DNA of 64,000 bases from contig WGFB01000051.1 of assembly GCA_015492435.1 (NCBI GenBank), positions 15,100 through 79,099 of the forward strand. The letters are read 5' to 3'. A program made the translations under genes and the position numbers. Shown piece by piece: positions 1 through 64,000 of this stretch. Within the stretch, counting starts at the first letter, position 1, and the number at the start of each line of letters is the position of its first letter. The notes under the pieces are model-generated. The model was given only the letters and a program-made list of their open reading frames with translations. It ran no database searches and was not told the origin of the DNA. This DNA is from Gammaproteobacteria bacterium (lineage in GTDB: Bacteria > Pseudomonadota > Gammaproteobacteria > SZUA-140).

Positions 1-1494
1 GTCGGCCAGTTGCCGGTTCTTGAGCAGCATGCGTGAGCCGGGCACCGCCCTCAGCACTTCGCTCCACAGGGCAATGCATTCGGGCGTGATCTTGGTGAAG
101 TGGTTGAAGCTGCCGAAAGTGATGTCATCGCCTTTTTCCGGGAGGGAAACCGGCGGGGCGTCGCGCGGGGGGCTGTACACCAGGCAGCAGCGCGGCAGGC
201 GGAAGATGGTTTCCGTGGCCAGTTCCACGGTGTCCGGCGGATGCAGGGTTTCATCACTGATCCAGTAGTCCATGGCGGCCAGCCCCGTGGTGGCAAAATA
301 GCCCAGGTAGGTGGCCTGCACCGGCGCGGGCTTGAAAGTCATGGCCCGGATCCGGCTGTTGGCCGTGTGCCCCGCCAGATCGATGAGCACGTCGATGTCA
401 TCATCGTGGATCATGCGCGCCACCGCTTCATCCGGCAGGCCCACGGTGGAGCGCCAGTGGTCCGCGCAGCCCCGCAGGCGCCGCGTCACCTCGTCGGGGG
501 CTGCGACTTCCGCGTAACAGAACACCTCCACTGCCCCGCGGTCGTGCTGCTCCAGGACAGGTTCTATGAAACAACTGACGGGATGCTCGCGCAGGTCGGG
601 CGAGAGATAAGCGATGCGCAACCGCCGGTGAGGATCGTCCCGCCCCTCATGGCGGTAGGGCGTCGCGCAGGCATACAGGCGGTCCCATTCACGATGGGCG
701 TCGAGCATCGTCTCCGGCGTCCCCATGACGTTGTAGGCCATGTTGAACAGCAGGTTGCTGTAGACAAGGGGGAGCGAGGGATTCAGGGCGTGGGCCTTCT
801 CGAAGCAACGGGCCGCCTCCTCCGCCTTGCCGACATCCTTCAGGATGGCGCCGAGATTGTTGTGGGCCATGGCATCGCGCGGAGCGAGGCGGATGGCCTT
901 CTCGAAGCACTGCCGGGCTCCCTCGAGGTCCCCCTGTAACCGCAGCACGCAGCCCAGGTCGAAGGTGGCGCCCGCGTCATCGGGCGCCAGGCCGAGTATC
1001 CGGCGGTAGAGCTCAGCCGCTTCGTCCAGGCGCCCCGTTTCCTGGCAGGCCCTGCCCAGCAGGCTGAGGGCGCCGGCATGCGCTTGATTGTGCCGCAGCG
1101 CCTCCCGCAATTGCGCAATGGCTTCCTCATGGCGCTTCTCCCTCAGCAGGAGCCCGCCCAGCATGACGCGCGCCTCGCTGTGACGGGGATCGAGGCGCAG
1201 GGCCTCTTCATAGTCACGGCGCGCCGCCTCGTGGTCGCCACGGGCCTCGTCGACCACGCCCAGGCTTACGCGGTAAGTGGCATTTTCCGGCTCGGCGGCA
1301 ATGGCGCGGCTCAGAAAATCCCGCGCCTGCGCCTGGTCCCCCTGCTGGTGAAGGGCGAGCCCCAGCAGATTCAGGGTATGGGCATGTTGCGGCGCCTGGG
1401 CCAGTATCTGGCGGTAAAGGGCCTCGGCCTCATGCAGGCGTCCCGCACGGTGGTGCGCTAGGGCATCTTGCAGAGCCTGGGACAGGGTTCTCAT
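1..1494 (-). CDS. TPR-repeat protein with a C-terminal O-GlcNAc-transferase-like (GT41) domain; partial, C-terminus runs off the window start
   Basis: Open minus frame from ATG at 1494..1492 with no stop to position 1, which is why it is absent from the ORF track. My translation begins MRTLSQALQDALAHHRAGRLHEAEALYRQIL, followed by repeated 34-aa TPR units (AxxxYxxALxLxP) and then a glycosyltransferase-like region. The plus-strand track ORFs at 100..939 and 1078..1461 are antisense to it. Confidence 0.75.
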   Translation of the reverse strand, partial: MRTLSQALQDALAHHRAGRLHEAEALYRQILAQAPQHAHTLNLLGLALHQQGDQAQARDFLSRAIAAEPENATYRVSLGVVDEARGDHEAARRDYEEALRLDPRHSEARVMLGGLLLREKRHEEAIAQLREALRHNQAHAGALSLLGRACQETGRLDEAAELYRRILGLAPDDAGATFDLGCVLRLQGDLEGARQCFEKAIRLAPRDAMAHNNLGAILKDVGKAEEAARCFEKAHALNPSLPLVYSNLLFNMAYNVMGTPETMLDAHREWDRLYACATPYRHEGRDDPHRRLRIAYLSPDLREHPVSCFIEPVLEQHDRGAVEVFCYAEVAAPDEVTRRLRGCADHWRSTVGLPDEAVARMIHDDDIDVLIDLAGHTANSRIRAMTFKPAPVQATYLGYFATTGLAAMDYWISDETLHPPDTVELATETIFRLPRCCLVYSPPRDAPPVSLPEKGDDITFGSFNHFTKITPECIALWSEVLRAVPGSRMLLKNRQLAD

Positions 1495-1635
1495 GAAAAA
1501 TCGCGGATGGGGTTCGTTCGCGGGCTGATAGGTGTATGATGATAAGATCAGGTTAGCATAAAATCGCGGCAACCTGGAGAGCGGCCTGTCCCGTTTCTTG
1601 CAAGACGGACAGCAGGATTTCTAAGGAGGAAGACC

Positions 1636-1815
1636 ATGCCACTCGCTACCGACCACATCCGGCTCAAAGGGCGCTGTCCGCCACCCGCCCTGCTCTCGCA
1701 GGGATACCCCTGCCTTTCTCCCGGACCCTTGGGAAATCACCAGTTCACAAAACGCCGGGGCCGCCCCGGTTTCCGCCTCATGCCCTTCTCTGTTTCAAGG
1801 GAGATCCGGGAATGA
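1636..1815 (+). CDS. candidate 59-aa ORF upstream of napD (MPLATDHIRLKGRCPPPALLSQGYPCLSPGP...), function unknown
   Basis: Strong SD (AAGGAGGA at 1624-1630) 5 nt before ATG 1636. Its stop TGA (1813-1815) overlaps the napD ATG (1812-1814) as ATGA. No recognisable family, and such ORFs are common in high-GC DNA. Confidence 0.25.
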   Translation: MPLATDHIRLKGRCPPPALLSQGYPCLSPGPLGNHQFTKRRGRPGFRLMPFSVSREIRE

Positions 1816-2078
1816 ACATTGCAGGCGTGATCGTCGATGCCCTGCCGGGTCACGAGCAGGGCGTGCGGCGGCAACTGCTCTCCGTGCCTGGTGTGGAGGT
1901 TCACGGGGCCGCGGACGGACGGCGCCTGATCGTGACCGTGGAGGGTGAGGATGCGGGATCACTGGCGGACGCGCTGGCGGGCTTTCACAACATGCCGGGC
2001 GTCGTTTCCGCTACCATGGTCTATCACCACTTCGAGGAAGACGAGGAGGTAATCTCCGATGAAACTGAACAGGCGTGA
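1812..2078 (+). CDS. napD: NapD, chaperone for periplasmic nitrate reductase NapA
   Basis: 88 aa; [13 protein letters not shown]...[35 protein letters not shown] matches the NapD pattern. It overlaps the napA start by 20 nt, as is typical for napD-napA. Confidence 0.85.
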
Positions 2079-4575
2079 GTTCATCAAGCTCAATGCGGCC
2101 GCCGCCACGGCCGCCGCCGCGGGTCTTTCCCTGCCCGGGATCAGCACGGCCCTCACCCAATACCGGGACACCATACGCTGGGACAAGGCGCCCTGCCGTT
2201 TTTGCGGCACGGGTTGCGGCGTGCTGGTGGGCACCCGCAACGGGCGCGTGGTGGCGACTCAGGGGGATCTCAAAAACCCGGTGAATCGCGGGCTGAACTG
2301 CGTCAAGGGCTATTTCCTGGCCAAGATCCTCTACGCCCAGGACCGCCTCACCAGGCCATTGCTGAGGATGCGCGATGGCAAGCACCACAAGGAGGGCCAT
2401 TTCACCGAAATCACCTGGGACCAGGCATTCGACATCATGGCCGAGAAATGGAAGGCCGCCCTCAAGGCCAAGGGCCCCTCCGCCGTCGGCATGTTCGGCT
2501 CGGGCCAGTGGACCATCTGGGAAGGCTACGCGGCCTCCAAGCTCTACAAGGCGGGCTTCCGCTCCAATAACCTCGACCCCAACGCCCGCCACTGCATGGC
2601 CTCGGCGGTGGGCGGCTTCATGCGCGCCTTCGGGTCGGATGAGCCCATGGGCTGCTATGACGACCTGGAGGCGGCCGATGCCTTCGTTCTGTGGGGCGCC
2701 AACATGGCGGAGATGCATCCCATCCTGTGGACCCGTCTCGCCGACACCCGCCTCAACAAGCCCGGCGCCGAGGTGCATGTGCTGTCCACCTTCTGGAACC
2801 GCTGTTTCGATCTGGCGGACAATGGCATTGTCTTCACCCCGCATACCGACCTCGTGATCCTCAACTATATCGCCAACCACATCATTCAGAAGAAGGCCTA
2901 TAACCGGGAGTTCATCGACAGGCATACCGTCTTCACCAGTGCGGCGACCGATATCGGTTACGGCCTGCGCCCCGAGCACCCCCTGGAACGCAAGGCCGCC
3001 AATCCCGGCAACGGAAGCATGACGGGCATTTCATTCGAGGAATACGCGCGTCTGGTCGAGCCCTACACCCTGGAGCACGCCGCCAAATTGAGCGGCGTGC
3101 CCAAGGAAAAGCTGTTGCGCCTGGCGGAACTCTACGCCGATCCCGCCAGGAAAATAGCCTCCTTCTGGACCATGGGCTTCAACCAGCACACCCGTGGCGT
3201 GTGGGTCAACGGACTCGTCTACAACGTCCATCTTCTCATGGGCAAGATCTCCGAGCCCGGCAACAGCCCCTTCTCTCTCACCGGCCAGCCGTCCGCCTGC
3301 GGCACCGCGCGCGAGGTGGGCACATTCTCTCATCGCCTGCCCTCCGAACTGGTGGTGACGAAGAAGGAGCACAGGGATTTCGCCGAAGCGGTATGGAAGC
3401 TTCCCGAGGGCACCATCCCCGGAAAGCCCGGTTACCACGCCGTGCTGCAGAACCGCATGCTCAGGGACGGCAGGCTCAACGCTTACTGGGTGCAGTGCAC
3501 CAACAATCTGCAGGCGGCCGCCAACATCAACCAGGAGGCCCTGCTGGGCTACCGTAATCCCGACAACTTCATCGTGGTTTCCGAGGTCTATCCCACCGTC
3601 ACCGCCCTGGCCGCGGACCTGATCCTGCCCTCCGCCATGTGGGTGGAAAAGGAAGGCGCCTACGGCAACGCCGAGCGGCGCACCCAGTTCTGGCGCCAGC
3701 AGGTGAAGGCGCCGGGCGAGGCGCGCTCCGATCTGTGGCAGACGGTGGAATTCTCCAAGCGCTTCAAGGTGGAGGAAGTGTGGCCGGAGGAGCTGATTGC
3801 AAAAAAACCCGAATACCGCGGCAAGACCCTCTATGACATCCTGTTCGCCAATGGCCAGGTGGACCGGTTTCCCGCGCGGGAGATCGTCGATGACCAGGGC
3901 AACCGCTACGACAACGATGAAATGGCCCACTTCGGATTCTATATCCAGAAGGGCCTGTTCGAGGAATACCGCCGCTTCAACGTGGGCGGGCTCAAGATAG
4001 GCCATGAACTGGCGCCCTTCGATACCTACCACCAGGTGCGCGGCCTGCGCTGGCCCGTGATCAAGGGCCAGGAGACCCTGTGGCGTTACCGCGAAGGCTA
4101 TGATCCCTATGTCGGCAAAGGCGAGGGAGTCAGATTCTACGGCAAGCCGGATGGCAAGGCGCGCATTATTTTCGCGCCCTACGAGCCACCGGCGGAATCG
4201 CCCGACGAGGAATACGACCTGTGGCTCAGCACCGGCCGCGTGCTGGAGCACTGGCATTCCGGATCCATGACGCGCCGCGTGCCCGAGCTGCACCGCGCCG
4301 TGCCCGAGGCGCTGGTATACATGCATCCCGAGGATGCCAAGGCCCGCGGGCTGCGCCGCGGCCTGGTGGCCCGCATTCAGAGCCGCCGCGGCGAGATCCT
4401 GGCCCAGGTGGAGACCCGTGGCCGCAACCGGCCGCCAAGGGGGTTGATCTTCGTCCCATGGTTCGACGAGGGGCGTCTCATCAACAAGGTCACGCTCGAC
4501 GCCACCGACCCCCTGTCGAAGGAGACGGACTACAAGAAATGCGCCGTCAAGGTCACCAAGGCAAAACTGGTCTGA
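2059..4575 (+). CDS. napA: Periplasmic nitrate reductase catalytic subunit NapA (molybdopterin, [4Fe-4S], Tat-exported)
   Basis: 838 aa. Twin-arginine signal [28 protein letters not shown]-terminal Cys cluster [10 protein letters not shown]...C; molybdopterin oxidoreductase blocks throughout. Confidence 0.97.
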
Positions 4576-4590
4576 CAAAGGCATACGACG

Positions 4591-5046
4591 ATGAAGACAA
4601 TTCCCGCAACTGCATTCGCCATCCTTTTCCTGTCCCTGGCCGTCCCGCCCCCCGCCCTCGCGGAGGGCGGCCTCAAGTCCCTGCGCGGCGACCGTCCCAT
4701 CGGCGAGGAATCCCTGCAGCCCGCCTTCACCAAATGGCAGCACGACAGCAAGCCCATCGCGCGCCAGTTCATACAACAGCCACCGGTCATCCCCCATTCC
4801 ATCGAGGGCTACACCATCAACAAGAAATTCAACAAGTGCCTGACCTGCCATAGCTGGGCGAACTACAAGAAGGCGGGCGCCACCAAGGTCAGCCTCACCC
4901 ATTTCACCAACCGCGATGGCGTGGAACTGGCCAACATCGCGGCGCGGCGCTATTTCTGCACCCAGTGCCACGTGCCCCAACTGGATGTGGATCCCCTGGT
5001 TCCCAACGCCTTCCAGCCGGTGGAACTGCTCAACGGACAGCGCTGA
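4591..5046 (+). CDS. napB: NapB, diheme cytochrome c electron-transfer subunit
   Basis: 151 aa, signal peptide, two CxxCH motifs (CLTCH, CTQCH). Confidence 0.9.
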   Translation: MKTIPATAFAILFLSLAVPPPALAEGGLKSLRGDRPIGEESLQPAFTKWQHDSKPIARQFIQQPPVIPHSIEGYTINKKFNKCLTCHSWANYKKAGATKVSLTHFTNRDGVELANIAARRYFCTQCHVPQLDVDPLVPNAFQPVELLNGQR

Positions 5047-5074
5047 AGGCCGACACCACGGGAGAGGAGCATTC

Positions 5075-5662
5075 ATGCCGGAATCAGGGCAGGAGAGGAA
5101 AACGAAGACTGGAAGAAGCGCCTTGGCGGCTATCCTGGCCGTGGGCTTCTTTGCCGGCATCATCTTCTGGGGCGGATTCAACACCGCCATGGAACTAACC
5201 AATACGGAGGCCTTCTGCATCTCCTGCCATGAGATGAGGGACAACGTCTACCGCGAATACCAGAACACCATCCATTACAGCAACCGCAGCGGCGTGCGCG
5301 CCACCTGCCCGGACTGTCATGTGCCCAGGGAATGGGTCCACAAGGTTGCGCGCAAGATCAGGGCGACCAACGAGCTGTACCACAAGCTCATGGGCACCAT
5401 AAACACGCCCGGGAAATTCGAGGCCAAGCGGTTGCAGATGGCGCGCAACGTGTGGCGCACCATGAAGAAGACGGATTCACGCGAATGCCGCAATTGCCAT
5501 GACTACGCGTCCATGGATTACGTCAAGCAGGAGCGGCGCGCCATGATCCAGCACGACCAGGGCCTGGAATCGGGACAGACGTGCATCGACTGCCACAAGG
5601 GCATCGCCCACGAACTGCCCGCCATGTATGAGGTGGATCCCAGCGCGGCCATCGGCCCTTAG
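5075..5662 (+). CDS. napC: NapC/NirT-family membrane tetraheme cytochrome c (quinol dehydrogenase)
   Basis: Four CxxCH motifs (CISCH, CPDCH, CRNCH, CIDCH) and an N-terminal TM helix. The start is taken at ATG 5075 (MPESGQERKTKTGRSALAAILAVGFF) with SD GGAGAGGAG upstream, not at the track start 4916, which overlaps napB. Confidence 0.9.
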   Translation: MPESGQERKTKTGRSALAAILAVGFFAGIIFWGGFNTAMELTNTEAFCISCHEMRDNVYREYQNTIHYSNRSGVRATCPDCHVPREWVHKVARKIRATNELYHKLMGTINTPGKFEAKRLQMARNVWRTMKKTDSRECRNCHDYASMDYVKQERRAMIQHDQGLESGQTCIDCHKGIAHELPAMYEVDPSAAIGP

Positions 5663-5735
5663 GGCTGGTTGCCCGCTCACCCCGAAGGAGAGTGGGGGCA
5701 GTGACAGTCGACCTCTTGAATGCGGATATGGGAAA

Positions 5736-5809
5736 TGGAGGCTGGGGTCGGAATCGAACCGGCGTCCACGGCTTTGCAGGCCGCTGCATAACCACTCTGC
5801 CACCCAGCC
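5736..5809 (-). tRNA. tRNA-Cys (anticodon GCA)
   Basis: The reverse complement reads GGCTGGGTGGCAGAGTGGTTATGCAGCGGCCTGCAAAGCCGTGGACGCCGGTTCGATTCCGACCCCAGCCTCCA. It has a cloverleaf, anticodon loop CTGCAAA, a GTTCGATTC T-loop and a 3' CCA. Length 74 nt. Confidence 0.93.
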
Positions 5810-5870
5810 TGTATCCAGGCCGTTTCACCCGGTACAACTGTAAATCAGGGAAAACCAAACAATGCGGAAC

Positions 5871-5946
<76 letters not shown>

Positions 5947-6006
5947 TCACCAGGAACTCGATATTCTCTATATGTGGCTCCCGGCTGTCAAGTGTAATCC
6001 AGCGGC

Positions 6007-6552
6007 CTATTTCAGGGAAGGCCATGCCTTTTGCAGGTATATCACCATGGACCACAGGGTGAGTATGGCGGCGGCGTACAGGAAAATGAAGCCCAGTTCC
6101 TCGATGGGAAGGCCAAACAGGGGGTACTGGAAGAGCAGCATGATGAGGGCGGTCAACTGGCAGGTGGTCTTGATCTTGCCCAGCATGTTGACGGCCACCT
6201 TGCTGCCGAGCCCGATCTCCGCCATCCACTCGCGCAGGGCGGACACGGTGATCTCGCGGCCGATGATGACGGCGGCGGGCAGGGCCATCCACGGCGTGGG
6301 GTTGACCTGCACCAGCAGCACCAGCGCCACCACCACCATCAGCTTGTCGGCGACGGGATCCAGGAAGGCGCCGAAGGCGGAGGTCTGCCCCAGCCGGCGC
6401 GCCAGGTAGCCGTCCAGCCAGTCGGTGATGGCCGCCAGGGAGAAGACCAGCGCGCTGGCGATCCGCGCCCAGTCATAGGGCAGGTAGAAAATCAGGACAA
6501 AGACCGGGATCAACCCGATGCGCAGCAGCGTGAGGATGGTCGGTGTCGTCAT
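6007..6552 (-). CDS. pgsA: CDP-diacylglycerol--glycerol-3-phosphate 3-phosphatidyltransferase
   Basis: 181 aa. CDP-alcohol phosphatidyltransferase motif DWLDGYLARRLGQTSAFGAFLDPVADK, multiple TM helices, and the conserved position between uvrC and tRNA-Gly. Confidence 0.93.
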   Translation of the reverse strand: MTTPTILTLLRIGLIPVFVLIFYLPYDWARIASALVFSLAAITDWLDGYLARRLGQTSAFGAFLDPVADKLMVVVALVLLVQVNPTPWMALPAAVIIGREITVSALREWMAEIGLGSKVAVNMLGKIKTTCQLTALIMLLFQYPLFGLPIEELGFIFLYAAAILTLWSMVIYLQKAWPSLK

Positions 6553-6561
6553 GGCGCGGTG

Positions 6562-8373
6562 TCAATTGTTTTCGTGAAAAATATCATAGATGCGCCGGGC
6601 AAGCTCTTTATTTATTCCTGACAAATTTGCAAGGTCATCGATGCCCGCCCGCGACACCCCCTGCAGGCCGCCGAACTGGTCGAGAAGCTTTTTCTTGCGC
6701 CGTGGGCCGATGCCGGGGATGCGGTCCAGCACCGAGGCCTGCTGGGCCTTGCTGCGCCGGTTGCGGTGGCCGCTGATGGCGAAGCGGTGGGCCTCGTCGC
6801 GGACCTGCTGGATGAGGTGCAGGGCCAGGGAATCGGCGGGGAGCGCGATGGCCCCGTCCCGGCCGCCGAGATGCAATTTCTCCAGGCCGGGCTTGCGCCC
6901 CTCCCCCTTGGCGATACCCACCAGGGTCACGCCCTCGATCTGAAGATCCTCCATGACGGCGCCGGCCTGGCGCAACTGCCCCTTGCCGCCGTCGATGAAC
7001 AGCAGGTCGGGCAGCACGCCGTCCCCCTTCTTGATCTTGAGATAGCGGCGCATGAGGGCCTGCCTCATGGCCGCGTAGTCGTCGCCGCCGGTGATGTCCG
7101 TGATATTGAAGCGGCGGTAGGCGGATTTCAGCGGGCCCTCCTGGTCGAAGACCACGCAGGCGGCCACGGTGGATTCCCCACTGGTATGGCTGATGTCGAA
7201 ACACTCCAGGCGCCGCGGCAGTTCTTCCAGCCCCAGCTCCGCATGCAGGGCCTCGAAGCGCTGCTGCATGTTGGCCTTGCTGGACAGGCGCCGGGTGAGG
7301 TTGTGGGCCGCATTGGTGAGGGCCATTTCCATCCAGCGCGCCCGCTCCCCGCGCACCCTGGCATGAATGGCCACCCGCCGCCCGCACTGCCGGGACAGGG
7401 TTTCCTCCAGCAGCTCGCGGTCCTCGGGCATGTGGCTGGCGATGATCCCGGGGATCTGCTCCTGCCCCAGGTAATACTGGGGAATGAAGGCCGACAGGAT
7501 GGCCGTCTCGTCGGCGCCGGGCGGATGGCGGGGAAAGAAGCTGCGGTTGCCCAGGTTGCGCCCGCCGCGGATGAAGAATACCTCGACGATGCCCACGCCG
7601 TTGCGCACCTGGCAGGCGATCACGTCGTGGTCGCCCCTGTCGCTGGTGATGTACTGTTTCTCCTGCACCTTGCGCAGACGCATGATCTGATCGCGGTACT
7701 GGGCCGCCGCCTCGAATTCCAGCCTTTGCGCCGCCTCATCCATGCGCGCCACCAGCTCGTCGATGACCTGGCTGTTGCGCCCCTCCAGGAACATGATGGC
7801 GTGGCGCACGGCCTTGCCATAGGCATCCGCGTCGATTCTGCCCACGCAGGGGGCGCCGCAGCGCTTGATCTGGTACTGCAGGCAGGGGCGCGAGCGGTTG
7901 CGGTAGAAGCTGTCCTCGCACTGGCGCACCTGAAACAGTTTCTGCATCTGGTTGAGGGTGTCGCGCACCGCGCTGGTGCTGGGATAGGGACCGAAATACC
8001 GCCCGGGCTGGCGCCTGGCGCCGCGATGGAAGCCGAGGCGCGGAAAGTCCTGGTCCGTGGAGCAATAGATGTAGGGGTAGCTCTTGTCGTCGCGCAGCAG
8101 GACGTTGTAGCGGGGGCGCAGCGACTTGATGAGGTTGTTCTCCAGCAGCAGGGCCTCGTTCTCCGTATGGGTGACGGTGACCTCGATGGCGGCGATGTGG
8201 GCCACCATGGCGCGGGTCTTGGGCGAGGCGTCGCGGCTGCTGAAATAACTGGCCACGCGGTTCTTCAGGTTGCGCGCCTTGCCCACATAGATGGTCTCCC
8301 CCGCCTCGTTGAGCATGCGGTACACGCCGGGGCGGGCGGGAATCGTCTTGAGCCGGGCCTTGTGGTCAAACAT
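6562..8373 (-). CDS. uvrC: Excinuclease ABC subunit C
   Basis: 603 aa. N-terminal GIY-YIG (GVYRMLNEAGETIYVGKARNLKNRVASYF), UvrBC-interaction region, C-terminal RNaseH-like endonuclease and HhH (GIGPRRKKKLLDQFGGL). Confidence 0.96.
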   Translation of the reverse strand: MFDHKARLKTIPARPGVYRMLNEAGETIYVGKARNLKNRVASYFSSRDASPKTRAMVAHIAAIEVTVTHTENEALLLENNLIKSLRPRYNVLLRDDKSYPYIYCSTDQDFPRLGFHRGARRQPGRYFGPYPSTSAVRDTLNQMQKLFQVRQCEDSFYRNRSRPCLQYQIKRCGAPCVGRIDADAYGKAVRHAIMFLEGRNSQVIDELVARMDEAAQRLEFEAAAQYRDQIMRLRKVQEKQYITSDRGDHDVIACQVRNGVGIVEVFFIRGGRNLGNRSFFPRHPPGADETAILSAFIPQYYLGQEQIPGIIASHMPEDRELLEETLSRQCGRRVAIHARVRGERARWMEMALTNAAHNLTRRLSSKANMQQRFEALHAELGLEELPRRLECFDISHTSGESTVAACVVFDQEGPLKSAYRRFNITDITGGDDYAAMRQALMRRYLKIKKGDGVLPDLLFIDGGKGQLRQAGAVMEDLQIEGVTLVGIAKGEGRKPGLEKLHLGGRDGAIALPADSLALHLIQQVRDEAHRFAISGHRNRRSKAQQASVLDRIPGIGPRRKKKLLDQFGGLQGVSRAGIDDLANLSGINKELARRIYDIFHENN

Positions 8374-9034
8374 GTTCCCGCCCGGCCTCCCGTGCCGTGA
8401 GGCGCCGGCGGATGGTGGCGAAGACCTCGTCGAACATGGCCTCCGTGAGGCGCCGGGTCTGGGTGTTGTAGCGGCTGCAGTGGTAGGAATCCACCAGCAG
8501 GCGGTCCTGGTCGAGGTGGTGTTCCCGGCCGTGGGCGAAGGGATGGTCCTTGAGGCGCAGGCCCAGGGCGCGCAGCACGGCCTGGTGGGCGATGGTCCCC
8601 AGGGCGAGGATCATGGCGCCCTCTCGCAGCCCCGCCAGTTCTTCCCTGAGAAAGCCGTTGCAGGTCCGGATCTCCTCCCCCGTGGGCTTGTTCTGGGGCG
8701 GCAGGCACTTCACCGCATTGGTGATGCGGCAGTCCCGCAGGCGCAGGCCGTCGTGGATGGACTCGGAGACCGCCCGGGTGCTGAAGCCGTGGCGATGAAG
8801 GGTTTCGTAGAGCAGGATGCCGGCAAAGTCACCCGTGAAGGGACGCCCCGTGGCGTTGGCGCCGTGCATGCCCGGCGCGAGGCCGACGATGAGCAGGCCG
8901 GGATCGCTGGCGCCGAAAGGGGCCACGGGCCGGGCATGGTAATCCGGATAATCCCGCCGGACCGCGGACAGGAATGCGCTCAGGCGCGGGCAGCGCCGGC
9001 AGTCCGCATCGAAAATCTTTCCGTTCATTGCCAT
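8366..9034 (-). CDS. Uracil-DNA glycosylase, family 4 (Fe-S type)
   Basis: 222 aa. GLAPGMHGANATGRPFTGDFAGILL motif plus four conserved Cys (CRRC...C...C). Overlaps the uvrC start by 8 nt. Confidence 0.85.
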   Translation of the reverse strand: MAMNGKIFDADCRRCPRLSAFLSAVRRDYPDYHARPVAPFGASDPGLLIVGLAPGMHGANATGRPFTGDFAGILLYETLHRHGFSTRAVSESIHDGLRLRDCRITNAVKCLPPQNKPTGEEIRTCNGFLREELAGLREGAMILALGTIAHQAVLRALGLRLKDHPFAHGREHHLDQDRLLVDSYHCSRYNTQTRRLTEAMFDEVFATIRRRLTAREAGREHV

Positions 9035-9106
9035 TGCGCCGCCCTGGCCATGCCACCTCCCTTGTGCCGCGGTCCCGCGCGAGGAAATGCGGGGCCCGCG
9101 CCAGGA

Positions 9107-9640
9107 TCACCCGATGGGCATGACCACTGTGGCCTGGGGTCCCTCGTCGCCTTCTTCCTCGAAAAAATGCACCGGCATCTGCTCCGCCAGCTTGTCGAAC
9201 TCGTTGTTCTTGACACTGTTGCGGTGAAAATAGATCTCCCGCCCGTCAAAGGTGCTGATGAAGCCATAATTCTCCTCGGGGAAGATGCGGCTGATGGTGC
9301 CCGCCGGCGTCTCCCCGTGAGACTTGACTTCGCCCCGCTGGCGCCGGGTATGGTCCTGAAGCTGGCGCCTGGCCGCCTCGAAGGAGTCCCGGATGGCCAC
9401 ATAGAGATCCTCGTTGGGCTCGCGCTTGACGATGATTTCCCGGCCGGGCACGGTGATATCGATGAGTACATTATAGAGAACCCCCTGCTGACTGTGCCGG
9501 TGCGGGCACTCGACCACCACGCGGCAACTGGTGATCCTGTCATGAAACTGCTCGAGCTTGGCGGCCTTTTCCCTGATGGTGTTTTCCGCCGCCTCCGAGA
9601 GGGACATGTTGCGGGTGGTTATCTGTAATGGCAATTGCAT
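9107..9640 (-). CDS. hpf: Ribosome hibernation promoting factor (HPF/YfiA family) with a C-terminal cold-shock domain (HPF::CSD fusion)
   Basis: The start is taken at ATG 9640 (MQLPLQITTRNMSLSEAAENTIREKAAKLEQFHDRI...), which has the SD AAGGAG upstream. The N-terminal ~95 aa match HPF/YfiA. The C-terminal region GTISRIFPEENYGFISTFDGREIYFHRNSVKNNEFDKLAEQMPVHFFEEEGDEGPQATVV aligns position-by-position with the CspA encoded at 29607 ([61 protein letters not shown]). Confidence 0.8.
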   Translation of the reverse strand: MQLPLQITTRNMSLSEAAENTIREKAAKLEQFHDRITSCRVVVECPHRHSQQGVLYNVLIDITVPGREIIVKREPNEDLYVAIRDSFEAARRQLQDHTRRQRGEVKSHGETPAGTISRIFPEENYGFISTFDGREIYFHRNSVKNNEFDKLAEQMPVHFFEEEGDEGPQATVVMPIG

Positions 9641-9760
9641 AGACGGCTCCTTATGAAATCGGAATGTTGTGCGCGAAACATAAAGTAAATCCTGAAGTAT
9701 GGCGCCGGCCTTCAGGAACTGGGCGCGCCAACCCAATATAGCCTGGATTACACCATAAAA

Positions 9761-11977
9761 TCAATGCATTATGCGCTTCACCTCGATGACGTTGGGTAAT
9801 TGCTCGATGCGCGCCAGGATGCGGCTCAGCTCGGCGATGTTGCCAATTTCCAGGCTCAGGCGCATCTGCGCCAGGTGGCGCTTGTGATCGGAAAAGGTGT
9901 TGGCCGCGATCAGGTTGACCTTGTCGTTGGCCAGCACCGAGGTAATGTCGCGCAGCAGGCCCTGACGGTCGATGGCCGAGATCTGGATGTCCACGGGAAA
10001 GGTTTCCTCGTTGGCGCCGCCCCACTCCACGCTGACAATGCGGTCCGGGCTGCTGTTCATATAGCGCAGCAGATTGCTGCAGTCCGCGCGGTGTATGGAT
10101 ACCCCACGCCCCAGGGTAATGTACCCGCTGATAGCGTCCCCCGGCACCGGCTTGCAGCACCCCGCCATGTGGGACATGAGGTTGCCGATGCCCTGGATGG
10201 TCACGCTGCCACCCTGTCCGTGCCCCGCGGGACGGCGCCGGGTCAGGGGAATGGGCTCCGCGTCGGGCTCCCGGGGCGCGCTCAGATCCAGCGCCGCCTT
10301 CACGAAGCGGGAGGTTTTGACCTCGTTGTGGGCGATGGCCACGTACAGATCCTCGCACTGGGAGAATCCCAGCCTGCCGGCCAGTTTTTCATGATTGACG
10401 CCGCTGATGCCCAGGCGGCGCAGTTCCTTCTCCAGCGCCGTCCTGCCCTCCTGGATGTTCTTGTCGCGGTCCTGCAGACGGAACCAGGCCTGCACCTTGG
10501 ACCGCGCCCGGTTGGTGACGAGATAGCCCAGGTGGGGGTTGAGCCAGTCGCGGCTGGGGGAGGCATTCTTGACCGTCAGCACCTCCACCTTCTGCCCGGT
10601 CTTGAGGCGGTAGGTCAAGGGCACCATCTTGCCGTTCACCTTCACGCCGCGGCAGCGGTGCCCCACCTCCGTGTGGATACGGTAGGCGAAGTCCAGGGGC
10701 GTGGCGCCGCTGGGCAGATCGATGATGTTGCCCTGGGGTGTGAACACATAGATGCGGTCCTGGAAGATCTCGGACTTGAACTGGTCCACGAAGTCACCGG
10801 CATCGCTGATCTCGTCCTTCCATTCCAGCACGTTTCTCAGCCAGGCGATCTTCTTGTCGAAGCTGTCGTCTAGACCGGCGTTCTCCTTGTAACGCCAGTG
10901 GGCGGCCACGCCCAGTTCGTTGCGTTCGTGCATCTCGTGGGTGCGGATCTGGATCTCCACGGTCTTGCCCTCGGGGCCGATGACGGCTGTATGGATGGAC
11001 TGGTAGTTGTTTTCCTTGGGCGTGGCAATGTAGTCGTCGAACTCGCCGGCGATATACTGCCAGTTGGAATGCACCACGCCCAGGGCGGTATAGCAGTCCT
11101 GAATGCTGTCCACCAGCACACGCACCCCGCGGATATCGTAGATCTGGTGATAATCGAGATTCTTGCGCTCCATCTTGCGCCAGATGCTGTAGATATGCTT
11201 GGGGCGGCCGCTGATCTCCGCCTTCACGGAGGCCTTTTCCAGATCGGCGCCCAGGCGCTCGATGAAACGGTTGATGTAGCGCTCGCGGTCGATGCGCCGC
11301 TCGTCCAGCATGCGCGCCAGGCGCTTGTATACCGCCGGTTCCAGGTAGCGCAGGGACAGATCCTCCAGTTCCCACTTGATCTGCCAGATCCCCAGGCGGT
11401 TGGCCAGGGGCGCATAGAGATCCAGGGTCTCCTGGGCGATCCTTCTCTGCTTGTCCCCGGGAAGCGCCGCCAGGGTGCGCATGTTGTGGGTGCGGTCCGC
11501 CAGCTTGATGAGCACCACCCGGATATCCTCCGCCATGGCCAGCAGCATTTTGCGCAGATTTTCCGACTGGACATGTTCCTTCTTGTCGGACTCCGGCAGG
11601 GCCTGGAAGGCCTGGATCATTTTCATTTTGGTCACCCCCTCCACCAGCGAAGCGATATTGGCGCCGAAATTTTCGTGGATATCCCGCAGGGTGCTGGGCG
11701 TGTCCTCCACCACGTCGTGGAGAATGGCGGCCGTGATGGACTCGTGATCGAGTTCCAGTCCGGCCAGGATGTTGGCCACGCCCAGGGCATGCTGGAAATA
11801 GGGCTCGCCAGAGGCCCGGTACTGTCCGGCATGGGCCCGCAGGGCATAGTCGCAGGCCTTGCGGATGAGAGCCATTTCGGTTTCGCCATAGGACTTCGCC
11901 AGGGACGCGAGCCACAAGCCGCTGTCCAGCCGGTCCTTGCTGGTGCGGGGCGTGCTTTTCTCCTTGATGCTGACCAT
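9761..11977 (-). CDS. relA: RelA/SpoT-family (p)ppGpp synthetase; RelA-like length with an apparently intact HD hydrolase motif
   Basis: 738 aa. HD domain (HALGVANIL...LHDVVEDT), synthetase core (RPKHIYSIWRKMERKNL...NNYQSIHTAVIGPEGKTVEIQIRT), and TGS and ACT regions. The length and the synthetase segment are closest to E. coli RelA, while the N-terminus resembles SpoT/bifunctional Rel. Confidence 0.9.
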   Translation of the reverse strand: MVSIKEKSTPRTSKDRLDSGLWLASLAKSYGETEMALIRKACDYALRAHAGQYRASGEPYFQHALGVANILAGLELDHESITAAILHDVVEDTPSTLRDIHENFGANIASLVEGVTKMKMIQAFQALPESDKKEHVQSENLRKMLLAMAEDIRVVLIKLADRTHNMRTLAALPGDKQRRIAQETLDLYAPLANRLGIWQIKWELEDLSLRYLEPAVYKRLARMLDERRIDRERYINRFIERLGADLEKASVKAEISGRPKHIYSIWRKMERKNLDYHQIYDIRGVRVLVDSIQDCYTALGVVHSNWQYIAGEFDDYIATPKENNYQSIHTAVIGPEGKTVEIQIRTHEMHERNELGVAAHWRYKENAGLDDSFDKKIAWLRNVLEWKDEISDAGDFVDQFKSEIFQDRIYVFTPQGNIIDLPSGATPLDFAYRIHTEVGHRCRGVKVNGKMVPLTYRLKTGQKVEVLTVKNASPSRDWLNPHLGYLVTNRARSKVQAWFRLQDRDKNIQEGRTALEKELRRLGISGVNHEKLAGRLGFSQCEDLYVAIAHNEVKTSRFVKAALDLSAPREPDAEPIPLTRRRPAGHGQGGSVTIQGIGNLMSHMAGCCKPVPGDAISGYITLGRGVSIHRADCSNLLRYMNSSPDRIVSVEWGGANEETFPVDIQISAIDRQGLLRDITSVLANDKVNLIAANTFSDHKRHLAQMRLSLEIGNIAELSRILARIEQLPNVIEVKRIMH

Positions 11978-12112
11978 GGGATTCGATTGCGCGCCGGCGC
12001 GCTTCTGTGCCGGCCGTTACCAGGAAATAGTGCCTGGGGAAGGAAAATACAACCTGAAACCGTGGTTCAGGTGCAAGTCGGCCGGCCGGGAGGCCCCGGA
12101 TCCGTCCCCCGC

Positions 12113-12568
12113 CTACCGGCGCCCCTGCCTCATGGCATGAATGACCTGGTCTTCCAGCTCGATGCGGTCGGCAAGGCATTCACCGAGCAGGGAAAGATCG
12201 GTTTTCAGGCCAACGAGGTCGGGCTCCTGGCCATCGAAGTCGTATTTCTCATTGAAGTCGAGGATCTTCTGCGTCGTCGCCACGATGCTGGGATAAACCT
12301 TGTCCGCCACCGCAACCACCTCGTGGCGCCGTTCCTTCTTCTCGTCGATGTAACGGTAAAGCCTGAAATGGGCGTCTGCGGTGTAATCGATGAGCGCCTG
12401 GCAGAAGTTCTCCAGCATCTCGATCACTTCCCGTGAGTCTCCATTCGCGTGATTGGCGGCAAGATCGCCGTACAGGGACAGCACGTTGCTCCTGACGTTG
12501 ACCAGTTCCTGTATCAGGTTCAACGATGCCGAACGGCGCTCCTGAAAAACGTTTTCTGTTCCAGACAT
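12113..12568 (-). CDS. rsd: Rsd/AlgQ-family regulator of sigma D (anti-sigma-70)
   Basis: 151 aa; FCQALIDYTADAHFRLYRYI matches the Rsd/AlgQ signature (E. coli Rsd has FCQSLVDYLSAGHFSIYERI). Confidence 0.8.
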   Translation of the reverse strand: MSGTENVFQERRSASLNLIQELVNVRSNVLSLYGDLAANHANGDSREVIEMLENFCQALIDYTADAHFRLYRYIDEKKERRHEVVAVADKVYPSIVATTQKILDFNEKYDFDGQEPDLVGLKTDLSLLGECLADRIELEDQVIHAMRQGRR

Positions 12569-12748
12569 GGGATTCCCTTGATTTGAATGTGATACTCCAC
12601 ATTTTATCAGATAACCGCGGCCATTCTACACAAAACCACCGCCCGGGCGGAGTGCGGCTCAATTATCGGCCCGACAGTTGCAGTGTACGGGCGCCAACCG
12701 TGGAAGACACCTTGTTTCATGCGCCCTGCCGCGTATGGCAGTCCCTGG

Positions 12749-12895
12749 CGTTGGCGTCAAGATACAAGGTACAAGTGAAGTGGCTCTTGTACCTTGTATC
12801 TTGTACCTTGTACCTTGTACCTTGTATCTTGTAACTCGTATCTTATATCTCTCACAATCCCAGCCCCCGGTTTTTTGCGATGACTGGGGTAACCC
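12749..12895. repeat. Heptamer-repeat element, copy a: palindromic (GTACAAG)n array plus inverted hairpin head
   Basis: Boundary motif GCGTTGGCGTCA. Left arm CAAGATACAAGGTACAAG, a 10-nt loop, then right arm CTTGTACCTTGTATCTTGTACCTTGTACCTTGTACCTTGTATCTTGTA, then the head on the opposite strand (CCCAGTCATCGCAAAAAACCGGGGGCTGGGATTGTGAGAG). Confidence 0.7.
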
Positions 12896-12901
12896 ACTCC
12901 G

Positions 12902-13945
12902 TCAATAGGTCGCAATCTCCACGGGATCGAAGCGGCGCCCCTGCTGGCGCGCGTGGTTCACCTTGTGTTCCAGGCGCTCGATGATCGCGCGGCAGAAATT
13001 GACGCCCGTGAGATCCTGGGCGGTGTTGAGCCCGCCCGGCGAGAACACGTTGATCTCCACCAGCTTGTCGCCCACGATATCCAGTCCCACCAGAAACATG
13101 CCATCCCGCACGAGGCGCGGGCGAACGGCCTCGGCGATCTCCAGCATGTCATCGGTGATCCGGGCCTTCCGCGCCTTGCCGCCCACCGTCATGTTGCTGC
13201 GGATATCCTCTCCAGGGCGCATCCTGCGTATGGCGGCGTACTCGCCACCGATGCGCAGCGGCCTGCCGTTGACAATGAACAGACGGGTGTCCCCGTGCTC
13301 GATGGCGGGCAGAAACTCCTGGGCGATGACATAGCCCTCGTGGCTGATGGCCTCGATCATCTGGTGAAGGTTGGGCGCATCCAGGGGGCGCAGGAGAAAC
13401 ACATTGCGCCCTCCCGACCCCGCCAGGGGTTTCAGCACGATGGTTCCGCCCATGGCCTTCTGAAAGGCGATAATTTCATCGTGGTCGCGGGTGATGAGCG
13501 CCGCGGGCCTGATGTGGCGGGGAAAGGCCAGGCAATACATTTTGTTGATCCCGCGCGCCAGGCTGTCGGGGTTGTTGAGGGTGATGACGCCGTGGCCCAT
13601 GGCCAGCCGCCCGAAATTGATGCCCGCCAGGCGCGCCCAGGGGCGGTCGATGATATCCTGGGCGGGATCGTTGCGCAGCATCAGGACATCGAGTTCATCC
13701 ACGGTGATCATGACCGGCGCGACCTCTTCCCGCATGATCTCAAGAAAGCGCGCCGCGCTGCGGTGCCTCCCGGATGGCGCCACAAAGGCCCTGGCGCGCA
13801 CGGAGTCATCGGAACATATCTCGAAGTCGGCCACATTGATATAACAGGTTTCATGGCCGAGGTTATTGGCTTCCATGGCCAGGCAGGTGGTGGTATAGGC
13901 GGCGTATTCGGTGCGCAGGTCATTGATGACGAAACCGATCTTCAC
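12902..13945 (-). CDS. Glutathione-synthetase-like ATP-grasp ligase (GshB homolog)
   Basis: 347 aa. Co-linear similarity to E. coli GshB blocks: VLMLRNDP vs VILMRKDPP; LKPLAGSGGRNVF vs LKPLDGMGGASIF; AQEFLPAIEHGDTRLFIVNGRP vs AQNYLPAIKDGDKRVLVVDGEP; FLVGLDIVGDKLVEINVFSP vs IFVGLDIIGDRLTEINVTSP. Its start overlaps the upstream gene's stop as ATGA. Confidence 0.8.
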   Translation of the reverse strand: MKIGFVINDLRTEYAAYTTTCLAMEANNLGHETCYINVADFEICSDDSVRARAFVAPSGRHRSAARFLEIMREEVAPVMITVDELDVLMLRNDPAQDIIDRPWARLAGINFGRLAMGHGVITLNNPDSLARGINKMYCLAFPRHIRPAALITRDHDEIIAFQKAMGGTIVLKPLAGSGGRNVFLLRPLDAPNLHQMIEAISHEGYVIAQEFLPAIEHGDTRLFIVNGRPLRIGGEYAAIRRMRPGEDIRSNMTVGGKARKARITDDMLEIAEAVRPRLVRDGMFLVGLDIVGDKLVEINVFSPGGLNTAQDLTGVNFCRAIIERLEHKVNHARQQGRRFDPVEIATY

Positions 13946-15849
13946 GGCGCCAGGCCCTCGGTCAGGGCCGCCAGGTCGAGCCCCGCGCGCAGGCGCGCCA
14001 GTCTTTCCCGGCAGGATTTCAGCGTCAGGAAGCGCGGCCGCAGCAGGGGCGGACGGACAATGCGGCGCCAGCGCAATTCTTCGATGAATGGCGCCTGTTG
14101 CAGGGCGAACTTCCCGGTCAATAAAACATCCATGTCCCCGCCCCGGCCAAAATAGGACAGCAGGTCGATGAGCCCACGCAGATAGACCACGTCCTTGGTA
14201 AGCCCGCCCCCGCGGTAGACGCGCATGGTGATGTAGTAGGCCTGGTACTGGCTGAACTCGTGGTCATGATGCAAGGCCCGGAATGTTTCGATGAAATCGG
14301 CGCCGGTGACCAGATGATGCACCGCGACAACCCGCGCGGCCAGGGTGCGCAGGCGGGAGCGGTTCAGGCCGCCCACCAGGTATTCCGCCAGCACCGCCAG
14401 GCCTTCCTGGGTCTCGTCATAGGCGGCCAGGCCCACGTGCAACTGACGCAGCGGCTGCACCAGCCCATTGTAGTAGGTGACGAGATGCACCCCCACTTCA
14501 TGCTGCAGGGATGCATCCACCCTCCCCTCGCCCACCTTGACGTCCGTTCCCACCAGGAAATGTCCCTGGGAGACGATGAGCCCGCTGATGTCGTCGCGGA
14601 TCCGCACTGTCGCCGCCAGGCCGGGATCGGTCTTCCGGTAGTATGCCAGTTCCTTTCTGGCCAGCCTCGCGAATTTCCCGGCATCGAGGGCGCGGGACTG
14701 CCTGTCGTCGTGAGTATGGGGGGGCACCTTTTCAAGAATCCCGCGCGCCGCCTTCAGCAGGGCCTTGTCGGCCACGCCGAATACTTGCATGCTGCCGTAG
14801 AGAAATTCCGCCTTGCCACGCGCATCCAGCATCGAAACCTTGCGGTCGAGCTCGCGGCGCTTTTCCTCGAACAACAGGGCCAGGGTGGGATCTTCGATGG
14901 CGTCCAGGGGAATGTTGTAGAGGGCGCGCTTGACCAGGCCCGGATCCACCGTTCGCGGCCGGTAGTGAAACTCGGGAATGACCGCAAAGCGCCCGCGCCG
15001 GAACTGGCGCCAGGCGCTGGCCACGTTGACCGGCGTCGCCTGGAGTATGAGATCGAACTGCTCGTCGATGGCGGCCAGGCGGCGGTCCGTCTCATGCACG
15101 GCGCGGGTCATGGCGTGGCGGCCCAGTTCGTGATAGTGAACGGGCTTGTGGCGGCTGTACTGGCGCGCAAACTCATGGAAGCTCTGTTTCAGGGCCCGCC
15201 CCACTCCCTGGCGCACCGCGCGCAGGGCGTAGGGGAGGCGCGCGCCGGTCTCCCTGTCGTGGTAAACAGGCGCGACCTCCAGACCGAGCAAGGTGCCGCC
15301 CGCGGATCTGAGGCGGGCGGCCGAGAGCAGCGGCTTCATGCCGGGTGGCGCGCAGCGCTGGACGTAATCCACCGTCACACGGGCGCAGCAACGGCGCAGG
15401 CGCACCCTGCGCAAGGCCTGATCCAGGCGTTCAATGACGGGCATGGGCGCATTGTGCCTGGGGGCGAGAACGCGAAAGGCCGGCGCGGGGGCCCTGCCGT
15501 CCCGCTCCCCTTCCGCCACGAGGCCGGGATTCGCCCATATCTCGACGATGAGAAAGGCGCCACAGGCCCTGGATTGCAGGGCGGCGATTTCCTCGACCAG
15601 GCGCGACACATCGCGCTGCGCGCCTGGATCCCCGCTGGCGAGAAGATAGGCGGCCTCGCCGGTCAGCAGGCTTTCCGTCTCCGGGTCGTCCACCCCGGGA
15701 GGGCGGCGGTAGACGCACAGAAAAGGCAGGTGCCGGTCGATATGCGCCCGGCCGCCACCCGGCAGCCTGCGCCTGACCGCGCTGCCGGCCTTCACGAAGC
15801 GGATAATATCTTCGATGACTGTTGCGGCGCGCTCCCGTGGCTTGTTCAT
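13942..15849 (-). CDS. QEGLA-motif protein (DUF1704, family name recalled from memory) with an HExxH(x23)E motif; possibly a zinc peptidase
   Basis: Contains ...LQHEVGVHLVTYYNGLVQPLRQLHVGLAAYDETQEGLAVLAEYLVGG. The start is taken at ATG 15849 (MNKPRERAATV, 635 aa), because the track start at 15999 would overlap the divergent uspA. The ~250-aa N-terminal region has no recognised domain. Confidence 0.7.
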   Translation of the reverse strand: MNKPRERAATVIEDIIRFVKAGSAVRRRLPGGGRAHIDRHLPFLCVYRRPPGVDDPETESLLTGEAAYLLASGDPGAQRDVSRLVEEIAALQSRACGAFLIVEIWANPGLVAEGERDGRAPAPAFRVLAPRHNAPMPVIERLDQALRRVRLRRCCARVTVDYVQRCAPPGMKPLLSAARLRSAGGTLLGLEVAPVYHDRETGARLPYALRAVRQGVGRALKQSFHEFARQYSRHKPVHYHELGRHAMTRAVHETDRRLAAIDEQFDLILQATPVNVASAWRQFRRGRFAVIPEFHYRPRTVDPGLVKRALYNIPLDAIEDPTLALLFEEKRRELDRKVSMLDARGKAEFLYGSMQVFGVADKALLKAARGILEKVPPHTHDDRQSRALDAGKFARLARKELAYYRKTDPGLAATVRIRDDISGLIVSQGHFLVGTDVKVGEGRVDASLQHEVGVHLVTYYNGLVQPLRQLHVGLAAYDETQEGLAVLAEYLVGGLNRSRLRTLAARVVAVHHLVTGADFIETFRALHHDHEFSQYQAYYITMRVYRGGGLTKDVVYLRGLIDLLSYFGRGGDMDVLLTGKFALQQAPFIEELRWRRIVRPPLLRPRFLTLKSCRERLARLRAGLDLAALTEGLAP

Positions 15850-15914
15850 GGAACTTCCATTGCTGCTATACTTTCCCGAAGCCCCTTGGCGTCTGAATGA
15901 TGGAGGATCCTTCC

Positions 15915-16361
15915 ATGCCAGATTACAACCATATCCTAGCCGCTGTCGACTTTTCCGCCGCGGCGGAGGCCATCGGCAAGCGCGCCCTGGATCTGTCAAG
16001 ACGCTATGACTGCCAGGTGACCCTGATCCATGTGGTCGACTACCTGCTTCCCCTTGGCTACGCTGACGACTTCACCCCCTCCCCGGTCCTGATGATCGAC
16101 GAAAACGAACTGCTGGAGCAGAGTCAGCGGTCCCTGCAGACCTTTGCCGAAAAGACGGGACTGGAGGGCGCCCGCCGGCAGGTGCTGCCGGGTTCTCCGC
16201 GCCAGGAGATCATACGCTATGCCCGTGAACACGGGGCGGACCTCATCGTCATCGGCTCCCATGGCCGGCATGGACTGGACCGCCTGCTGGGATCCACCGC
16301 CAGGAGCATTCTCAACGATGCCCCGTGTGACGTGCTGGCGGTGCGCATCAAGGAAGCGTGA
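15915..16361 (+). CDS. uspA: Universal stress protein UspA family
   Basis: MPDYNHILAAVDFS...ADLIVIGSHGRHGLDRLLGSTARSILNDAPCDVLAV. Start at ATG 15915 with GGAGGA 8 nt upstream. Confidence 0.85.
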   Translation: MPDYNHILAAVDFSAAAEAIGKRALDLSRRYDCQVTLIHVVDYLLPLGYADDFTPSPVLMIDENELLEQSQRSLQTFAEKTGLEGARRQVLPGSPRQEIIRYAREHGADLIVIGSHGRHGLDRLLGSTARSILNDAPCDVLAVRIKEA

Positions 16362-16371
16362 ATCCCCGGGC

Positions 16372-17088
16372 ATGACCGGCGGCAGGCGCGGCCCAGGCAA
16401 GATGACACCCTCTCCCGCATCCAGAAACCGCGAGCTGGCGCGGATGCTCCAGGAGATCGAGGGAGAGGTCCAGTACACCCGCGGCATGACGGGCCGGGCG
16501 CGGCTCGACCCCAGGGTGGTGGAGGCCATTGCCGCGGTGCCCCGTCACCGCTTCGTCGACAAGGACGTCAAGGCCCTGGCCTACGCCAACCACCCCCTGC
16601 CCATCGGCGCCGGACAGACCATTTCCCAGCCCTACATCGTCGCCATCATGACGGAACTGCTCGATCTGACACCGGACAGCGTGGTGCTGGAGATCGGTAC
16701 GGGATCCGGCTATCAGGCGGCCATCCTGTCGCGCCTGGTGAAGCAGGTCTACACCATCGAGATCATCCGCGAACTGGGCGAAAAGGCGGCGCAACGGCTG
16801 AAGAAACTGGGTTATGACAACGTCACCGTGCGCATCGGTGATGGCTACCAGGGCTGGCCCGAACACGCGCCCTATGATGCCATCATGGTGACAGCGGCAT
16901 GTCCGACCCTCCCCGCTCCCCTGATCGAGCAGCTCAAGGTGGGCGGCAAAATGATGATCCCCCTGGGGCAGCCGGATTTCAGCCAGGAACTCATGCTGGT
17001 GGAAAAAAAGGAAGACGGCGGGATCGACACCCGCCCCGTGCTGCCCGTCGCGTTCGTGCCCCTGACGGGAGACGGCGTCCTCAATTGA
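16372..17088 (+). CDS. pcm: Protein-L-isoaspartate O-methyltransferase
   Basis: AAVPRHRFVDKD...LPIGAGQTISQPYIVAIMTELLDLTPDSVVLEIGTGSGYQAAILSRL...GDGYQGWPEHAPYDAIMVTAA is near-identical in pattern to E. coli Pcm. The start is uncertain among ATG 16372, 16392 and 16444. Confidence 0.85.
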   Translation: MTGGRRGPGKMTPSPASRNRELARMLQEIEGEVQYTRGMTGRARLDPRVVEAIAAVPRHRFVDKDVKALAYANHPLPIGAGQTISQPYIVAIMTELLDLTPDSVVLEIGTGSGYQAAILSRLVKQVYTIEIIRELGEKAAQRLKKLGYDNVTVRIGDGYQGWPEHAPYDAIMVTAACPTLPAPLIEQLKVGGKMMIPLGQPDFSQELMLVEKKEDGGIDTRPVLPVAFVPLTGDGVLN

Positions 17089-17938
17089 CCAGCAGGCACC
17101 CGCACCCCAGGCCTTCCAGATCGCGCAGCAGCGATTCACCGTATTCCATGAGGCCGGGCCTGCCGCCGATGAACAGCCCGCAGCCCTGCTCCGCGAGCAT
17201 GCGCGCCAGGCAGCCGCAGGTGCTCTCCCGCAGGCGGTGAATGCGGCAGGGGATGCCCTGCGCCCCCAGATATTCCTCGATATGCGCCCTTGCCCGGCGT
17301 TCCTCCGCCTCCTCCATCGGCGGCAGGACAATCGTCATGGGCAGGCTGCCTTCCTGAAAACAAGACGTTGCCAGGCGCAACGCCCGCCAGGCCGCGGGGG
17401 TGCCGTCGAAGTAGACCGTGAGCGCGCGGGGGGCGTGTCCGGCGTCACGTTGCAGGAGCACCGTGGAAGTGGTCTGACGCAGGATCCTCCACAGAACACC
17501 CTCCTCCCTCGTGCTGGAGACCAGTGATTCCCGGACACGGTCCAGGATCAGCAGATCCTCCCCCACGACGCTGGCCAGCACTTCCCGGGAGACATGCCCG
17601 CGCCGCACCTGGAAGGACCAGGGCACCTTGTGCCGGGCGGCGAGCGCCGACAGTTTTTCGCGCACGGCATTCGCCTGTGCCTTGAGCACCCTTTCCATGC
17701 GCTCCCTGTCCAGGGGGCGGATCTCTCCCAACCCATAAGACATCTCCCCAGCGCGCGGCAGGGCGGCCAGGCGCAACAGGTTGATGTCCTCGATGAAGAG
17801 GACATGCATTTCGGCCTTGAGACGCAGGGCGATCTCCACCGTGCCTTGCATCTTTTCCAGATTGCCCGCGGGGGGGCTGAGCACGATGACGACGCGGCGG
17901 ATGTCCGACGCCTGCTCAGGCGTGATGATGTTCATCAT
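17081..17938 (-). CDS. Tandem universal-stress-protein (USP) domain protein
   Basis: Two degenerate USP-like halves; the C-terminus GCGLFIGGRPGLMEYGESLLRDLEGLGCGCLLVN resembles the USP G-x2-G-x9-G-S tail. The start is taken at MMNIIT (17938) and is uncertain; it overlaps the upstream Lon-like gene's 3' end by about 20 nt. Confidence 0.5.
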   Translation of the reverse strand: MMNIITPEQASDIRRVVIVLSPPAGNLEKMQGTVEIALRLKAEMHVLFIEDINLLRLAALPRAGEMSYGLGEIRPLDRERMERVLKAQANAVREKLSALAARHKVPWSFQVRRGHVSREVLASVVGEDLLILDRVRESLVSSTREEGVLWRILRQTTSTVLLQRDAGHAPRALTVYFDGTPAAWRALRLATSCFQEGSLPMTIVLPPMEEAEERRARAHIEEYLGAQGIPCRIHRLRESTCGCLARMLAEQGCGLFIGGRPGLMEYGESLLRDLEGLGCGCLLVN

Positions 17939-20351
17939 GTTCACCAGCCATCTTGCTGTATTCCATGCGTATTTCTGCCAATTTCCGCACGCGCGCCAGC
18001 ACCCTCTGGTTGACACTGCCCTCGGGATAGCATCCTTCCGCATCCGGCGTCCCGGCCTCGACGCCAGTCAACAGGGTGATGGCCTCGTCGATGGTGGAGA
18101 CGGGATAGATGGCGAAGTCACCGGCCTCGACGGCCGCGACGACATCGCGGCGCAGCATGAGATGGGCTGAATTGGCGCGGGGTATCAGGACGCCCTGAAA
18201 CCTGGCGGCCCCCTGTAATCTGCATACATCGAAAAAGCCCTCTATTTTCTCGTTGACCCCGCCGATGGCCTGCACCTGGCCATGCTGGTTGATGGAGCCG
18301 GTCACCGCCAGCCATTGGCGCAGGGGCACATCGGCGAGAGACGACAACAAGGCGCACAGCTCGGCCACCGAGGCGCTGTCCCCCTCGATCTGGCCATAGG
18401 ATTGCTCGAACACCAGGCTGGCGGACAGGGACAGGGGCTGCTCGCGCGCGTAGCGCGCGGCGAGGAAGGAGGACAGGATCAGCACCCCCTTTGAGTGAAT
18501 GGCGCCGCCCAGTTCCACTTCCCGTTCGATGTCGATCACCTCTCCCTCCCCCAGGCGGGTATTGGCCGTGATGCGCGTGGGCTGCCCAAAGGAGAAATCG
18601 CCCAGATCCATGACGGAGAGGCCGTTCACCTGGCCAACGCGCTCCCCCGCGGTGTCGATGAGCACGATGCCACGCCGGATGTTCTCGTAGACCCTGTCAC
18701 GCACCCGGTCCGTGCGCCGGATACGGGCCGCGATGGCTCTTTCAACATCTTCATGCTCGATCGCCTCGTGGTCATGGCCGCGCGCCCAGTAGTCGGCCTC
18801 GCACAGCAGATTGCCGATATCCAGCAGATGGGTCGACAGCTTTTCCGCGTCGCCGGCGGCGCGGGCGCTGTATTCGATGATGCGCGCCACGGCATGGCGC
18901 GTAACAGGCAGCAGGCCGTCGCGGCGCGCCAGCGTGGCGATGAGGCGGGCATAGAGCATGTGGTTCTCGCTGCTGCGACCGATGTCCTCCTCGAAATCGG
19001 CGCACACCTTGAACAGTTCGTCGAACTCGTCGTCGTAGGCCATCAGCAGGTAATACAACATGCGGTCGCCGATGAGCACCACCTTGAGATCCATGTCCAC
19101 CTGCTCGGGTTCCAGGGACAGCGTGCTCACCAGACTGTAGAGTTCGCCCGGCGACTGTATGCGGATCCTGCCCGCCTTGAGTATGCGCTTGAGTCCTTCC
19201 CAGGCCAGGGGTTGCATGAGCACCTTGTTGGCGTCCAGGATGAGGTATCCGCCATTGGCCCGATGCAGGGCGCCCGCCTTGATGAGGGTGAAATCCGTGA
19301 CCAGGGCGCCCATCTGGGAAAGATGCTCCACGCGCCCCACCAGGTTCTGGTAACTGGGGTGGTCCTCGTAAACCACCGGCGCGCCGTGATTGCCGCCGTG
19401 GTCCACCAGTACGTTGACTTCATAGCGCCGGAAGCTTCCGCTTCCGGCGGAAACGAAATCGAAAGGCTGGGGAGGCGCCTCCTCCTGGCGGCGGAACTCG
19501 TCAAGGTGCTCCATGATATCCGCCCGCACCGCGTCCAGGTGGCTTGCCACCCGCGGAAGTTCCTGATACTTCGTCTTCAGTTCGTCAATGAGATTGCCCA
19601 CCGCGTACCGGCCTATCTCTTGATCCAGCCTGCGGACCTCCTCCCGCGCCTCGCGCTGCCACTGCGGCGTCTTGAGCATGATGCTGCCCAGTTTCTCCTG
19701 CAACGCCGCCACCGCCTGCTCGATACGCTGCTTCTCCTCGTCGGACAATTTTTCGTATTCCTCGGGCTTGATGACCTCCTTGTCTTTCTCCGGGGCGAAG
19801 GCGAACCCCGCCGGTGTGCGAATGAGCGCGATCCCCTGCTGCTCCCCCTCCCTGGCCAGATCCGCCAGGGCCCGTTCACGGCGCTCCTTGAACCTGCCTT
19901 CTATCTCGCGCACGCGGGCGTGATATTCCTCCGTCTCGAAGGCGAGGGGGATGGAGGCCCGCAGGTCGTCCACGAGACGCGCCATGTCGGCGCGCAGGCG
20001 CTGCCCCACTCCAGGTGGCAGGCGCATGGCGCGGGGACGCGCGGGTTGTTCGAAATTGTTGACATAGCAGAGATCATCGGGCGTTTCGGCCCGCGCCGCC
20101 ATCTGTTCCAGATACTGGCGCACCACGGTGTATTTCCCGATACCGGAAGGGCCGAGGACGAAGAGATTGTAGCCTCCGCGGCGGATACCCACACCGAAAC
20201 GCAGGGCTTCCAGCGCGCGTTCCTGGCCGATGATCCCGTCGAGGTCCTCCAGCTCTTCTGTGGTGCTGAAATGGAACTGCTGCGGATCGCATGTGCGATA
20301 CAATGCGTCGGGTGGGAGCGGCGATACCGGGGCCGGGAGTGATTCTTCCAT
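17916..20351 (-). CDS. Lon-like ATP-dependent protease, YcbZ (LonH-like) family: AAA+ ATPase plus S16 proteolytic domain
   Basis: 811 aa. Walker A GPSGIGKYT. The C-terminal region is highly similar to E. coli YcbZ (ELGGAIHSKGVLILSSFL..., SLVFEQSYGQIEGDSASVAELCALLSSLADVP..., GGVNEKIEGFF), including the catalytic Ser of the Lon protease domain. Confidence 0.85.
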   Translation of the reverse strand: MEESLPAPVSPLPPDALYRTCDPQQFHFSTTEELEDLDGIIGQERALEALRFGVGIRRGGYNLFVLGPSGIGKYTVVRQYLEQMAARAETPDDLCYVNNFEQPARPRAMRLPPGVGQRLRADMARLVDDLRASIPLAFETEEYHARVREIEGRFKERRERALADLAREGEQQGIALIRTPAGFAFAPEKDKEVIKPEEYEKLSDEEKQRIEQAVAALQEKLGSIMLKTPQWQREAREEVRRLDQEIGRYAVGNLIDELKTKYQELPRVASHLDAVRADIMEHLDEFRRQEEAPPQPFDFVSAGSGSFRRYEVNVLVDHGGNHGAPVVYEDHPSYQNLVGRVEHLSQMGALVTDFTLIKAGALHRANGGYLILDANKVLMQPLAWEGLKRILKAGRIRIQSPGELYSLVSTLSLEPEQVDMDLKVVLIGDRMLYYLLMAYDDEFDELFKVCADFEEDIGRSSENHMLYARLIATLARRDGLLPVTRHAVARIIEYSARAAGDAEKLSTHLLDIGNLLCEADYWARGHDHEAIEHEDVERAIAARIRRTDRVRDRVYENIRRGIVLIDTAGERVGQVNGLSVMDLGDFSFGQPTRITANTRLGEGEVIDIEREVELGGAIHSKGVLILSSFLAARYAREQPLSLSASLVFEQSYGQIEGDSASVAELCALLSSLADVPLRQWLAVTGSINQHGQVQAIGGVNEKIEGFFDVCRLQGAARFQGVLIPRANSAHLMLRRDVVAAVEAGDFAIYPVSTIDEAITLLTGVEAGTPDAEGCYPEGSVNQRVLARVRKLAEIRMEYSKMAGEHDEHHHA

Positions 20352-20399
20352 AACGGGTCGTTTGCCTTGGTTTTACTGCAAGTGATATCGTTCTGTAAA

Positions 20400-20646
20400 C
20401 CCAGTCATTGCATAAATTGGGTACTGGGATTGTGAAAGGTACAAGGTACAAGATACAAGGGAAGCAGCCTTTTGTATCTTGTATCTTGTATCTTGTACCT
20501 TTGTATTTTGTATCCTGCGCCTTCCTGTGGCCTGCTGCTGGATAAAACCTGGGGTGACGCCAGCGCTCGGGGCCGCCACACGCAGCAGGCGTATGAAACA
20601 AGGCGTTATCCTCAGTTGGCACTCGCAATTTTATGCAACTGCCGGG
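20400..20646. repeat. Heptamer-repeat MITE-like element, complete copy b (head hairpin + palindromic heptamer arrays + right terminal inverted repeat)
   Basis: Head CCCAGTCATTGCATAAATTGGGTACTGGGATTGTGAAAG (20400-20438); GTACAAGGTACAAGATACAAGG; a 9-nt loop; TTTTGTATCTTGTATCTTGTATCTTGTACCTTTGTATTTTGTATCC; then the right TIR GTTGGCACTCGCAATTTTATGCAACTGCCGGG (20616-20646), which is an imperfect inverse of the head core. It lies in the divergent promoter region between the Lon-like gene and phhB. Confidence 0.7.
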
Positions 20647-20706
20647 TAAAGTATAACCTGAATCAGTGAGTTCAGGCTCAACCCTGCGACTCGATGAGGT
20701 GGCATT

Positions 20707-21054
20707 ATGACTCAACTGCATGAAAACACCTGTGAAGCCTGCCGGCGCGGCGCACCGACGGTGACCGGGGAAGAAATCGCCGAGCTGTCTCCCCAAGTTC
20801 CAGAGTGGCAGATCGTCGAGGAAGACGGCATCAGAAAACTGCGGCGCGCCTACACCTTCAGGAATTTCGTGGAAGCCCTGGAATTCACCAACCAGGTGGG
20901 CGGCATCGCCGAGGAGGAAGGACATCATCCCGACCTGCTCACGGAGTGGGGCAAGGTCACGGTGACCTGGTGGTCGCACAAGATCAAGGGGCTGCACCGC
21001 AACGACTTCATCATGGCGGCCAAGACGGACCGGCTCTACACGCCCTCCACATAG
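20707..21054 (+). CDS. phhB: Pterin-4-alpha-carbinolamine dehydratase
   Basis: 115 aa; ...[58 protein letters not shown] matches the PCD/DCoH signature (EGHHPD). Confidence 0.85.
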
Positions 21055-21121
21055 GGTGCTCGCTTGCCCCTGCCCCTCAGTTCCCTCTCCCCCTTGGGTG
21101 AGCTCGGCGCCGCTTTTCTTT

Positions 21122-22552
21122 TTACCCTTTGATACAGATCAACGGCTCCAGGCGAGCCACCTTGCGCGCCAGCCCCGCGTGGTCGGTACTGTCCACCACC
21201 TGATCCACGTCCTTGTACGCCAGGGGGGCCTCCTCGGCGATACCGCGCAGGCTGTGGCCGCGGATGACGATGCCGCGCCGCCCCAGTTCCTCAACGATGT
21301 CCCGGCCGCGCCAGCGTTTCTTGGCCGCGCTGCGGCTCATGGCGCGGCCCGCGCCGTGGCAGGCGGAACTGAAGGCATGGTGGGCGCTCTCCCGGGTTCC
21401 CGCCAGAATGTGGGAACTGGTCCCCATGGAACCCCCCACCAGTACCGGCTGCCCCACTTCGCGGAATGCCGCCGGCAACGCCTCGTGTCCCGGTCCCAGG
21501 GCCCGCGTCGCGCCCTTGCGGTGCACGAACAGGCGGCGTTCCCTGCCATCCACGATGTGTGTCTCCTCCTTGCAGGTATTGTGAGAGACATCGTAGAAGA
21601 GTGGCAGCGTGATGCCGGGAATGACCTCTTGCGCGGCCTGGCGCGCCAGGTGGGTGATGATCTGGCGATTGGCCAGGGCGCAGTTGATGGCGGCGCGCAT
21701 GGCGCCCAGGTAGTCCCGGCCCAGGTCCGAGCGAATGGGGGCGCAGGCCAGCTCCCGGTCCGGCAGTTCGATGCCAAAACCCGGCGCCGCGAGCACCATG
21801 CGCTTGAGGAACTCCATGCCGATCTGGTGCCCCAGGCCCCGTGAACCGCAGTGTATGCTGATGAGCACGTCGTCTTCCTGGATGCCGTAGCGGTGCGCGA
21901 TGTCTTCATCGAAGATCTCCGCCACGCGCTGCACCTCCAGATAGTGATTGCCCGAACCCAGCGTCCCCATCTCGTCCTGCTGGCGCTTGCGGGCATGCTG
22001 CGAAACCTTGGCGGGATCAGCGCCGGGCATTCTACCCCGCTCCTCCACGCGCTCCAGGTCGGCCTCGTTGCCATAGCCCTGCGCCACCGCCCACTGCGCG
22101 CCCCCGGCGAGCATCTCGTCCATCTGGCGGGCGTTCAGGTGGATATGGCCCGTGCTCCCGAGACCGGCGGGGATGGCATGATACAGGGCCGTCGCCAGGG
22201 CTTCCCGCCTTCCCTCAAGATCATGGGTCTTGAGTCCCGTATACAGGGCTCTCACCCCACAGGAGATGTCGAAACCCACCCCGCCCGCCGAGATGACGCC
22301 ACCCTCCGCCTCATCGAAGGCCGCCACGCCGCCGATGGGAAAGCCGTAGCCCCAATGGGCATCGGGCATGGCATAGGAGGCCTTGACGATGCCCGGCAGG
22401 GTAGCGACATTCATGGCCTGTTCCGCCACCTTGTCGTCCAGGCCGCGTATAAGGTCCTCGTCGCCATAGAGGATGGCCGGGACGCGCATTCTGCCCGTGG
22501 CCGGAATCTGCCATTCGCTGGCGGAGGGTCTTGTGAAGCGGGCGATATCCAT
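21122..22552 (-). CDS. rtcB: RNA-splicing ligase RtcB (3'-phosphate/5'-OH RNA ligase)
   Basis: Conserved RtcB blocks: DAHWGYGFPIGGVAAFD, GSGNHYLEVQ, HCGSRGLGHQIG, FVHRKGATRA, SACHGAGR. The start is taken at ATG 22552 (MDIARFTRPS). The track's N-terminal extension (TLVSCTLYLVTCTL) is a translation of the heptamer repeat. Confidence 0.93.
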   Translation of the reverse strand: MDIARFTRPSASEWQIPATGRMRVPAILYGDEDLIRGLDDKVAEQAMNVATLPGIVKASYAMPDAHWGYGFPIGGVAAFDEAEGGVISAGGVGFDISCGVRALYTGLKTHDLEGRREALATALYHAIPAGLGSTGHIHLNARQMDEMLAGGAQWAVAQGYGNEADLERVEERGRMPGADPAKVSQHARKRQQDEMGTLGSGNHYLEVQRVAEIFDEDIAHRYGIQEDDVLISIHCGSRGLGHQIGMEFLKRMVLAAPGFGIELPDRELACAPIRSDLGRDYLGAMRAAINCALANRQIITHLARQAAQEVIPGITLPLFYDVSHNTCKEETHIVDGRERRLFVHRKGATRALGPGHEALPAAFREVGQPVLVGGSMGTSSHILAGTRESAHHAFSSACHGAGRAMSRSAAKKRWRGRDIVEELGRRGIVIRGHSLRGIAEEAPLAYKDVDQVVDSTDHAGLARKVARLEPLICIKG

Positions 22553-22556
22553 AGAT

Positions 22557-22605
22557 GCAAGGGTACAAGTTACAAGGTACAAGGTACAAGATACAAGGGT
22601 ACAAG
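22557..22605. repeat. Heptamer array, copy c (7 tandem GTACAAG-type units), in the archease-rtcB intergenic spacer
   Basis: GCAAGGGTACAAGTTACAAGGTACAAGGTACAAGATACAAGGGTACAAG lies immediately 5' of the rtcB ATG inside a co-directional operon. The unit length of 7 is not a multiple of 3, so it is non-coding. Confidence 0.75.
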
Positions 22606-22655
22606 CTTGGGCTTCGCGGTGTTCAGGCCTGCGGTTCGGGGGTGAGACAGACTCG

Positions 22656-23108
22656 TCATACGTCCACCACGCATTGCGCGACCCACGTGCCCTGCTTGTC
22701 ACGACAGACTTTCAATTCGGTGAAGGTGGCGCCCTTGATCTCGACGGCGGGATGATGTTTCGCGGCATCGATGGGCTCGCCCCATGCCTCTCCCTGCAGG
22801 CCATCACCGGTAAAGGTCACGGAGAACCGGGAAAAGAGCATCTTGCGGGTGGCCATTTCATAGATCAGGGCGTTGATCCAGTCCAGGAGGAGGATCTCGC
22901 TGTCGTCGCCCGCGCATTCGATTCCGATGCGCTCACGGGGAGAGACGTCGGCCACACCGGTGATCACCGCCGTCAGGCCAAGGGCCGCCTGGACAAAGGC
23001 CTCTTCCAGGGTGCCCGCCAGGCCGCGTATCCCGATATCCGATTCATGGGAGAAGTGTTCCCAGCGGGGAGTGATCTTCGTGGTGGCGCCCATGCCCATG
23101 GAGGACAA
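22656..23108 (-). CDS. Archease (RtcB activator)
   Basis: PRWEHFSHESDIGIRGLAGTLEEAFVQAALGLTAVITG is the canonical archease N-terminal signature. The exact start codon is uncertain among the N-terminal Met codons. Confidence 0.9.
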   Translation of the reverse strand: MSSMGMGATTKITPRWEHFSHESDIGIRGLAGTLEEAFVQAALGLTAVITGVADVSPRERIGIECAGDDSEILLLDWINALIYEMATRKMLFSRFSVTFTGDGLQGEAWGEPIDAAKHHPAVEIKGATFTELKVCRDKQGTWVAQCVVDV

Positions 23109-23141
23109 TACTACCGGCTGGTGGGGTGGTGTTCAAACGGC

Positions 23142-23855
23142 TCAGGGCAGATATAGGGAAAAGCGCGCTCCGCCCTGCCCATCCCGGTTGGCGAGACGGA
23201 TATGACCCGCGCGGCCATCGCGGCGGTGCATGGCGGCGATGGCGCGGGAGAAATACAAACCGAGGCCGGTGTTGCCACTGGCGAAACTGACACCCGCTCC
23301 AGCGGCGGCCGCGTTTTCCAGCATGTGCCCGGGATAGCCCGGGCCGTCGTCCTGCACGGTGATCACCAGGCAGCCATCTTCACATCGCGCCTCGAGCGTC
23401 AGTTGCCGGCGCGCATGGCGGATGGCATTGTTGATGGCATTGCCCAGGACGCCCGTGACCAGTTCCCGGTCGAATACCCAGACGAGATCCTCCCCGCACA
23501 GCAGCTCTCCTTCGATATCCCTGCTCTCCAGAAGCGGGGTTTCCTGCAACAGCAGTTCCAACAGTACGTCGTGGACATTCCACTCGGCCAGGTTCGCGCT
23601 GAGCATGGCCTTGTCCATGCGATAGAAGCTGAGAAGCTGGATCATCTTGCCGTTGAGGCGCTTTGCCTCGACCTGCAACTGTCCAAGGCGCTGGTGGCCA
23701 CCCGCCTCCATATCGGGAATGCATGCCTCCAGGGAATCGAGGACGATGGTCAGGGAGTTCTTCATGTCATGGAGGGTCGAGGCGATGAGACTGCCGAAGT
23801 CAGCGCGGCCTTCGTCCGCACCTTTTTCCCCAGGCATGGATTTCTCAGGCAGCAT
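23142..23855 (-). CDS. Soluble histidine kinase (HisKA + HATPase_c, no sensor or TM domain)
   Basis: H-box STLHDMKNSL; N-box GNAINNAIRHA; G-boxes DDGPGYP and GNTGLGLYFSR. 237 aa; overlaps the upstream response-regulator gene by 11 nt. Confidence 0.85.
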   Translation of the reverse strand: MLPEKSMPGEKGADEGRADFGSLIASTLHDMKNSLTIVLDSLEACIPDMEAGGHQRLGQLQVEAKRLNGKMIQLLSFYRMDKAMLSANLAEWNVHDVLLELLLQETPLLESRDIEGELLCGEDLVWVFDRELVTGVLGNAINNAIRHARRQLTLEARCEDGCLVITVQDDGPGYPGHMLENAAAAGAGVSFASGNTGLGLYFSRAIAAMHRRDGRAGHIRLANRDGQGGARFSLYLP

Positions 23856-25482
23856 GGCTCTTGGTCAGGCGGCTGAGCCGTTCCTGCAGCCTGAACAGTT
23901 CGGCCTGGGGAGTACAACGCGCCTTGACTGTCTCCAGGCACTTGCGCGCCAGGCGCAGGTAATCCTCTCGCCCGCCATGTTGTTCCATGTGCATGATGAG
24001 CACCATGGCCGTGTTGGAATTGATGGTTTTATTGTCCGGCATGTCTTCGAGGGCCTCCTGAAAGAGGCTGATGGCTTCGCCAAGGCGCCCCTCCTGGGCA
24101 TAGCGGACACCCTGGTTATTGAGTTTCACCACCTTCCCCCGGCTGTCGGAAATGAGCCGCTTGCCTTCTTCCTCCATACCGACTTGGGCCAGGCTGTGTT
24201 GTATGCGCTCAAGCAGTGTCTCGTCCTCGTGGTGATTCTTGACCAGATCACTGACCAGCTCCGTGCCCTTGTCCTTGTCACCGTTTGCAATGAAGGCCTG
24301 GGCCATTTCCAGGATCAGCTCCGCCGGGAGCTGCCCGCCCATCCTGTCGAATTGCCCGGCGGCCCTGGCAAAGGCCTTGCGCGCTTCTTCTTCCCGCCCC
24401 ATCTCCAAGAGTACGCCATGCTCACACAAAGTGGCCTGGAAATCGGCCTGCTCATCGCGCGGGAAATCCTTGCGCAACTTGCCGAGTACCCTGAGGGCGT
24501 CCTTTTTGGAGCCGGTGTGCACCATGGCTCGGGCCTGCTTGGTGTAATTGGCGGGCGATTTGAAAACTGAATGGGCGCCGATCTGAACCGCTTTCTTGAA
24601 GGCGCGCTCGGCAATCTCATAGCGGCCCTTCTCCAGGGCCAGATCACCCAGCGCCATCTGTCTCTGGATGGCCTTGGGTGACAGCCTGGTGGCCGTGAGC
24701 AGGACCTCCACCGCGGCATCATCCTCTTCAAGACGCACCAGGCATCGGGCCAGCCAGTCATGGGCCTCCATATTATTGGCATTCTGGCCGATGATATCCG
24801 CGAAAATCTCACGCGCGGTCTCATATCGTCCCGTCCGATAGGCTATCCTGCCCAGGCCCATGCGCGCCCAGGGCACGTCCCTGCCGTCAAGTACCGCTTC
24901 ATAAACGGCCTGCGCCTCAGAGAATTGTTCCATCTTCTCATACAGTTCCGCCTTACACTTCAAGAACTCGGAAACATTGTGCGGTTTCTCGTGGATTTTC
25001 CCGTCGCACAACTGGATGGCCTGGATAAGTCTTCCCTGCCTGATGGCCCGCTCGATCTCCTCGAAGTCGCTTTTCCTGAGCATGATCTTCTCCAGGCGCT
25101 GGCGCAGGACGTGCTTGTTGAAGGGCTTTGACATATAGTCGTCCGGCTGATATTCCACCGCGCCCATGACCATGTGCAGAGTGTTCTCTGCCGTGATCAT
25201 CATGAACACCGTCGAATATCTCAACAGGTTCCTGTGCCGGGCCTCCTCCAGAATCTGCTGACCGTCCTTTTCCTCTCCCAGGTTATAATCGCAGAGGATG
25301 ACGTCGTAGTCCTTCTTCGCCATGGCAGTGAGTGCGTCCTTGCCATTGCCTGCACCGTCGACCTCGCTCACGCCATAAGACTCCACCATGTTTCTGAGCA
25401 TGCTGCGCATGTCGGCAAAGTCATCGATGATGAGGAACCGCTTGCCTGAGAAGTCCAGCAGTGGTTTTCTGGGTATTGTCAT
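23845..25482 (-). CDS. Response regulator: CheY-like receiver fused to a TPR-repeat domain (no DNA-binding domain)
   Basis: Receiver FLIIDDFADMR...DVILCDYNLG...SKPF; about 400 aa of TPR-like repeats follow. Confidence 0.85.
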   Translation of the reverse strand: MTIPRKPLLDFSGKRFLIIDDFADMRSMLRNMVESYGVSEVDGAGNGKDALTAMAKKDYDVILCDYNLGEEKDGQQILEEARHRNLLRYSTVFMMITAENTLHMVMGAVEYQPDDYMSKPFNKHVLRQRLEKIMLRKSDFEEIERAIRQGRLIQAIQLCDGKIHEKPHNVSEFLKCKAELYEKMEQFSEAQAVYEAVLDGRDVPWARMGLGRIAYRTGRYETAREIFADIIGQNANNMEAHDWLARCLVRLEEDDAAVEVLLTATRLSPKAIQRQMALGDLALEKGRYEIAERAFKKAVQIGAHSVFKSPANYTKQARAMVHTGSKKDALRVLGKLRKDFPRDEQADFQATLCEHGVLLEMGREEEARKAFARAAGQFDRMGGQLPAELILEMAQAFIANGDKDKGTELVSDLVKNHHEDETLLERIQHSLAQVGMEEEGKRLISDSRGKVVKLNNQGVRYAQEGRLGEAISLFQEALEDMPDNKTINSNTAMVLIMHMEQHGGREDYLRLARKCLETVKARCTPQAELFRLQERLSRLTKSHAA

Positions 25483-25603
25483 GCTATCGCCTCTGCAACC
25501 TGACGGATGAGCGCGCCCCGTCCGTGTATCAGGGACGGGCGCCTCTCCATGTTATCGGTCACAGTGGCTTAAATCCTTATCCCGGAAGCTTGCCGGGGGT
25601 TAT

Positions 25604-25655
25604 TTACCCAGCCTGGGAGGGAGCCTTTAGTATCTTGTACCTTGTATCTTGCGCC
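25604..25655. repeat. Heptamer-repeat element, short copy d
   Basis: CCCAGCCTGGGAGG hairpin-like head remnant followed by TATCTTGTACCTTGTATCTTG (3 units). Confidence 0.55.
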
Positions 25656-25688
25656 TCCCCGCGGCCTGCTGCAGGTGGCTTTCGGAAG

Positions 25689-25904
25689 TTACTCCAGGGT
25701 AAACCCGACCTTGATGGTGACCTGCCAGTGAGCCACCCTGCCGTCTTCGATGTGGCCCCGGGTGTCCACCACTTCAAACCAGCGCATGTTGCGCACGGTC
25801 TGCGCGGCGCGGGACACCGCATTCTCAATGGCATCCTCGATACCGGTTGTGGAAGAACCGGTCAGCTCGATCTGCTTGTAGACGTGATTGCTCATGGGCG
25901 GCAC
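25689..25904 (-). CDS. Dodecin (small flavin-binding protein)
   Basis: 71 aa; [68 protein letters not shown] matches the dodecin fold signature. Confidence 0.85.
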
Positions 25905-26020
25905 CTCCGGGCAAGGGAAACAAAGGTCTGGATTTAGATACCATTATACTACACCCGGCAGTGACATAAAATCGCACGTGCCAGCCTTGTTTCAAACGCC
26001 CTGCTCTGTGACGTCCCCAA

Positions 26021-26148
26021 GCGTTGGCGTCATATTCAAAGCAGGTACAAGAGGCAAGGTACAAGATACAAGGGACAAGGTACAAGGGGTAGCGTTTTGT
26101 TTCTTGTACCTCTCATGGTCCCAGCACCCAATTTTCCGCAATGACTGG
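26021..26148. repeat. Heptamer-repeat element, copy e (boundary motif + heptamer array + inverted head hairpin)
   Basis: GCGTTGGCGTCA boundary (shared with copy a); GGTACAAGAGGCAAGGTACAAGATACAAGGGACAAGGTACAAGG; spacer; CTTGTACC; then inverted head CCCAGCACCCAATTTTCCGCAATGACTGG. Confidence 0.7.
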
Positions 26149-26195
26149 ATACAGGGTGGCGGGCGTCACCCGGATTCTGTAATACCTGAACCCAC

Positions 26196-26238
26196 GTATC
26201 CAGGTAGTAAATATCCCCCGGCAAAGCCGGGGGATATT
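26196..26238. terminator. Perfect 18-bp-stem palindrome hairpin immediately downstream of uup (no U-tract)
   Basis: GTAGTAAATATCCCCCGG-CAAA-GCCGGGGGATATTTACTAT. Either a terminator-like element or a REP-like element. Confidence 0.45.
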
Positions 26239-26251
26239 TACTATGCGCGCG

Positions 26252-28156
26252 CTACCCCGCCTGAGTTTCTTCCCGGATTCTCTCAAGAAACTCCCAGCGC
26301 TCGTAGGCGGCGGCAAGCTCATGCTCCAGGGTGCTCAGGCGTTTTTTGTCCTCCGCGATGGCCCCGGCCTCGCGCTGGTAGAAGGCGGGCCGCGCCATCT
26401 CCCGCTGCAGCCGTTCCACTTCCTGTTCCATTCTTTCGATGGCCGCGGGCAAAGCCTCCAGTTCTCTTTGCTCCTTGTATCCGAGTTTTCGCCGCTGCCG
26501 GACACGCGAGCCGGGCCTTGTCCCCGCCTCGCGCTTCGCCGGTGTTTCTTCAGGTGAGTCAAGGGGACGCTGGCGCAACCAGTCCTGGTAACCACCGACA
26601 TATTCGGCCACCCTGCCATTGCCTTCCAGCACCAGGGTGCTGGTAACCACGTTGTCGATGAAATCGCGGTCATGGCTCACCAGCAGCAGGGTCCCCTTGT
26701 AGGCAACGAGACGTTCCTCCAGAAGCTCCAGCGTCTCGATATCGAGATCGTTGGTGGGCTCGTCCATGACCAGAAGATTGGAGGGCCGGGCAAACAACTT
26801 GGCCAGCAGCAGGCGGTTGCGCTCTCCTCCCGACAGGGCGCTCACCGGCGTGCGGGCCCGCTGCGGCGAGAACAGGAAGTCCTGGAGATAGCTGATGACG
26901 TGCCGCGGCTGGCCGTTGACGGTCACCCTGTCACTGCCATCGGCAACATTGTCGATGATGGACCGCGCCTCTTGCAGTTGCGCGCGGTGCTGGTCGAAAT
27001 AGGCGATCTTCAACTTCGTCCCCATGCGGACTCTCCCCTCCCGTGGGGCAAGGCGGCCCAGCAGAAGATCGATCAACGTGGTCTTGCCCGAGCCGTTGGG
27101 ACCGATGATGCCGATCTTGTCTCCGCGCAGGATGAGCGTCGAGAAGTCGCGGATGATGAGCTTGTCATCGTGGCCGAAACTCACGCCCTCGGCCTCCAGC
27201 ACCAGCTTGCCCGACAGTTCGCCTTCGTCGAGGCGCAGTCGCGCGCTTCCCGCGCGGGTGCGGCGCTGACCGCGCTGTTCCCGCAGCGCCTTCAAGGCCC
27301 GCACCCGGCCTTCGTTGCGGGTGCGGCGCGCCTTGATGCCCTGGCGTATCCAGCGTTCCTCCTGGGCCAGCTTCTTGTCGAACAGTGCGTCGCGCGCGGC
27401 TTCAGTCTCCAGGGCGGCCTGCTTCCTCTCCAGGTATTTCCCGTAATCGCCCGGCCAACTGGTGAGTTGTCCGCGGTCAAGTTCAACGATGCGGGTGGCG
27501 AGCCTCTTGATCAGCGCGCGGTCGTGAGTAATGAAAAACAGGGCGCCCCGGTAGGTCAGAAGAAAATCTTCCAGCCAGCGGATGGCGTCGATGTCCAGGT
27601 GGTTGGTCGGTTCGTCCAGCAGCAGCAGGTCCGGCTCGCTGATCAGCGCCCTGGCAAGCAGCGCGCGGCGTTTCAGCCCGCCCGACAATTGGGAAAACCC
27701 GGCGGCGGCCTCCAGTCCAAAGCGGGTCAGCATGGTCTCCACGCGCTGTCCCAGACGCCAGCCCCCCGCGGCTTCCAGGGCCTGTTGCACGCTGTTGAGC
27801 GCTTTCAGCAGGTCTGCCCGCCCCCCGGCGATGTCCTGGCTGAGATGCTGGTGGCGGGAAAGCAGTTCGCCCACTTCGCCCAGGCCGCCCGCCACCACAT
27901 CGTAGACGGTGCACGTCAGTTCCGCGGGCGCCTCCTGGGCCAGGGAAGCGATACGTAAACCCCGTTGCCTGTGGATTTCCCCGTCCTCGGGGCGCAATTC
28001 ACCGGCAATCAATTTCAAAAGCGTGCTTTTGCCTTCTCCGTTGCGCCCGAGCAGGCACAACCGTTCTCCCGCCTCGATGCGCAGATCGATGCCGTCCAGC
28101 ACGGGAGGCCCGCCAAAGCCCAGGGAAACGGAACGCAGCGAAATCAATCCAGCCAT
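26252..28156 (-). CDS. uup: ABC-F family ATPase Uup
   Basis: Two ABC cassettes plus a C-terminal coiled-coil. Long blocks are near-identical in pattern to E. coli Uup (KLAQEERWIRQGIKARRTRNEGRVRALKAL; YLQDFLFSPQRARTPVSALSGGERNRLLLAKLFARPSNLLVMDEPTNDLDIETLELLEE). The start is taken at MAGLISLRS (28156). Confidence 0.9.
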   Translation of the reverse strand: MAGLISLRSVSLGFGGPPVLDGIDLRIEAGERLCLLGRNGEGKSTLLKLIAGELRPEDGEIHRQRGLRIASLAQEAPAELTCTVYDVVAGGLGEVGELLSRHQHLSQDIAGGRADLLKALNSVQQALEAAGGWRLGQRVETMLTRFGLEAAAGFSQLSGGLKRRALLARALISEPDLLLLDEPTNHLDIDAIRWLEDFLLTYRGALFFITHDRALIKRLATRIVELDRGQLTSWPGDYGKYLERKQAALETEAARDALFDKKLAQEERWIRQGIKARRTRNEGRVRALKALREQRGQRRTRAGSARLRLDEGELSGKLVLEAEGVSFGHDDKLIIRDFSTLILRGDKIGIIGPNGSGKTTLIDLLLGRLAPREGRVRMGTKLKIAYFDQHRAQLQEARSIIDNVADGSDRVTVNGQPRHVISYLQDFLFSPQRARTPVSALSGGERNRLLLAKLFARPSNLLVMDEPTNDLDIETLELLEERLVAYKGTLLLVSHDRDFIDNVVTSTLVLEGNGRVAEYVGGYQDWLRQRPLDSPEETPAKREAGTRPGSRVRQRRKLGYKEQRELEALPAAIERMEQEVERLQREMARPAFYQREAGAIAEDKKRLSTLEHELAAAYERWEFLERIREETQAG

Positions 28157-28285
28157 AATCGGGAAGCTGTAGAAAACACCTTGAATCACGCGCCCCGCCA
28201 CGCACGGCGGGTCCAGCGGATATCACTTCGGGTTCCATCCAGCAGGACACGGGCCGGCGCGGCGCGCAGCAAGGCCCAAAGGTTT

Positions 28286-28318
28286 CTTACCCTTGTACCT
28301 TGCCCCTTATACCTTATT
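28286..28318. repeat. Degenerate heptamer array, copy g
   Basis: CTTACCCTTGTACCTTGCCCCTTATACCTTATT. Confidence 0.45.
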
Positions 28319-28349
28319 TTTGTGCAACCCGTCCGGCGCCGGGATGGCG

Positions 28350-28619
28350 TTATCTTCTCCGGTGAGATCTCTTCCGGGTACTGTCCTCGAATCGCACCTT
28401 GATGGGACGGCCCCCATTCAGAACCTTGCCGTTGAGTTCGGCAATGGCCGCCCTGGCCTCATGACCTTCCATTTCGATAAAAGCGAACCCGCGGCATTTA
28501 CCCGTGAAGACATCCTTTGCCAGTTTGATGGAGCGCACTTTCCCAAACTGGGAAAACAACTCCGTCACGCTGTCCTCGGATGCATCGGCAGACAGGTTTC
28601 CCACCCACATTTTCTTCAT
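28350..28619 (-). CDS. RRM-type (RNP-1) RNA-binding protein
   Basis: 89 aa; MKKMWVGNLSADASEDSVTELFSQFGKVRSIKLAKDVFTGKCRGFAFIEMEGHEARAAIAELNGKVLNGGRPIKV, with RNP-2 (MWVGNL) and RNP-1 (RGFAFIEM) motifs; SD GAGGA upstream. Confidence 0.85.
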   Translation of the reverse strand: MKKMWVGNLSADASEDSVTELFSQFGKVRSIKLAKDVFTGKCRGFAFIEMEGHEARAAIAELNGKVLNGGRPIKVRFEDSTRKRSHRRR

Positions 28620-28667
28620 AAAGAGTCCTCATTGTAAAACCGGGGGTCCGTGCTTCAGGCATTTCGT

Positions 28668-28698
28668 GAAAATAAAAACCCCGCGCGACTGCGCGGGG
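28668..28698 (-). terminator. Rho-independent terminator (minus strand) upstream of the RRM gene
   Basis: The minus strand reads CCCCGCGC-AGTC-GCGCGGGG followed by TTTTTATTTTC. It terminates a minus-strand transcript coming from the ~430-bp non-coding region above it. Confidence 0.65.
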
Positions 28699-29127
28699 TC
28701 TCGGATATCCAGCCGGCAATGTTTCGCGCCGCCACCTTAAGGCGGCCCCAGATCAATCAGGGGTTCCTTGACTTGGGCGGCATCTTTTCGGGACAAGCGA
28801 TGGGAATGCCATATGCACTGACAATGCGCCATCCCCGCGCGCGGGTGATTTTTCACGCCCGCTCAATGGCGCCTTGCCCTCGTTCGTCCAGTTCAGGCAA
28901 GACTATAGGAATCATGAGGAAAAAGCCAGTTGGATTCTACCCCACGGCGAATGAGAATCATCCTTGACAAACAGCGCGTCCAGGCGCCGCCGGAAACGCT
29001 GCTCATGTCCGGGTTCATGCGCCATGGGGCGAGCTTGGCGACGGTGCATTCCGGATGAGCCGCACGGCGCTTGATTTCAACCCGAATCCGTGGGCTCAGG
29101 GTGGATGCAGAGTGCAAGATATTGATT

Positions 29128-29394
29128 TCACTGCGGGATCAAAAAATCCTGGCTTTCTTCGTCCTTGGTTGACCGCATTTCCCCGGCCGGCAATTCGCCA
29201 CGGGCCGATTCATGCAACGCCTCGAGTTTATTGTAATGCGGCAACTCTTCACGGAAGGGATCATCCTGCAGGCGGCTCAAACAGGCATCACAGGGCGGAA
29301 AACGATTGGCGCGCGCAAGAAAACCGGGTGTCCCCTGCTCGATGACGAGGGCGGGCCGGAGCGTCCCGCAGGAATGCATCGATTCAAAGGTCAT
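29128..29394 (-). CDS. Hypothetical small protein (88 aa) with HxC...CxxC motif
   Basis: MTFESMHSCGTLRPALVIEQGTPGFLARANRFPPCDACLSRLQDDPF...; good SD (AGGAAGGA) 8 nt before ATG 29394. No confident family assignment. Confidence 0.4.
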   Translation of the reverse strand: MTFESMHSCGTLRPALVIEQGTPGFLARANRFPPCDACLSRLQDDPFREELPHYNKLEALHESARGELPAGEMRSTKDEESQDFLIPQ

Positions 29395-29606
29395 GACGGA
29401 TCCTTCCTTGCGGCGGAAAGCCGACACAGCGGAATGGGCGGGCCTGCCCGCGCACGGTTGCTTTCCCCATTCTGTCAGTTACAATATTGAGATTGCAAGA
29501 TCTTGGGGGTTTATCAGCAGTTCCATCGCGGTATCTTCTGTCATCACCTTGTATAGTTCTGCAATACTTTTCCGTTTTATTTTCATTTTCACTAGAGGTA
29601 ATTTTC

Positions 29607-29810
29607 ATGGCAACAGGTACCGTTAAATGGTTCAATGAATCCAAGGGTTTTGGTTTTATCGCTCCCGCCGATGGCAGCGCCGACGTGTTCGTGCACTTCT
29701 CGGCGATCGAAGGCACTGGTTTCAAGACCCTGGCCGAGGGTCAGTCTGTAAGCTTTGATGTCGAGGAAGGACCCAAGGGCCCTCAGGCCACCAAGGTTTC
29801 ACCACAATAA
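29607..29810 (+). CDS. cspA: Cold-shock protein, CspA family
   Basis: 67 aa; [64 protein letters not shown]. Preceded by a ~150-nt AT-rich leader ending ...TAGAGGTAATTTTC-ATG, which resembles the E. coli cspA 5'UTR end. Confidence 0.95.
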
Positions 29811-30090
29811 GAAAGCAGTCTAGGAGACTGCCATGTCCGCGGCGCACGCCGGAGCACAACCAGCGTGCGCCGTGGTCAGCTCCAGCACCAACCCACATTT
29901 CTCACCAAGACGGCGGGGCCTCGCTTGATCCTTGAATCCACAAAGGATCCTGCTCAACCGGAAATACACCCTGGTTTTCCGCTCTTTCGTAAAGTCCTTT
30001 GTGAATCCAATTCTCTGCGCGATCATCCCTCCATCCTGGTGAGAAACGCGGGCTGACCAGTTGGGCCCAACCCGCGGTTCTTGATAAAGA

Positions 30091-32997
30091 ATGGACGATT
30101 TTCTTCCCGGGCAGCGCTGGATCAGCGACACTGAGCCTCAGCTTGGACTGGGCACGGTGGCCGACGTCGAGGCGCGCGCGGTCAACATTGCCTTCGATGC
30201 CGCCGGAGAGACACGCACGTATGCGCGCCGCGGCGCGCCATTGACGCGGGTCAGGTTCTCCCCGGGCGACGTCGTCATCAGCCATGAGGGCTGGACGCTC
30301 CAGGTGGAATCCGTGCGCCAACAGGAAGGGCTGCTGATCTATGCCGGCGTTCTCGAGAACGGAAAACAGGGTGAGTTGCATGAAGGTCAACTGAGCCATT
30401 TCATCCAGCTTAACCGTCCCATGGAGCGCCTGCTCAACGGCCAGATCGATACGGTGAAATGGTTCAATCTGCGCTGCCTTACCCTGCGCCACGCCAACAG
30501 GCTGGCCTGCTCGGACTTGAGGGGACTTACCGGCTGCCGCACCAGTCTGATTCCCCACCAGCTCTATATCGCCCATGAGGTGGCCAAGCGCCACGCGCCA
30601 CGTGTCCTCCTGGCCGATGAAGTGGGGCTGGGCAAGACCATCGAGGCCGGGCTCATTCTTCATCATCAGATCCTGACGGAACGGGCCCGCAGAGCATTGA
30701 TCATCGTGCCCGAGAATCTGCTGCACCAGTGGCTGGTGGAAATGCTGCGCCGCTTCAATCTCCATTTCAGTATTTTCGATGAGGAACGCTGTCAACAGGC
30801 CACGGCCAGCACGGGCCAGGACAACCCTTTTCTGACGGAACAGCAGATATTGTGCCACCTGGAGTTCCTGACAGCCCATCCCGGGCGCTGCGAGCAGGCC
30901 CTGGCGGCGGGGTGGGATCTCCTCATCGTCGACGAGGCCCATCACCTGCGCTGGTCCCCGGACCAGGCCAGCACCGAATACCGCCTCGTGGAACGCCTCG
31001 CCGCCGCCACGCCGGGTGTCCTGCTGCTGACCGCCACGCCGGAGCAACTGGGCGTGGCCAGTCACTTCGCCCGCCTGCGCCTGCTCGATCCCGGCCGCTT
31101 CAGCAGCTTCAATGCCTTTCTCGAAGAAGAGAAACATTTCGCGCCCGTCGCCCGCGTCATTGAACATCTTCTGGAAGGCAGGGCGCTCAACACTGGAGAC
31201 AGGGAAATGCTGGCCACCACCATACTGGAAGGCGACAATCAGCCCCTACTCGACCGCCTCGACGATGCCGCGGCCAGCGAAGAAAGCCGTGCAGCGGCGC
31301 GCCTGGAACTGGTGGATCACCTCCTGGACCGTCACGGCACCGGGCGGGTATTGTTCCGCAACACCCGCGCCGCCATCAAGGGCTTTCCTGAACGGCGGAT
31401 CGCCGCCTATCCACTCCCTCTGCCCGGCGCCTACCGCCGGTGCCTGGCGCGAGGGGATGGGGCCGTTTCCCTTGAGACGCGGAAACGGCTCGCTCCCGAG
31501 CGCCTGTATCGGGACCAGAACCCTGCCCGGCAGCCCCATTGGACCCGCATCGACCCACGCATTCCGTGGCTGACTGAAATGCTGCGGCGACTCAGGCCCG
31601 CCAAGGTCCTGTTGATCACCGCCCACGTGGACACGGTGCTGGACATCGCCGGGACTCTCAAGCGGCGTGAAGGCCTTCACGCCGCCGTGTTCCACGAAGG
31701 CATGAGCATCCTCGAACGGGACCGGGCAGCGGCCTACTTCGCCGCCGGGGAATCGGGCGCGCAACTCATGATCTCTTCCGAGATAGGCAGCGAGGGGCGC
31801 AATTTCCAGTTTGCCCATCACCTTGTTCTGTTTGATCTGCCCCTCAATCCCGACTTGCTGGAGCAGCGCATCGGACGCCTGGACCGCATTGGCCAGACGC
31901 AGACCATTCACATTCACGCACCGTACCTCGAAGGCAGCGCCCAGGCCGTCCTGTTCCGCTGGTATCATGAGGGACTGGATGCCTTCGAGCACCCCTGCCC
32001 CGCGGCCCATGCCGTTTTTGAACAGGTCCACGATGAGCTGATGGCGGCGCTTTTCAGCGCCCATGGTGTGGAATCCGAAGACAAGGCCGCGCCACTCCTG
32101 GACACCACGCGCGCCCTGCGCACGCGCCTCAACGAGGCCCTGCACCAAGGGCGCGACCGCCTGCTGGAATACAACTCCTGCCGCCCCCACGTGGCCAACG
32201 CCCTCCGCGCACAGGCCATACATGAAGACCGGACATCCACCCTGCCCGCATACATGGACGCTGTATTCGACTGCCATGGCGTCAGTTGCGAATCACACAG
32301 CGCTCACTGCCACATCATCCGCCCCGGGGAAAGCATGGTGGCCCCCTTTCCCGGTCTGGAAGAGGATGGCGTGACCATCACCTACGACCGGGATGTGGCG
32401 TTGGTCAATGAGAATATGCAGTTTCTCACCTGGGATCACCCCATGGTCACCGCGGCCATGGAGATGGTGCTGAACGGTGAAACGGGCAACGCGGCGCTGG
32501 TGGCCGCACGCCTTCCGCATGTCAAGGCGGGACGCCTGTTGCTGGAATGCTTCTTTCTCATCGCCCCCGTTTCCGGCGCGCGATTACATGCCGGCCGCTA
32601 CATGCCCCCCGCCGTCATGCGCGTGTTGATCGACGAAGATGGCAAGGACCTTGGGGCAGGCATCCCCCATGACACCATCAACCACTCCCAGGCCGAACTG
32701 AACAGGGAGACCGCCAGGCAGCTCATCGGACTCAGGTCCGCCTCTCTGCGGAAAATGCACCGCGCGGCCGAAGCCGAGGCCAACCGCCAGGCCCCTGCCA
32801 TACTGACCGCGGCCCACGAGCAGAGCCACCAGGCTCTGACGAGGGAAATCAACCGCCTGCGGGCCCTGCGCCTGGCCAATCCCAGTATACGCCGCGAGGA
32901 AATCGAATATTTCGTAACCCAAAGGGAGCGGGTTGCCCAGGCCATCGACCAGTCGCTTCCCAGGCTGGAGGCCGTCAGAGTGATTGTCGCCACGTAA
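30091..32997 (+). CDS. rapA: RNA polymerase-associated SWI2/SNF2 ATPase RapA (HepA)
   Basis: 968 aa, the same length as E. coli Rap[25 protein letters not shown]-terminus, [12 protein letters not shown] helicase motif I, DEAHHLR motif II, and conserved C-terminal blocks. Confidence 0.93.
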
Positions 32998-33119
32998 GCC
33001 AGCCGTTCTCAAGAAAACTGAAAAAAACTCCATCCGGGCTGAAACTGAAGGGAGCCTCGCACGTCCAATTCACAGACGCCAGCATCATCAATTCCACACC
33101 GAAATCATGGAGTGCGCCT

Positions 33120-34229
33120 ATGAAACCCTTCTACATCAGCCTCGCCCTGGTGGCGGCCGTCATCACCGCCTATATGGTCAATGCCGGTGGCCGCGAGACT
33201 GGGACGGAGAAATCAAGTGTCAAACCTATGGAGGCCGTGGCCACCTTCGCCGGAGGTTGCTTCTGGTGCGTGGAGGCGGACTTCGACAAGGTGCCTGGGG
33301 TTGTGAAAACCGTGTCGGGATACACGGGCGGTAAAATGGAGAACCCCACTTATAAACAGGTTTCAAGTGGCCGCACCGGGCACCGGGAAGCCGTTCAGGT
33401 CAGCTATGATCCCGCTGTGATCACCTATGAAGGCCTGCTGGCTGCCTTCTGGCGCATGATCGACCCCACGGACGATGGCGGGCAGTTCGTGGACCGCGGC
33501 CCCCAGTACACCACGGCCATCTATTACCACACCGATGCGCAGCGCGCGGCGGCTGAGAAATCACGCGCGGCGCTCATGGCTGGCGGCCGTTTTGACCGCC
33601 CGGTCGTAACCCCCATTCTCCCCGCGGGTGAATTCTACAGGGCGGAAGACGATCACCAGGATTTCCATACCCGCAGCCCCCTGCGCTATACCTTCTACCG
33701 CCACCGCTCGGGACGGGATCAGTTTCTGGGGAAGACCTGGGGCAAGGAACTCAAGGTCGACTTCAGTGCCTTCAGGCCCGCCAGCGCCCATGCCTATACC
33801 CGCCCCCCTGTCGCAGAACTGAAAAAACGCCTTACACCCTTGCAGTTCAGCGTGACCCAGTTGGAGGATACGGAGCCTCCCTTCAAAAACGCCTATTGGA
33901 ACGAAAATCGCGAGGGCATCTATGTGGACATCGTAAGTGGAGAACCCCTGTTTTCCTCGAAGGACAAGTTCAAATCCGGCACCGGCTGGCCAAGCTTTAC
34001 AAGGCCCCTGGAAAAGGACCACATCGTCGAGCGCGCGGATCGCAAACTGTTCTTCCCCCGCACGGAAGTGCGCAGCCGCCACGGTGACTCCCATCTCGGG
34101 CACGTCTTCAACGACGGGCCGCCACCCACGGGCCTGCGCTACTGCATCAACTCCGCCGCCTTGCGCTTCATCCCCAAGGAAAAGCTGGTGGAGGAAAACT
34201 ACGGGCGGTATGTGGCATTATTCGAATAG
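33120..34229 (+). CDS. msrAB: Bifunctional peptide-methionine sulfoxide reductase MsrA/MsrB fusion with N-terminal signal/TM anchor
   Basis: MsrA motif [15 protein letters not shown]; MsrB motifs SGTGWPSF...[10 protein letters not shown]...RYCINSAAL. 369 aa. Confidence 0.9.
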
Positions 34230-34246
34230 GCCAGAATCTGGGAAAA

Positions 34247-34353
34247 CCCAGTCATTGTAAAAAATTAGGTACTGGGATTGTGAAAGGTACAAGTTACAAG
34301 GTACAAGATACAAGGGAATCGGTTGGCACTCGCAATTTTATGCAACTGCCGGG
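34247..34353. repeat. Heptamer-repeat MITE-like element, compact complete copy f (head hairpin, 4 heptamers, right TIR)
   Basis: CCCAGTCATTGTAAAAAATTAGGTACTGGGATTGTGAAAG + GTACAAGTTACAAGGTACAAGATACAAGG + GGTTGGCACTCGCAATTTTATGCAACTGCCGGG, inserted between the msrAB stop and its hairpin terminator. Confidence 0.7.
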
Positions 34354-34355
34354 AA

Positions 34356-34390
34356 AGAAAGAGCCCCGCTCATGGCGGGGCTCTTTTGGG
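34356..34390. terminator. Bidirectional rho-independent terminator between convergent msrAB and the second csp gene
   Basis: AAGAGCCCCGC-TCATG-GCGGGGCTCTT, followed by TTTTGGG on the plus strand and TTTCTTTCCC on the minus strand. Confidence 0.7.
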
Positions 34391-34405
34391 CCGCGATCGC
34401 TTATT

Positions 34406-34609
34406 TTACTGCGGTACGACGTTGACTGCGCTGGGGCCCTTGGCGCCCTGCTCGCTGTCATAGGTTACGGTCTGCCCTTCCGCCAGTGACTTGAATCCGC
34501 TGGCCTGGATGGCGGAGTGATGCACGAAAACATCGGCGCTGCCGTCGGAAGGTGCGATAAAGCCAAAACCCTTGCTGTCGTTAAACCATTTTACTGTACC
34601 TGTAGCCAT
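34406..34609 (-). CDS. Cold-shock protein, CspA family (second paralog)
   Basis: 67 aa; [67 protein letters not shown]. The track ORF 34406..34828 carries a spurious 73-aa N-terminal extension through the AT-rich leader. Confidence 0.93.
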
Positions 34610-34782
34610 TCTGGTTACCTCGTGTGTTGGTGAAATGTAATGTGTGCAGGTTACTGTTGAGAAATTACGGAAGAGATGACGCTTGATACTGCACTGCGAG
34701 GAACTACCGGAACCACTACGATACAAAAATCTGCAACGCCAGCCATCGTACCCCATGGCGGAGCCGAATGCCAGCAATATTT

Positions 34783-34857
34783 CCCCAATCATTGGAAAAA
34801 TTGGGTAGAGGGAGCGTGGAAGGCGCAAGGTTCAAAGTACTAAGGTACAAGGTAATC
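34783..34857. repeat. Heptamer-repeat element, degenerate copy h (head variant + degenerate heptamers)
   Basis: CCCCAATCATTGGAAAAATTGGGTAGAGGGAGCGTGGAAG + GCGCAAGGTTCAAAGTACTAAGGTACAAGGTAATC. Confidence 0.55.
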
Positions 34858-34883
34858 GGCTGGAAACCCGGGCGGATGGCGCC

Positions 34884-35297
34884 TCAGTGATCCACGATCA
34901 GTGGCCTGCGCTTGGCGCGCACGCGCAGCCAGTTGATGGACTTGAGTATGGGCTGATGGGAAATAAGCCAGCGCTCTAGCCTGAATTTTCCGGGAAAATC
35001 GAGCAATATAATACCGATAAGAATGGTCAGCAGCCCCTGCCCCGGCAGAACCAGCATGAGAATGCCCGCGAGGACGAAAATGACGCCCAGCAGGTTCTTC
35101 AGCACCAGCAGAATGCCGCGAATCACGGGATGGCGGTTCGCCCACGGAGGATGACGCCGCCTGGCATGGGAAAAATAGTCCTCGGGGATGCGCACGACCA
35201 GCAAGGGCACCAATATCAAGGTGCCCAGAAAGGACGCGACGGAACCGACAGCCAGCCATAACATGGCTGTTTCGTGGGACTGGATGTATTCGAGCAT
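34884..35297 (-). CDS. Small two-TM membrane protein (PGPGW-like motif family, tentative)
   Basis: 137 aa; two hydrophobic helices flank VLPGQGLLTILIGIILLDFPGK. Confidence 0.5.
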   Translation of the reverse strand: MLEYIQSHETAMLWLAVGSVASFLGTLILVPLLVVRIPEDYFSHARRRHPPWANRHPVIRGILLVLKNLLGVIFVLAGILMLVLPGQGLLTILIGIILLDFPGKFRLERWLISHQPILKSINWLRVRAKRRPLIVDH

Positions 35298-35316
35298 GTT
35301 GGGCAGAATTCCCTGC

Positions 35317-35952
35317 TTATGATGAAGAACCGGTCAAGGCATAGGGTTTCCACGTGTAATACTTGGGGCGCGAGTCCAGGCGCACATGCAGCCAATAGAC
35401 ACCCAGGCCAGAGGTGCTGATCCATAACGGCTGCTCACCAAGACGCGCTCCGGCTTCGTCGGCGGTGCGTTGCCACAAGGCCCGTTGCGTGTCCGGGGGC
35501 GCCTTGCGCGAGAAAGCGGCGAGATGGGGATAGCCCTCACCCCGCGCGCCGGGAAGGGGGGCAATCAGGCGGGCATCACCGCCGAGATTGTTGAAAGCAG
35601 CGATTTCTTCTGCGCCGCTCCCGGAAAAATATTTCGAAAAGGCATGGGGATCCTCTGCGACCCGCGCCAGTTCGGGGCTGTCCACCACGACGAACTCGAA
35701 AGGCCTGGCCAGTGCGCCGCGTGTGAGTGGCGGCGTCTCCCAGAAATAGGCCTCGAAAGGCGCCTGCGCCAGCAGTCCCGTGAAATACGAAACAAAACCG
35801 GCATCCCCACGCCACAGGGCCAGCACATCCCCGCGGGCAAGAGGGCGGCCGCCGCGCAGCAGGACATAGCGCCGGACTGCGCCCTTCTCCAGGTCTTCAA
35901 CCGCGGCCGTGTATGTCATTCGGGGAGTATCATGGGGTGCGGGGTGCGTCAC
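35317..35952 (-). CDS. Hypothetical protein (211 aa), no recognised family
   Basis: Its stop overlaps the upstream patatin-like gene as ATGA, and codon usage is consistent with neighbouring genes. MTYTAAVEDLEKGAVRRYVLLRGGRPLARGDVLALWRGDAGFVSYF... Confidence 0.5.
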   Translation of the reverse strand: MTHPAPHDTPRMTYTAAVEDLEKGAVRRYVLLRGGRPLARGDVLALWRGDAGFVSYFTGLLAQAPFEAYFWETPPLTRGALARPFEFVVVDSPELARVAEDPHAFSKYFSGSGAEEIAAFNNLGGDARLIAPLPGARGEGYPHLAAFSRKAPPDTQRALWQRTADEAGARLGEQPLWISTSGLGVYWLHVRLDSRPKYYTWKPYALTGSSS

Positions 35953-36827
35953 CGGGCCTCCCTGAGCGTTTCTTCGGTTTTCTGGTAACCAATCTCGATC
36001 ATTTCACGGGCGCGGTAGAATTCATAAAAGTTGCAGACATTGCGAGGAATCTCTATCACAATATCGGGCGGATAAGTGGCAAGCTGAATCTGTGCCAGGG
36101 TATTTTCCATGATGGTCATGGATTTCACGATGATATCAAACATCCCCAGCTCGTCCTCGCTGCGTGACGCCGTTTTCTGCCGCAGCAGATCGTCAATGAA
36201 CTGTATGATACGCAGGTGATCCGCCTTGCGGCTCCTGTCCACCCCCTCGCGCGTCTTGACCTCGATCTTCTTCTGCGGCTTTCCTCCCAGATTGACGGCT
36301 ACGGTCAGATCCGTATCGTCACCCAGTGTCGGGGCGATGGGCAGTGGATTGACGACGCCTCCATCGATGAGTTGCCTGCCCTGGTAGTTGTACGGCGCCA
36401 CGATGCTGGGGATGGAAATGGAGGCGCGAACCGCCTCGAAAAGCGGCCCGCTGGTGAACAGGACTTCCTTCTCCTCGTCAAGATCGGTGGCCACGGCGGT
36501 GAACTTGATGGGCAGGTCCTCGATATTGCCGTCGCCGATCAGGGTTCTCAATTCGTCGATAATGCGCTGCCCCTTGAAGAGGCCATTGCTTCCGAAGGAA
36601 AAATCCAGCAGGCGTATCACATCCAGCTTCTCCAGCGCCGTGACCCAGCGGGTGTAGACATCCAGCTTGCCCATGGCGTAGATGCCGCCGATCAGGGCGC
36701 CCATGGATGAACCAGCGATGGAGCGGATTTCATAGCCGTTCTGGGTGAGGCACTCTATGATGCCGATATGGGCCAGGCCGCGGGCGCCACCGCTGCCCAG
36801 CACCAGAGAGATGCGCTTGCGCGTCAT
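35949..36827 (-). CDS. Patatin-like phospholipase (RssA-like)
   Basis: GSGGARG oxyanion motif, GSSMG nucleophile elbow, DGGVVNPLP catalytic Asp motif. Confidence 0.88.
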   Translation of the reverse strand: MTRKRISLVLGSGGARGLAHIGIIECLTQNGYEIRSIAGSSMGALIGGIYAMGKLDVYTRWVTALEKLDVIRLLDFSFGSNGLFKGQRIIDELRTLIGDGNIEDLPIKFTAVATDLDEEKEVLFTSGPLFEAVRASISIPSIVAPYNYQGRQLIDGGVVNPLPIAPTLGDDTDLTVAVNLGGKPQKKIEVKTREGVDRSRKADHLRIIQFIDDLLRQKTASRSEDELGMFDIIVKSMTIMENTLAQIQLATYPPDIVIEIPRNVCNFYEFYRAREMIEIGYQKTEETLREAR

Positions 36828-36843
36828 GATCCGCCCACTCTCC

Positions 36844-37515
36844 TCATATGATGGATTTCCCGATTTCAGCCACCTTGCGGGCGCCTTCCCGGCTGCCGCG
36901 GTCGATGGCCTCGGGCACGGCGAGCCCCCGTTGCACGGCCGGCCTTGCCTCCAGGGTTTTCAGCCAGCGCCGCACATTCTCCAGATCCGAGATGTCGACT
37001 CCTCCCCAATGGCAGCCGCTCACCCATGGAAAACAGGCGATATCGGCGATGGAATACTCGCCGGCAACGAACTCCCGTCCCCGCAGGCGTTCGTTCAGCA
37101 CTTCCATGAGACGGCGGGACTCACGCTGGTAGCGCTGGATGGCATAGGGTATTTTCTCCGGTGCATAACGGTAGAAGACACTGGCCTGCCCGAGCATGGG
37201 TCCGATGTTGCCCATCTGGAACATGAGCCATTGAATGACCTGGGAGCGGGCACACTGCTCCGCCGGCAACAGCCTGCCGCTTTTCTCCGCCAGGTACATG
37301 AGTATGGCGCCTGACTCGAAGACTACGAACCCGTCGTTGTCATGATCGACAATGGTGGGAATACGCCCGTTGGGATTGAGGCGCAGATACCAGTCCTCGC
37401 GCTGCTCCTTGCGCGCAAGATCCATGGGGCGCACCTTGTAGGCCTCGCCCAGTTCCTCCAGCATGATGGAAATCTTGTAGCCGTTGGGCGTGCTGGCGGT
37501 ATAGAGTTCGATCAT
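36844..37515 (-). CDS. yfcG: Glutathione S-transferase, YfcG-like (disulfide-bond reductase type)
   Basis: [21 protein letters not shown]...[12 protein letters not shown]...[13 protein letters not shown]...[15 protein letters not shown]...[15 protein letters not shown]...[12 protein letters not shown] is collinear with E. coli YfcG. Confidence 0.85.
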
Positions 37516-38810
37516 GGCGCCTCTTGCGCGGCCTGGGACACGGCCCGGGACACGGCCTTGTGTATGGATTTATCGAGGGGATCCGGTACCAGTTGCCCTT
37601 CCGGGGTATGTTCGGCAAGGCAATGAGATGCGGCGAACAACATGGCGTCGCTGAAGCGCCGGGCTCCGGCGTCCAGGGCGCCGCGCAGCAGGCCCGGAAA
37701 GGCGGAGACGTTGTTGATGCTCTTGCCATCCGCCGCAAACACCGCGCCGGCCTTCAGGGCCGCTTCCGGCTCGATTTCCGGGTCGGGATTGGTAAGGGAG
37801 AGGATCAACTGCCCCTTTCTCACCATCTCCGGCGCGATGAGGCCCTTGACGCCGGTGGTCCCTATGACGATGTCGCAGTTTTCCATGAGTTCCGGCAGCG
37901 CGCCGCGCTCCCCGCCCATGGCCTCCAGCCTCGCCAGCCCCTCTTCCTTGAGATCGCTCCCCAGCAGGCGCTTCACCCCATACTTGAGCAACAGGCGCGA
38001 AATGCCGATGCCCGCCGCGCCCAGGCCGACCTGCCCGACCGTACTGGCGCCGAGATCCATGCCCGCGATGCGCGTGGCGTTCATGAGCGCCGTCAGCACC
38101 ACCACGGCCGTTCCATGCTGATCGTCGTGAATCACCGGAATATCCAGGCGTCCGATCAGGGCTTCCTCGATCTCGAAGCAGGCCGGAGCGGCAATATCCT
38201 CCAGTTGAATGGCCCCGAAGGACGGAGCGATATGAGCCACGGTCTCGATCACCGTGGCCGGATCCTTGCTGTCGACGAGGACAGGCACGCCGGAAATGCC
38301 CACCAGGGTATGAAACAGCGCGGCCTTGCCTTCCATGACCGGCAGCGCGGCCTGCGGGCCCGTGTCGCCCAGCCCCAGCACCGCCGTGCCGTTGGTGATG
38401 ATGGCCACGGTTTCCCCGATGCTGGTGTATTCCCGCACCAGTTCGGGATTGTCCCGGATGGCGAGACAAACCCTGGCCACGCCCGGCGTGTACATGTCAC
38501 GCAGGATCTGGGGCGTATTCAGGGCGACCTTGGAAACAGTCTTGATCTTGCCGCCCACATGGCGGTTGAAGACGCGGTCCGAGATACCGACGAGATTGGC
38601 CACCGGCAGGGCATTGATGCGCTCGAACAGGGACTGGTCCATGTCCTCGTCCATTTCCAGGGTCAGCTCCCAGGTCGTTTTGTCCTGGGTGCGGTGTATG
38701 GATTCCAGGGATTCCACGGACAGGCCGGCCTCCCCCACCACCTGCAGGACACGGGCGAGGCTGCCGGGGGCGCGGTTGACCTCGATGACCAGTATCTCAG
38801 GTATTTTCAT
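37512..38810 (-). CDS. NAD(P)-dependent malic enzyme (short type) with N-terminal ACT-like domain
   Basis: YTPGVARVC...[27 protein letters not shown]...[15 protein letters not shown]...[22 protein letters not shown]...GLGAAGIGI resemble B. subtilis YtsJ-type malic enzyme, with an additional ~75-aa N-terminal domain. Confidence 0.85.
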
Positions 38811-38909
38811 GGCGTACTTTCAGATTCACATGCGGGAATAACAATTCGATACGGTGGCGGGCCACGCTGCGCCCACCCCAGCCGGTATCTGCGACTGCCT
38901 GAATTACAA

Positions 38910-38960
38910 GCCTATACAGCCCTAAGATACATGCTATGGGATTGTGGATACAAGTGAAGA
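38910..38960. repeat. Partial/degenerate heptamer-repeat element remnant, copy j
   Basis: ...TTACAAGCCTATACAGCCCTAAGATACATGCTATGGGATTGTGGATACAAGTGAAG retains the TGGGATTGTGnAnnnTACAAGTGAAG junction seen in copies a, b and f. Confidence 0.45.
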
Positions 38961-38965
38961 GAGGA

Positions 38966-38990
38966 CCCGGCATGAACGTTTCATGCCGGG
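38966..38990. other. Perfect palindrome hairpin CCCGGCATGAA-CG-TTTCATGCCGGG downstream of the DUF2892 gene
   Basis: 11-bp perfect arms seen directly in the sequence. Confidence 0.5.
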
Positions 38991-39026
38991 GAAAATGGCA
39001 TGGGGCGGCTGCGGGCCGCCCTGTAA

Positions 39027-39218
39027 TCAGCTATGAGCCTTGTTGGAACTGATGCCCAGAATCCGGTACAAGGGGCACCAGCCGATGAGGGCCGTCACCA
39101 GGGGGATAACTCCGATCCAGCCCCAGGGAGTCTGCGGACCGACGAATACAATGGCGATGAGCGCCAGGCCCACGGCGATTCTCAGGGCTCTGTCGATGGA
39201 TCCTACATTGGCTTGCAT
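39027..39218 (-). CDS. DUF2892 (YgaP-like) small membrane protein
   Basis: MQANVGSIDRALRIAVGLALIAIVFVGPQTPWGWIGVIPLVTALIGWCPLYRILG matches the DUF2892 pattern. The start is taken at ATG 39218; the track start 39257 adds 13 aa. Confidence 0.7.
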   Translation of the reverse strand: MQANVGSIDRALRIAVGLALIAIVFVGPQTPWGWIGVIPLVTALIGWCPLYRILGISSNKAHS

Positions 39219-39285
39219 GGTGAACCTCCAGTGTTGTAAGTTATTCTGTCGACACATACACTAGAGCGGACGCGTGGCCCCGTTC

Positions 39286-39300
39286 TGTGACTTAGTCACA
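39286..39300. promoter_or_regulatory. CRP/FNR-class palindrome TGTGACT-T-AGTCACA overlapping the stop of the Crp/Fnr-family gene, upstream of the DUF2892 gene
   Basis: Perfect 7-1-7 inverted repeat with TGTGA/TCACA half-sites (N5 spacing; canonical CRP is N6). Confidence 0.4.
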
Positions 39301-39966
39301 CCCAAGCTCTTCCAGTGGCCGGCGCTCGAGAATCTCGATACGGCGCCGTTGCATGGCGATCCAGCCCTTGCGCTCGAAATCCTTGAGCAGGCGGCTGACG
39401 ACCTCGCGGGCCGACCCCAGTTCCACGGCGATTTCCTGGTGTGTGGCACGCACCACCTCGCCATGCTTGAGCAGGTACTGGGCCAGGCGGCCGTCCATGC
39501 GGCGGAAGGCCACTTCTTCGATAAGCAGCATGAGATCTACCAGGCGCCTGCCCAACGTGTTGAACACATAGGCGCGCACCGGCTCATGGGCCAGTGCCTC
39601 CTGAAAAACGCGCATGGGCACCAGCGCGGCCTGCAATGCCTCCTCGGCAATGCCCTGGGCGGGATAGCGGGCCTGTCCCAGCAGGCAGGAGGTGGTGAGA
39701 ATGCAGGTTTCCCCTTCACGCACCCGGTACAGGACGATTTCATTGCCATTGTGGTCCAGATACTGGACGCGCACGCACCCGGACAGGACGATGACAAAAT
39801 GGCTGCAGGGATCCCCGGCCCGGAAAAGCTCCGTTCCCGCGGGTGCATCCATGATCCGGGCATGACGCCCGATGAGGCGCCAGCCAGGATCGCTCACGCG
39901 GGCCTCGTCCGGCAGGGCATTCAGCCACCGGCAGGACTCATCCGGGTTCGATGTTGTATCGTTCAT
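39292..39966 (-). CDS. Crp/Fnr-family transcriptional regulator (cNMP-binding domain + HTH)
   Basis: cNMP-binding beta-roll (ELFRAGDPCSHFVIVLSGCVRV...REGETCIL), FRRMDGRLAQYLL, HTH THQEIAVELGSAREVVSRLLKDFERKGWI. No FNR-type N-terminal Cys cluster. Confidence 0.85.
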   Translation of the reverse strand: MNDTTSNPDESCRWLNALPDEARVSDPGWRLIGRHARIMDAPAGTELFRAGDPCSHFVIVLSGCVRVQYLDHNGNEIVLYRVREGETCILTTSCLLGQARYPAQGIAEEALQAALVPMRVFQEALAHEPVRAYVFNTLGRRLVDLMLLIEEVAFRRMDGRLAQYLLKHGEVVRATHQEIAVELGSAREVVSRLLKDFERKGWIAMQRRRIEILERRPLEELGCD

Positions 39967-39969
39967 CTT

Positions 39970-41430
39970 TCACTCACTGCATGGGCCGAGTGTAAAATAG
40001 AAGGTGGCGCCCTTGTCCGGCGCCGCCTCGGCCCATACCCGGCCGCCATGGCGGTGAACGATGCGCTGCACCGTCGCCAGGCCGATCCCCGTGCCGGGAA
40101 ACTCTTCCGCCTTGTGGAGCCTCTGGAAAGGGCCGAACAGATTTACCGCGTATTTCATATTGAAACCCGCGCCGTTGTCCCGCACATAATATACTTTCCC
40201 GCCTTCCCTTTCAGTGGCGCCGAACTCGATGCGTGCATGGGGTTTTCTGGAGGTATATTTCCAGGCATTTCCCAGCAGGTTGTCGAGCAGGGTCATGAGA
40301 AGGTTGTGGTCGCCCGTGCATGTCAGTCCGTCTGCAATGGCCACTTCCACCTTGCGCCCGGGATCGCCCGCCTTCAATTGATTGATGGTGTTGTGCGCCA
40401 GCGAAGACAGGTCGACCTTGCCGATCACCATTTCGTCACGGCTGATGCGCGACAATACCAGCAATCCGTCTATCAGGTCCGACATGCGGTGGCTGGCGGC
40501 CCGCACCCGCCGCAGATAGTCCTTGCCGGTTTCATCCAGAACTTCAGAATAATCCTCCATCATTGCGTGACTGAAACCGTCGATGGCGCGCAGCGGGGCG
40601 CGCAGGTCATGGGACACCGAGTAACTGAAGGCCGTCAGCTCCTTGTTGGTCGCCTCCAGCTCGCGGGTGCGCTCGGCCACGATCGCCTCCAGATTGTCGC
40701 GGGCTTCCAGCAACTCGCGATTCTGTTTCTCGATGGTCTCCAGCATGGCGTTCAAGGCGCGGCTGAGGCGGCCGATCTCGTCATTGCCGAAGTCAGGCAC
40801 GCGCAGGGAATAATCTCCGCGCTTCTCGACGGTAGTGGCGATACTGGCCAGCTTGATGAGGGGAACGGAGATCAGGCGCTGCATGGCCCGGGACATCCAA
40901 TAGGCGATCAGGGCGCCCACCAGCATGAAACCCAGGATGGCGTAGATCAGGCTGTAGACCCGCTGATTGATCTGCTGCAGCCCGGAGCGTATGTAGATAT
41001 ATCCCGCGAGTTCCCTGCCCAGCTCGATGGGCTCGGTCACGTGAAGGTATTCGCTCTCGAACAGGCGTGACCTGGCAAGCCTCTCAGGGGCGGCCGGACA
41101 GCGTTCCTCCCGTGGCCTGCCGGTTGCCTGATACGCGGCGAACAGCCCCCCCTGCCTGTCATAGATGCACGCCATCACCACGTTAGGGGACTCCTGGAGG
41201 GCCCAGAGATTCTCCCTGGCCAGCGCCTTGTCGTCGAAGATCAGGGCCGCGCTGCTGCGGTTGCCGATCAGCCGCGCCTGGGTGGTTATTTCGCGCCCCA
41301 GGTTTTCTTTCGCCCGGTAGATGTCATACAGAATAATGGTAATACCCGCCAGAAGCAGCATGGTCAGGGTCACATACATGATGACCATGACCAGCTTGCG
41401 CGAGACGGGCAGGTTTCTGAATGGACTCAT
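39970..41430 (-). CDS. Membrane sensor histidine kinase (TM - periplasmic domain - TM - HAMP - HisKA - HATPase_c)
   Basis: The start is taken at ATG 41430 (MSPFRNLPVSRKLVMVIMYV), which overlaps the upstream gene's stop as ATGA. The track's 88-aa N-terminal extension is high-GC read-through. H-box SHDLRAPLRAI; N-box LLGNAWKYT; G-boxes DNGAGF and GTGIGLATV. Confidence 0.9.
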   Translation of the reverse strand: MSPFRNLPVSRKLVMVIMYVTLTMLLLAGITIILYDIYRAKENLGREITTQARLIGNRSSAALIFDDKALARENLWALQESPNVVMACIYDRQGGLFAAYQATGRPREERCPAAPERLARSRLFESEYLHVTEPIELGRELAGYIYIRSGLQQINQRVYSLIYAILGFMLVGALIAYWMSRAMQRLISVPLIKLASIATTVEKRGDYSLRVPDFGNDEIGRLSRALNAMLETIEKQNRELLEARDNLEAIVAERTRELEATNKELTAFSYSVSHDLRAPLRAIDGFSHAMMEDYSEVLDETGKDYLRRVRAASHRMSDLIDGLLVLSRISRDEMVIGKVDLSSLAHNTINQLKAGDPGRKVEVAIADGLTCTGDHNLLMTLLDNLLGNAWKYTSRKPHARIEFGATEREGGKVYYVRDNGAGFNMKYAVNLFGPFQRLHKAEEFPGTGIGLATVQRIVHRHGGRVWAEAAPDKGATFYFTLGPCSE

Positions 41431-42002
41431 CGCGCCGCCTCCCGGGCATGAACCGTGATCACGCGCAGGCTGACTTCTATCAGCTTGGCGCTGATATGCA
41501 GGCGCACGCGCTGCGCAGCCGGCAGATTGATCTCCAGCCGCACACGGTCGCCCCTGACCACGAAGCCGATCATCCCCCCCCTGTCGATGAAACCCGGCAT
41601 GTCGCTGATGGTCAGCACTGGCAGGTCCGCGACCGCGACCAGCACTTTTTGCAGCTCGCCTTCCTGGCTTGGCGTGATATAGAGCAGTTCGCAATGGCGC
41701 AACTGAGACGGTGAGGCGGGATGCGAGATTTCAATGGAGAACGCCCCGTGGCCGTGACCCGCAAGCCTTTCAAGGTAGTGAGTGACCCTGTCGTCGCCGA
41801 ATATGCACAGGATCAGATGCTTTCTGTCCCGCGCGGTCTCCGCCGCCTCATCGGGCCAGGAAACGAAGTGGCTGAACTGGTGCACATAGGCAGCCTTGAT
41901 CTTCGGCACCCTGTCGCTGCCATCGGCCTGGGACAGAACCGGGAAAGACAGCAGAATGACGGGAATGACAATATGGATGATACAGTGTCTGATCCCTGGC
42001 AT
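41427..42002 (-). CDS. YfiR-family (DUF4154) periplasmic regulatory protein
   Basis: Signal peptide MPGIRHCIIHIVIPVILLSFPVLSQA, then KAAYVHQFSHFVSWP (compare YfiR KAAFLYNFAKFTEWP) and a C-terminal region typical of DUF4154. Start at ATG 42002; the track start 42218 is a TTG. Confidence 0.7.
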   Translation of the reverse strand: MPGIRHCIIHIVIPVILLSFPVLSQADGSDRVPKIKAAYVHQFSHFVSWPDEAAETARDRKHLILCIFGDDRVTHYLERLAGHGHGAFSIEISHPASPSQLRHCELLYITPSQEGELQKVLVAVADLPVLTISDMPGFIDRGGMIGFVVRGDRVRLEINLPAAQRVRLHISAKLIEVSLRVITVHAREAAR

Positions 42003-42102
42003 CTTGATACGCAATAAATCCCTGTATGAAAATGATTCCATCGGCGTGGCTGTGTTCCGCGGGGGCGTGAATCCCGCACCCGGAATACCGTTCATGCACC
42101 GG

Positions 42103-44109
42103 TCAGAACAGATAGCGCGCCCCCACCTTGGCATTGCGCTCCTGCCCCCCGGGCACCAGGCGCTCGCTGAGTTCGGCCATATTGGGGTGCAAAATCTCCT
42201 CATCAAGCAGGTTTTCAACAGTGGCGAAGAGCTGGAGGCGCTCCCAGCGGTATTGATAATCCAGGTTCACCAGCCACAGGCTTTTCGCACTGGCCCGCGC
42301 GCCGATGTGGCGCAGGGAGAAACCGGCCGTGCTGCGCCGGGCGAAATGCCGGTATGCGCCCAGGTTGAAGGTCCACCTGGGCGAGAAAATGCGCGATGTA
42401 TCACGCACGCTGTAGGTATCGCCACCCCGGTAATAGGCCAGGTTGGAGTAGAGTTTCGTCCGCGGGCCTGGCGTGTACTGCAGGTCCAGCTCCACTCCCT
42501 CACGGCTGAATGTTTCGGCGTTGAAGAAGGACTTGATGCCGTTCACCACCTCGTTCATGATGAAATCGTCCGCGTGCATTTTCCATATATTGGCGACGAA
42601 GAGCAGATCCCCCCTGGCATAGGTATAGGCCAGGTCCAGGGAGGCCACCTTTTCCGGCTTCAGATTCGTGTTCCCGGTTACGAAGGGGGGGATGTCGGCC
42701 TTGAGCTGGGTAAAACTGGGAGCGTTGAAACCCACGGAATAGAGCAGCTTGAGGGATTGCCTGTCATCGACCTGGTAGATGGCGCTGAGGCGGGGGACGG
42801 CGTCGCTGCCCGTGATGCTGTTGTCCGTGTAACGCCCGCCAAGGAGGAAGCGCCATTGCGCCCCGGGACGGAAGTCCACCTCCCCGTACAGTGAGCTCTC
42901 GGACAGATTGAAGCTTTCGTAGACGCTCCCCGTGGCCCCGCCCGAGTGGCCATCGAACACCTCGTAGTCCTCGGAGGAACGGCGCTCGTGCTCAAGGCCC
43001 AGCAGCAGCCGCACCGGCTTGCGTGGCCTGTAACCGGCCGCGAGCCCGCTGCGCCAGCGGTAGTTCTTGCGCCCGTTGTCGGGGAAGCGGAACCCGCCCC
43101 GGCTGCCATTGTTGAAAACCACCGAGCCGGGGCCGTTGTCGCTGAAAAAATTGTCGATTTCGAAGCGCGGATAGAAATTGTTGTAATCGGTGTACAGGCT
43201 GAGCGAGGTCCGTTCACCCTTCCAGTCGTTCCTGAGCCCCAGCAGATACCCCTTGTAGGTGAGTTCATTGAAGTTCTGCACCTGGCGCGGCTCGGCAATC
43301 CCCGTATACAGCGTTTCGAAAACATGGGCCTGCGCCTTGAAGTCCTTGTAGCGGTAGTTCATCAGGGCCGAACTGGTTTCCCGCTTTTTGTCGATATCGC
43401 CCTGCGCGAAGCTCGCATTGCCATCGTTGAAGGCCGGATAGGTCGCCCGGTAGCCGTCATCGCGTTGCAGCTCAAGGGCCGCGTTGAGCCGTCCCCAGGA
43501 GCGGGCGCCACTGTCCAGGTAGGCGCCGCCGTTGACATAGCGGTTCTCCCCCGCTCTCACAACCGCGGAATTCTCTCTGTCCTTGCGCGTCACGACCTTG
43601 ATGACGCCGGCGGTGGCGTTGGTGCCGTAGTATACGGCCCCGGGGCCCCGGATGACCTCGATGTGATCGATCGCCTCGATGGGAATGCCCAGGATGGGCA
43701 CATCCGAGTGAGAAGGCATGAAATAAGGCGTGTCGTCCAGCAGGAAAAGAACTTTCTGGTTGAAACCCTCGTAGATGCCGCGCATGGAGACGAACGGCTG
43801 GCCGAAAAGATGATCCTGGACCGTGATACCCGGAATGAAAGCCAGCATGTCCTGCAGGGTCCTCAGGCCGAGGCTGGCCATCTTCCTCGCCTCGTAGCGC
43901 GAGATGATGGCGGGTGTTTCAACAATGGACTCGGGTTCGAGCGAGGAAACCGTGACCTTGAGGGCCGCGAGTTCCTCCAGGGGCAGGGTCAGCAGGGCTT
44001 CAAAATCGGCAAGGTCCCTCGCCTTCTGGTTCGCGCGCGCCTGGGAAAAGCCCGACACGAAGCAGAAAACGAGCAGCGTGCAGATGATTTGCCTGGTAAC
44101 CGTCAACAT
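42103..44109 (-). CDS. TonB-dependent outer-membrane receptor
   Basis: Signal peptide MLTVTRQIICTLLVFCFVSGFSQA; plug domain (IEVIRGPGAVYYGTNATAGVIKVVTRK); 22-strand barrel region; C-terminal ...KVGARYLF. Confidence 0.9.
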   Translation of the reverse strand: MLTVTRQIICTLLVFCFVSGFSQARANQKARDLADFEALLTLPLEELAALKVTVSSLEPESIVETPAIISRYEARKMASLGLRTLQDMLAFIPGITVQDHLFGQPFVSMRGIYEGFNQKVLFLLDDTPYFMPSHSDVPILGIPIEAIDHIEVIRGPGAVYYGTNATAGVIKVVTRKDRENSAVVRAGENRYVNGGAYLDSGARSWGRLNAALELQRDDGYRATYPAFNDGNASFAQGDIDKKRETSSALMNYRYKDFKAQAHVFETLYTGIAEPRQVQNFNELTYKGYLLGLRNDWKGERTSLSLYTDYNNFYPRFEIDNFFSDNGPGSVVFNNGSRGGFRFPDNGRKNYRWRSGLAAGYRPRKPVRLLLGLEHERRSSEDYEVFDGHSGGATGSVYESFNLSESSLYGEVDFRPGAQWRFLLGGRYTDNSITGSDAVPRLSAIYQVDDRQSLKLLYSVGFNAPSFTQLKADIPPFVTGNTNLKPEKVASLDLAYTYARGDLLFVANIWKMHADDFIMNEVVNGIKSFFNAETFSREGVELDLQYTPGPRTKLYSNLAYYRGGDTYSVRDTSRIFSPRWTFNLGAYRHFARRSTAGFSLRHIGARASAKSLWLVNLDYQYRWERLQLFATVENLLDEEILHPNMAELSERLVPGGQERNAKVGARYLF

Positions 44110-44290
44110 GAGAACCTCATCCCGCGCCCTCCCCCGCGGCACAGATGGCATATATTATTGCCGGGTTGATAAAACCTACGCTACTCCCCGGTGAGTGTCA
44201 ATCAGACATCTCCACCCGCCGTCCCGCGGGCCGCGCGCGGCAGGACCCAACTTGCATTTCCGCGGCAACCAGGATCACCGGAATCCGCCA

Positions 44291-45565
44291 TTACCGCCCC
44301 GGCAGCGTGAGGGACAACCCGGGCCAGTAGGTAATGAGCAGCACCGTCGCCAGCAGGATGAAGAAAAACGGCAGCGTGGCGCGGTAGAGCTGCATCACGG
44401 GTTTCTTGAAGCGGTAGCTGGCGATGAACAGGTTCATGCCCACGGGAGGTGTGAAATATCCGATCTGCATGTTGGCGAGAAAGATGATGCCCAGATGCAC
44501 GGGGTCGATGCCATAACCGAGGGCGATGGGCAGCAGCAGGGGAACCATGATCACCAGGGCGGAAAATATGTCCAGCATGGTGCCCAGTATGAGCAGAAAG
44601 ATATTGAGCAGGATGAGAAAGGTCAGGGGGTCGGTAATGCGTTCCTTGATGGCCTCGAACAGGCGCGTGGGCACCTCCGCGTCGATAAGATAATTCGTGG
44701 ACGCCAGGGAAGCCCCCAGAATGATGAGTATGGCGCCCACCAGCACCATGGATTCGCGCATCACCACGGGCAACCGCCTGAGGCTGATCTCGCGGTAGAT
44801 CAGCACCTCGGAAATCAGCACGTAAAGCACCGTGACCGCCGCCGCCTCGGACACCGCGAAATAACCGCTGTAGATCCCGCCCAGCACGACAAATGGCAGG
44901 GGGATCTCCCACTTCGCCTCCAGGAGCGCGTCGCGGGCCTCGCGCCACGAGAACTTTGTCAGCTCCTGCCCCCTGCTCTGCCAGACGCTCCACGAGGAGA
45001 GGGCCACCAGCATGACGATGCCGGGCAGGATGCCGGCCAGGAACATGTCATCCACGGTCACCGGCGTACCCACCGCCAGTTGCTGCACGATGACCGCATA
45101 GAGGATCAGGGGCAGTGAGGGGGCAAACAGCACCCCGAGGCTGCCGGATGTGGTGATCAGGCCCAGATTGAAATTCTCGCGGAAGCCGGCCTGCTGCAGG
45201 GCGGGAAACAACAGGGCGCCAAGTGCCACGATGGTCACGCCCGAGGCGCCTGTGAATGCGGTGAACAGGGCGCAGGCCGTCAGGGCCACGATGGCCAGGC
45301 CACCGGGCATCCAGCCCAGCAGGGCCCGCGTGAGGCGCACCAGGCGCGCGGGGGCCTGGCTCTCGCTCAGCAGGTAGCCGGCGAAGGTAAACAGGGGAAT
45401 GGCCAGCAGGACGGGCATCTCCGCCAGCCGGTAGAATTCCATGGCCACCACCGTGAGTTCGATTTCCGAGGCGTAGAACCCCAATAGTGCCGAGGCGAGA
45501 ATGATGGCGAACAGGGGCGCGCCCATGAGCGCCAGCAGCAGCAGGCCCAGGGTGGCGAGTATCAT
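44291..45565 (-). CDS. dctM: TRAP transporter large permease (DctM family)
   Basis: 424 aa, 12+ TM segments with DctM-family conserved blocks; the dctQ stop overlaps its start as ATGA. Confidence 0.9.
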   Translation of the reverse strand: MILATLGLLLLALMGAPLFAIILASALLGFYASEIELTVVAMEFYRLAEMPVLLAIPLFTFAGYLLSESQAPARLVRLTRALLGWMPGGLAIVALTACALFTAFTGASGVTIVALGALLFPALQQAGFRENFNLGLITTSGSLGVLFAPSLPLILYAVIVQQLAVGTPVTVDDMFLAGILPGIVMLVALSSWSVWQSRGQELTKFSWREARDALLEAKWEIPLPFVVLGGIYSGYFAVSEAAAVTVLYVLISEVLIYREISLRRLPVVMRESMVLVGAILIILGASLASTNYLIDAEVPTRLFEAIKERITDPLTFLILLNIFLLILGTMLDIFSALVIMVPLLLPIALGYGIDPVHLGIIFLANMQIGYFTPPVGMNLFIASYRFKKPVMQLYRATLPFFFILLATVLLITYWPGLSLTLPGR

Positions 45566-46077
45566 CCGGCGCGCCCTTGCAGCACGCGGACCTTACGTCC
45601 CATGGCCACGCAGTAGCGCAAGGCGATGATGGCGAAACCCACCGGCAGGATGGCCTCGATCACCCAGGCGGGCAGTTTGCCGAAGGTCGTGACGCCCGCC
45701 TCGAAATCCAGCTCCACGAAACGGTAGCTGTAATAACTGACGACGGCGCATACCGCCACGGTGAAGAGGTCGGTGACAATATTGGCCAGTGCCTGAACCC
45801 GGGGCGGCATGAAACGCGACAGGATATCGATGGATATATGGTTCTCGTTGCGGCTCGCCACAATGGCGCCCAGCAGACCCACCCACAGCACCATGGCCCG
45901 CAGCAGGGAATCGCCCCACACCAGGCCGAGATCGAAATAATTGCGCAACAGGATCTGCAGGACGGCGATGGCGATCATGACCGTCAGCATGAGCACCAGC
46001 AGGGTGTCCTCCAGCAGGGCCGTGAGGCGCCCTATTCTGGCGGACCAGTGCGCAGGATTACCGTTTTCTGGCGGCAT
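45562..46077 (-). CDS. dctQ: TRAP transporter small permease (DctQ family)
   Basis: 171 aa, 4 TM segments, positioned between dctP and dctM. Confidence 0.8.
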   Translation of the reverse strand: MPPENGNPAHWSARIGRLTALLEDTLLVLMLTVMIAIAVLQILLRNYFDLGLVWGDSLLRAMVLWVGLLGAIVASRNENHISIDILSRFMPPRVQALANIVTDLFTVAVCAVVSYYSYRFVELDFEAGVTTFGKLPAWVIEAILPVGFAIIALRYCVAMGRKVRVLQGRAG

Positions 46078-47053
46078 CCAGGTTGGTCAGCAGCTTGTCC
46101 ACGATGGCCTGGGAGAAATAACCGTTGCCACGGGTTTCGATGAGCCGGTCCCTGATGGCGCTGTCCCAGCGCGCCTTCTCCTCCGCGCTGGGCCGAATGA
46201 ACTCGATCCCCTGTCCGGCCAGGGCATGGCGGGCCTGTTCATTCTCCTGGCGGTTGATTTCGTTGAGGCGCTCGAACACATCGGTCAGCGCGGCCCTGAC
46301 GATCTCCTGGTCGTCCGGCTTGATGCGCTCGAAGGTCTTGCGGTCGATGATGAGAATACCATAGAGGTACATGAGGGGCGTGTCCGTCACGTATTTCACC
46401 CGCGTATGCCATTGCAGGGCGATGGCGCCGATCGGCGAGGCGCCCACGGTGTCGATGAGCCCTGTCTGCAGGGCGGTCAGGACATCGGGCAAGGGGAGCG
46501 AAATGGGCGACACGCCCACCGCCTCGAAGGCCATCTGGCTGATGGCGTCTCCTTCCGGAACCCACACCTTGCGGTCATCGAGATCCGCGATGCCCGAGAT
46601 GGGCTTGTTGGACATCAGGTAGGCGAACCCCGCCTCCGCCAGGCCGAAGCTTACATATCCGCGCTCATAGAGCCCCTGCATGAGGTCACCGTCCATGCGG
46701 GCGCGCACGAAATCCACTTCGTCCGTGTTGCGGAAGGCGAAGGGAAGGCTGTAGATCTGGGAATCCGGGTAGATCTCCCCCAATCCGCCGCCGACCATGG
46801 CGCCGCCGTGCAACTGGCCGACGCGCATCTTGCGCAGCACGTTCTTGTCGTTGCCCATGACGCCGCCGGGATAGAAACGGAGCTTGACCCGGCCCGAGGT
46901 CTGCTGCTTGATATCCGCGGCCGCCTTGCGCAGTTCCTTCATCCATACCGTCCCGTCGGGCGAGATGGTGGCGATCTTCAGGGTCAGGGCCTGGGCCTGC
47001 GCCCCCGCGAGCACTATGGACAACGCCAGCAATAATCTCATCATGCCTCTCAT
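46058..47053 (-). CDS. dctP: TRAP transporter substrate-binding protein (DctP family)
   Basis: 331 aa, signal peptide MRGMMRLLLALSIVLAGAQAQA, DctP-family blocks (LRFYPGGVMGNDKNVLRKMRVGQLHG). Confidence 0.88.
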   Translation of the reverse strand: MRGMMRLLLALSIVLAGAQAQALTLKIATISPDGTVWMKELRKAAADIKQQTSGRVKLRFYPGGVMGNDKNVLRKMRVGQLHGGAMVGGGLGEIYPDSQIYSLPFAFRNTDEVDFVRARMDGDLMQGLYERGYVSFGLAEAGFAYLMSNKPISGIADLDDRKVWVPEGDAISQMAFEAVGVSPISLPLPDVLTALQTGLIDTVGASPIGAIALQWHTRVKYVTDTPLMYLYGILIIDRKTFERIKPDDQEIVRAALTDVFERLNEINRQENEQARHALAGQGIEFIRPSAEEKARWDSAIRDRLIETRGNGYFSQAIVDKLLTNLDAARKR

Positions 47054-47943
47054 TCCTCGAAATATTCCCCGGATTCTTCCAGCAAGATCCGCGCCTGTTT
47101 CTGGGCCACCACATTGGCCAGGGTCAGCCCTTCCTCCTCGGGATCGGCGACCAGCACCTCCTTGAGCAGCCGGTCATGAAGCTCGCGCTCGAACAGCAGG
47201 CGGGCGTAGGTGCGCGCGTATTCCACCTTGGCGATGAGATTTCTGCCCTGGCTCAGCTCGATGGCGTGCTCGAAGTGTTCCCGCCCCACCTCGGGCCGCC
47301 CCCCCAGCGCCGGGGGGAGCTGGGCGTTGATAATGCCCAGGTACACATGAGGCATGCCCCGCTCGAAATCGTCGTCGAGGGCGATGACGCGCTTCAGCAG
47401 GATCTCGACCCGGGGAAGATCGGCCAGATAGCGCCACTCGCCGCTGTTGACCTGTATCCACGAGGCCCAGGCGGTGGCATACGTGTAGAGGAGCTCGGCG
47501 CCCTCCCGGCCCCGCACGCCGTCCACCAGTTCCGCGAAACGTTCGAAGTCGCGGGCCTCCTCCGAGCAGAGCTTGCTCAGTTTGCGGCACACGGCCTGCT
47601 CCGCGTAGCGGTAGGCCTTCCCGGCATGCATGCGCGCATGGGCCTCGTCCGTGGCAAAGACCCCCGCGTAGGCGCTGTAGAGGCGCGAGCCGGCCATCAG
47701 CAGGGTGGCGTCGTGGGGCGTGTTCATGATCATCCCGTCCACCATCAGCAGATAGGCGGGCATGCCCGTCTCCACGATGGCGAGGTCGCTCTGGTTTTGG
47801 ATGCTGTTGGCGATCCCCTGGGTCAGGCCATGGGAGGCGAGACTGGCGCAGCCGCCCACATAGAGCAGCGTGATCAGGAGGAGCAGCTTGTGAATGAGAG
47901 AGGCGTGTTTCAATGAGCGGGTCATGATTGAAAGTCGTCGCAT
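47050..47943 (-). CDS. TatT-family TPR lipoprotein associated with TRAP transporters (TPAT system)
   Basis: 297 aa; lipobox LYVGGC; TPR-like helical repeats; the dctP start overlaps its stop as ATGA. The organisation matches Treponema TatT-TatP(QM). Confidence 0.7.
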   Translation of the reverse strand: MRRLSIMTRSLKHASLIHKLLLLITLLYVGGCASLASHGLTQGIANSIQNQSDLAIVETGMPAYLLMVDGMIMNTPHDATLLMAGSRLYSAYAGVFATDEAHARMHAGKAYRYAEQAVCRKLSKLCSEEARDFERFAELVDGVRGREGAELLYTYATAWASWIQVNSGEWRYLADLPRVEILLKRVIALDDDFERGMPHVYLGIINAQLPPALGGRPEVGREHFEHAIELSQGRNLIAKVEYARTYARLLFERELHDRLLKEVLVADPEEEGLTLANVVAQKQARILLEESGEYFEE

Positions 47944-47982
47944 AAACTATCGTTTTTTTACATGCGGGGCAAGTGCGGATGT

Positions 47983-49050
47983 TCAGGGCGCGGCGAAGCC
48001 GGTAATGGCGTCGCGCAAGGAATCGTCGAGAATGCGGCTTACCTGGTCCATGACCCGGCGCTGAGCCAGGAGCGGTTCGCGGCCGGCCTGTTTGATGTCC
48101 CAGTCCCTGACGCCACGCACCCTGCCCTGCGCGTCCCGCAGGCTGAGCGTCAGCGTGCCCTTCTTCCAGAACCAGCCTTCCCGGCGCCCGAGGTCATCCA
48201 GATCCAGGCGCACGGTCACTACATAGTCCGCCTCCTGTCCCGCGCGGGCAACCTTGAAGCCCGCGCGGGACAGGGCGGCGGACAGGCGGCGCGCCAGTTC
48301 CCCGGCATCCTCCTCTTCCGCCCTGGCCTCCAGGACAATCCTGTCCATGAGGGCATCCCGGTCGGCGGCGAGGCGCGCCAGCGGCCAGGGAGGTGGAATG
48401 CCGCGCCCGCCCCGGTCGATGACCCGCAACACGCTTTGCAGGTCGCGCCGCGCCTCCTGGGCCTCCACGGCGCGGCTGGCCGCCGCGATGGCGGCGAGGA
48501 CATCGCGGCTGGCGCGGGCGCGGTCGACCTCGCGTGCGGTCCTGGCATCGAGTTCGCGGATCTCGTCCCGCAACTGCCGCCGTGCGGGCGCGCGTTCGAG
48601 CACCGCCAGGGCGTGATATTCGCCCTCGTCCGGCGCGCGCCACACATCGGCGATCTCCACGCCGCGGATGACCTGGTGGGTGCGGGCCGTGATTTTGCGC
48701 GTGATGTCCGTCTCGGCGCCCGCCCCGTCCCGGGATGCGGACCCGGCGGATGCCTGGAAGCGCGTTTCGTCATTCAGCTCAGCCTCGATGCGCGCCTCCA
48801 GGGTCAGCGCCAGGGCGGCGCGCGCCCGGTTTTCCGCCTGCGAGCGCGTGGCTCCCGAACCCTGCCCCGTCAGGTATTGCGCAGCCGGCCACCCGGTGGC
48901 CTGGCCATCGACCCATTCAGGCCTGTCGCGCTGTTCCGGTGACGAAGCGCAACCCGTCAGCAACATATGGGCGAGCAACAGCCCCCAGGCAAGAACGGTT
49001 CTGAAAATCAATGTCGCCTCCCTTCGGCCGCCACCTGACCGCCGACCCAA
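47983..49050 (-). CDS. Lipoprotein with LPP20-like N-terminal domain and long Arg/Ala-rich coiled-coil C-terminus
   Basis: Lipobox LLTGC; YLTGQGSGATRSQAENRARAALALTLEARIEAEL resembles the LPP20 family. 355 aa; start uncertain (the track start overlaps the upstream gene by 43 nt). Confidence 0.55.
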   Translation of the reverse strand: MGRRSGGGRREATLIFRTVLAWGLLLAHMLLTGCASSPEQRDRPEWVDGQATGWPAAQYLTGQGSGATRSQAENRARAALALTLEARIEAELNDETRFQASAGSASRDGAGAETDITRKITARTHQVIRGVEIADVWRAPDEGEYHALAVLERAPARRQLRDEIRELDARTAREVDRARASRDVLAAIAAASRAVEAQEARRDLQSVLRVIDRGGRGIPPPWPLARLAADRDALMDRIVLEARAEEEDAGELARRLSAALSRAGFKVARAGQEADYVVTVRLDLDDLGRREGWFWKKGTLTLSLRDAQGRVRGVRDWDIKQAGREPLLAQRRVMDQVSRILDDSLRDAITGFAAP

Positions 49051-50309
49051 TGCAGTGAAATGAAATGCTTGTCCCCTTCCCCCAGGTCGAAGGCGTATTC
49101 CCTCTCGGCGACGGCCTTGCCGGACCTGTCCTTCAATTCAACACGAATTACATGGCTGCCAGGTTCCAGGGGCATGCGGGCGAGGAGAATGCGCCCCGGC
49201 AGGGTCGTCCACGCCCGCGTGTCGGCGCGCTCGCTCAGCACGCCGGCCATGTTGACGATGAATCCCAGGGCATCGTCCTGTTTCCGGGCCGCTTCCGTGG
49301 CCTCGTGCTTGAGTGCGGCGCGCGCGATGGCCCGCGCCAGCAGGACAGGCTTGCGCCGCTCCAGGGTGTATTGCGCGAGGGCGCCGACATCCTCGTACAT
49401 CTGGGTGGCGGCCGCCCCGCCATTTTCATACAGCCTGGCGGAGATCACTTGCGCCGCGCGGGGTACATAGTAGGGCATGGACAGCGTGACCAGCTCGCCA
49501 TCGGGGGTCAGGGCGCTGACGTTCTCCGAAAATTTCAATGGCGCAAGCCCGCTGTGCAGCAGAAAAACCAGTTCGCCGCGCGCCTTCCCGTCTTCTGGCG
49601 CCGGGGCGGCCTGGCCACCCCAGCGCCGCTCATAGTCGGCGTACTCCTCCGTCAGCCCCACGCGCCGCGTCAGGCGCAGCAGGTCGGATTTGAGCTGCGC
49701 GGGCATTGTGGCATGAAACGTCTCCGGATAGCGGGCATAGGCCTGGAAGGCCTTGCGGTAATCGATAAGGGCATCGTCCCATTCGCCCAGGGTTTCATAG
49801 ACCAGGCCCGAGAGATAGCGCGCGAAGGCCGTCCCCGGCAACGCCTTTTCCTCAAGCCCGTTCAGCAGCCCATCCATTTGCAGCACCTCCACCCTGGCAT
49901 CCGCGGGGCGCCCCAGCTCCAGGTAGTTGAGGGCCGCGTAGACATGGAGGAAAATGCGCTCGAAAGGCTCCCCCGTATAGCTGCGCATCATCTCGTTGAC
50001 GGTGAATGCGCCTCCCTGTTCGCTCACGCTGACGGCCATGAGCTGGTCGATGAGTGTCTTGGCCATCTCGAATGCGCGGTTGCTGTCCTCGAAGCGGCCC
50101 GCCATGCGCAACAGCATGGCGCGGTTGAGAAGATAGAGCACCCGGTCGCGCCGGCCATCCAGGTGCTTGTCGAGGATCTCCAGGGCCGCGTCCGGTTTCT
50201 CCGCGGCCATTTCCCGCTCCATCAGGCCCACCCAGTCACTGTAGGTGGCGCATGCGCCCAGCACGGTGAGCAGTGCGGCGGCGATGGCGGGCCGGTATTG
50301 CCATTTCAT
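49008..50309 (-). CDS. TPR-like helical lipoprotein (433 aa), uncharacterised conserved family
   Basis: Signal + lipobox AALLTVLGAC; helical repeat content; sits within a four-gene lipoprotein operon. Confidence 0.55.
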   Translation of the reverse strand: MKWQYRPAIAAALLTVLGACATYSDWVGLMEREMAAEKPDAALEILDKHLDGRRDRVLYLLNRAMLLRMAGRFEDSNRAFEMAKTLIDQLMAVSVSEQGGAFTVNEMMRSYTGEPFERIFLHVYAALNYLELGRPADARVEVLQMDGLLNGLEEKALPGTAFARYLSGLVYETLGEWDDALIDYRKAFQAYARYPETFHATMPAQLKSDLLRLTRRVGLTEEYADYERRWGGQAAPAPEDGKARGELVFLLHSGLAPLKFSENVSALTPDGELVTLSMPYYVPRAAQVISARLYENGGAAATQMYEDVGALAQYTLERRKPVLLARAIARAALKHEATEAARKQDDALGFIVNMAGVLSERADTRAWTTLPGRILLARMPLEPGSHVIRVELKDRSGKAVAEREYAFDLGEGDKHFISLHWVGGQVAAEGRRH

Positions 50310-50345
50310 CGCTTGGCGTTGACAGGAAAGGGCCGCGCCTTCCCG

Positions 50346-50948
50346 TCAGGGCCTGAGACTGGGTTTGGTGACGAATTTCTTGATCTTTTTCTGCCCCACC
50401 CAGACCTTGCGGTTGTCGGCGAGGCTGATGAGCGTCAGGTCCACCTGGTAGAAGCGCACCTGGCGCTTGCCCTCCTTGTCGATGATGGTGTTGATCTCGC
50501 CCTTGAGCATGAAATCGGCGCCGATTTCCTGGCCCATGGGCTTGCGCGTGTCCTCACGGGCGTGCAGATCCTGGTCCATGCGCTCGCCGCGTATTTCGCC
50601 CCGCTCCTCGCTGGAGGCGACAAAGGATACCTGGCCGGAGTTGATGAGGGCCCGCTCCATGTCGCGGACGAAGGTGTTGACGTTGATGTGCTCCTGGCTG
50701 AGATTGCGGATGCCGCCCACGATGACTGTCGGCAGCTTGCCATTCTGTTGCTCGAAGGCGCTGCGCCAGGGACGGGAGAGCACATCGGCGATCATCTCCT
50801 CCGAAACCAGGCGTGAATCCGTGTCGTTCCACTGGCCGCTGAGATCCTGTACTTCCTCCACCTCCATGCGTTCCACCTTGGTGGCGCAGGCGCCCAGAAC
50901 CATCGCGGCTGTCACCATCCATACCAGCATCATCATGCGCGCCATCAT
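50346..50948 (-). CDS. LpoB/COG3417-like lipoprotein
   Basis: Lipobox MVLGAC, then KLPTVIVGGIRNLSQEHINVNTFVRDMERALINSGQVSFV...RQVRFYQVDLTLISLADNRKVWVGQ. The layout resembles LpoB/HP1457-like proteins. Confidence 0.55.
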   Translation of the reverse strand: MMARMMMLVWMVTAAMVLGACATKVERMEVEEVQDLSGQWNDTDSRLVSEEMIADVLSRPWRSAFEQQNGKLPTVIVGGIRNLSQEHINVNTFVRDMERALINSGQVSFVASSEERGEIRGERMDQDLHAREDTRKPMGQEIGADFMLKGEINTIIDKEGKRQVRFYQVDLTLISLADNRKVWVGQKKIKKFVTKPSLRP

Positions 50949-51508
50949 TCGCCTCCTGCCGCCATTCTGTCAAAGATATTCTCGCCGTGGGTGGCCATAT
51001 GGTTGCGGAATCCCTCGTTCATGTCCTTGACGCCGTCGAGGGTTTTCCGCACCTGCTTCAGATCCAGCTCCGCCAGGGAGTACACGACGTTGGTCTTTTT
51101 GTCCCGCCAGCGCCCGATGATGCGGCTGCCGGCGAGATTGACCCGGGAAATGCTGTCGATCTGGCGCGTGATATCCTGTTCCGGCATGGTTTCACCCTTC
51201 ACCCCTGCGCGGGCGTAATCGCTGGAGACGACCTCCATGTACGAAGTCAGAACACGCGCCAGGGCTGCGCGGGCGCGGTTGTCCGCCGTGTCCGTCTGCA
51301 GGGAACGGTCGCCCATGGGCGGGGCGGAACCGACGCCGTGAAACAGGCGCCCCTTTTTGTTCTTGATAACCGCCGGGCCCTTGTTGACCCAGTCGGGCGC
51401 GCCCTTGATGTGCAGATTGCTCTCCACCCGGGTCTGCCCGGCGCAGCCCGCCAGCAGGACAAGGGCGGCGGCCATGGCCCAGGCGGCAGTGAGTTTTGTT
51501 GCTTGCAT
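50945..51508 (-). CDS. LPP20-family lipoprotein
   Basis: The start is taken at ATG 51508 (MQATKLTAAWAMAAALVLLAGCAG, lipobox LLAGC). HGVGSAPPMGDRSLQTDTADNRARAALARVLTSYMEVVSS matches the LPP20 signature. The track's N-terminal extension runs into the heptamer repeat (LVTCILSLV). Confidence 0.7.
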   Translation of the reverse strand: MQATKLTAAWAMAAALVLLAGCAGQTRVESNLHIKGAPDWVNKGPAVIKNKKGRLFHGVGSAPPMGDRSLQTDTADNRARAALARVLTSYMEVVSSDYARAGVKGETMPEQDITRQIDSISRVNLAGSRIIGRWRDKKTNVVYSLAELDLKQVRKTLDGVKDMNEGFRNHMATHGENIFDRMAAGGE

Positions 51509-51595
51509 ATCAGGTTCCCTCTGATGTTTCCGGTTCTGATGCGGGACCGGAGGACCGCCGGACGCGGATTGGGCCGGGCGCATCGCAGCCCAATG

Positions 51596-51696
51596 GGGCG
51601 CCGGGTACAAGATACTAGGTACAAGCGACAAGATGCAAGTTACAAGATGCAAGGCGCGAGGAATGGCAAGCTTTTGTATCTGATTTCTGGCGCCCC
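51596..51696. repeat. Heptamer-repeat element, degenerate copy i flanked by inverted GGGGCGCC/GGCGCCCC
   Basis: GGGTACAAGATACTAGGTACAAGCGACAAGATGCAAGTTACAAGATGCAAGG ... CTTTTGTATCTG. Confidence 0.55.
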
Positions 51697-51728
51697 GTCA
51701 CCCTCTCATGCCCGGCGCAGGGATTCTG

Positions 51729-53534
51729 CTAACCGCCGGCCTGGCACGGAGGTTCGCAATTGTCCCAGGCATAGATGGCATGCACGAGATTGCCCTCGTC
51801 ATTATAGGTCACTTCCCGGCACATGGACTGCACCAGGGCGATTCCCCTGCCACTGCTCGTGGTGTTGCCGGCGAGGGACGCCTGCCGGCCCTGATGATCG
51901 AACCCCCGGCCGCTGTCTTCCACCGTGATGTGCAATTCCCCGCCACATCCCTCCGGGAAATGCTCCAGGGCGATGCGGATCCAGCCGTTTTCCAGGGCAT
52001 CCAGTTTCTGCTTTCTCTGCGCGTAATATTCAACGAAGCCTTGGTGATCCCGTTTCAGGGCCGAGTCGAGGCCCAGCACGCCATGCTCCAGGGCATTGGA
52101 GAACAATTCCGCCAGAATGGTGAACAGGCGGTCGCGGTGTTTCTGCATGCCCTGCAGGTCCATCACCAGTTGGGTCAGCAGGGGACGCGGATCGGCTTCC
52201 TTGAGCGTATCGGCATCGAGGCGCATTTCCACTGCCCACTTGGTCGGCAGGCGCATGTTCCCAGAATCGGCGGCCGCCTCGCCGTTGTCCTGTTCCAGCA
52301 ATTCACGGGCGCAGGTGATCTCCACCAGGGTGGTGTCGTCGCTGATGGGGGCGTCCGCGACGAAAGACTCGAAATCCTCCCGGATGGCGTCGAAGCCTTT
52401 TCCTTCCCGGCCCTGCCTCAGGATGCTTTCGGCAAGGCGCCGCGCGCCGTACATCTCCCCCTGGGGGTTGCGCCCCTCCGTGATGCCGTCCGAGCATAGA
52501 TAGAGCCGATCCCCCGGCATGATGTCCACGTGAACCACCGAGGTGTTCAGGGCCTCTCCATCGACGATGCCCAGCGGCAGGGCGCAGGAACTGACGGTCT
52601 CCTTGACCGCCCGGCGCTTGCCGTCCAGCAGCAGCACATCGGGCATGCCGCCATTCCACACGGCAATCTGCTGCCGGTTGACTTCAAAATCAATAATGCT
52701 GGCCGCGCAGAAATTGCCCGTGGGGAGGAGGCGGCGCAGCTTGTTGTTGATCTCGATGAGGATGTCGCCGACCGTGTAGCCCTTGGCCGTCATGGAATAA
52801 AATATCTCCGAGGTGGGCACCGAGCCCACGGCGGCGGACAGCCCGTGCCCGGTCATGTCTCCGATCATGACGCGCATGCCGCCGGCAGGCTTGTGGGCGG
52901 CAAGCAGCAGGTCGCCGTTGAACAGGCCCATGGAGTTTTGCATGTAACGGATGGCGGGGGATTCCAGCGCCTCGGCATGCAGAAATTTCTCGAACAGGTG
53001 GCGGGCCGTCTGCTGCTCGGCCTGCTCCATCTGCTTATGCTCCTCCAGGGCCTGCCTCTGCTGCTCCAGCTTCCAGTACAGGGTGGAGATGCGCAGCATG
53101 GCGCGGATCTTCGCCGATATCAGCTTGAAATTGCAGATGACGCAGGACTTGCTGATGTAATCGTCGCCGCCATCCTCCAGGTAGCGTATCCTGGCGCCGA
53201 CATCCCCATCGGCCGTCATGAGCAGCACGGGCACGTAGCTGCCGGAGAACAGGCGCTTGATCAATCTTGTTGCGTCATGCCCGCCGATGATGGGCATGTC
53301 GTCGTCGACGATCACCAGGTCCGGCTGCTGCCAGTCGCAGGCTTCGATGACCCGGGCGCCGTTGTCCGTCATCCACACCGTGTATCCTTCCTCCGTCAGC
53401 AGCGCCGCCAGCTTGCGGCTGACCAAGGCATCGCTGCTGGCGATCAGTATGGTGTTGACGGCTTCATCGTGGCCATCTTCCCCTGTCTCATGATCCCGCA
53501 GGGTAATTGTTCCAGCCTTGATCATTCTCCACAT
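51729..53534 (-). CDS. Tri-domain partner-switching protein: CheY-like receiver + PP2C/SpoIIE-type Ser phosphatase + C-terminal RsbW-like anti-sigma kinase (HATPase_c) domain
   Basis: Receiver (ILIASSD...LVIVDDDMP...YISKS); PP2C metal-binding GDMTGHGLSAAV and ...CSDGITEG; C-terminal LFTILAELFSNALEHG...HITVEDSGRGF...GRGIALV, which is typical of RsbW/SpoIIAB kinases. 601 aa. Confidence 0.8.
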   Translation of the reverse strand: MWRMIKAGTITLRDHETGEDGHDEAVNTILIASSDALVSRKLAALLTEEGYTVWMTDNGARVIEACDWQQPDLVIVDDDMPIIGGHDATRLIKRLFSGSYVPVLLMTADGDVGARIRYLEDGGDDYISKSCVICNFKLISAKIRAMLRISTLYWKLEQQRQALEEHKQMEQAEQQTARHLFEKFLHAEALESPAIRYMQNSMGLFNGDLLLAAHKPAGGMRVMIGDMTGHGLSAAVGSVPTSEIFYSMTAKGYTVGDILIEINNKLRRLLPTGNFCAASIIDFEVNRQQIAVWNGGMPDVLLLDGKRRAVKETVSSCALPLGIVDGEALNTSVVHVDIMPGDRLYLCSDGITEGRNPQGEMYGARRLAESILRQGREGKGFDAIREDFESFVADAPISDDTTLVEITCARELLEQDNGEAAADSGNMRLPTKWAVEMRLDADTLKEADPRPLLTQLVMDLQGMQKHRDRLFTILAELFSNALEHGVLGLDSALKRDHQGFVEYYAQRKQKLDALENGWIRIALEHFPEGCGGELHITVEDSGRGFDHQGRQASLAGNTTSSGRGIALVQSMCREVTYNDEGNLVHAIYAWDNCEPPCQAGG

Positions 53535-53709
53535 ATCCTCCCGCTTCTGGCGGTCACGCCCCTGACCGGCCGCCTGCTTTCCATGGCCTGCGTTGACCTG
53601 TGTTTTGAGAAGAGTTCACCCGGCATGGCGAAAATGCAACCTGGGCGGAGCACAGAAAACCCGGTGATGGTGTCCGTTGGTTGCCGGATTGATATCGCAA
53701 CTATCCGTT

Positions 53710-54015
53710 TCAATGAATCCTGAACAATTGATTGAAGTGTGCGATTTCCAGGATTTGCCTGATCTCAGGCCGGCATTGCACGATATCGATGTTGGCATTG
53801 TCGTTACCCGCCTGCTCGCGCAGCAGCAGCAACATGCCCAGTGCGGAGCTGTCCATGTACTCCGCGCCCGACATGTCGATGATGTACTTGGCGCCCGGAT
53901 GCTTGATGGATTCGTAGTGCTGGCGGAACTCCTCGTGGGAGTTGAAATCGAAACGCCCCTTGATGTAAATGGTGATTTCCCTGCCATCCTCGGAAATGCG
54001 GGATGTGATGGACAT
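53710..54015 (-). CDS. STAS-domain anti-sigma-factor antagonist (SpoIIAA/RsbV-like)
   Basis: 101 aa; ...IDMSGAEYMDSSALGMLLLLREQA... with the conserved phosphorylatable Ser (DSSALG). Confidence 0.85.
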   Translation of the reverse strand: MSITSRISEDGREITIYIKGRFDFNSHEEFRQHYESIKHPGAKYIIDMSGAEYMDSSALGMLLLLREQAGNDNANIDIVQCRPEIRQILEIAHFNQLFRIH

Positions 54016-54069
54016 GCCTACCTCCTGTTCTGTTCAAATGCACGGCGGCGCCATGCTGACCATGATGCC

Positions 54070-55314
54070 TCAAAACAGTTCGACCTCGCCCGCATCCATC
54101 GACTGCTGGGCCACGGGCTTGATTTTCTCCAGGTCCAGACTGTCCCGGATCTGGATCAGGCGGTCTCTGATTTCATTCAGGCGCCGCGCGTTTTCACCGG
54201 TGTCACGGCCGTTGCGGACCGTTTCATCCAATTCGCTGTTGAATACCGAAACGAGCTGCTCGATCCCCTCCACACGCCTGCGGGTATGGTTGATGAGCTG
54301 ACTGATGATGTCCTCGAATTGCAGCGACCTGACGGCCTGGTCCACATCGCTGGAGATCTGCCCCGTCAAGCCGGTGACCTCCTCCAGGCTGTGGGTGATG
54401 CGCTCGTTCATTTTGAGAATGTCGCTCATCATGTCGTCCACCTGCGCCTTGGACTGAATGGCGACGCTCATATCCTTGGAAGCCATCTTGGCCACGATTT
54501 CCTTGACCTCGTCCACATTCTGCCGCGACTGCCCCACCACCTGGGTGATTTGATCGGCGAACTGGTTGGAGTTCTGCGACAGTTTGCGCACCTCGTCCGC
54601 CACCACCGCGAAACCGCGTCCGGCCTCCCCCGCCCTGGCGGCCTCGATGGCGGCATTGAGCGCCAGCAGATTGGTCTGATCGGCGATGACCTTGACATCG
54701 CCCAGCAGTTCCACCACTTCGTCCATCTGTTTCACCAGGTCGTCCACGCGCTGGGTCATGGACATGCTTTCCTTGCTGGTCTCGATGATGTGTGCAATGA
54801 AATATTGCAGAATCTTCTCGGTTTCCTGGGTGAACTGCTTGACGCCCAGGTGCTGCTTCTCCTCACCGGCTTCGTCATCCCCCTCCAGGCTGCTGGACAG
54901 GTTGCTGAGCAGGCCGCTGACCACCCGCATCTGGTTCTGGGTCTTTTCATTGAGCCCGCTGAAACTGGCGTTCAGGCTGATCACCGCATCCCGCAGCAAC
55001 TGGTTGACCTGATCGAGTTCGCCATGTATGGATCCCACGCCCTCGCGCACGCTCTTGTCGATCTCCCCTGTAATGCCGCACAATTGCGCGCCCTCCAGCA
55101 TGACCGCGCCCATGTCCGCCGCGGCCGTCCGCGGCCTGTTCTCCCCTCCGGCGGGCAGGGAGCGGGCGGCTTGCCATGCCGAGAATACCCAGCCCGTTGA
55201 CACCAGGGTCAGCAACACCATCGACAGGGGGGAGGCATCCATGACCGCCAGGGCGGCGAGGCTGCCCAGGGTAAGCGCCGATATATGCCAGTGTTTCCCG
55301 AAAAAGGTTTTCAT
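54070..55314 (-). CDS. Methyl-accepting chemotaxis protein with minimal N-terminal region (two TM segments, no periplasmic sensor)
   Basis: MCP signalling domain (...[39 protein letters not shown]...). Confidence 0.88.
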
Positions 55315-55688
55315 TTATTCTCCTTTCTCTCCATGTGTAGCGCGCATCCCGCCTGGCAGGATGCTCCGTCCCTGGCGTGACAGGCACTTCTCCCCCAGTG
55401 CGATGGCGTGCGGCCTCCATGGCACATATCGGCATGGGGCCTTGATCCCTTTAAGAGTTCTCTGACATGGCGGGAAGAGCCAAAAGCGATGGGAAACGGA
55501 GGGTTCCAGCGCGGGCAGCGCCCGCGCAAACGGGCGGCAAGCCCAGGCCGCGGGCATTCTCAGAAAGTGTGATGGTTCCGGAAAAGCCGCATCCTTGCTA
55601 TGGGTCACCCCCCGGCCCTGCCCGGGGAGTTTGGTCTGGCTGGTTCGTCATCCTCTGCCGATGACGAAGGGACGTTCAGGCGGTCCTT

Positions 55689-55910
55689 TCAGTCCCTGTC
55701 CGCGGGGGAGTTGATCTCGAGTTCGTTGCGCAGGATGGTCAGCTCCCGTGGGGCCTGGATGCTGATCCGCACCTGGCCAGGATTGATCTTCCTGATATGA
55801 AACTCGAACGGCCCGTCACGGAACAGCTCCGCCACCGTCATGTTCGGATCGATGTTTTCAGAGGGATAAATCTGTATCGATTCTCCAGCACGCCGTGTTA
55901 AAACCAACAT
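55689..55910 (-). CDS. CsrA/RsmA-family RNA-binding translational regulator, divergent paralog with an ~18-aa insertion in the beta2-beta3 region
   Basis: MLVLTRRAGESIQI...GQVRISIQAPRELTILRNELE vs E. coli CsrA MLILTRRVGETLMI...[21 protein letters not shown]. The insertion is YPSENIDPNMTVAELFRDGPFEFHIRKI. Confidence 0.75.
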   Translation of the reverse strand: MLVLTRRAGESIQIYPSENIDPNMTVAELFRDGPFEFHIRKINPGQVRISIQAPRELTILRNELEINSPADRD

Positions 55911-56213
55911 TTGCTAGTTGCTCCTACGTTATTTATAGACACATATGATATATATGAGATATAACATTATATCAGAGATTACTTACACAAGGAATCCACC
56001 GTTCCAAAGTGGTGCGATTCCAGGTTGTTGCCACCATCGGATTTACAGTGACTTACCATTCAGTATGCTACTCCGGCAACCACATTGTAAATTGATGGTG
56101 CAATGCGTGGTCCCCGCCAGGGTCGCCCGATTCTGTTCAGGCAGCCATCCACCCTGATGTTCCCTGGCGGAGAATTCCATGCCCGGCCTGTGGAAATCGC
56201 CCCGGCCGGCCAC

Positions 56214-56990
56214 TCAGCCGTTCACATAAGGTTCGCACCATGCCGCGATCATGCGCCCCGCGTATCCGGCATCCCGGCCATCCATCAGGAGATGATCCGC
56301 CTGGCCGAGGGAGACGAAGCTCTTCGGATGGCGCGCCCGTGAGAATATACGCGCCGCGCTGGCAATGTCCACTGTCTTGTCACTGGGAGAATGCAAAATC
56401 AGCAATGCCCTGTCCAGTTGTCCGATGGCGCTGCCCAGGTCGCAGGCATCGAGATCCTCGACGAAACGCCGGTTGATCCGGTATTCGATCCCCCCCACGC
56501 GGATTTCCGCCTCGCCCCGGCGGGCGATCTCCGCCCGCAGATCCGGAAAATGATCCAGCACGTGGGCCGGCTCGCTGGGCGCGGCTATGGTGGCCACGGC
56601 CCGGCAGGACGGTACCTGAGCAGCCGCCATCAGGGCGGCGGCGCCTCCCAGCGAGTGCCCGATCAGCAGCGCCGGGGCTTCGAAGCCGTCTTCCACGAAG
56701 CGCGCGGCCCTGACAATATCCTGAACATTGTCGGAAAAGACCGTTTCCGTGAAATCTCCCTCGCTCTCTCCCAATCCGGTAAAGTCGAATCGTAGCACGG
56801 CTATGCCCTGAGTGCACAATACCCGGCAAATATTCCTGATGCCCTTGTAAAGCTTGTTGCAGGTGAAACAGTGGGCAAACACGGCGTAGGCCCGGATTTC
56901 ACCGTCTCCGGGACGGTCCAGGAGGGCGGAGAGGCGTTCCCCCCGTCCATTCTCGAAGGAAAGCCGCTGAGATTGCACGTCCGCCGTCAT
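56214..56990 (-). CDS. Alpha/beta-fold hydrolase
   Basis: Nucleophile elbow GHSLGG, catalytic Asp/His candidates (HSPSDKTVD, ADHLL); 258 aa; the rlmD stop overlaps its start as ATGA. Confidence 0.7.
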   Translation of the reverse strand: MTADVQSQRLSFENGRGERLSALLDRPGDGEIRAYAVFAHCFTCNKLYKGIRNICRVLCTQGIAVLRFDFTGLGESEGDFTETVFSDNVQDIVRAARFVEDGFEAPALLIGHSLGGAAALMAAAQVPSCRAVATIAAPSEPAHVLDHFPDLRAEIARRGEAEIRVGGIEYRINRRFVEDLDACDLGSAIGQLDRALLILHSPSDKTVDIASAARIFSRARHPKSFVSLGQADHLLMDGRDAGYAGRMIAAWCEPYVNG

Positions 56991-58321
56991 GGCCTGTCGA
57001 ACACCAGCATGCTTTCGATATGGTTGGTGTGGGGAAACATGTCGATCAATCCCGCATGGGTCAGTTCATAGCCTTTTTCATTGACCAGGCAGTCGGCATC
57101 CCGCGCCAGGGTCTCGGGATTACAGGATACATACACGATGCGCCGCGGACCATGCGCCGGCAAGGCGCGCAGCATGGGCAAGGCGCCGCTGCGCGCGGGA
57201 TCCAGCAGAACCTTGTCGGGATTGTAGCGCGCCCAGAGGGCGGCACTGCCCTCCTCTGACAGATCGGCGTGGAGGAACTCCGCATTGGCGATGCCGTTGC
57301 GCCGGGCGTTGACGCGCGCCCTCTCGACGAGCGCCGCGCAAAAATCGGCGCCCACCACGCCCGCGCAGCGCCGTGCCAGCGGCAGGGAGAAATTGCCCAG
57401 GCCACAAAACAGATCCAGCACCACTTCGTTCGTCCGCGGCGCCAGCAAGTCCAGCGCCTGGTCGACCATGAGGCGGTTGACCCCGCCGTTGACCTGGATG
57501 AAGTCCACGGGGGAAAAGCGGATCTCCACCTGGTGAGCGGGCAAGGCGTAGCTCAGGCCCCCCGTCCCCGGAACATACAACGGCACGCAACTGTCCGGGC
57601 CCTTGGGCTGCGCGTAGATGCCCAGACCGTGAATTTCCCCGTATTCCCTCAATGCGGCCTCGTCCGCATCGGACAACGGATCCAGGTGCCGCACCACCAG
57701 CGCGGCCGCGCCGTCCCCCACCGAGACCTCGATCTGCGGAATACGCTCGCGGCAGCTCAGCCCTTGGAGGCATTCATGCAGGGAGGGCAGCAGGCGCGCC
57801 ACACGCGCCTCCAGCACCGGACAATCCCGCAGCGCCAGCACATAACCCCCATAGCGGGCGCGGAAACCGATGCGGATCTCGTCATCCCTGGCATGGTAGC
57901 GCACACTGAGCCGCGCGCGCCGCCGGTAGGCCAGGGGCGGAGCCGTCACGACAGGCAGCCAGCGCGCGGGCCGGAGGTTGGGGCGGGCTTCGAGGTGGCG
58001 CCGCAGAATATCCTCCTTGTATTCCAGTTGCATCCCGTATTCCAGGTGCTGAAGCCGGCATCCCCCGCACACGCCCGCGTGGGCGCAGGGAGGCGTCACA
58101 CGCCGGGGGGAAGGCGCGCTGATTTCCACCGCCCGCCCCTGCATTTTTCCGCGGTGCTTGCGCAAGCGCTGGAAAGTCACCGTCTCACCGGGCAGGACGC
58201 CGTCGATATAGACTTCCCGGCCGTCCGCGCACACCCTGCCGCGCCCCTCGCCGTCGAGATCGAGAACCCGCGCGGTGTACAGCGGGCGCGGTTTCCCGGC
58301 CGTGTGTTTCTTTTGCAACAT
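56987..58321 (-). CDS. rlmD: 23S rRNA (uracil1939-C5)-methyltransferase RlmD (RumA)
   Basis: TRAM domain, Fe-S Cys cluster (CAHAGVCGGCRLQ...C), SAM-MTase motifs (VLDLFCGLGNFSLPLA), C-terminal DMFPHTNHIESMLVFDR. Confidence 0.88.
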   Translation of the reverse strand: MLQKKHTAGKPRPLYTARVLDLDGEGRGRVCADGREVYIDGVLPGETVTFQRLRKHRGKMQGRAVEISAPSPRRVTPPCAHAGVCGGCRLQHLEYGMQLEYKEDILRRHLEARPNLRPARWLPVVTAPPLAYRRRARLSVRYHARDDEIRIGFRARYGGYVLALRDCPVLEARVARLLPSLHECLQGLSCRERIPQIEVSVGDGAAALVVRHLDPLSDADEAALREYGEIHGLGIYAQPKGPDSCVPLYVPGTGGLSYALPAHQVEIRFSPVDFIQVNGGVNRLMVDQALDLLAPRTNEVVLDLFCGLGNFSLPLARRCAGVVGADFCAALVERARVNARRNGIANAEFLHADLSEEGSAALWARYNPDKVLLDPARSGALPMLRALPAHGPRRIVYVSCNPETLARDADCLVNEKGYELTHAGLIDMFPHTNHIESMLVFDRP

Positions 58322-58540
58322 GAGACTGACGCTGCCCGATTCCCCGCATCCAAAGGGCGCACAGTATAGCCTGTTTACATGGCCGCCGGGGACTCGCGCA
58401 TATGATTCAAATCACACTTGATATAACCAAAAACTATAATTGAATCAGTATTTACATTTTCAGTTATAAGGGATAAGATTGATACAACTTCATTCAGTTT
58501 CATCCCGATTTCGTACAACATCAGAATCTGATCTGTATTC

Positions 58541-59251
58541 ATGCACCAGCACAACGCCAGAAAAATCGAAAAGCCCTTGCCGTCTCAGGATGAGGCAGCA
58601 TTCATCGCGGCCCTCAATGAAAAATATCACGGGCTCAGCGTGGAGGCGCGCATCCGGGAGTTGTACTCCGACTTCGACCCTGGAAGGGTCATGCTGACCT
58701 CCTCCTTTGCCGCCACGTCGGCCTTCTTTCTCTATCTTTTCTCCACGGTCCGGCCCCAGCAAAAGGTATTCTTCATCGACACCGGCTTCCATTTTCCGGA
58801 AACCCTGGAATACAAGGAAAAGCTGACGCGCCTGTACCATCTCAACGTGGAGGACATACGGGCCGAGGACTGGAAGCACGAATTCACCGTCAAGGACCAG
58901 ACCTGGAAAACGGATCCAGACTTCTGCTGCTCCATCAACAAGGTGGAACCCCTGGACGCCATCAAGAAAGACTACGATGTATGGGCCTCGGGCCTCATGA
59001 GCTGGCAGAGCGATCACCGCGCCACACTGGATGTCTTCGAGAAACGGGGCGGCATCATCAAGTTCTACCCCCTCATCGATGTCACCCGGGAGGAAAGGGA
59101 CGCCTACATCAAATCACACGACCTGCCCTTCCATCCCCTGGTCTTCAAGGGCTACTCGTCCATCGGCTGCAAGCACTGCACCGTGCCCGGCGAGGACCGC
59201 AGCGGCCGCTGGAACAACTGCCCCAAGACGGAATGCGGACTGCATCTGTGA
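58541..59251 (+). CDS. cysH: Phosphoadenosine-phosphosulfate reductase family protein (CysH-like)
   Basis: SSFAATSAF...DTGFHFPETLEYKEKL...INKVEPLD...KTECGLH is collinear with E. coli CysH (SSFGIQAA, DTGYLFPETY, INKVEP, RECGLH). The gene is lower in GC than its surroundings. Confidence 0.7.
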   Translation: MHQHNARKIEKPLPSQDEAAFIAALNEKYHGLSVEARIRELYSDFDPGRVMLTSSFAATSAFFLYLFSTVRPQQKVFFIDTGFHFPETLEYKEKLTRLYHLNVEDIRAEDWKHEFTVKDQTWKTDPDFCCSINKVEPLDAIKKDYDVWASGLMSWQSDHRATLDVFEKRGGIIKFYPLIDVTREERDAYIKSHDLPFHPLVFKGYSSIGCKHCTVPGEDRSGRWNNCPKTECGLHL

Positions 59252-59256
59252 AATGC

Positions 59257-59330
59257 GAGGGGTGATACGTGAAGTGTGAGGCGTGGCGCAGTTCATGGAT
59301 GAGACACGCCTCACCCTTCACGTATCACCC
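59257..59330. terminator. Large inverted repeat (~26-bp arms, 19-nt spacer) between convergent cysH-like and 2-hydroxyacid dehydrogenase genes; likely bidirectional terminator
   Basis: GAGGGGTGATACGTGAAGTGTGAGGCGTG ... CACGCCTCACCCTTCACGTATCACCC; an extra CACGCCTCAC half-repeat follows. Confidence 0.55.
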
Positions 59331-59338
59331 TTCACGCC

Positions 59339-60292
59339 TCACGTCACCAAATTGCGCGGCTCACCCGAGGCCCACGCCCGGATATTGAGCGCCACTTCGT
59401 CCACCAGGCGCTGCCGCGCCTCGCGGCTGGCCCAGGCGATGTGCGGCGTCACGATGAGATTGGGTATGTCACGAGCCAGCAAGGGACTGTCTTCCCCGGG
59501 CGGCTCCACGGCCAGCACGTCCACCCCCGCCCCGCCCAGGTGTCCTGACTTCAGGGCATGGGCCAGGGCATGCTCATCCACGATCCCGCCGCGCGCGGTA
59601 TTGATCAGCAAGGCCCCGGGCTTCATGGCGGCCATCTCGGCCGCGCCTATCAGGCCGCGGGTATTGCCGGCCAGGGGACAGTGGAGTGTCAGCACATCCA
59701 CTTGCGGTAACAGATCAGGCAGCGCCACTCGCCCTTCCATCTCGGGAGATCCGGGCCGGGCCGCAATCAGCACATGCATGCCGAAGGCATGCGCGACCTT
59801 GGCCACCGACCGGCCCAGCTCGCCATAGCCCACGATGCCCAGGGTCTTGCCCGCCAGTTCGCCGATGGGATAGTCCAGCAGGCAGAAATCCCTGCTGCCC
59901 TGCCAGCGCCCGCCCCTGACGGCCCCCATGTACTCGGGCAGGCGGGTGACCAGGGCCAGCAGCAGGCAGAAGACGTGCTGGGTCACGGCGGGAGTGGCAT
60001 AACCACGCACATTGCACACCCTGATGCCCCGCGCCTCGGCGCCCGCGACATCAATATTGTCGGTCCCCGTCGCGGAGACGCATACCAGGCGCAGATCGCC
60101 AAGGGCCTGGAAATGCGCCGCATCCAGGGGCACCTTGTTGCTGACGGCGACCTGGGCGCTGGCCAGGCGCCCGGTCACCTCCTCCGGCCGGGAATGGCCA
60201 AAAAATCGCCACTCCGGCAACACGGCCTTCAGCCCCGACAAATCGAGGTCCCCCCGGTCCAGGGAATCGATATCAAGAAAAACGCCCAGCAT
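59339..60292 (-). CDS. D-isomer-specific 2-hydroxyacid dehydrogenase (glycerate/hydroxypyruvate reductase-like)
   Basis: NAD-binding GIVGYGELGRSVAKVAHAFGMHV, catalytic region ...TARGGIVDE...HIAWAS. Confidence 0.88.
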   Translation of the reverse strand: MLGVFLDIDSLDRGDLDLSGLKAVLPEWRFFGHSRPEEVTGRLASAQVAVSNKVPLDAAHFQALGDLRLVCVSATGTDNIDVAGAEARGIRVCNVRGYATPAVTQHVFCLLLALVTRLPEYMGAVRGGRWQGSRDFCLLDYPIGELAGKTLGIVGYGELGRSVAKVAHAFGMHVLIAARPGSPEMEGRVALPDLLPQVDVLTLHCPLAGNTRGLIGAAEMAAMKPGALLINTARGGIVDEHALAHALKSGHLGGAGVDVLAVEPPGEDSPLLARDIPNLIVTPHIAWASREARQRLVDEVALNIRAWASGEPRNLVT

Positions 60293-60475
60293 ATTGTTTA
60301 TACGCCATTAAATATAAACCACTCTAATAATAGGGAATTCAGATAAAACTGGCCCGCATACTGCATTCCCATGAAGTAAAGTTGTCGGAAATTTCTGCCG
60401 CTAAAAAATACATATAGATGTCTAAACAGATACGAGCTTATTCATTGAGAGCCAATTGCTCAGGAGGACATCATC

Positions 60476-60658
60476 ATGAGTCTGATCATCGAAGCTGTAA
60501 TCATGTCGTTTACCATGGGCGCCATACTCGGCGCGGCCGTTGCCCTGTCGCTCAAATCGAGCAAGTACTGGGACAGCAGAACCTCTTCGGAAACGCGCCA
60601 CAAGGCCGTACCCGTCAGGAACGAGGCCCATCCCGGGGTGCGGCGGGAACACCACTGA
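60476..60658 (+). CDS. Candidate 60-aa small membrane protein
   Basis: Strong SD AGGAGG 8 nt upstream; one TM helix (LIIEAVIMSFTMGAILGAAVALSL) followed by a basic tail. No family assignment. Confidence 0.35.
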   Translation: MSLIIEAVIMSFTMGAILGAAVALSLKSSKYWDSRTSSETRHKAVPVRNEAHPGVRREHH

Positions 60659-60776
60659 CGGCAGCGCCTCTGGAAAACATCCCGGCTGCGCGCGGAACAG
60701 GGTGCGTTCGGCCCAGGCTTCCCATGAGCGGGTACGCCCTGGCGAAATATAAATGGTTGGAACGCTCCGCCGCCCG

Positions 60777-61043
60777 TCAGTTGGGGGAGCCCTTCTCCGG
60801 ATGGGCGTATTTCGGCGGCAATTGCAAATAGAAACCCTGCTCCTCGATCGATTTCAGCACCGTGGCGGCCTCGCTGCGCGCCAGTTTCTTCTCCCTGGTC
60901 AACTCCAGGGTCATCACCCGCTCCAGCTTTCCCAGCATGTTCAACAGCTCTTCGGGCACCCGTGAGCAGTCATCCTCCTGTCCCACGAACAGATAGGTGT
61001 CGGGCTCTCTCTTTCCCTTGTAGACATAGCAATCGCGTTTCAT
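60777..61043 (-). CDS. ycgL: YcgL-domain protein
   Basis: MKRDCYVYKGKREPDTYLFVGQEDDCSRVPEELLNMLGKLERVMTLELTREKKLARSEAATVLKSIEEQGFYLQLPP vs E. coli YcgL ([35 protein letters not shown]...EQGYYLQLPP). The start is taken at the internal ATG 61043. Confidence 0.8.
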   Translation of the reverse strand: MKRDCYVYKGKREPDTYLFVGQEDDCSRVPEELLNMLGKLERVMTLELTREKKLARSEAATVLKSIEEQGFYLQLPPKYAHPEKGSPN

Positions 61044-61113
61044 GGCAAGTCTGGTGTCGCTTTCCCCATGCTTCGGATAAGATAGGAACAGAGCGCAACA
61101 TACGACATTTGCC

Positions 61114-62268
61114 ATGCCAAGACAATCCCGCCCCCTGGTATTCCTCCTGCTCGCGGCAGGTGCGGCGCTCACCGCCTACGTTTTCCTCGGTGGCGAGAAA
61201 CCTGTCGAGGTCACGGTGCGGACCGTGGACAAGGGCCGCGTGGAAGCCACCGTCACCAACACCCGGGCAGGCACGGTCAAGGCCTGCCGGCGCGCGCGCC
61301 TGTCGCCCACGACCGGCGGACAGATCGCACGGTTGCTGGCGCAGGAAGGCGACCAGGTGCGCAAGGGCCAGATCCTGCTGGAACTGTGGAACGACGACCT
61401 GGCGGCCCAGGTGACGCTGGCCGAAAGCGAACTGCTGACGGCGAGGGCCAACGCCACCAGCGCCTGCCTGATCGCCGAGGAGGCCAGCCGCGAGGCCGAA
61501 CGGCAGTCGCGCCTCCACGAATCCCAATTGACCTCCGAGGAGAATGTCGACAAGGCCCGCACCAATGCCAGGGCCAAAAAGGCCGCCTGCGAGGCCGCCC
61601 GGGCCGGCATCCAGGTGAGCCAGGCGCGCCTTGCCGTGGCCCGCGCCACCCTGGCGCGCACCGTACTGCGCGCGCCCTTCGACGGCACCATCGCCGAGAT
61701 CAACGGCGAACTCGCGGAATATGTCACTCCCTCCCCCATCGGCGTGGCCACGCCGCCGGCCGTCGATCTCATCGATGACAGTTGCCTGTATGTCTCGGCG
61801 CCCATGGATGAAGTGGACGCACCGGCCATCGAGCCCCTCATGACGGCGCGCATCACCCTGGATGCCTTTCCCGGCCGGACCTTCCCCGCGCTGGTCCAGC
61901 GTATCGCGCCCTACGTCCTCGAAGTGGAGAAGCAGGCGCGCACCGTGGACGTGGAGGCCGTCTTTGCCGATCCGGCGGACTTCGCCAATATGCTGCCCGG
62001 TTACAGCGCCGATGTGACGATAATCCTGGATTACCGCGATGATGTGCCGCGGGTGCCGACGGAGGCCATCATGGAGAACGGCCGCGTCCTGGTGTTCAAC
62101 CCGGCCGCGAAGCGTCTGGAAGCGCGCGCCCTGAAGACCGGCCTGTCCAACTGGGCCTACACGGAAGTGCTTTCCGGCGTCCAGGCCGGCGAGCAGGTGG
62201 TCGTCTCCATCGACCAGGAAGGGGTGCGCAACGGCGTTGCCGCCACCGTGGCGCCGCCGCAACCATGA
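61114..62268 (+). CDS. Efflux transporter periplasmic adaptor subunit (MacA/HlyD family)
   Basis: N-terminal TM anchor, long coiled-coil hairpin (LAESELLTARANATSA...VSQARLAVARATLARTVLRAPFDGTI), C-terminal beta-barrel/MP domains. Confidence 0.85.
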   Translation: MPRQSRPLVFLLLAAGAALTAYVFLGGEKPVEVTVRTVDKGRVEATVTNTRAGTVKACRRARLSPTTGGQIARLLAQEGDQVRKGQILLELWNDDLAAQVTLAESELLTARANATSACLIAEEASREAERQSRLHESQLTSEENVDKARTNARAKKAACEAARAGIQVSQARLAVARATLARTVLRAPFDGTIAEINGELAEYVTPSPIGVATPPAVDLIDDSCLYVSAPMDEVDAPAIEPLMTARITLDAFPGRTFPALVQRIAPYVLEVEKQARTVDVEAVFADPADFANMLPGYSADVTIILDYRDDVPRVPTEAIMENGRVLVFNPAAKRLEARALKTGLSNWAYTEVLSGVQAGEQVVVSIDQEGVRNGVAATVAPPQP

Positions 62269-62951
62269 TACGCCTGCGGGAGATCACGCGCGTATACACC
62301 GTAGGCGAACAGGCAGTCCATGCCCTGGACGGGATCTCCCTGCACATCACCGCCGGGGAGTACGTCTCCATCATGGGGCCATCCGGTTCGGGCAAGTCCA
62401 CGCTGCTGCACATCCTGGGACTCCTGGACCGCCCCACCCGGGGACGCTATTTTCTCGACGGTGAGGACATCCTGTCCCTCGACGAGGCCACCCAGGCGCG
62501 CACCCGGCGCGAGAAGATCGGCTTCGTCTTCCAGTTCTTTCATCTCATTCCCCGCCTCACCGCGGCGGAAAACATCGCCCTCCCCCTGATGCTGGCGGGT
62601 GTTCCCGCCACTGAAAGGAAAGCCCGCGTGGCCAGGCTGCTCGAGGAGACCGCCCTCTCGGACCGCGCCCGGCATCGCCCCGATCAGCTCTCGGGCGGCC
62701 AGCAACAGCGCGTCGCCATCGCCCGCGCCATGGTCATGTCGCCCTCCGTGCTGCTCGCCGACGAACCCACGGGCAACCTGGACCGCCATTCGGGCGAAGA
62801 GATCATCCACCTGCTGGAGCGCCTCAACGCCTCGGGCCTCACCCTCATCGTCGTCACCCACGATCCCACCATCGGACGCCGCGCCCGGCGGCAGATACAG
62901 ATGGAGGATGGCCGGATCATCGCCGACAACGCCAAGGAGCCCGCGTCATGA
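62265..62951 (+). CDS. ABC transporter ATP-binding protein (MacB/LolD-type)
   Basis: Walker A GPSGSGKST, signature LSGGQQQRVAIARA, Walker B LLADEPTGNLD; overlaps the adaptor gene by 4 nt. Confidence 0.92.
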   Translation: MIRLREITRVYTVGEQAVHALDGISLHITAGEYVSIMGPSGSGKSTLLHILGLLDRPTRGRYFLDGEDILSLDEATQARTRREKIGFVFQFFHLIPRLTAAENIALPLMLAGVPATERKARVARLLEETALSDRARHRPDQLSGGQQQRVAIARAMVMSPSVLLADEPTGNLDRHSGEEIIHLLERLNASGLTLIVVTHDPTIGRRARRQIQMEDGRIIADNAKEPAS

Positions 62952-64000
62952 AGGCCGGCGACATCCTCGCCTTCTCGCAGAAGACCCTGCGCAGCCATCG
63001 CAGCCGCACCCTGCTCATGCTGCTGGCCATGGCCATGGGCGTGGCCGCCGTGGTGGTGCTGACGGCGCTGGGGGAAGGAGCGCGGCGCTACATCACGGGG
63101 GAATTCGCCTCCCTGGGCACCAACCTGCTCATCGTATTGCCCGGCCGCAGTGAAACCCGTGGCGTTGCTCCCGGCCTGTTCATGGGCGAGACGCCGCGCA
63201 ATCTCACGGTGGGCGACGCGCGGGCCCTGGAACGCTCCAGCCGGGTGCGCCGGGTCGCGCCCGTGATCATCGGCTCGGCCCACGCCTCGTGGCGCCAGCG
63301 TGAACGAGAGGTGCCCGTGCTCGGCTCCACCAGCGAACTGCTGCCTCTGCGCCACTGGAAAATGAAACAGGGACGCTTCCTGCCTCCCGATGCCGCCGCG
63401 CGCGCCAGTCCCGTCGCCGTCATCGGCGCCAATGTGCGCCGCGAACTGTTCGGCGCCCGCCCGGCCGTGGGAGAGTGGCTGAGACTGGGGGAGCGCCGCT
63501 ACCGGGTCATCGGCATCCTGGCCACCGAGGGCCGCTCCATCGGCCTGGACGTGGAGGACCTGGTCATCATCCCGGTATCGTCGGCCCAGGCGCTGTTCAA
63601 CACCCCCTCCCTGTTCCGCATCCTGGTCGAGGCGCGCACCCGGGATGCCATCCTCCCTGTCAGGAATTTCATCCTCGATACCATTCAGAAACGCCACCAG
63701 GGAGAGAAGGACATCACGGTCATCACCCAGGATGCCGTGCTGTCCACCTTCGACCGCATCTTTCAGGCCCTGACCCTCACCGTGGCCGGCATCGCCGCCA
63801 TCAGCCTGGCCGTGGCCGGCATCCTCATCATGAACGTCATGCTGGTGTCGGTCACCCAGCGCATGGCCGAGATCGGCCTGCTCAAGGCCCTGGGCGCATC
63901 GCGGCGTCACATCACCCTGCTGTTTCTGACCGAGGCGCTCATCCTGTCCTTCATCGGCGCCTGCGCCGGCCTGCTGGTGGGCGAGGCCGGAAGCTGGCTC
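62948..64000 (+). CDS. ABC transporter permease (MacB/FtsX family), partial; C-terminus beyond the window end
   Basis: ATG 62948 overlaps the ATPase stop (ATGA). [42 protein letters not shown] (TM1), periplasmic domain, FtsX-type TM region (...AISLAVAGILIMNVMLVSVTQRMAEIGLLKALGAS). Not in the ORF track because it has no stop inside the window. Confidence 0.85.
   Translation, partial: MKAGDILAFSQKTLRSHRSRTLLMLLAMAMGVAAVVVLTALGEGARRYITGEFASLGTNLLIVLPGRSETRGVAPGLFMGETPRNLTVGDARALERSSRVRRVAPVIIGSAHASWRQREREVPVLGSTSELLPLRHWKMKQGRFLPPDAAARASPVAVIGANVRRELFGARPAVGEWLRLGERRYRVIGILATEGRSIGLDVEDLVIIPVSSAQALFNTPSLFRILVEARTRDAILPVRNFILDTIQKRHQGEKDITVITQDAVLSTFDRIFQALTLTVAGIAAISLAVAGILIMNVMLVSVTQRMAEIGLLKALGASRRHITLLFLTEALILSFIGACAGLLVGEAGSWL

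Follow-up and report, generated by a model that had tools for sequence, protein, structure and literature searches.

Gene content and junctions of the locus

Within the window, i.e. the whole 64,000-nucleotide stretch of DNA that was analysed, four open reading frames follow one another on the minus strand and encode a TonB-dependent receptor, a YfiR-like protein of the DUF4154 family, a CHASE8-HAMP histidine kinase and a Crp/Fnr regulator. An earlier note on this DNA had described the four genes, their domain identities and their operon-like packing, and Pfam matches were obtained for all four.

The receptor gene (42103..44151, minus strand) lies between a TRAP transporter and the YfiR-like gene. 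Read from its first ATG, it encodes an outer-membrane protein of 682 aa, with a plug (Plug, 65 bits) and a 22-strand barrel (TonB_dep_Rec_b-barrel, 106 bits). The start at 44109, as had been given previously, is the in-frame Met15, which opens a typical signal peptide, MLTVTRQIICTLLVFCFVSGFSQA, and the receptor of the related locus L003 was called at 668 aa, corresponding to the Met15 start; 44109 is likely to be the true start. Pfam found no STN domain, the N-terminal signalling domain of FecA-type receptors, and no riboswitch was found upstream of the gene. Against the NCBIfam model NF053590 (TOL_0244-family TonB-dependent receptor), the protein scored 96.1 bits, with a cut-off of 645 and a match to the plug region only. 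The receptors of the related loci L019 and L023 likewise scored below this cut-off (97 and 162 bits, respectively).

The second gene (41427..42002, minus strand) encodes a periplasmic YfiR-like protein of 191 aa with the signal peptide MPGIRHCIIHIVIPVILLSFPVLSQA, a length of 191/192 aa being common to L004 and L005. The DUF4154 assignment of the earlier note holds in a profile search, as PF13689 was matched over profile positions 2-141 of 143 with 132 bits (E=2e-38, cut-off 24.9). The score against NF053591 (TOL_0243-family YfiR-like) was 115.1 bits, just under the cut-off of 125, and the relatives' proteins scored 119-149 bits. The true-YfiR equivalog model of NCBIfam, NF053586, gave 37.2 bits, against a cut-off of 85, and the YfiR chains in the PDB matched at E~1e-4. 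A cysteine pair equivalent to YfiR Cys71/Cys110 is kept, with C66 conserved in 70% and C104 in 92% of 66 family members. The Cys145-Cys152 pair is missing, as isoleucine and glycine stand at those places in the alignment to 4xjy/5y61. In YfiR, this disulfide is needed for folding and is part of the YfiB interface (PMC4655355). As the protein lacks this loop, its contact with the outer membrane, if any, must differ from that of YfiB-YfiR.

The third gene (39970..41430, minus strand) encodes a sensor histidine kinase of 486 aa with the architecture TM1-CHASE8-TM2-HAMP-HisKA-HATPase_c. Each domain scored above its Pfam cut-off, namely the periplasmic CHASE8 (aa 41-147, nt 40990-41310), HAMP (aa 185-234, nt 40729-40878), HisKA (aa 266-330, with the phospho-acceptor His274 at nt 40609-40611) and HATPase_c (aa 373-481, nt 39988-40314), while no receiver or Hpt domain was found in the protein. 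The sensor region exceeds the cut-off of NF053592 ('sensor histidine kinase, YfiR-like protein-associated'), with 202.2 bits against 194 and model positions 1-222 of 223. All of the nearly invariant family columns, H274, N384, N388, D418, G420, G422, G448 and G450, are present and, judged by these residues, the catalytic core (H box, N, G1, G2) is intact.

Direct reading of the sequence bore out the ATGA overlap reported at the junction of the YfiR-like and kinase genes (41427..41430, minus strand; ATG at 41430-41428, TGA at 41429-41427), an arrangement indicative of translational coupling, and the kinase ATG is preceded, at a distance of 8 nt, by a GGGAGG Shine-Dalgarno sequence. Among operon junctions, 4-nt overlaps of start and stop codons occur most often and are unremarkable alone. 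In relatives, this junction is GTGA (L005/L012) or has a +2 nt spacer (L004) and, in related loci, the YfiR-like and sensor genes overlap as NTGA in 23/60 cases and lie within 30 nt in 57/60, by which counts the tight junction is a family trait.

The fourth gene (39292..39966, minus strand) encodes the Crp/Fnr-family transcription factor of 224 aa. It had been described as overlapping the kinase gene by about 3 nt; instead, a 3-nt spacer, AAG (39969-39967), separates the kinase stop codon (39972-39970) from the Crp ATG (39966-39964). Neither a terminator nor a strong promoter was detectable in this interval. In relatives the spacer is 11-12 nt, and the adjacency is kept where identity is 76-84%. 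Given the 3-nt spacer, the Crp gene and what follows it are probably co-transcribed with the kinase gene in this organism, and the junction kept in the 76-84% identical relatives may reflect a lineage-specific transcriptional link between the two.

The receptor, YfiR-like and kinase genes in related loci

For the first three genes, we considered 80 related loci, with context counts given for 73 or 65 of them. These loci come from Gamma-, Beta- and Alphaproteobacteria, Geobacter/Pelobacter, Opitutaceae, Ignavibacteria, Bacteroidota, Riflebacteria, Planctomycetota, Gemmatimonadota and others, and their members score near the cut-offs of the NF053590, NF053591 and NF053592 models, a matched set that NCBIfam already holds for the cassette. 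The CHASE8-HAMP sensor module itself has 14,918 cluster representatives (E<=1e-3). A YfiR-like gene lies directly upstream of the sensor gene in 57/73 loci, as it does here, where a TonB-dependent receptor gene is also adjacent. From domain content and gene order, the trio is a member of a widespread and already catalogued envelope-signalling cassette. In the literature searched, we found no experimental study of any cassette member in terms of protein-protein interaction, ligand or phosphotransfer.

The earlier note regarded a YfiR-like gene ahead of a histidine kinase as a departure from the YfiR-YfiN arrangement. Among relatives, this is the usual state: of the 65 closest sensor relatives, 59 carry HATPase_c and only two GGDEF (25 carry a fused REC and nine an Hpt domain), and dedicated NCBIfam models exist. 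The receptor is less constant, being encoded upstream in 33/65 loci and within 6.5 kb in 41/65. As about 40-50% of related loci lack it, the receptor may not be an obligatory input but an accessory component or a regulated target.

A receiver domain is fused to the kinase in 26/73 related loci and encoded adjacent to it in 24/73, so that 50/73 have one fused or directly downstream. The downstream regulators are of the REC-GGDEF-EAL, REC-HD-GYP and single REC types, with one of OmpR type, and most of those examined are c-di-GMP turnover regulators (REC-GGDEF-EAL or REC-HD-GYP). GGDEF/EAL or HD-GYP proteins are present in 39/80 loci. Where the catalytic core of the kinase is most similar (Hahella, Pseudomonadales and Ketobacter), REC and REC-GGDEF-EAL proteins follow.

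At the present locus, as had been noted before, the operon lacks a response regulator, none of its genes encoding a receiver domain. Only two open reading frames in the 64-kb window encode receiver domains, 51729-53534 (REC-SpoIIE-HATPase_c_2) and 23845-25482 (REC-TPR). In the nearest relatives outside the clade, L013, L019 and L028, the operon likewise ends at the kinase gene and is followed by convergent genes. Judged by gene content, the kinase is an orphan in this lineage and in its nearest relatives, so that its partner has to lie in another part of the genome; we predict this to be a REC-GGDEF-EAL protein and/or a CheY-like protein.

The lack of a receiver in the operon or nearby could also be read as decay, whereby the cassette is a remnant that lost its response regulator and its signalling, and the Crp adjacency results from genome compaction. 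The sub-threshold scores of both receptor and YfiR-like protein against their NCBIfam equivalog models would agree with this. Nonetheless, none of the three open reading frames is disrupted, H274 and the residues of the N, G1 and G2 boxes are present in the kinase, and the three genes are kept with their tight junctions in relatives down to 76% identity. Moreover, the independent relatives L013, L019 and L028 share the orphan-kinase layout, which suggests a stable state with the partner encoded elsewhere. We thus consider decay to be highly improbable.

The Crp-family regulator and its YgaP-like neighbour

The Crp/Fnr regulator consists of a cNMP-binding fold and a Crp-type helix-turn-helix (cNMP_binding, 51.6 bits; HTH_Crp_2, 56.4 bits; both above their cut-offs), and no receiver domain was found in it by Pfam. 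Its best solved relative is 3dv8 (E=3.5e-25), with which, as with CRP and NtcA, it shares the cNMP-binding beta-barrel followed by a C-terminal Crp-type HTH. FNR is an oxygen sensor in which an N-terminal cysteine cluster ligates [4Fe-4S]. Unlike FNR, the present protein lacks this cluster, having one cysteine in its first 50 residues, and it scored 18 bits against the NCBIfam Fnr model (cut-off 228).

Immediately downstream, a small membrane protein of 63 aa, YgaP-like_TM (DUF2892), is encoded at 39027..39218 on the minus strand (the identical gene in L001 matches Pfam PF11127). Between the two lies the perfect palindrome TGTGAC-TAA-GTCACA (39286..39300), which overlaps the Crp stop codon, is located 68 nt upstream of the ygaP-like ATG and is the sole perfect site in the window. 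The palindrome is kept in L004, L005, L007 and L009 and, in 61/66 Crp/YgaP pairs, GTGAC-N3-GTCAC with at most one mismatch was found between the genes, against a background of 15 matches in 420 kb. The palindrome is therefore a candidate operator of the Crp-family regulator. Its half-site GTGAC resembles the TGTGA of CRP, although the palindrome here is 15 nt long (TGTGA-N5-TCACA), as compared to the 16-mer of CRP and the 14-mer of FNR.

The pairing with DUF2892 is consistent among Crp homologues, as a YgaP-like gene lies downstream in 64/71 metagenome loci and in every individual look-up. On the upstream side, none of 43 loci with Crp homologues of 42-67% identity had any kinase gene ahead of Crp. 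In individual look-ups at 64-65% identity, Crp is preceded by rluB or by a different kinase that belongs to another transcription unit. From this neighbourhood, the regulator and the YgaP-like gene are a self-contained neighbouring module, with an operator-like palindrome between them, and not a part of the kinase cassette.

These findings bear directly on the main proposal of the earlier note, namely that the receptor/YfiR/kinase pathway has the Crp-like protein as its output, through an unusual phosphotransfer or through co-expression of this transcription factor. The 3-nt spacer with neither a terminator nor a strong promoter, the adjacency kept in relatives with a 76-84% identical Crp protein and the operon without a response regulator are all consistent with such a role. 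However, the protein contains only the cNMP-binding and HTH domains and, when we considered conservation of the four-gene order, which the note had put forward as a check, a Crp gene follows the kinase gene in only 1/73 cassettes, that of a close relative, as opposed to receivers in 50/73. The absence of a kinase ahead of Crp relatives, the YgaP-like gene and the conserved palindrome that accompany these relatives, and the rluB or different kinase found ahead of the 64-65% identical proteins also argue against it, as does the lack of a Crp-type palindrome upstream of the receptor gene or near its promoter. We consider there to be very little chance that the proposal is correct, and the Crp-like protein would not be the phosphotransfer target of the kinase.

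The explanation that we favor, and hold to be probable as a whole, is that the four genes form two unrelated, independent modules, adjacent to one another in this lineage alone. In terms of function, these would be a YfiBNR-like envelope-signalling cassette and a separate Crp/YgaP-like pair. The locus itself would thus be one more copy of a curator-named cassette, in which the kinase-to-Crp idea does not hold. The Crp-family/DUF2892 pair, together with the strongly conserved GTGAC-N3-GTCAC, offers a directly testable set of regulator, operator and target, and may be of more immediate use than the cassette.

Comparison with known systems and proposed mechanism

The closest comparison is with YfiBNR (TpbB/DgcN; P. 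aeruginosa, E. coli) and HmsCDE (Yersinia), in which a DUF4154 gene also stands directly before, and is translationally coupled to, the gene of a CHASE8-HAMP inner-membrane protein, and in which an outer-membrane component is encoded in the same operon. The Cys71/Cys110-equivalent pair and the c-di-GMP link of related cassettes are further likenesses. In YfiBNR, however, the output is the GGDEF domain of YfiN (CHASE8-HAMP-GGDEF, a diguanylate cyclase), whereas here it is a histidine kinase (CHASE8-HAMP-HisKA-HATPase_c), so that the partner expected of a true YfiR is absent. The outer-membrane partner in YfiBNR is the OmpA-like lipoprotein YfiB rather than a TonB-dependent receptor, the gene order is yfiR-yfiN-yfiB rather than receptor, YfiR-like and sensor, and YfiR has the Cys145-Cys152 disulfide loop that is missing here, where the true-YfiR model also failed (37 vs 85 bits). 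The NCBIfam trio NF053590/NF053591/NF053592 agrees in three-gene architecture and order and in the kinase sensor region; most of its members have the fused or adjacent receiver that is absent here, and the YfiR-like protein (115 vs 125) and the receptor (96 vs 645) remain below the models. As compared to a classical two-component system, the motifs of a competent kinase are present, while no cognate receiver is encoded with it in the operon.

By analogy with YfiBNR, the YfiR-like protein would bind the periplasmic CHASE8 domain of the kinase and set its activity, as YfiR does for YfiN. As the outer-membrane component, the receptor would stand in for the YfiB lipoprotein, with an imported ligand or its own occupancy or energisation state as the input, and the kinase would then phosphorylate a receiver protein. 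As the receivers in related loci are typically REC-GGDEF-EAL, REC-HD-GYP or single-domain REC proteins, the usual output across these loci would be c-di-GMP turnover. What is observed of the cassette is its domain content, its gene order across many phyla, the tight junction between YfiR-like and sensor genes, which frequently overlap, and the intact kinase core.

The FecA-FecR-FecI system likewise encodes a TonB-dependent receptor with a periplasm-facing signal transducer, a likeness that suggests trans-envelope signalling. Here, there is no STN domain, anti-sigma factor or ECF sigma factor, and a histidine kinase would instead receive the signal from a soluble protein of the periplasm. It is conceivable, if doubtful, that the cassette represents a second, FecA-independent form of TonB-dependent trans-envelope signalling, in which receptor occupancy or energisation acts through the YfiR-like protein and the kinase on what are mostly c-di-GMP enzymes, and that loss of the regulator and fusion to the Crp/YgaP unit could rewire expression in this lineage. 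One may speculate further that, as Clp and Bcam1349 do with c-di-GMP, the Crp-like protein acts as a sensor of some nucleotide second messenger that lies downstream of the cassette. As a class, the cassette spans many phyla, couples a TonB-dependent receptor, a YfiR-like protein and a kinase, and usually feeds c-di-GMP enzymes. An understanding of this class would broaden the YfiBNR paradigm and could uncover a new route of signalling from the outer membrane to the cytoplasm.

In TorT-TorS and LuxP-LuxQ, the gene of a soluble periplasmic protein also neighbours that of a membrane kinase, and the protein presumably binds the periplasmic domain of the kinase, although these proteins have the classical PBP fold rather than DUF4154, and the kinase here is not a hybrid. 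The receptor could, accordingly to such a scheme, be a nutrient importer (a regulated target or a supplier of the periplasmic ligand) and not the input, with the YfiR-like protein acting as a ligand-binding co-sensor that is not sequestered at the outer membrane. We find this unlikely, as about half of the loci, from distant phyla, keep the order of receptor, YfiR-like and sensor genes, pointing to more than a casual target, and as, to our knowledge, neither a ligand nor a pocket for one has been described for any DUF4154 protein. What sets this alternative apart from the two-module explanation is solely the way in which input passes from the receptor to the YfiR-like protein.

A further copy of a catalogued cassette

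The locus is a further copy of an already-known cassette, in which a TonB-dependent receptor, a DUF4154/YfiR-like periplasmic protein and a CHASE8-HAMP histidine kinase are encoded in succession, and the element that the earlier note had taken as novel, a Crp/Fnr-family regulator as the output of the kinase pathway, is unsupported. What is worth following is the cassette at the level of the class, together with the operator of the Crp regulator and its DUF2892 neighbour. The DNA comes from an uncultured gammaproteobacterium represented in MAGs and vent-type metagenomes.

By sequence and domain matches, all four tightly packed ORFs are present on the minus strand with the domains claimed for them. 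The receptor (42103-44151, 682 aa) has a plug and a barrel, and an in-frame Met at 44109 starts a typical signal peptide and agrees with the gene as called in a MAG copy (668 aa). The YfiR-like protein (41427-42002, 191 aa) bears a signal peptide and contains the DUF4154/YfiR-HmsC domain in full length, an assignment that held in the profile search (132 bits, E=2e-38). The kinase (39970-41430, 486 aa) contains CHASE8, HAMP, HisKA and HATPase_c domains and keeps all catalytic motifs, as judged from family alignment columns, and the Crp/Fnr-family protein (39292-39966) has 224 aa. The ATGA junction was also read correctly, the kinase ATG (41430-41428) lying over the YfiR-like gene's TGA (41429-41427). 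The overlap proposed for the kinase and Crp genes is absent, as three bases separate the kinase stop (39972-39970) from the Crp ATG (39966-39964).

Directly 5' of the receptor lies the TAtT-DctP-DctQ-DctM operon of a TPR-protein-associated TRAP transporter (44291-47943, minus strand); in one related locus (L028), a DctM gene stands just 5' of the YfiR-like/kinase pair. An Rfam match to the Mn2+ (yybP-ykoY) riboswitch in the receptor leader (44086-44201, minus strand) reaches only 16.7 bits (E=0.16), where the gathering score is 45, and is most likely chance. Overlapping long plus-strand ORFs (e.g. 39274-41070) were read as antisense artefacts of high GC, a promoter and terminator scan gave no signal above chance level, and a plasmid megablast returned 0 matches.

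NCBIfam holds a matched set of three models for the cassette. The window kinase passes NF053592 (sensor histidine kinase, YfiR-like protein-associated; 202 with a cut-off of 194), while the YfiR-like protein is below the cut-off of NF053591 (TOL_0243-family YfiR-like periplasmic protein; 115 vs 125), as is the receptor, in its plug region only, for NF053590 (TOL_0244-family TonB-dependent receptor; 96 vs 645). From its architecture and the kinase model, the window locus fits this YfiR-like-associated kinase cassette, of which the receptor and YfiR-like protein are, on these scores, divergent members. No paper on the cassette was found in the literature searchable; the class is named already but apparently unstudied.

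Relatives of the kinase were collected by an exhaustive HMMER search with its first 247 residues, which superseded an earlier word-index search with the sensor domain that had found just 2 proteins. Cluster representatives matching the sensor region numbered 14,918 at E<=1e-3, of which 373 reached E<=1e-30. Among the best 65 sensor relatives, Pfam assigned CHASE8 and HAMP to all 65, HATPase_c to 59, a fused receiver to 25, Hpt to 9 and GGDEF to just 2. A YfiR-like gene before a kinase, which had been considered a departure from the YfiR-YfiN arrangement, is therefore the norm of this branch.

The cassette in related loci

For the neighbourhood analysis, one genome per species was considered, yielding 80 loci from many phyla. 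The query was a 7-sequence sensor alignment, as a 29-sequence alignment was too diverged for the purpose, and loci were annotated with iterative HMMs seeded by the window proteins and by reference receivers. A YfiR-like gene lies immediately 5' of the sensor on the same strand in 57 of 73 evaluable loci, and a receptor immediately 5' of the YfiR-like gene in 33 of 65 (41/65 within 6.5 kb). Of 60 YfiR-like/sensor junctions, 57 are within 30 nt and 23 are NTGA overlaps. A receiver is fused to the sensor in 26/73 loci and encoded within 1 kb downstream in 24/73, so that 50/73 have one or the other. A Crp-family gene follows the kinase in only 1/73, a close relative (L012, 76% identical).

Ten downstream regulators analysed with Pfam comprise REC-GGDEF-EAL proteins (Hahella, Pseudomonadales), REC-HD-GYP proteins (Geobacter and Pelobacter among others), four single-domain receivers and a regulator of OmpR type. 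As such regulators occur here and GGDEF/EAL or HD-GYP proteins are present in 39/80 cassette loci, what the family usually controls is, judged by gene content, c-di-GMP turnover, consistent with its ancestry in YfiBNR (the YfiB lipoprotein, the diguanylate cyclase YfiN and YfiR).

Two variants should be mentioned. Four Methylomonas loci (L072, L077, L078 and L079, ~7400-12500) have the order YfiR-like protein, CHASE8-GGDEF-EAL sensor and receptor, which bridges kinase-type cassettes and the direct c-di-GMP output of the YfiN type with the receptor retained. In ten loci from Pseudomonadales/Cellvibrionales (L042, L044, L046, L051, L053, L056, L058, L059, L062 and L074) with close kinase homologues, the HMMs detect no upstream YfiR-like gene or receptor; either the partner diverged past detection or it was lost in the branch.

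The Crp regulator and its palindrome

The window Crp protein has 3,667 homologues at E<=1e-10. In two related loci, L004 (Crp 84% identical) and L005 (76%), the window synteny is kept from the TRAP transporter through DUF6940. In four others, the 5' neighbour is rluB (L007, 64%), an unrelated dCache hybrid kinase followed by a 129-aa gene on the opposite strand (L009, 65%), an amidase (L010, 52%) or a DAHP synthase (L011, 49%). In all six, a YgaP-like_TM (DUF2892) gene of ~63 aa is found immediately 3' of Crp. A metagenome scan added 80 Crp loci with 42-67% identity to the window protein. The YgaP-like gene lies within 400 nt downstream in 64/71 evaluable loci, neither a CHASE8 sensor nor a kinase core of any sort stands immediately 5' of Crp (0/43), and no YfiR-like or receptor matches were found in these loci. 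With Crp 3' of the kinase in a single cassette locus, no kinase 5' of Crp in the metagenomes, and no receiver domain in the Crp protein, the evidence goes against Crp as the pathway output. The protein also lacks an FNR-type cysteine cluster.

The palindrome TGTGAC-TAA-GTCACA (39286-39300), a candidate target DNA of the Crp-like protein (TGTGACTAAGTCACA), overlaps the Crp stop codon between Crp and ygaP and is the sole perfect copy within the window; none was found 5' of the receptor operon. Between Crp and ygaP, GTGAC-N3-GTCAC with up to one mismatch is present in 61 of 66 pairs (37 exact), at a median position of 82 nt 5' of the ygaP start, compared with 15 background matches in 420 kb. This motif is likely the operator of an uncharacterised Crp subfamily. 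The simplest reading is that Crp, palindrome and ygaP would form a self-contained unit of regulator, operator and target, which stands beside the cassette in this clade only.

L009 has another sensor between the TRAP operon and Crp, namely a hybrid kinase of dCache-PAS type. The Crp/YgaP-like pair is often followed by a GST gene (L007, L008; 36844-37515 in the window), and a rhodanese is found near the module in L011, tentatively suggesting a connection with thiols or sulfur.

Partners of the kinase and proposed mechanism

The absence of a response regulator from the operon was correctly noted, receiver domains being found in the 64-kb window at two places only. One belongs to an orphan REC-SpoIIE(PP2C)-HATPase_c_2 protein (51729-53534, minus strand), ~7.6 kb upstream of the receptor and adjoining a gene for a soluble MCP-signal-domain protein (54070-55314, minus strand); because it is one of just two receivers, it is a formal candidate for the partner of the kinase. 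The other belongs to a REC-TPR protein (23845-25482, 545 aa) whose gene overlaps that of a HATPase_c-only protein (237 aa; together 23142-25482, minus strand), apparently an unusual signalling pair in its own right. No GGDEF, EAL, HD-GYP or PilZ proteins, considered as candidate outputs, are encoded within the window.

The kinases closest to that of the window in their catalytic core (240-304 bits) are gammaproteobacterial, of 480-520 aa, and about half are followed by a single REC and a REC-GGDEF-EAL protein. In the nearest relatives outside the clade by sensor identity (L013, 47%; L019, 39%; L028, 35%), the operon stops at the kinase and convergent genes come next, PilZ and DUF1631 in the first and EptA in the other two. 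As these loci share the orphan state and the kinase motifs are intact, the lack of a response regulator appears to be a stable feature of the sub-clade, which suggests that the gene of the partner lies elsewhere. The PilZ and DUF1631 genes (L013, 2114-3946, minus strand) are a further c-di-GMP-related neighbour; no response regulator is encoded at that locus.

The data establish the domain content, the conservation of gene order, the translational coupling, the intact kinase and the receiver/c-di-GMP partners of relatives, and to these a mechanism can be added by analogy with YfiBNR biology (PMC4655355). The YfiR-like protein would bind the CHASE8 domain of the kinase and control it, the receptor would be the outer-membrane element in the place of YfiB and supply the signal, and the kinase would phosphorylate a receiver whose gene lies elsewhere and which most likely controls c-di-GMP. 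The locus would work as an extended version of YfiBNR and is not a member of it: the window protein fails the true-YfiR model and has no second disulfide, and neither a GGDEF output nor YfiB is present. FecA-type surface signalling was rejected because there is neither an STN domain nor a sigma/anti-sigma pair.

The redox-sensitive pair equivalent to Cys71/Cys110 of YfiR is kept, with conservation of its two positions in 70% and 92% of the family, and the Cys145-Cys152 loop, which in YfiR contacts YfiB (PMC4655355), is missing. Any contact between the YfiR-like protein and the receptor must therefore, to judge from these residues, differ from that of YfiB and YfiR. A close rival to signalling by the receptor is that it just imports a ligand, which the YfiR-like protein presents to the kinase, as in TorT-TorS and LuxP-LuxQ.

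The kinase itself has two cysteines that may form a disulfide or redox element inside the sensor: Cys88 (41167-41169), in an 'ACIY' motif of the periplasmic CHASE8 domain, is conserved in 63% of the 82 relatives compared and almost without exception in the closest, and Cys111 (41098-41100), part of a 'CP' motif, occurs in 28%.

Follow-up and report, generated by a model that had tools for sequence, protein, structure and literature searches.

Response regulators of the HsbR/CrsR type carry a receiver, a PP2C phosphatase and a kinase/anti-sigma domain, set the phosphorylation state of HsbA or CrsA, and bind RpoS (PMC6482189; PMC5085249). In these systems, the kinase domain of HsbR or CrsR sequesters RpoS, and HsbA, whose phosphosite is Ser56 (PMC5085249), binds FlgM or the cyclase HsbD (PMC6482189; PMC5085249); the two regulators themselves share only 25.5% identity according to the literature. 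A chemoreceptor has also been described in the vicinity of such modules, as ancestral F7 clusters (stage 1/2, Ortega et al. 2020) contain genes for an mcpA-like receptor, a serine phosphatase and, between them, an anti-sigma antagonist (PMC7184735), and McpA-like receptors are said always to neighbour an F7 cluster (PMC7534058). An EVELF tail is listed for these receptors (PMC7184735, Suppl. Table 12), and the function of the conserved McpA tail has been called unclear (PMC7184735).

We analyzed a 64-kb stretch of DNA (hereafter the window), whose source organism was placed as an uncultured Chromatiales bacterium and in which a compact partner-switching module had been proposed. All genes named in the original prediction were present on the minus strand, namely an MCP gene encoding an McpA-like chemoreceptor (54070-55314, 414 aa), a STAS gene encoding an HsbA/CrsA-type anti-sigma-factor antagonist (53710-54015, 101 aa), and, 175 nt downstream of the latter, a gene encoding a 601-aa receiver-PP2C-Ser kinase/anti-sigma protein of the HsbR/CrsR type (51729-53534). 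Pfam detected each of the five domains that the prediction had listed (Response_reg, SpoIIE, HATPase_c_2, STAS and MCPsignal), and its module reading was supported. The locus is very probably an HsbR/HsbA (CrsR/CrsA) partner-switching operon together with its McpA-like chemoreceptor, in which the 601-aa protein would be bifunctional.

The 601-aa protein matched Response_reg at residues 29-131 (E 1e-16), SpoIIE/PP2C at residues 217-406 (E 2e-37) and HATPase_c_2 at residues 465-586 (E 6e-10; 39.7 bits vs. a cut-off of 27.4). It aligned to Pseudomonas proteins with 39-41% identity across 94% of its length (E between about 1e-123 and 1e-127). The names given to these matches are HsbR and 'HptB-dependent secretion and biofilm response regulator', and one matching cluster contains a 'two-component system response regulator HsbR'. 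More than 1275 homologues possess the identical set of three Pfam domains. Clustered at 50% identity, the family numbers 1549 clusters with E<=1e-30; of the 150 with the best scores, about 130 align to nearly the full length of the protein. Joining the two enzymes, normally separate, in one polypeptide had been regarded as unusual, a view that does not hold given these homologues and the published HsbR/CrsR architecture (PMC6482189). Within the family, the window clade forms a long branch, with a single close 50%-identity cluster representative (69% identity) and the next at 43%.

Both catalytic domains retain their motifs, which are invariant or nearly so among 201 family members, the window protein included. 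In the PP2C/SpoIIE domain (aa 217-406; 52317-52886, minus strand), alignments showed the metal-binding motifs to be intact (NGD208, GD226MTGHG, SD349G and D399-D400), and the GDMTGHG motif noted earlier corresponds to the one at D226. The SpoIIAB/RsbW-type GHKL Ser kinase/anti-sigma domain (aa 465-586; 51777-52142, minus strand) carries the ATP-binding N box (E476..N480..H484-G485), G1 (D540-S-G-R-G-F545) and G2 (G562-R-G564); these residues do not vary in a 12-sequence alignment, and none of the common motif variants seen in the 201 sequences lacks them. We modelled this C-terminal domain with AF2 (pLDDT 89) and compared it to the PDB with Foldseek, which ranked LvrC first, followed by SpoIIAB, RsbW and UsfX (E 5e-5 to 4e-3). 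The TM-scores on target were about 0.70 for the SpoIIAB entries 1th8, 1l0o, 1til and 1tid and 0.72 for RsbW (6m37), and the first histidine-kinase CA domain appeared only at E 0.23. When the PDB was searched by sequence only, RsbW and SpoIIAB gave weak matches (E 0.5-0.7). Between the N box and G1, the domain has a family-specific insertion that is helical, about 30 aa long and also present in LvrC (9qih). The concern that this domain might lack its N and G boxes or be a histidine-kinase-like ATPase lid was not borne out, the boxes being invariant and SpoIIAB and RsbW ranking ahead of histidine kinases; sequence and model identify it as a SpoIIAB/RsbW-type domain with predicted kinase activity.

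The 101-aa protein encoded next to it matched STAS and STAS_2 in Pfam (E 5e-14) as well as ant_ant_sig in NCBIfam. It is 53% identical to its Pseudomonadaceae HsbA orthologue, which is likewise 101 aa long and has Ser56 in common with it. The conserved Ser that the prediction had proposed to look for is Ser56 (codon 53848-53850), and the D55-S56-S57 motif is invariant among eight aligned sequences. In the proposed mechanism, the SpoIIAB/RsbW-like domain of the 601-aa protein would phosphorylate Ser56 with ATP, the PP2C domain would remove the phosphate, and the phosphorylation state would select the binding partner of the STAS protein. By analogy with Pseudomonas and Shewanella, candidate partners are the kinase/anti-sigma domain (otherwise holding RpoS), FlgM and a diguanylate cyclase. 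The output, which had been considered unclear and potentially non-canonical, would be of a kind known from the model organisms, where RpoS is sequestered by the kinase domain and FlgM or HsbD is bound by HsbA.

The trio stands alone at this locus. A scan of 49 ORFs from the 64-kb window found no CheA, CheW, CheR, CheB or CheD domain, no Hpt domain and, as had been stated, no sigma factor or anti-sigma target, and no flagellar genes surround the trio within the window. An Rsd/AlgQ homologue about 40 kb from the trio is the only related item. When 80 related genome loci were compared, STAS preceded the HsbR-like gene in 75 and an Hpt gene lay directly downstream of hsbR in 53, which is not the case in the window. 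An MCP with a (D/E)(I/V)ELF-type tail was found directly upstream of STAS-HsbR in 14 of the 80, including Magnetococcales and several gammaproteobacterial MAGs. Among the loci examined, the order MCP, STAS, HsbR-like gene was seen in Chromatiales, Thiotrichales, Ectothiorhodospiraceae and Magnetococcales. In Magnetococcales, the trio is embedded between cheA-cheW and cheB-cheR, in a different che cluster, which encodes CheX and a fusion of CheA to a receiver, and in tubeworm symbionts, receptor homologues stand at the end of an F7 chemosensory gene cluster. The rule reported for McpA-like receptors, namely that they are always found next to an F7 cluster (PMC7534058), does not apply to the window or to three further loci (L009, L010 and L059), where the trio is orphaned; these three loci have canonical receivers and no adjacent Hpt.

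The 414-aa MCP matched MCPsignal at residues 182-330 (E 2e-31) and has a canonical CheA/CheW-binding (kinase-control) tip at about residue 229; Pfam found neither a HAMP nor a ligand-binding domain in it. Its N-terminus is a hydrophobic hairpin by hydropathy (about residues 11-47), and since only a 'DASP' turn stands between the hydrophobic segments, the receptor has no periplasmic domain, in agreement with its earlier description as a sensor-less MCP with two TM segments. The protein ends in EVELF. Nearly all of the MCP homologues (119/120) end in x[VI]x[LIF]F, and the canonical x[HFYW]xx[HFYW] pentapeptide was found in none of the 120. The hairpin anchor, the missing pentapeptide and the EVELF tail mark this MCP, at the sequence level, as McpA-like.

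A candidate sigma-28 (FliA)-type promoter, TAAAG-N15-GCCGATAT, precedes the MCP start codon by about 112 nt (55427-55453, minus strand). The pattern TAAA-N14-17-GCCGATA has a single match in the 64-kb window against 0.01 expected. The classical sigma-28 consensus is TAAA-N15-GCCGATAA, and the spacer of the candidate is one base longer. Both boxes are kept in the relatives L001 and L004 with a variable spacer, and a sigma-28-type motif also precedes the MCP gene in L001, L002 and L004, from which we infer that the candidate may direct transcription of the MCP gene. The putative 5' leader of this gene (55315-55420, minus strand) is GGA-rich, with seven GGA compared to 2.1 expected, and is conserved in L001 and L004, where four GGA-containing blocks and two hairpins are kept; it might be a CsrA/Rsm target. 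The divergent CsrA paralogue that the original prediction placed after the MCP gene does exist (55689-55910, minus strand, 73 aa), although, with respect to transcription, its position is upstream of the MCP gene, which it hence precedes. Pfam CsrA matched in two stretches, and the protein may be of the RsmN/RsmF type, the best PDB sequence matches being RsmF (4k59) and RsmN (4kji) over residues 2-65 (E 2e-4), and canonical CsrA aligning from residue 40 only. In RsmN/RsmF-type proteins, a segment inserted into the CsrA fold separates the N-terminal strands from the GxxG/RNA-binding strand. Its membership of the module is uncertain, as the gene is syntenic in close relatives only and adjoins hsbR-like genes in none of the 80 other loci.

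The three-domain architecture and the MCP link being already known, what is unusual here is only the loss of key residues from the receiver (aa 29-131; 53142-53450, minus strand), which the 201-sequence alignment and domain-wise identity ratios show to be atypical. The acidic pair (D12/D13 equivalents), which binds Mg2+, is replaced by S33-S34. The phospho-acceptor D77 is still present, as are T107 and K129; in place of the Pro expected after K129 there is a Ser plus a 3-aa insertion. The residue right after the Ser-Ser pair is D35, and D78-D79 stand beside D77. The canonical set ([DE]-D, D, T, K-P) is complete in 174 of the 201 family members, and all six members of the window clade have S-[SNK] in place of the acidic pair. 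The conserved Thr is gone as well from three of the six (P0003-P0005), and in P0004 Pfam no longer detects Response_reg. The REC/PP2C identity ratio was 0.43-0.83 for pairs of the window protein and its relatives, whereas 913 reference pairs had a median of 1.1, with the 5th percentile at 0.97; the receiver evolves at about double the rate of the catalytic domains. Phosphorylation of the receiver had been suggested to flip the balance between kinase and phosphatase, which is the accepted model for HsbR and stands as such, but this step is doubtful for the 601-aa protein because the acidic pair for Mg2+-dependent phosphotransfer is missing. A fully canonical HsbR system, in which D77 is phosphorylated by a remote CheA or HptB and D35 or D78/D79 supply the metal ligands, is a possibility that we regard as somewhat less likely than not. 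It accords with the retained D77, T107 and K129, with the position of the Magnetococcales trio among che genes, and with the orphan trios L009, L010 and L059, whose canonical receivers make remote phosphodonors plausible; yet the loss of the acidic pair throughout the clade, the missing Thr in half of its members, the altered K-P, and a divergence so much faster than that of the PP2C and kinase domains form a pattern of relaxed or shifted constraint. Given the Ser-Ser replacement, the fast receiver evolution and the lack of an Hpt or CheA gene nearby, the kinase/phosphatase balance in the window clade is probably not set by ordinary His-Asp phosphotransfer, and we lean towards an atypical, phosphorylation-independent receiver. 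Some phosphorylation chemistry may survive through the retained residues and neighbouring aspartates, with CheA or Hpt encoded elsewhere.

Gene linkage is what points to a role of the MCP in the switch. [quoted passage not shown] We regard this as rather unlikely, because the gene order is kept over very distant lineages, Shewanella included by literature (PMC9855816), McpA-like receptors still adjoin STAS genes at loci that lack the phosphatase (L089 and L090), and these receptors carry a conserved tail; such persistent MCP-STAS linkage argues for a shared function. At the other extreme, the window clade might have a pseudo-receiver and a balance set directly by the McpA-like chemoreceptor with no His-Asp phosphotransfer, for instance if the EVELF tail docked the STAS or HsbR-like protein as NWETF docks CheR and CheB, with the switch also wired into the flagellar regulon (sigma-28 promoter) and the Rsm network (RsmN/F-like protein, GGA-rich leader). 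This combination appears improbable, though, should it hold, the McpA tail would gain a function. Least credible is an essentially new, non-canonical switch, made by fusing separate antagonistic enzymes and possibly with an output that involves no sigma factor. The missing sigma factor or anti-sigma target in the window and the long branch of the clade are in its favour, but it is already largely refuted by homology: the fusion defines HsbR and CrsR and recurs in more than 1000 sequence clusters, the Pseudomonas targets RpoS and HsbD are likewise not encoded beside hsbAR, and all catalytic and phosphosite residues agree with the family.

Collectively, the locus reads as an HsbR/HsbA-type operon with its chemoreceptor, and three points are specific to it: the isolation of the trio, the sigma-28-type promoter candidate and GGA-rich leader before the MCP gene, and the atypical, fast-evolving receiver. 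The RsbU/RsbW/RsbV and SpoIIE/SpoIIAB/SpoIIAA switches of Bacillus use the same PP2C phosphatase, GHKL Ser kinase/anti-sigma factor and STAS protein with a DSS phosphosite, whereas in the window phosphatase and kinase share one chain behind a receiver and the operon contains no sigma factor gene. SypE-SypA of Vibrio fischeri resembles it by description, as a single response regulator with an RsbW-like kinase and a PP2C domain acts on a STAS protein; in SypE the domains are arranged kinase-receiver-PP2C, and the system controls biofilm polysaccharide, not a sigma factor. The HptB-HsbR-HsbA systems of P. aeruginosa (PA3345-PA3347) and P. putida (PP_4362-4364) have the same architecture and the STAS-then-HsbR order. 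Compared to the Pseudomonas HptB pathway, the window locus lacks a downstream hptB, lies outside a flagellar gene cluster, has an McpA-like MCP directly upstream and encodes a receiver without the acidic pair; the P. putida hsbA promoter is sigma-70-like, and the window candidate is of the sigma-28 type. The window protein is nearer to HsbR by sequence and is likened to CrsR by description. In S. oneidensis, mcpA-crsA-crsR (SO_2117-SO_2119, the first genes of the che1 (F7) locus) have the gene order of the window (PMC9855816), and a similar role has been proposed for CrsR-CrsA, that of a partner switch whose kinase domain serves as anti-sigma factor for RpoS (PMC6482189). The Shewanella trio is co-transcribed with cheY1, cheA1, cheW1, aer2, cheR1, cheD1 and cheB1, in contrast to the window, where no che gene occurs in 64 kb. 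The MCP link is not new, having been described in S. oneidensis (PMC9855816) and in ancestral F7 clusters (PMC7184735), and the window MCP resembles the McpA-like receptors PA0180/CttP, VCA1088 and SO_2117, which are membrane-anchored, have genes for an anti-sigma antagonist and a Ser phosphatase after their own, show no recognisable sensor domain or CheR-binding pentapeptide, and end in an EVELF-type tail.

Pfam, with NCBIfam in agreement, bore out the genes and domains described in the original prediction on the minus strand. The three-domain gene (51729-53534, 601 aa) encodes Response_reg (residues 29-131), SpoIIE/PP2C (217-406) and HATPase_c_2 (465-586) domains, the STAS gene (53710-54015, 101 aa) matches Pfam STAS and STAS_2 as well as the NCBIfam model for anti-sigma-factor antagonists, and the MCP gene (54070-55314, 414 aa) carries only MCPsignal (residues 182-330). 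The 73-aa CsrA-family gene (55689-55910, minus strand, identified as an ORF with a Pfam match) had been placed after the MCP gene, but in the direction of transcription it comes before it. The Pfam scan took in 49 window ORFs, among which no sigma factor was found, as had been predicted, nor any Hpt, CheA, CheW, CheR, CheB or flagellar gene. Those recognized include napDA/napC, uvrC, relA, an Rsd/AlgQ homologue, rtcB with archease, rapA, a CHASE8 histidine kinase, Crp, TRAP transporter genes and an LPP20/LpoB lipoprotein cluster. The nearest relatives of the locus came from hydrothermal-vent metagenomes, and the sequence cluster of the MCP has a member (HFQ92067.1) annotated as a Chromatiales bacterium MAG. 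In these nearest relatives the entire neighbourhood is kept, comprising the csrA-like gene, MCP, STAS, three-domain protein, lipoprotein genes and TRAP transporter.

Several other features of the window were recorded alongside. Directly 3' of the three-domain gene lies a minus-strand cluster (47983-51652) encoding LPP20-like, LpoB-like, TPR and LPP20-like proteins, syntenic in close relatives and followed by a TatT/DctPQM TRAP transporter and a TonB-dependent receptor; membership of the LPP20/LpoB/TPR genes in the module is unsupported, since only close relatives share their synteny, and there it extends over the entire region. A second signalling-looking cluster (21122-25482, minus strand) consists of RtcB RNA ligase, archease, a 237-aa HATPase_c-only protein and a 545-aa receiver-TPR protein. 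The Rsd/AlgQ anti-sigma-70 regulator homologue (12113-12568, minus strand) neighbours a glutathione-synthetase-like ATP-grasp gene and a gene whose 685-aa product has a MATCAP (tyrosine carboxypeptidase-like) domain, the three together occupying 12113-15999 (minus strand). The gene at 28350-28619 (minus strand) encodes a small protein of 89 aa with an RNA-recognition motif of the eukaryote type (RRM_1). Rfam returned two tRNAs and one cspA thermoregulator in the window and nothing else; neither an Rsm/Csr sRNA nor any other RNA family was detected at the trio locus. The cspA thermoregulator match (34356-34740, minus strand) scores 87 bits, which exceeds the gathering score, and is situated downstream of the gene for a small membrane protein with a PGPGW domain (34884-35297).

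The fusion of phosphatase and kinase behind a receiver had been regarded as surprising. The same three Pfam domains occur in more than 1275 homologues retrieved by a word-indexed search, and Pseudomonas homologues 39-41% identical over 94% of the 601-aa query are labelled by their sources HsbR or 'HptB-dependent secretion and biofilm response regulator'. When 1.84 billion cluster representatives were searched exhaustively with HMMER, 1549 clusters scored E<=1e-30; the top 150 representatives all lie at E around 1e-99 or better, and about 130 of them match over nearly the full length. HsbR is described as a receiver, PP2C and kinase/anti-sigma protein that governs the phosphorylation state of its STAS partner HsbA, and in the homologous CrsR/CrsA system of Shewanella oneidensis RpoS is sequestered by the kinase domain; RpoS is also bound by HsbR, and HsbA partners with FlgM when unphosphorylated and with the cyclase HsbD when phosphorylated (PMC6482189, PMC5085249). 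Given this published make-up, the fusion is the family's defining feature, and because the window locus belongs to this known HsbR-type family, the claim of an unusual fusion adds nothing new.

Both catalytic domains retain their motifs. In alignments of 12 and then 201 sequences, the PP2C motifs NGD208, GD226xTGHG, SD349G and D399-D400 are kept, and the family-conserved GHKL motifs are present in the window protein (N box E476/N480/H484-G485, G1 D540xGxGF, G2 G562-R-G564). By sequence, the only clear PDB match to the C-terminal domain was 9qih ('SenB'/LvrC), with RsbW and SpoIIAB weak (E 0.5-0.7), and residues 430-601 were therefore modelled from a 26-sequence alignment (pLDDT 89, pTM 0.84). 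A Foldseek search of the PDB with this model placed Leptospira LvrC (9qih) at the top, followed by SpoIIAB (1th8, 1l0o, 1til, 1tid; TM-score about 0.70 on the target), RsbW (6m37; 0.72) and M. tuberculosis UsfX, while histidine-kinase CA domains appeared only at E>0.2. With the N and G boxes present and a modelled fold that matches SpoIIAB and RsbW, the domain is not a mere histidine-kinase lid, a doubt that had been attached to the original prediction. The closest solved structure, 9qih, is a Leptospira response regulator; literature under the name 'SenB' concerned only selenoneine enzymes, which are unrelated. Both 9qih and the kinase domain carry an insertion of about 30 residues that is specific to the family and separates the N box from G1; this insertion thus marks a sub-class of receiver-fused anti-sigma-like GHKL domains.

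The STAS protein is 53% identical to a Pseudomonadaceae HsbA orthologue of equal length. The conserved serine for which a check had been proposed lies in a D55-S56-S57 stretch invariant in eight aligned STAS sequences, and the HsbA phosphosite is Ser56 (PMC5085249). Identity among close relatives is 92-98% for the STAS protein, 74-79% for the MCP and 64-70% for the three-domain protein, which makes the STAS protein the most constrained part of the module. Most probably, the C-terminal kinase domain would phosphorylate STAS-Ser56 and the PP2C domain would remove the phosphate, and the phosphorylation state of the STAS protein would in turn shift binding between the kinase/anti-sigma domain and remote partners, which by analogy may be RpoS, FlgM or a cyclase.

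The receiver stands apart from those of the family. The complete canonical set ([DE]-D, Asp, Thr, Lys-Pro) is present in 174 of the 201 family members, but in the window protein and its five close relatives the acidic pair is replaced by S-S, S-N or S-K, and the lysine is followed by a serine and a three-residue insertion; the threonine is also gone in three of the five relatives. In P0004, one of the relatives, Pfam no longer detects a receiver. The ratio of receiver to PP2C identity between the window protein and the five relatives is 0.43-0.83, against a median of 1.1 and a 5th percentile of 0.97 in 913 reference pairs of comparable PP2C divergence. Such a pattern marks an atypical receiver whose constraint is relaxed or shifted, which fits the absence of Hpt. 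In this clade the receiver seems to be in decay, whereas strong constraint persists on the STAS protein and on both catalytic domains. We therefore lean, with some reserve, towards a kinase/phosphatase balance that is set in this clade with a phosphorylation-independent receiver and is possibly informed by the linked McpA-like receptor. Ordinary phosphotransfer to the receiver from a remote CheA or Hpt would draw on the retention in the window protein of D77, T107 and K129 and of an Asp directly after the Ser-Ser pair, which makes residual phosphorylation possible; given the altered acidic pair and the low identity ratios, we hold it to be a tentative and less probable explanation. A natural variant of this kind could be useful for dissecting how HsbR-type enzymes are switched.

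Upstream of the trio, a candidate sigma-28-type promoter, TAAAG-N15-GCCGATAT (55427-55453, minus strand), lies about 112 nt from the MCP start. Judged by the sigma-28 consensus, the site may function as a sigma-28 promoter. It is the sole match to the motif in the window (0.01 expected), and in relatives the two boxes are conserved and the spacer is variable. The motif was absent upstream of the MCP gene from all examined loci outside the window clade, and it is therefore a clade-specific feature. Between the promoter candidate and the MCP start codon runs a conserved, GGA-rich leader of 106 nt (within 55315-55453, minus strand), with 7 GGA against 2.1 expected, four of them conserved; RNAalifold on three sequences yielded no useful covariation. 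The transcript could depend on FliA and at the same time be targeted by CsrA/Rsm. An internal insertion sets off the 73-aa CsrA-family protein. By sequence it matches RsmF (4k59) and RsmN (4kji) of P. aeruginosa best among PDB entries, both over the full length, and canonical CsrA aligns to it only from residue 40; judged from these alignments, a Chromatiales MAG would here encode a protein of the RsmN/F type. The idea of a conserved association between CsrA and HsbR was rejected, as phmmer annotation found no CsrA homologue near the hsbR-like gene in any of 80 other loci, and the linkage is therefore lineage-specific and may be coincidental. The FliA promoter candidate and the RsmN/F-like neighbour suggest possible connections with the flagellar and Rsm regulons, which are also the networks touched by HsbR/HsbA in Pseudomonas.

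The MCP begins with a hydrophobic hairpin (residues ~11-47) with a four-residue 'DASP' turn and hence has no periplasmic sensor, which upholds, with its single MCPsignal domain, the predicted lack of a ligand-binding domain. The canonical kinase-control tip is kept, with arms of about 182 and 185 residues on either side, lengths that fit a short receptor without HAMP, a class suggested by these lengths. Among the 120 best MCP homologues, all of about 400 aa, 119 end in x[VI]x[LIF]F and none carries the CheR-binding pentapeptide. The window MCP itself terminates in EVELF. The same traits define the McpA-like receptors of Ortega et al. 2020, with tails such as EVELF and DIELF in their Supplementary Table 12, and that study describes ancestral F7 clusters in which an mcpA-like receptor is accompanied by an anti-sigma antagonist and a serine phosphatase (PMC7184735). 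The window MCP is thus McpA-like, and the trio is already known from the literature.

Relatives were sought in one genome per species and 80 loci were annotated with phmmer, the scan lacking the window's own clade (best match 44% identical). In 53 of the 80 the order is STAS-HsbR-Hpt, as in Pseudomonas, mostly within flagellar clusters, the Oceanospirillales-type loci among them having an additional che cluster upstream of STAS. In Magnetococcales the order is cheA-cheW-MCP-STAS-HsbR-cheB-cheR-cheY-cheX, and several gammaproteobacterial MAGs have MCP-STAS-HsbR without Hpt (L009, L010, L035, L059). An MCP with a (D/E)(I/V)ELF-type tail lies directly upstream of STAS in 14 of the annotated loci, and McpA-like homologues of tubeworm symbionts stand at the end of an F7-like cluster, followed by STAS genes. 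In two such contigs (L089 and L090, from a tubeworm endosymbiont and a vent metagenome), the cluster comprises PAS-MCP, CheW, ParA-like, STAS_2, CheR, CheD and CheB, and one or two HsbA-like STAS genes follow the McpA-like MCP, the phosphatase/kinase gene being absent there. Elsewhere, the HsbR-like gene has a GAF-PP2C-HATPase_c_2 fusion followed by STAS and MlaE/MlaD genes beside it (L006, 10297-12343), or a second STAS and receiver-PP2C pair without a kinase domain (L005, 2406-3879).

This recurrence, together with the published cases, makes the trio an old, recurrent unit. McpA-like receptors have been stated always to neighbour an F7 cluster (PMC7534058); against that rule, the window trio is an orphaned copy. 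The McpA-STAS-HsbR trio can accordingly exist away from any chemosensory cluster, and it occurs in Magnetococcales too. For specialists, points of modest interest are the orphaned state of the trio, its decaying receiver and a possible wiring to FliA and Rsm. In S. oneidensis, the che1 locus starts with mcpA (SO_2117), crsA (SO_2118) and crsR (SO_2119) (PMC9855816), the mcpA-crsA-crsR order that likens the CrsR/CrsA system to the window trio, with CrsR compared by its published description.

Follow-up and report, generated by a model that had tools for sequence, protein, structure and literature searches.

A CsrA-family protein of the RsmN/RsmF type encoded by an uncultured gammaproteobacterium

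To our knowledge, RsmN/RsmF is the only CsrA-family protein with a rearranged fold. In the Pseudomonas aeruginosa RsmN described by Morris et al., a 16-residue helical insertion lies between β2 and β3 and the C-terminal helix has been lost; the dimer consists of two folded monomers that are not swapped, and the chain has a conserved Arg62 (Arg44 of RsmA), an Arg8-Glu64 salt bridge, and a Gly-Ile motif ending the helix (PMC3791407). RsmN/RsmF is antagonised by small RNAs such as RsmV, RsmY, and RsmZ, and RsmF needs two sites for tight binding (bioRxiv 10.1101/315341). RsmN-like proteins have been described as confined to Pseudomonas and as having arisen there by duplication of rsmA (PMC3791407, PMC7366521), and a 2025 preprint terms the extra helix 'unique to RsmN'; no description of RsmN-like proteins outside Pseudomonas was found in the literature we searched. 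Two further systems bear on the locus considered here: the CsrA-FliW pair of Bacillus/Geobacillus (PDB 5DMB), in which fliW adjoins csrA and CsrA carries a C-terminal extension, and the HptB-HsbR-HsbA partner-switching pathway of P. aeruginosa, which feeds into Gac/Rsm through sRNA by modulating RsmY levels (PMC8543379).

The gene in question lies on the minus strand of a 64-kb window (by which we mean the whole stretch of DNA analysed) from an uncultured, non-Pseudomonas gammaproteobacterium known from vent-type metagenomes. An ATG-started open reading frame spans exactly 55689-55910 (minus strand) and encodes a product of 73 amino acids followed by a stop codon (MLVLTRRAGESIQIYPSENIDPNMTVAELFRDGPFEFHIRKINPGQVRISIQAPRELTILRNELEINSPADRD). 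A reading of the letters by a model (the sequence-only reading) had called both the N-terminus and the C-terminal strands CsrA-like, and Pfam bears this out: the CsrA model PF02599 scores the product at 47.9 bits, above its cut-off of 27, although in two stretches rather than one. It shares with canonical CsrA/RsmA/RsmE (PDB 1Y00, 1VPZ, 2JPP) this Pfam match, the N-terminal MLxLTRRxGE strand, the GxQV+IGIxAP strands, and the essential arginine ahead of the E-x-L motif; against the NCBIfam equivalogs for canonical CsrA (TIGR00202 and NF002469) it reaches only 39.8-40.2 bits, below the cut-offs of 70.1 and 73, and the match is again split in two. Comparison with the orthologs of six other assemblies gave dN/dS values of 0.01-0.09 in 5 pairs, with synonymous sites near saturation; in the sixth pair (L023) dS was saturated and yields no ratio. 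Because dN/dS is low and the predicted fold confident (see below), a spurious open reading frame can be rejected: the gene is real and under strong purifying selection.

An insertion between β2 and β3 covers codons 15-34 (YPSENIDPNMTVAELFRDGP; 55809-55868, minus strand) and is predicted to form an α-helix at about residues 26-32, followed by a G33-P34-F35 turn. When canonical CsrA/RsmA is aligned to a profile of the gene's homologs it occupies positions 1-14 and 35-73 only, with an offset of 17 residues, and the net insertion is thus 17 amino acids; the insertion had been recognised from the letters alone, but its length had been put at 18. RsmF, in contrast, follows the same profile in one colinear stretch from 2 to 64, straight through positions 15-34 that canonical CsrA skips. 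A sequence search of PDB chains gives the same picture: RsmF (4K59) and RsmN (4KJI, 4KRW) come out on top and align across residues 2-65, broken by just one gap of one residue, whereas the canonical CsrA/RsmA/RsmE chains match over residues 40-66 only. Identity to RsmN/RsmF is about 31-33%, and the family-profile scores of RsmF and RsmA are close (39.5 versus 36.2), with few bits contributed by the insertion itself. Common descent of the insertion with that of RsmN/F rests on its position, its length, the helix, the G-x-I motif, and bridging sequences, and not on strong sequence similarity.

A first AF2 run with 16 close homologs (pLDDT 55.9, helix H26-32) was discarded and repeated with 117 homologs. 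The resulting monomer model has a pLDDT of 89 and the element order of RsmN/RsmF, namely β1(2-7), β2(12-16), α(26-29), β3(36-43), β4(46-52), and β5(57-61), with a pLDDT above 90 for the inserted helix H26-29. Structure comparison of this model gave 9.2 for RsmN (4kji_A, 64/64 residues aligned) but only 2.3 for canonical RsmA (1vpz) and 2.2 for the FliW-bound CsrA (5dmb); the fold predicted for the chain can accordingly be superposed on that of RsmN/F but not on that of canonical CsrA. The C-terminal α-helix of RsmA/CsrA is missing: nine residues follow β5, with a pLDDT of about 50, and two of them are prolines or next to prolines. The model describes a monomer that is predicted to fold confidently alone, which fits a docked, non-swapped homodimer but does not show that dimer.

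The residues by which RsmN contacts RNA also have counterparts here, as judged by alignment. L2 and L4 correspond to RsmN L4 and L6, which stack on the GGA guanines, and these β1 residues are kept; T5 corresponds to S7, and R61 to R62. The pair R6-E63 is equivalent to RsmN R8-E64. None of R61, R6, and E63 varies among 16 close homologs, in which the RNA-contact and signature residues as a whole, including G33-x-F35, are invariant or nearly so. Of 243 family members retrieved, 235 have R6, 235 have R61, and 193 have E63. The turn at the end of the helix resembles the Gly-Ile motif of RsmN without being identical to it: the window protein has G33-P34-F35, while GPI is found in 152 of the 243 members and other G-x-I variants are common.

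The sequence, the fold predicted from it, and the signature residues point the same way, and we conclude that the window protein belongs to the RsmN/RsmF structural subtype of the CsrA family, and the comparison with RsmN/RsmF that the sequence-only reading had offered is borne out on all three counts. The relationship to Pseudomonas rsmN does not amount to orthology, because identity to the P. aeruginosa protein (PDB 4KJI, 4KRW, 4K59) is so low and the locus is different: P. aeruginosa RsmN is encoded between PA5183 and PA5184, whereas the flanking genes here encode an α/β-hydrolase and either a methyl-accepting chemotaxis protein (MCP) or lipoproteins. The turn differs as well, being G-G-I in P. 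aeruginosa RsmN, G-P-F in the window protein, and G-P-I in the family consensus, and so does the host, which lies outside Pseudomonas and is uncultured.

How widely is this architecture distributed? A profile search of 1.84 billion cluster representatives recovered 223 clusters at 50% identity (E≤1e-10), and nearly all of the best 150 of those clusters are colinear across profile positions 1-65; a second search, of a collection clustered at 90%, recovered 413 clusters at E≤1e-8. The insertion region is filled in every one of the 243 sequences retrieved (19-20 of 20 positions in 239, 11-17 in the remaining 4), and the median C-terminal tail of these relatives is 7 residues. Cluster P0032 bridges the two proteins, sharing 48-51% identity with P. 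aeruginosa RsmF (across 63 residues) and 48% with the window protein, so that both can be placed in one family. The family is mostly metagenomic, and a cluster look-up for names of its members returned none. Among species-representative genomes, the close relatives found all came from MAGs of Gammaproteobacteria and a single MAG of Thiogranum (L019-L030), a range that the narrow search patterns understate. Neither the plasmid nor the phage collections searched held a match or an insertion-bearing homolog, and a scan of viral contigs returned two canonical-length CsrA matches and no insertion-bearing homolog.

Several family members have unusual forms or surroundings. Tandem CsrA-CsrA fusions occur among the insertion-bearing homologs (P0018, P0027, P0114, P0130) and might represent the RsmN-type dimer in the form of one chain. 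In seven others (P0068, P0073, P0079, P0082, P0101, P0117, P0227) an RsmN-type CsrA domain is followed by a C-terminal XRE-type helix-turn-helix (Pfam PF01381/PF13560 in P0227), and to judge from the sequence such a chain would combine an RNA-binding with a DNA-binding module. Distant members adjoin IS66 genes, an AraC regulator, or TIR genes, and one degenerate member with a shortened β3-β4 region (L030, 3659-6195) lies directly downstream of IS66-family transposase genes.

Returning to the window, the csrA-like gene is preceded by an AT-rich intergenic region (55911-56213) with a GC content of 0.44-0.48 against about 0.62 for the window as a whole; the roughly 300 bp of AT-rich DNA noted from the letters is thus confirmed (GC 0.44 at 55850-56149). 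Only the proximal ~110 nt of this spacer are conserved among the closest species. They include a Shine-Dalgarno sequence, AGGAG, at 55921-55925 (minus strand), 10 nt upstream of the ATG and conserved in both L019 and L020. Further upstream, a putative σ70 promoter can be read from the sequence at 55966-55994 (minus strand), consisting of TTCCTT, a 17-nt spacer, and TGATATAAT (an extended -10), and this block is conserved in the window, L019, and L020; its weak -35 kept it from being called by a consensus promoter scanner. The GGA of the Shine-Dalgarno sequence is the sole GGA in the predicted 5′ UTR, and the predicted 5′ UTR folds no better than shuffled sequence (z -0.05).

Downstream, and likewise on the minus strand, lie three signalling genes encoding an MCP (54070-55314; Pfam MCPsignal, 1.8e-31), a STAS protein resembling anti-sigma-factor antagonists (53710-54015; Pfam STAS, 5.5e-14, with a TIGR00377 score of 50.7 bits just under the cut-off of 53.45), and a REC-PP2C(SpoIIE)-HATPase_c_2 protein of HsbR-like architecture (51729-53534; Pfam Response_reg, SpoIIE, and HATPase_c_2). 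The csrA-like gene had been placed right after this cluster; adjacency holds but the order does not, since all of these genes are on the minus strand and the csrA-like gene is therefore upstream, 5′ of the cluster, across a gap of 374 bp. Within that gap, just past the csrA-like stop codon, two stable hairpins without a U-tract occupy 55607-55667 (minus strand; 55645-55667 and 55607-55630; RNA fold -43.2 kcal/mol, z -2.45), and a terminator scanner flags 55610-55627 on the plus strand. The MCP gene is preceded, some 112 nt ahead of its start, by a σ28 (FliA)-type promoter motif, TAAAGGGATCAAGGCCCCATGCCGATAT (TAAA-N16-GCCGATAT; 55426-55453, minus strand), which is the single match in the window where 0.01 would be expected by chance and is kept in L019 and L020 as TAAAGGGA...GCCGATAA. 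The motif suggests that the MCP, STAS, and REC/PP2C/kinase genes form a flagellar-class operon.

Comparison with other species shows that the linkage of this module to the csrA-like gene is not general. Two related species, L019 and L020, keep the entire order of hydrolase, csrA-like, MCP, STAS, REC-PP2C-kinase, LPP20-like, LpoB-like, and TPR lipoprotein genes. In the related genomes L018, L021, and L023, whose csrA-like proteins are 76-84% identical, the LPP20-like gene follows directly and the three-gene signalling module is missing, although the other flanking genes are retained; nor is there an MCP-STAS-kinase module beside the csrA-like gene in any of L024-L030. Given a 374-bp spacer with hairpins, a conserved σ28-type motif of its own, and a linkage that is not conserved, we take the module to be transcribed separately and to have been inserted in, or kept by, no more than a part of the lineage; in the window lineage it sits between the csrA-like gene and the lipoprotein cluster. 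The place of the csrA-like gene next to the signalling cluster is a lineage-specific accident and not a conserved partnership.

Other neighbours behave differently. A four-gene lipoprotein cluster (LPP20-like, LpoB-like, TPR, and LPP20-like) is a stable downstream neighbour across species, at 47983-51652 (minus strand) in the window, 6758-10186 in L021, and 6739-10244 in L023. In the P0009-P0015 clade, a 64-residue open reading frame of the PA3496 family (NF046101) lies 57-66 bp upstream of the csrA-like gene (L007, 7743-7937; L013, 3900-4094; L024, 2415-2606; L025, 3326-3517), and the two may form a conserved two-gene unit. A candidate STAS/PP2C pairing in the same clade was discarded: the 101-residue protein encoded beside the stand-alone PP2C is a 2Fe-2S ferredoxin and not a STAS protein.

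The sequence-only reading had proposed looking in the genome for a canonical csrA, for CsrB/RsmZ-like sRNAs, and for fliW; the part of this search that concerns the 64-kb window was run and found none of them. With B. subtilis FliW as the query, tblastn of the window gave nothing below E 7.9, and tblastn with canonical CsrA/RsmA and with B. subtilis CsrA recovered only the gene itself. Rfam, searched at gathering thresholds across the window and with a limit of E≤5 in the surroundings of the gene, yielded no Csr/Rsm sRNA or other relevant RNA. (The same collection gave a cspA thermoregulator match at 34356-34740 on the minus strand, with 87 bits against a gathering score of 78.) A scan of the window for GGA/ANGGA density placed all of the densest stretches in coding sequence and found no GGA-dense intergenic region, and there is no GacA-type element in the 64 kb. 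The proposed sRNA antagonist is thus unobserved, since the window holds neither a Csr/Rsm sRNA, nor a GGA-dense intergenic region, nor a GacA-type element.

These results allow us to weigh other explanations of the locus. The neighbourhood had raised the possibility of protein-based antagonism, in which the csrA-like protein would be a paralog sequestered FliW-style by the adjacent STAS or PP2C/kinase protein, with partner switching gating its RNA binding. The arrangement on one strand, only 374 bp upstream of the MCP-STAS-REC/PP2C/HATPase cluster and kept in L019 and L020, would suit such an antagonism, as would a stand-alone PP2C gene 0.6-3 kb away in a more distant clade and the fact that HptB-HsbR-HsbA does feed Gac/Rsm in P. 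aeruginosa, but there the connection runs through sRNA levels (PMC8543379). Against the proposal speak the σ28-type promoter motif that the downstream genes have to themselves, synteny (L018, L021, and L023 have no module next to the csrA-like gene), the lack of fliW in the window, and the antagonism of characterised RsmN/RsmF by sRNAs, and we consider it highly improbable. Although the window protein and the CsrA of the CsrA-FliW pair are both CsrA-family proteins, neither an adjoining fliW nor the C-terminal extension is found in the window; with a tail of 9 residues after β5, the window protein does not have the extension that FliW uses. The locus resembles HptB-HsbR-HsbA in that REC-PP2C-kinase and STAS proteins are encoded here behind a flagellar-class σ28-type promoter, but an MCP gene leads the unit, which adjoins a csrA-like gene in the window, L019, and L020 alone. 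By analogy with that pathway, an sRNA-level link between the module and the csrA-like protein is conceivable; the window sequence does not indicate one.

CsrA homologs are carried on mobile elements in other bacteria, and the csrA-like gene might likewise be an accessory, island-borne regulator that controls the neighbouring cassette locally through the leader of the MCP operon. The spot is variable, with either the MCP module or none downstream and an extra 2-kb segment upstream in L023; some distant relatives adjoin IS66 or TIR genes; and three CANGGAYG sites are clustered within 362 nt at 55236-55597 (minus strand), a stretch that runs from the spacer through the predicted MCP leader into the early part of the MCP gene and where about 0.09 would be expected by a post hoc estimate. 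However, none of this trio is conserved in L019 or L020, and it is therefore probably due to chance; across the window as a whole the motif shows no enrichment (32 found versus 28±5 expected); the csrA-like gene occurs both where the cassette is found and where it is missing; its surroundings in the window contain neither an integrase nor a transposase; and the plasmid, phage, and viral collections are without an insertion-bearing homolog. We regard an island-borne regulator as improbable, if somewhat less so than sequestration. A better but still unlikely alternative is that the csrA-like protein is the organism's only CsrA-family regulator and has come to do, in this lineage, the global work of canonical CsrA. 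A conserved chromosomal position in several species and very strong purifying selection are what one would expect of a core regulator, and no canonical csrA was found in the 64-kb window; but the window is a small part of the genome, so that absence there says little, canonical csrA is, as a matter of general knowledge, nearly universal in Gammaproteobacteria, and RsmN always accompanies RsmA in Pseudomonas (PMC7366521).

We consider it very probable, taken as a whole, that the gene encodes an RsmN/RsmF-type CsrA that forms an RsmN-like dimer, acts at GGA sites in mRNA leaders, is titrated by sRNA, and is transcribed alone, with the downstream module as a separate σ28-type unit. In this RsmN-like mechanism, the helix between β2 and β3 would replace the C-terminal helix of canonical CsrA to give a compact β1-β2-α-β3-β4-β5 chain, and, by analogy with RsmN, two such compact units would dock as a dimer with two RNA-binding faces. 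The dimer would recognise ANGGA/CANGGAYG sequences close to the ribosome-binding sites of mRNA leaders and thereby alter translation or stability, probably needing two RNA sites for tight binding as RsmF does. It may be titrated, as P. aeruginosa RsmN/RsmF is, by GGA-rich small RNAs from other loci of the genome. Transcription of the csrA-like gene alone would start from the putative σ70-type promoter in the AT-rich spacer, and the MCP-STAS-REC/PP2C/kinase genes downstream would be the separate σ28-type unit inserted there in this lineage.

The same architecture, strongly conserved, in unrelated uncultured gammaproteobacteria widens the known range of the RsmN/RsmF fold, and this wider distribution is the modestly new element of our analysis. 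Distribution outside Pseudomonas also calls into question an origin restricted to that genus. We favour, with some reserve, the view that the RsmN/RsmF fold is a branch of a large, older CsrA subfamily that extends across uncultured Gammaproteobacteria and possibly beyond, includes tandem and HTH(XRE) forms, and did not arise by a recent, Pseudomonas-specific duplication of rsmA, and that the window gene is a core gene kept vertically in the vent lineage. For annotation, such genes should be labelled RsmN/RsmF-type and not plain CsrA, and neighbouring signalling genes should be taken as partners only where synteny is conserved. The family also offers diverse sequences, natural tandem and HTH fusions among them, from which the role of the relocated helix can be worked out.
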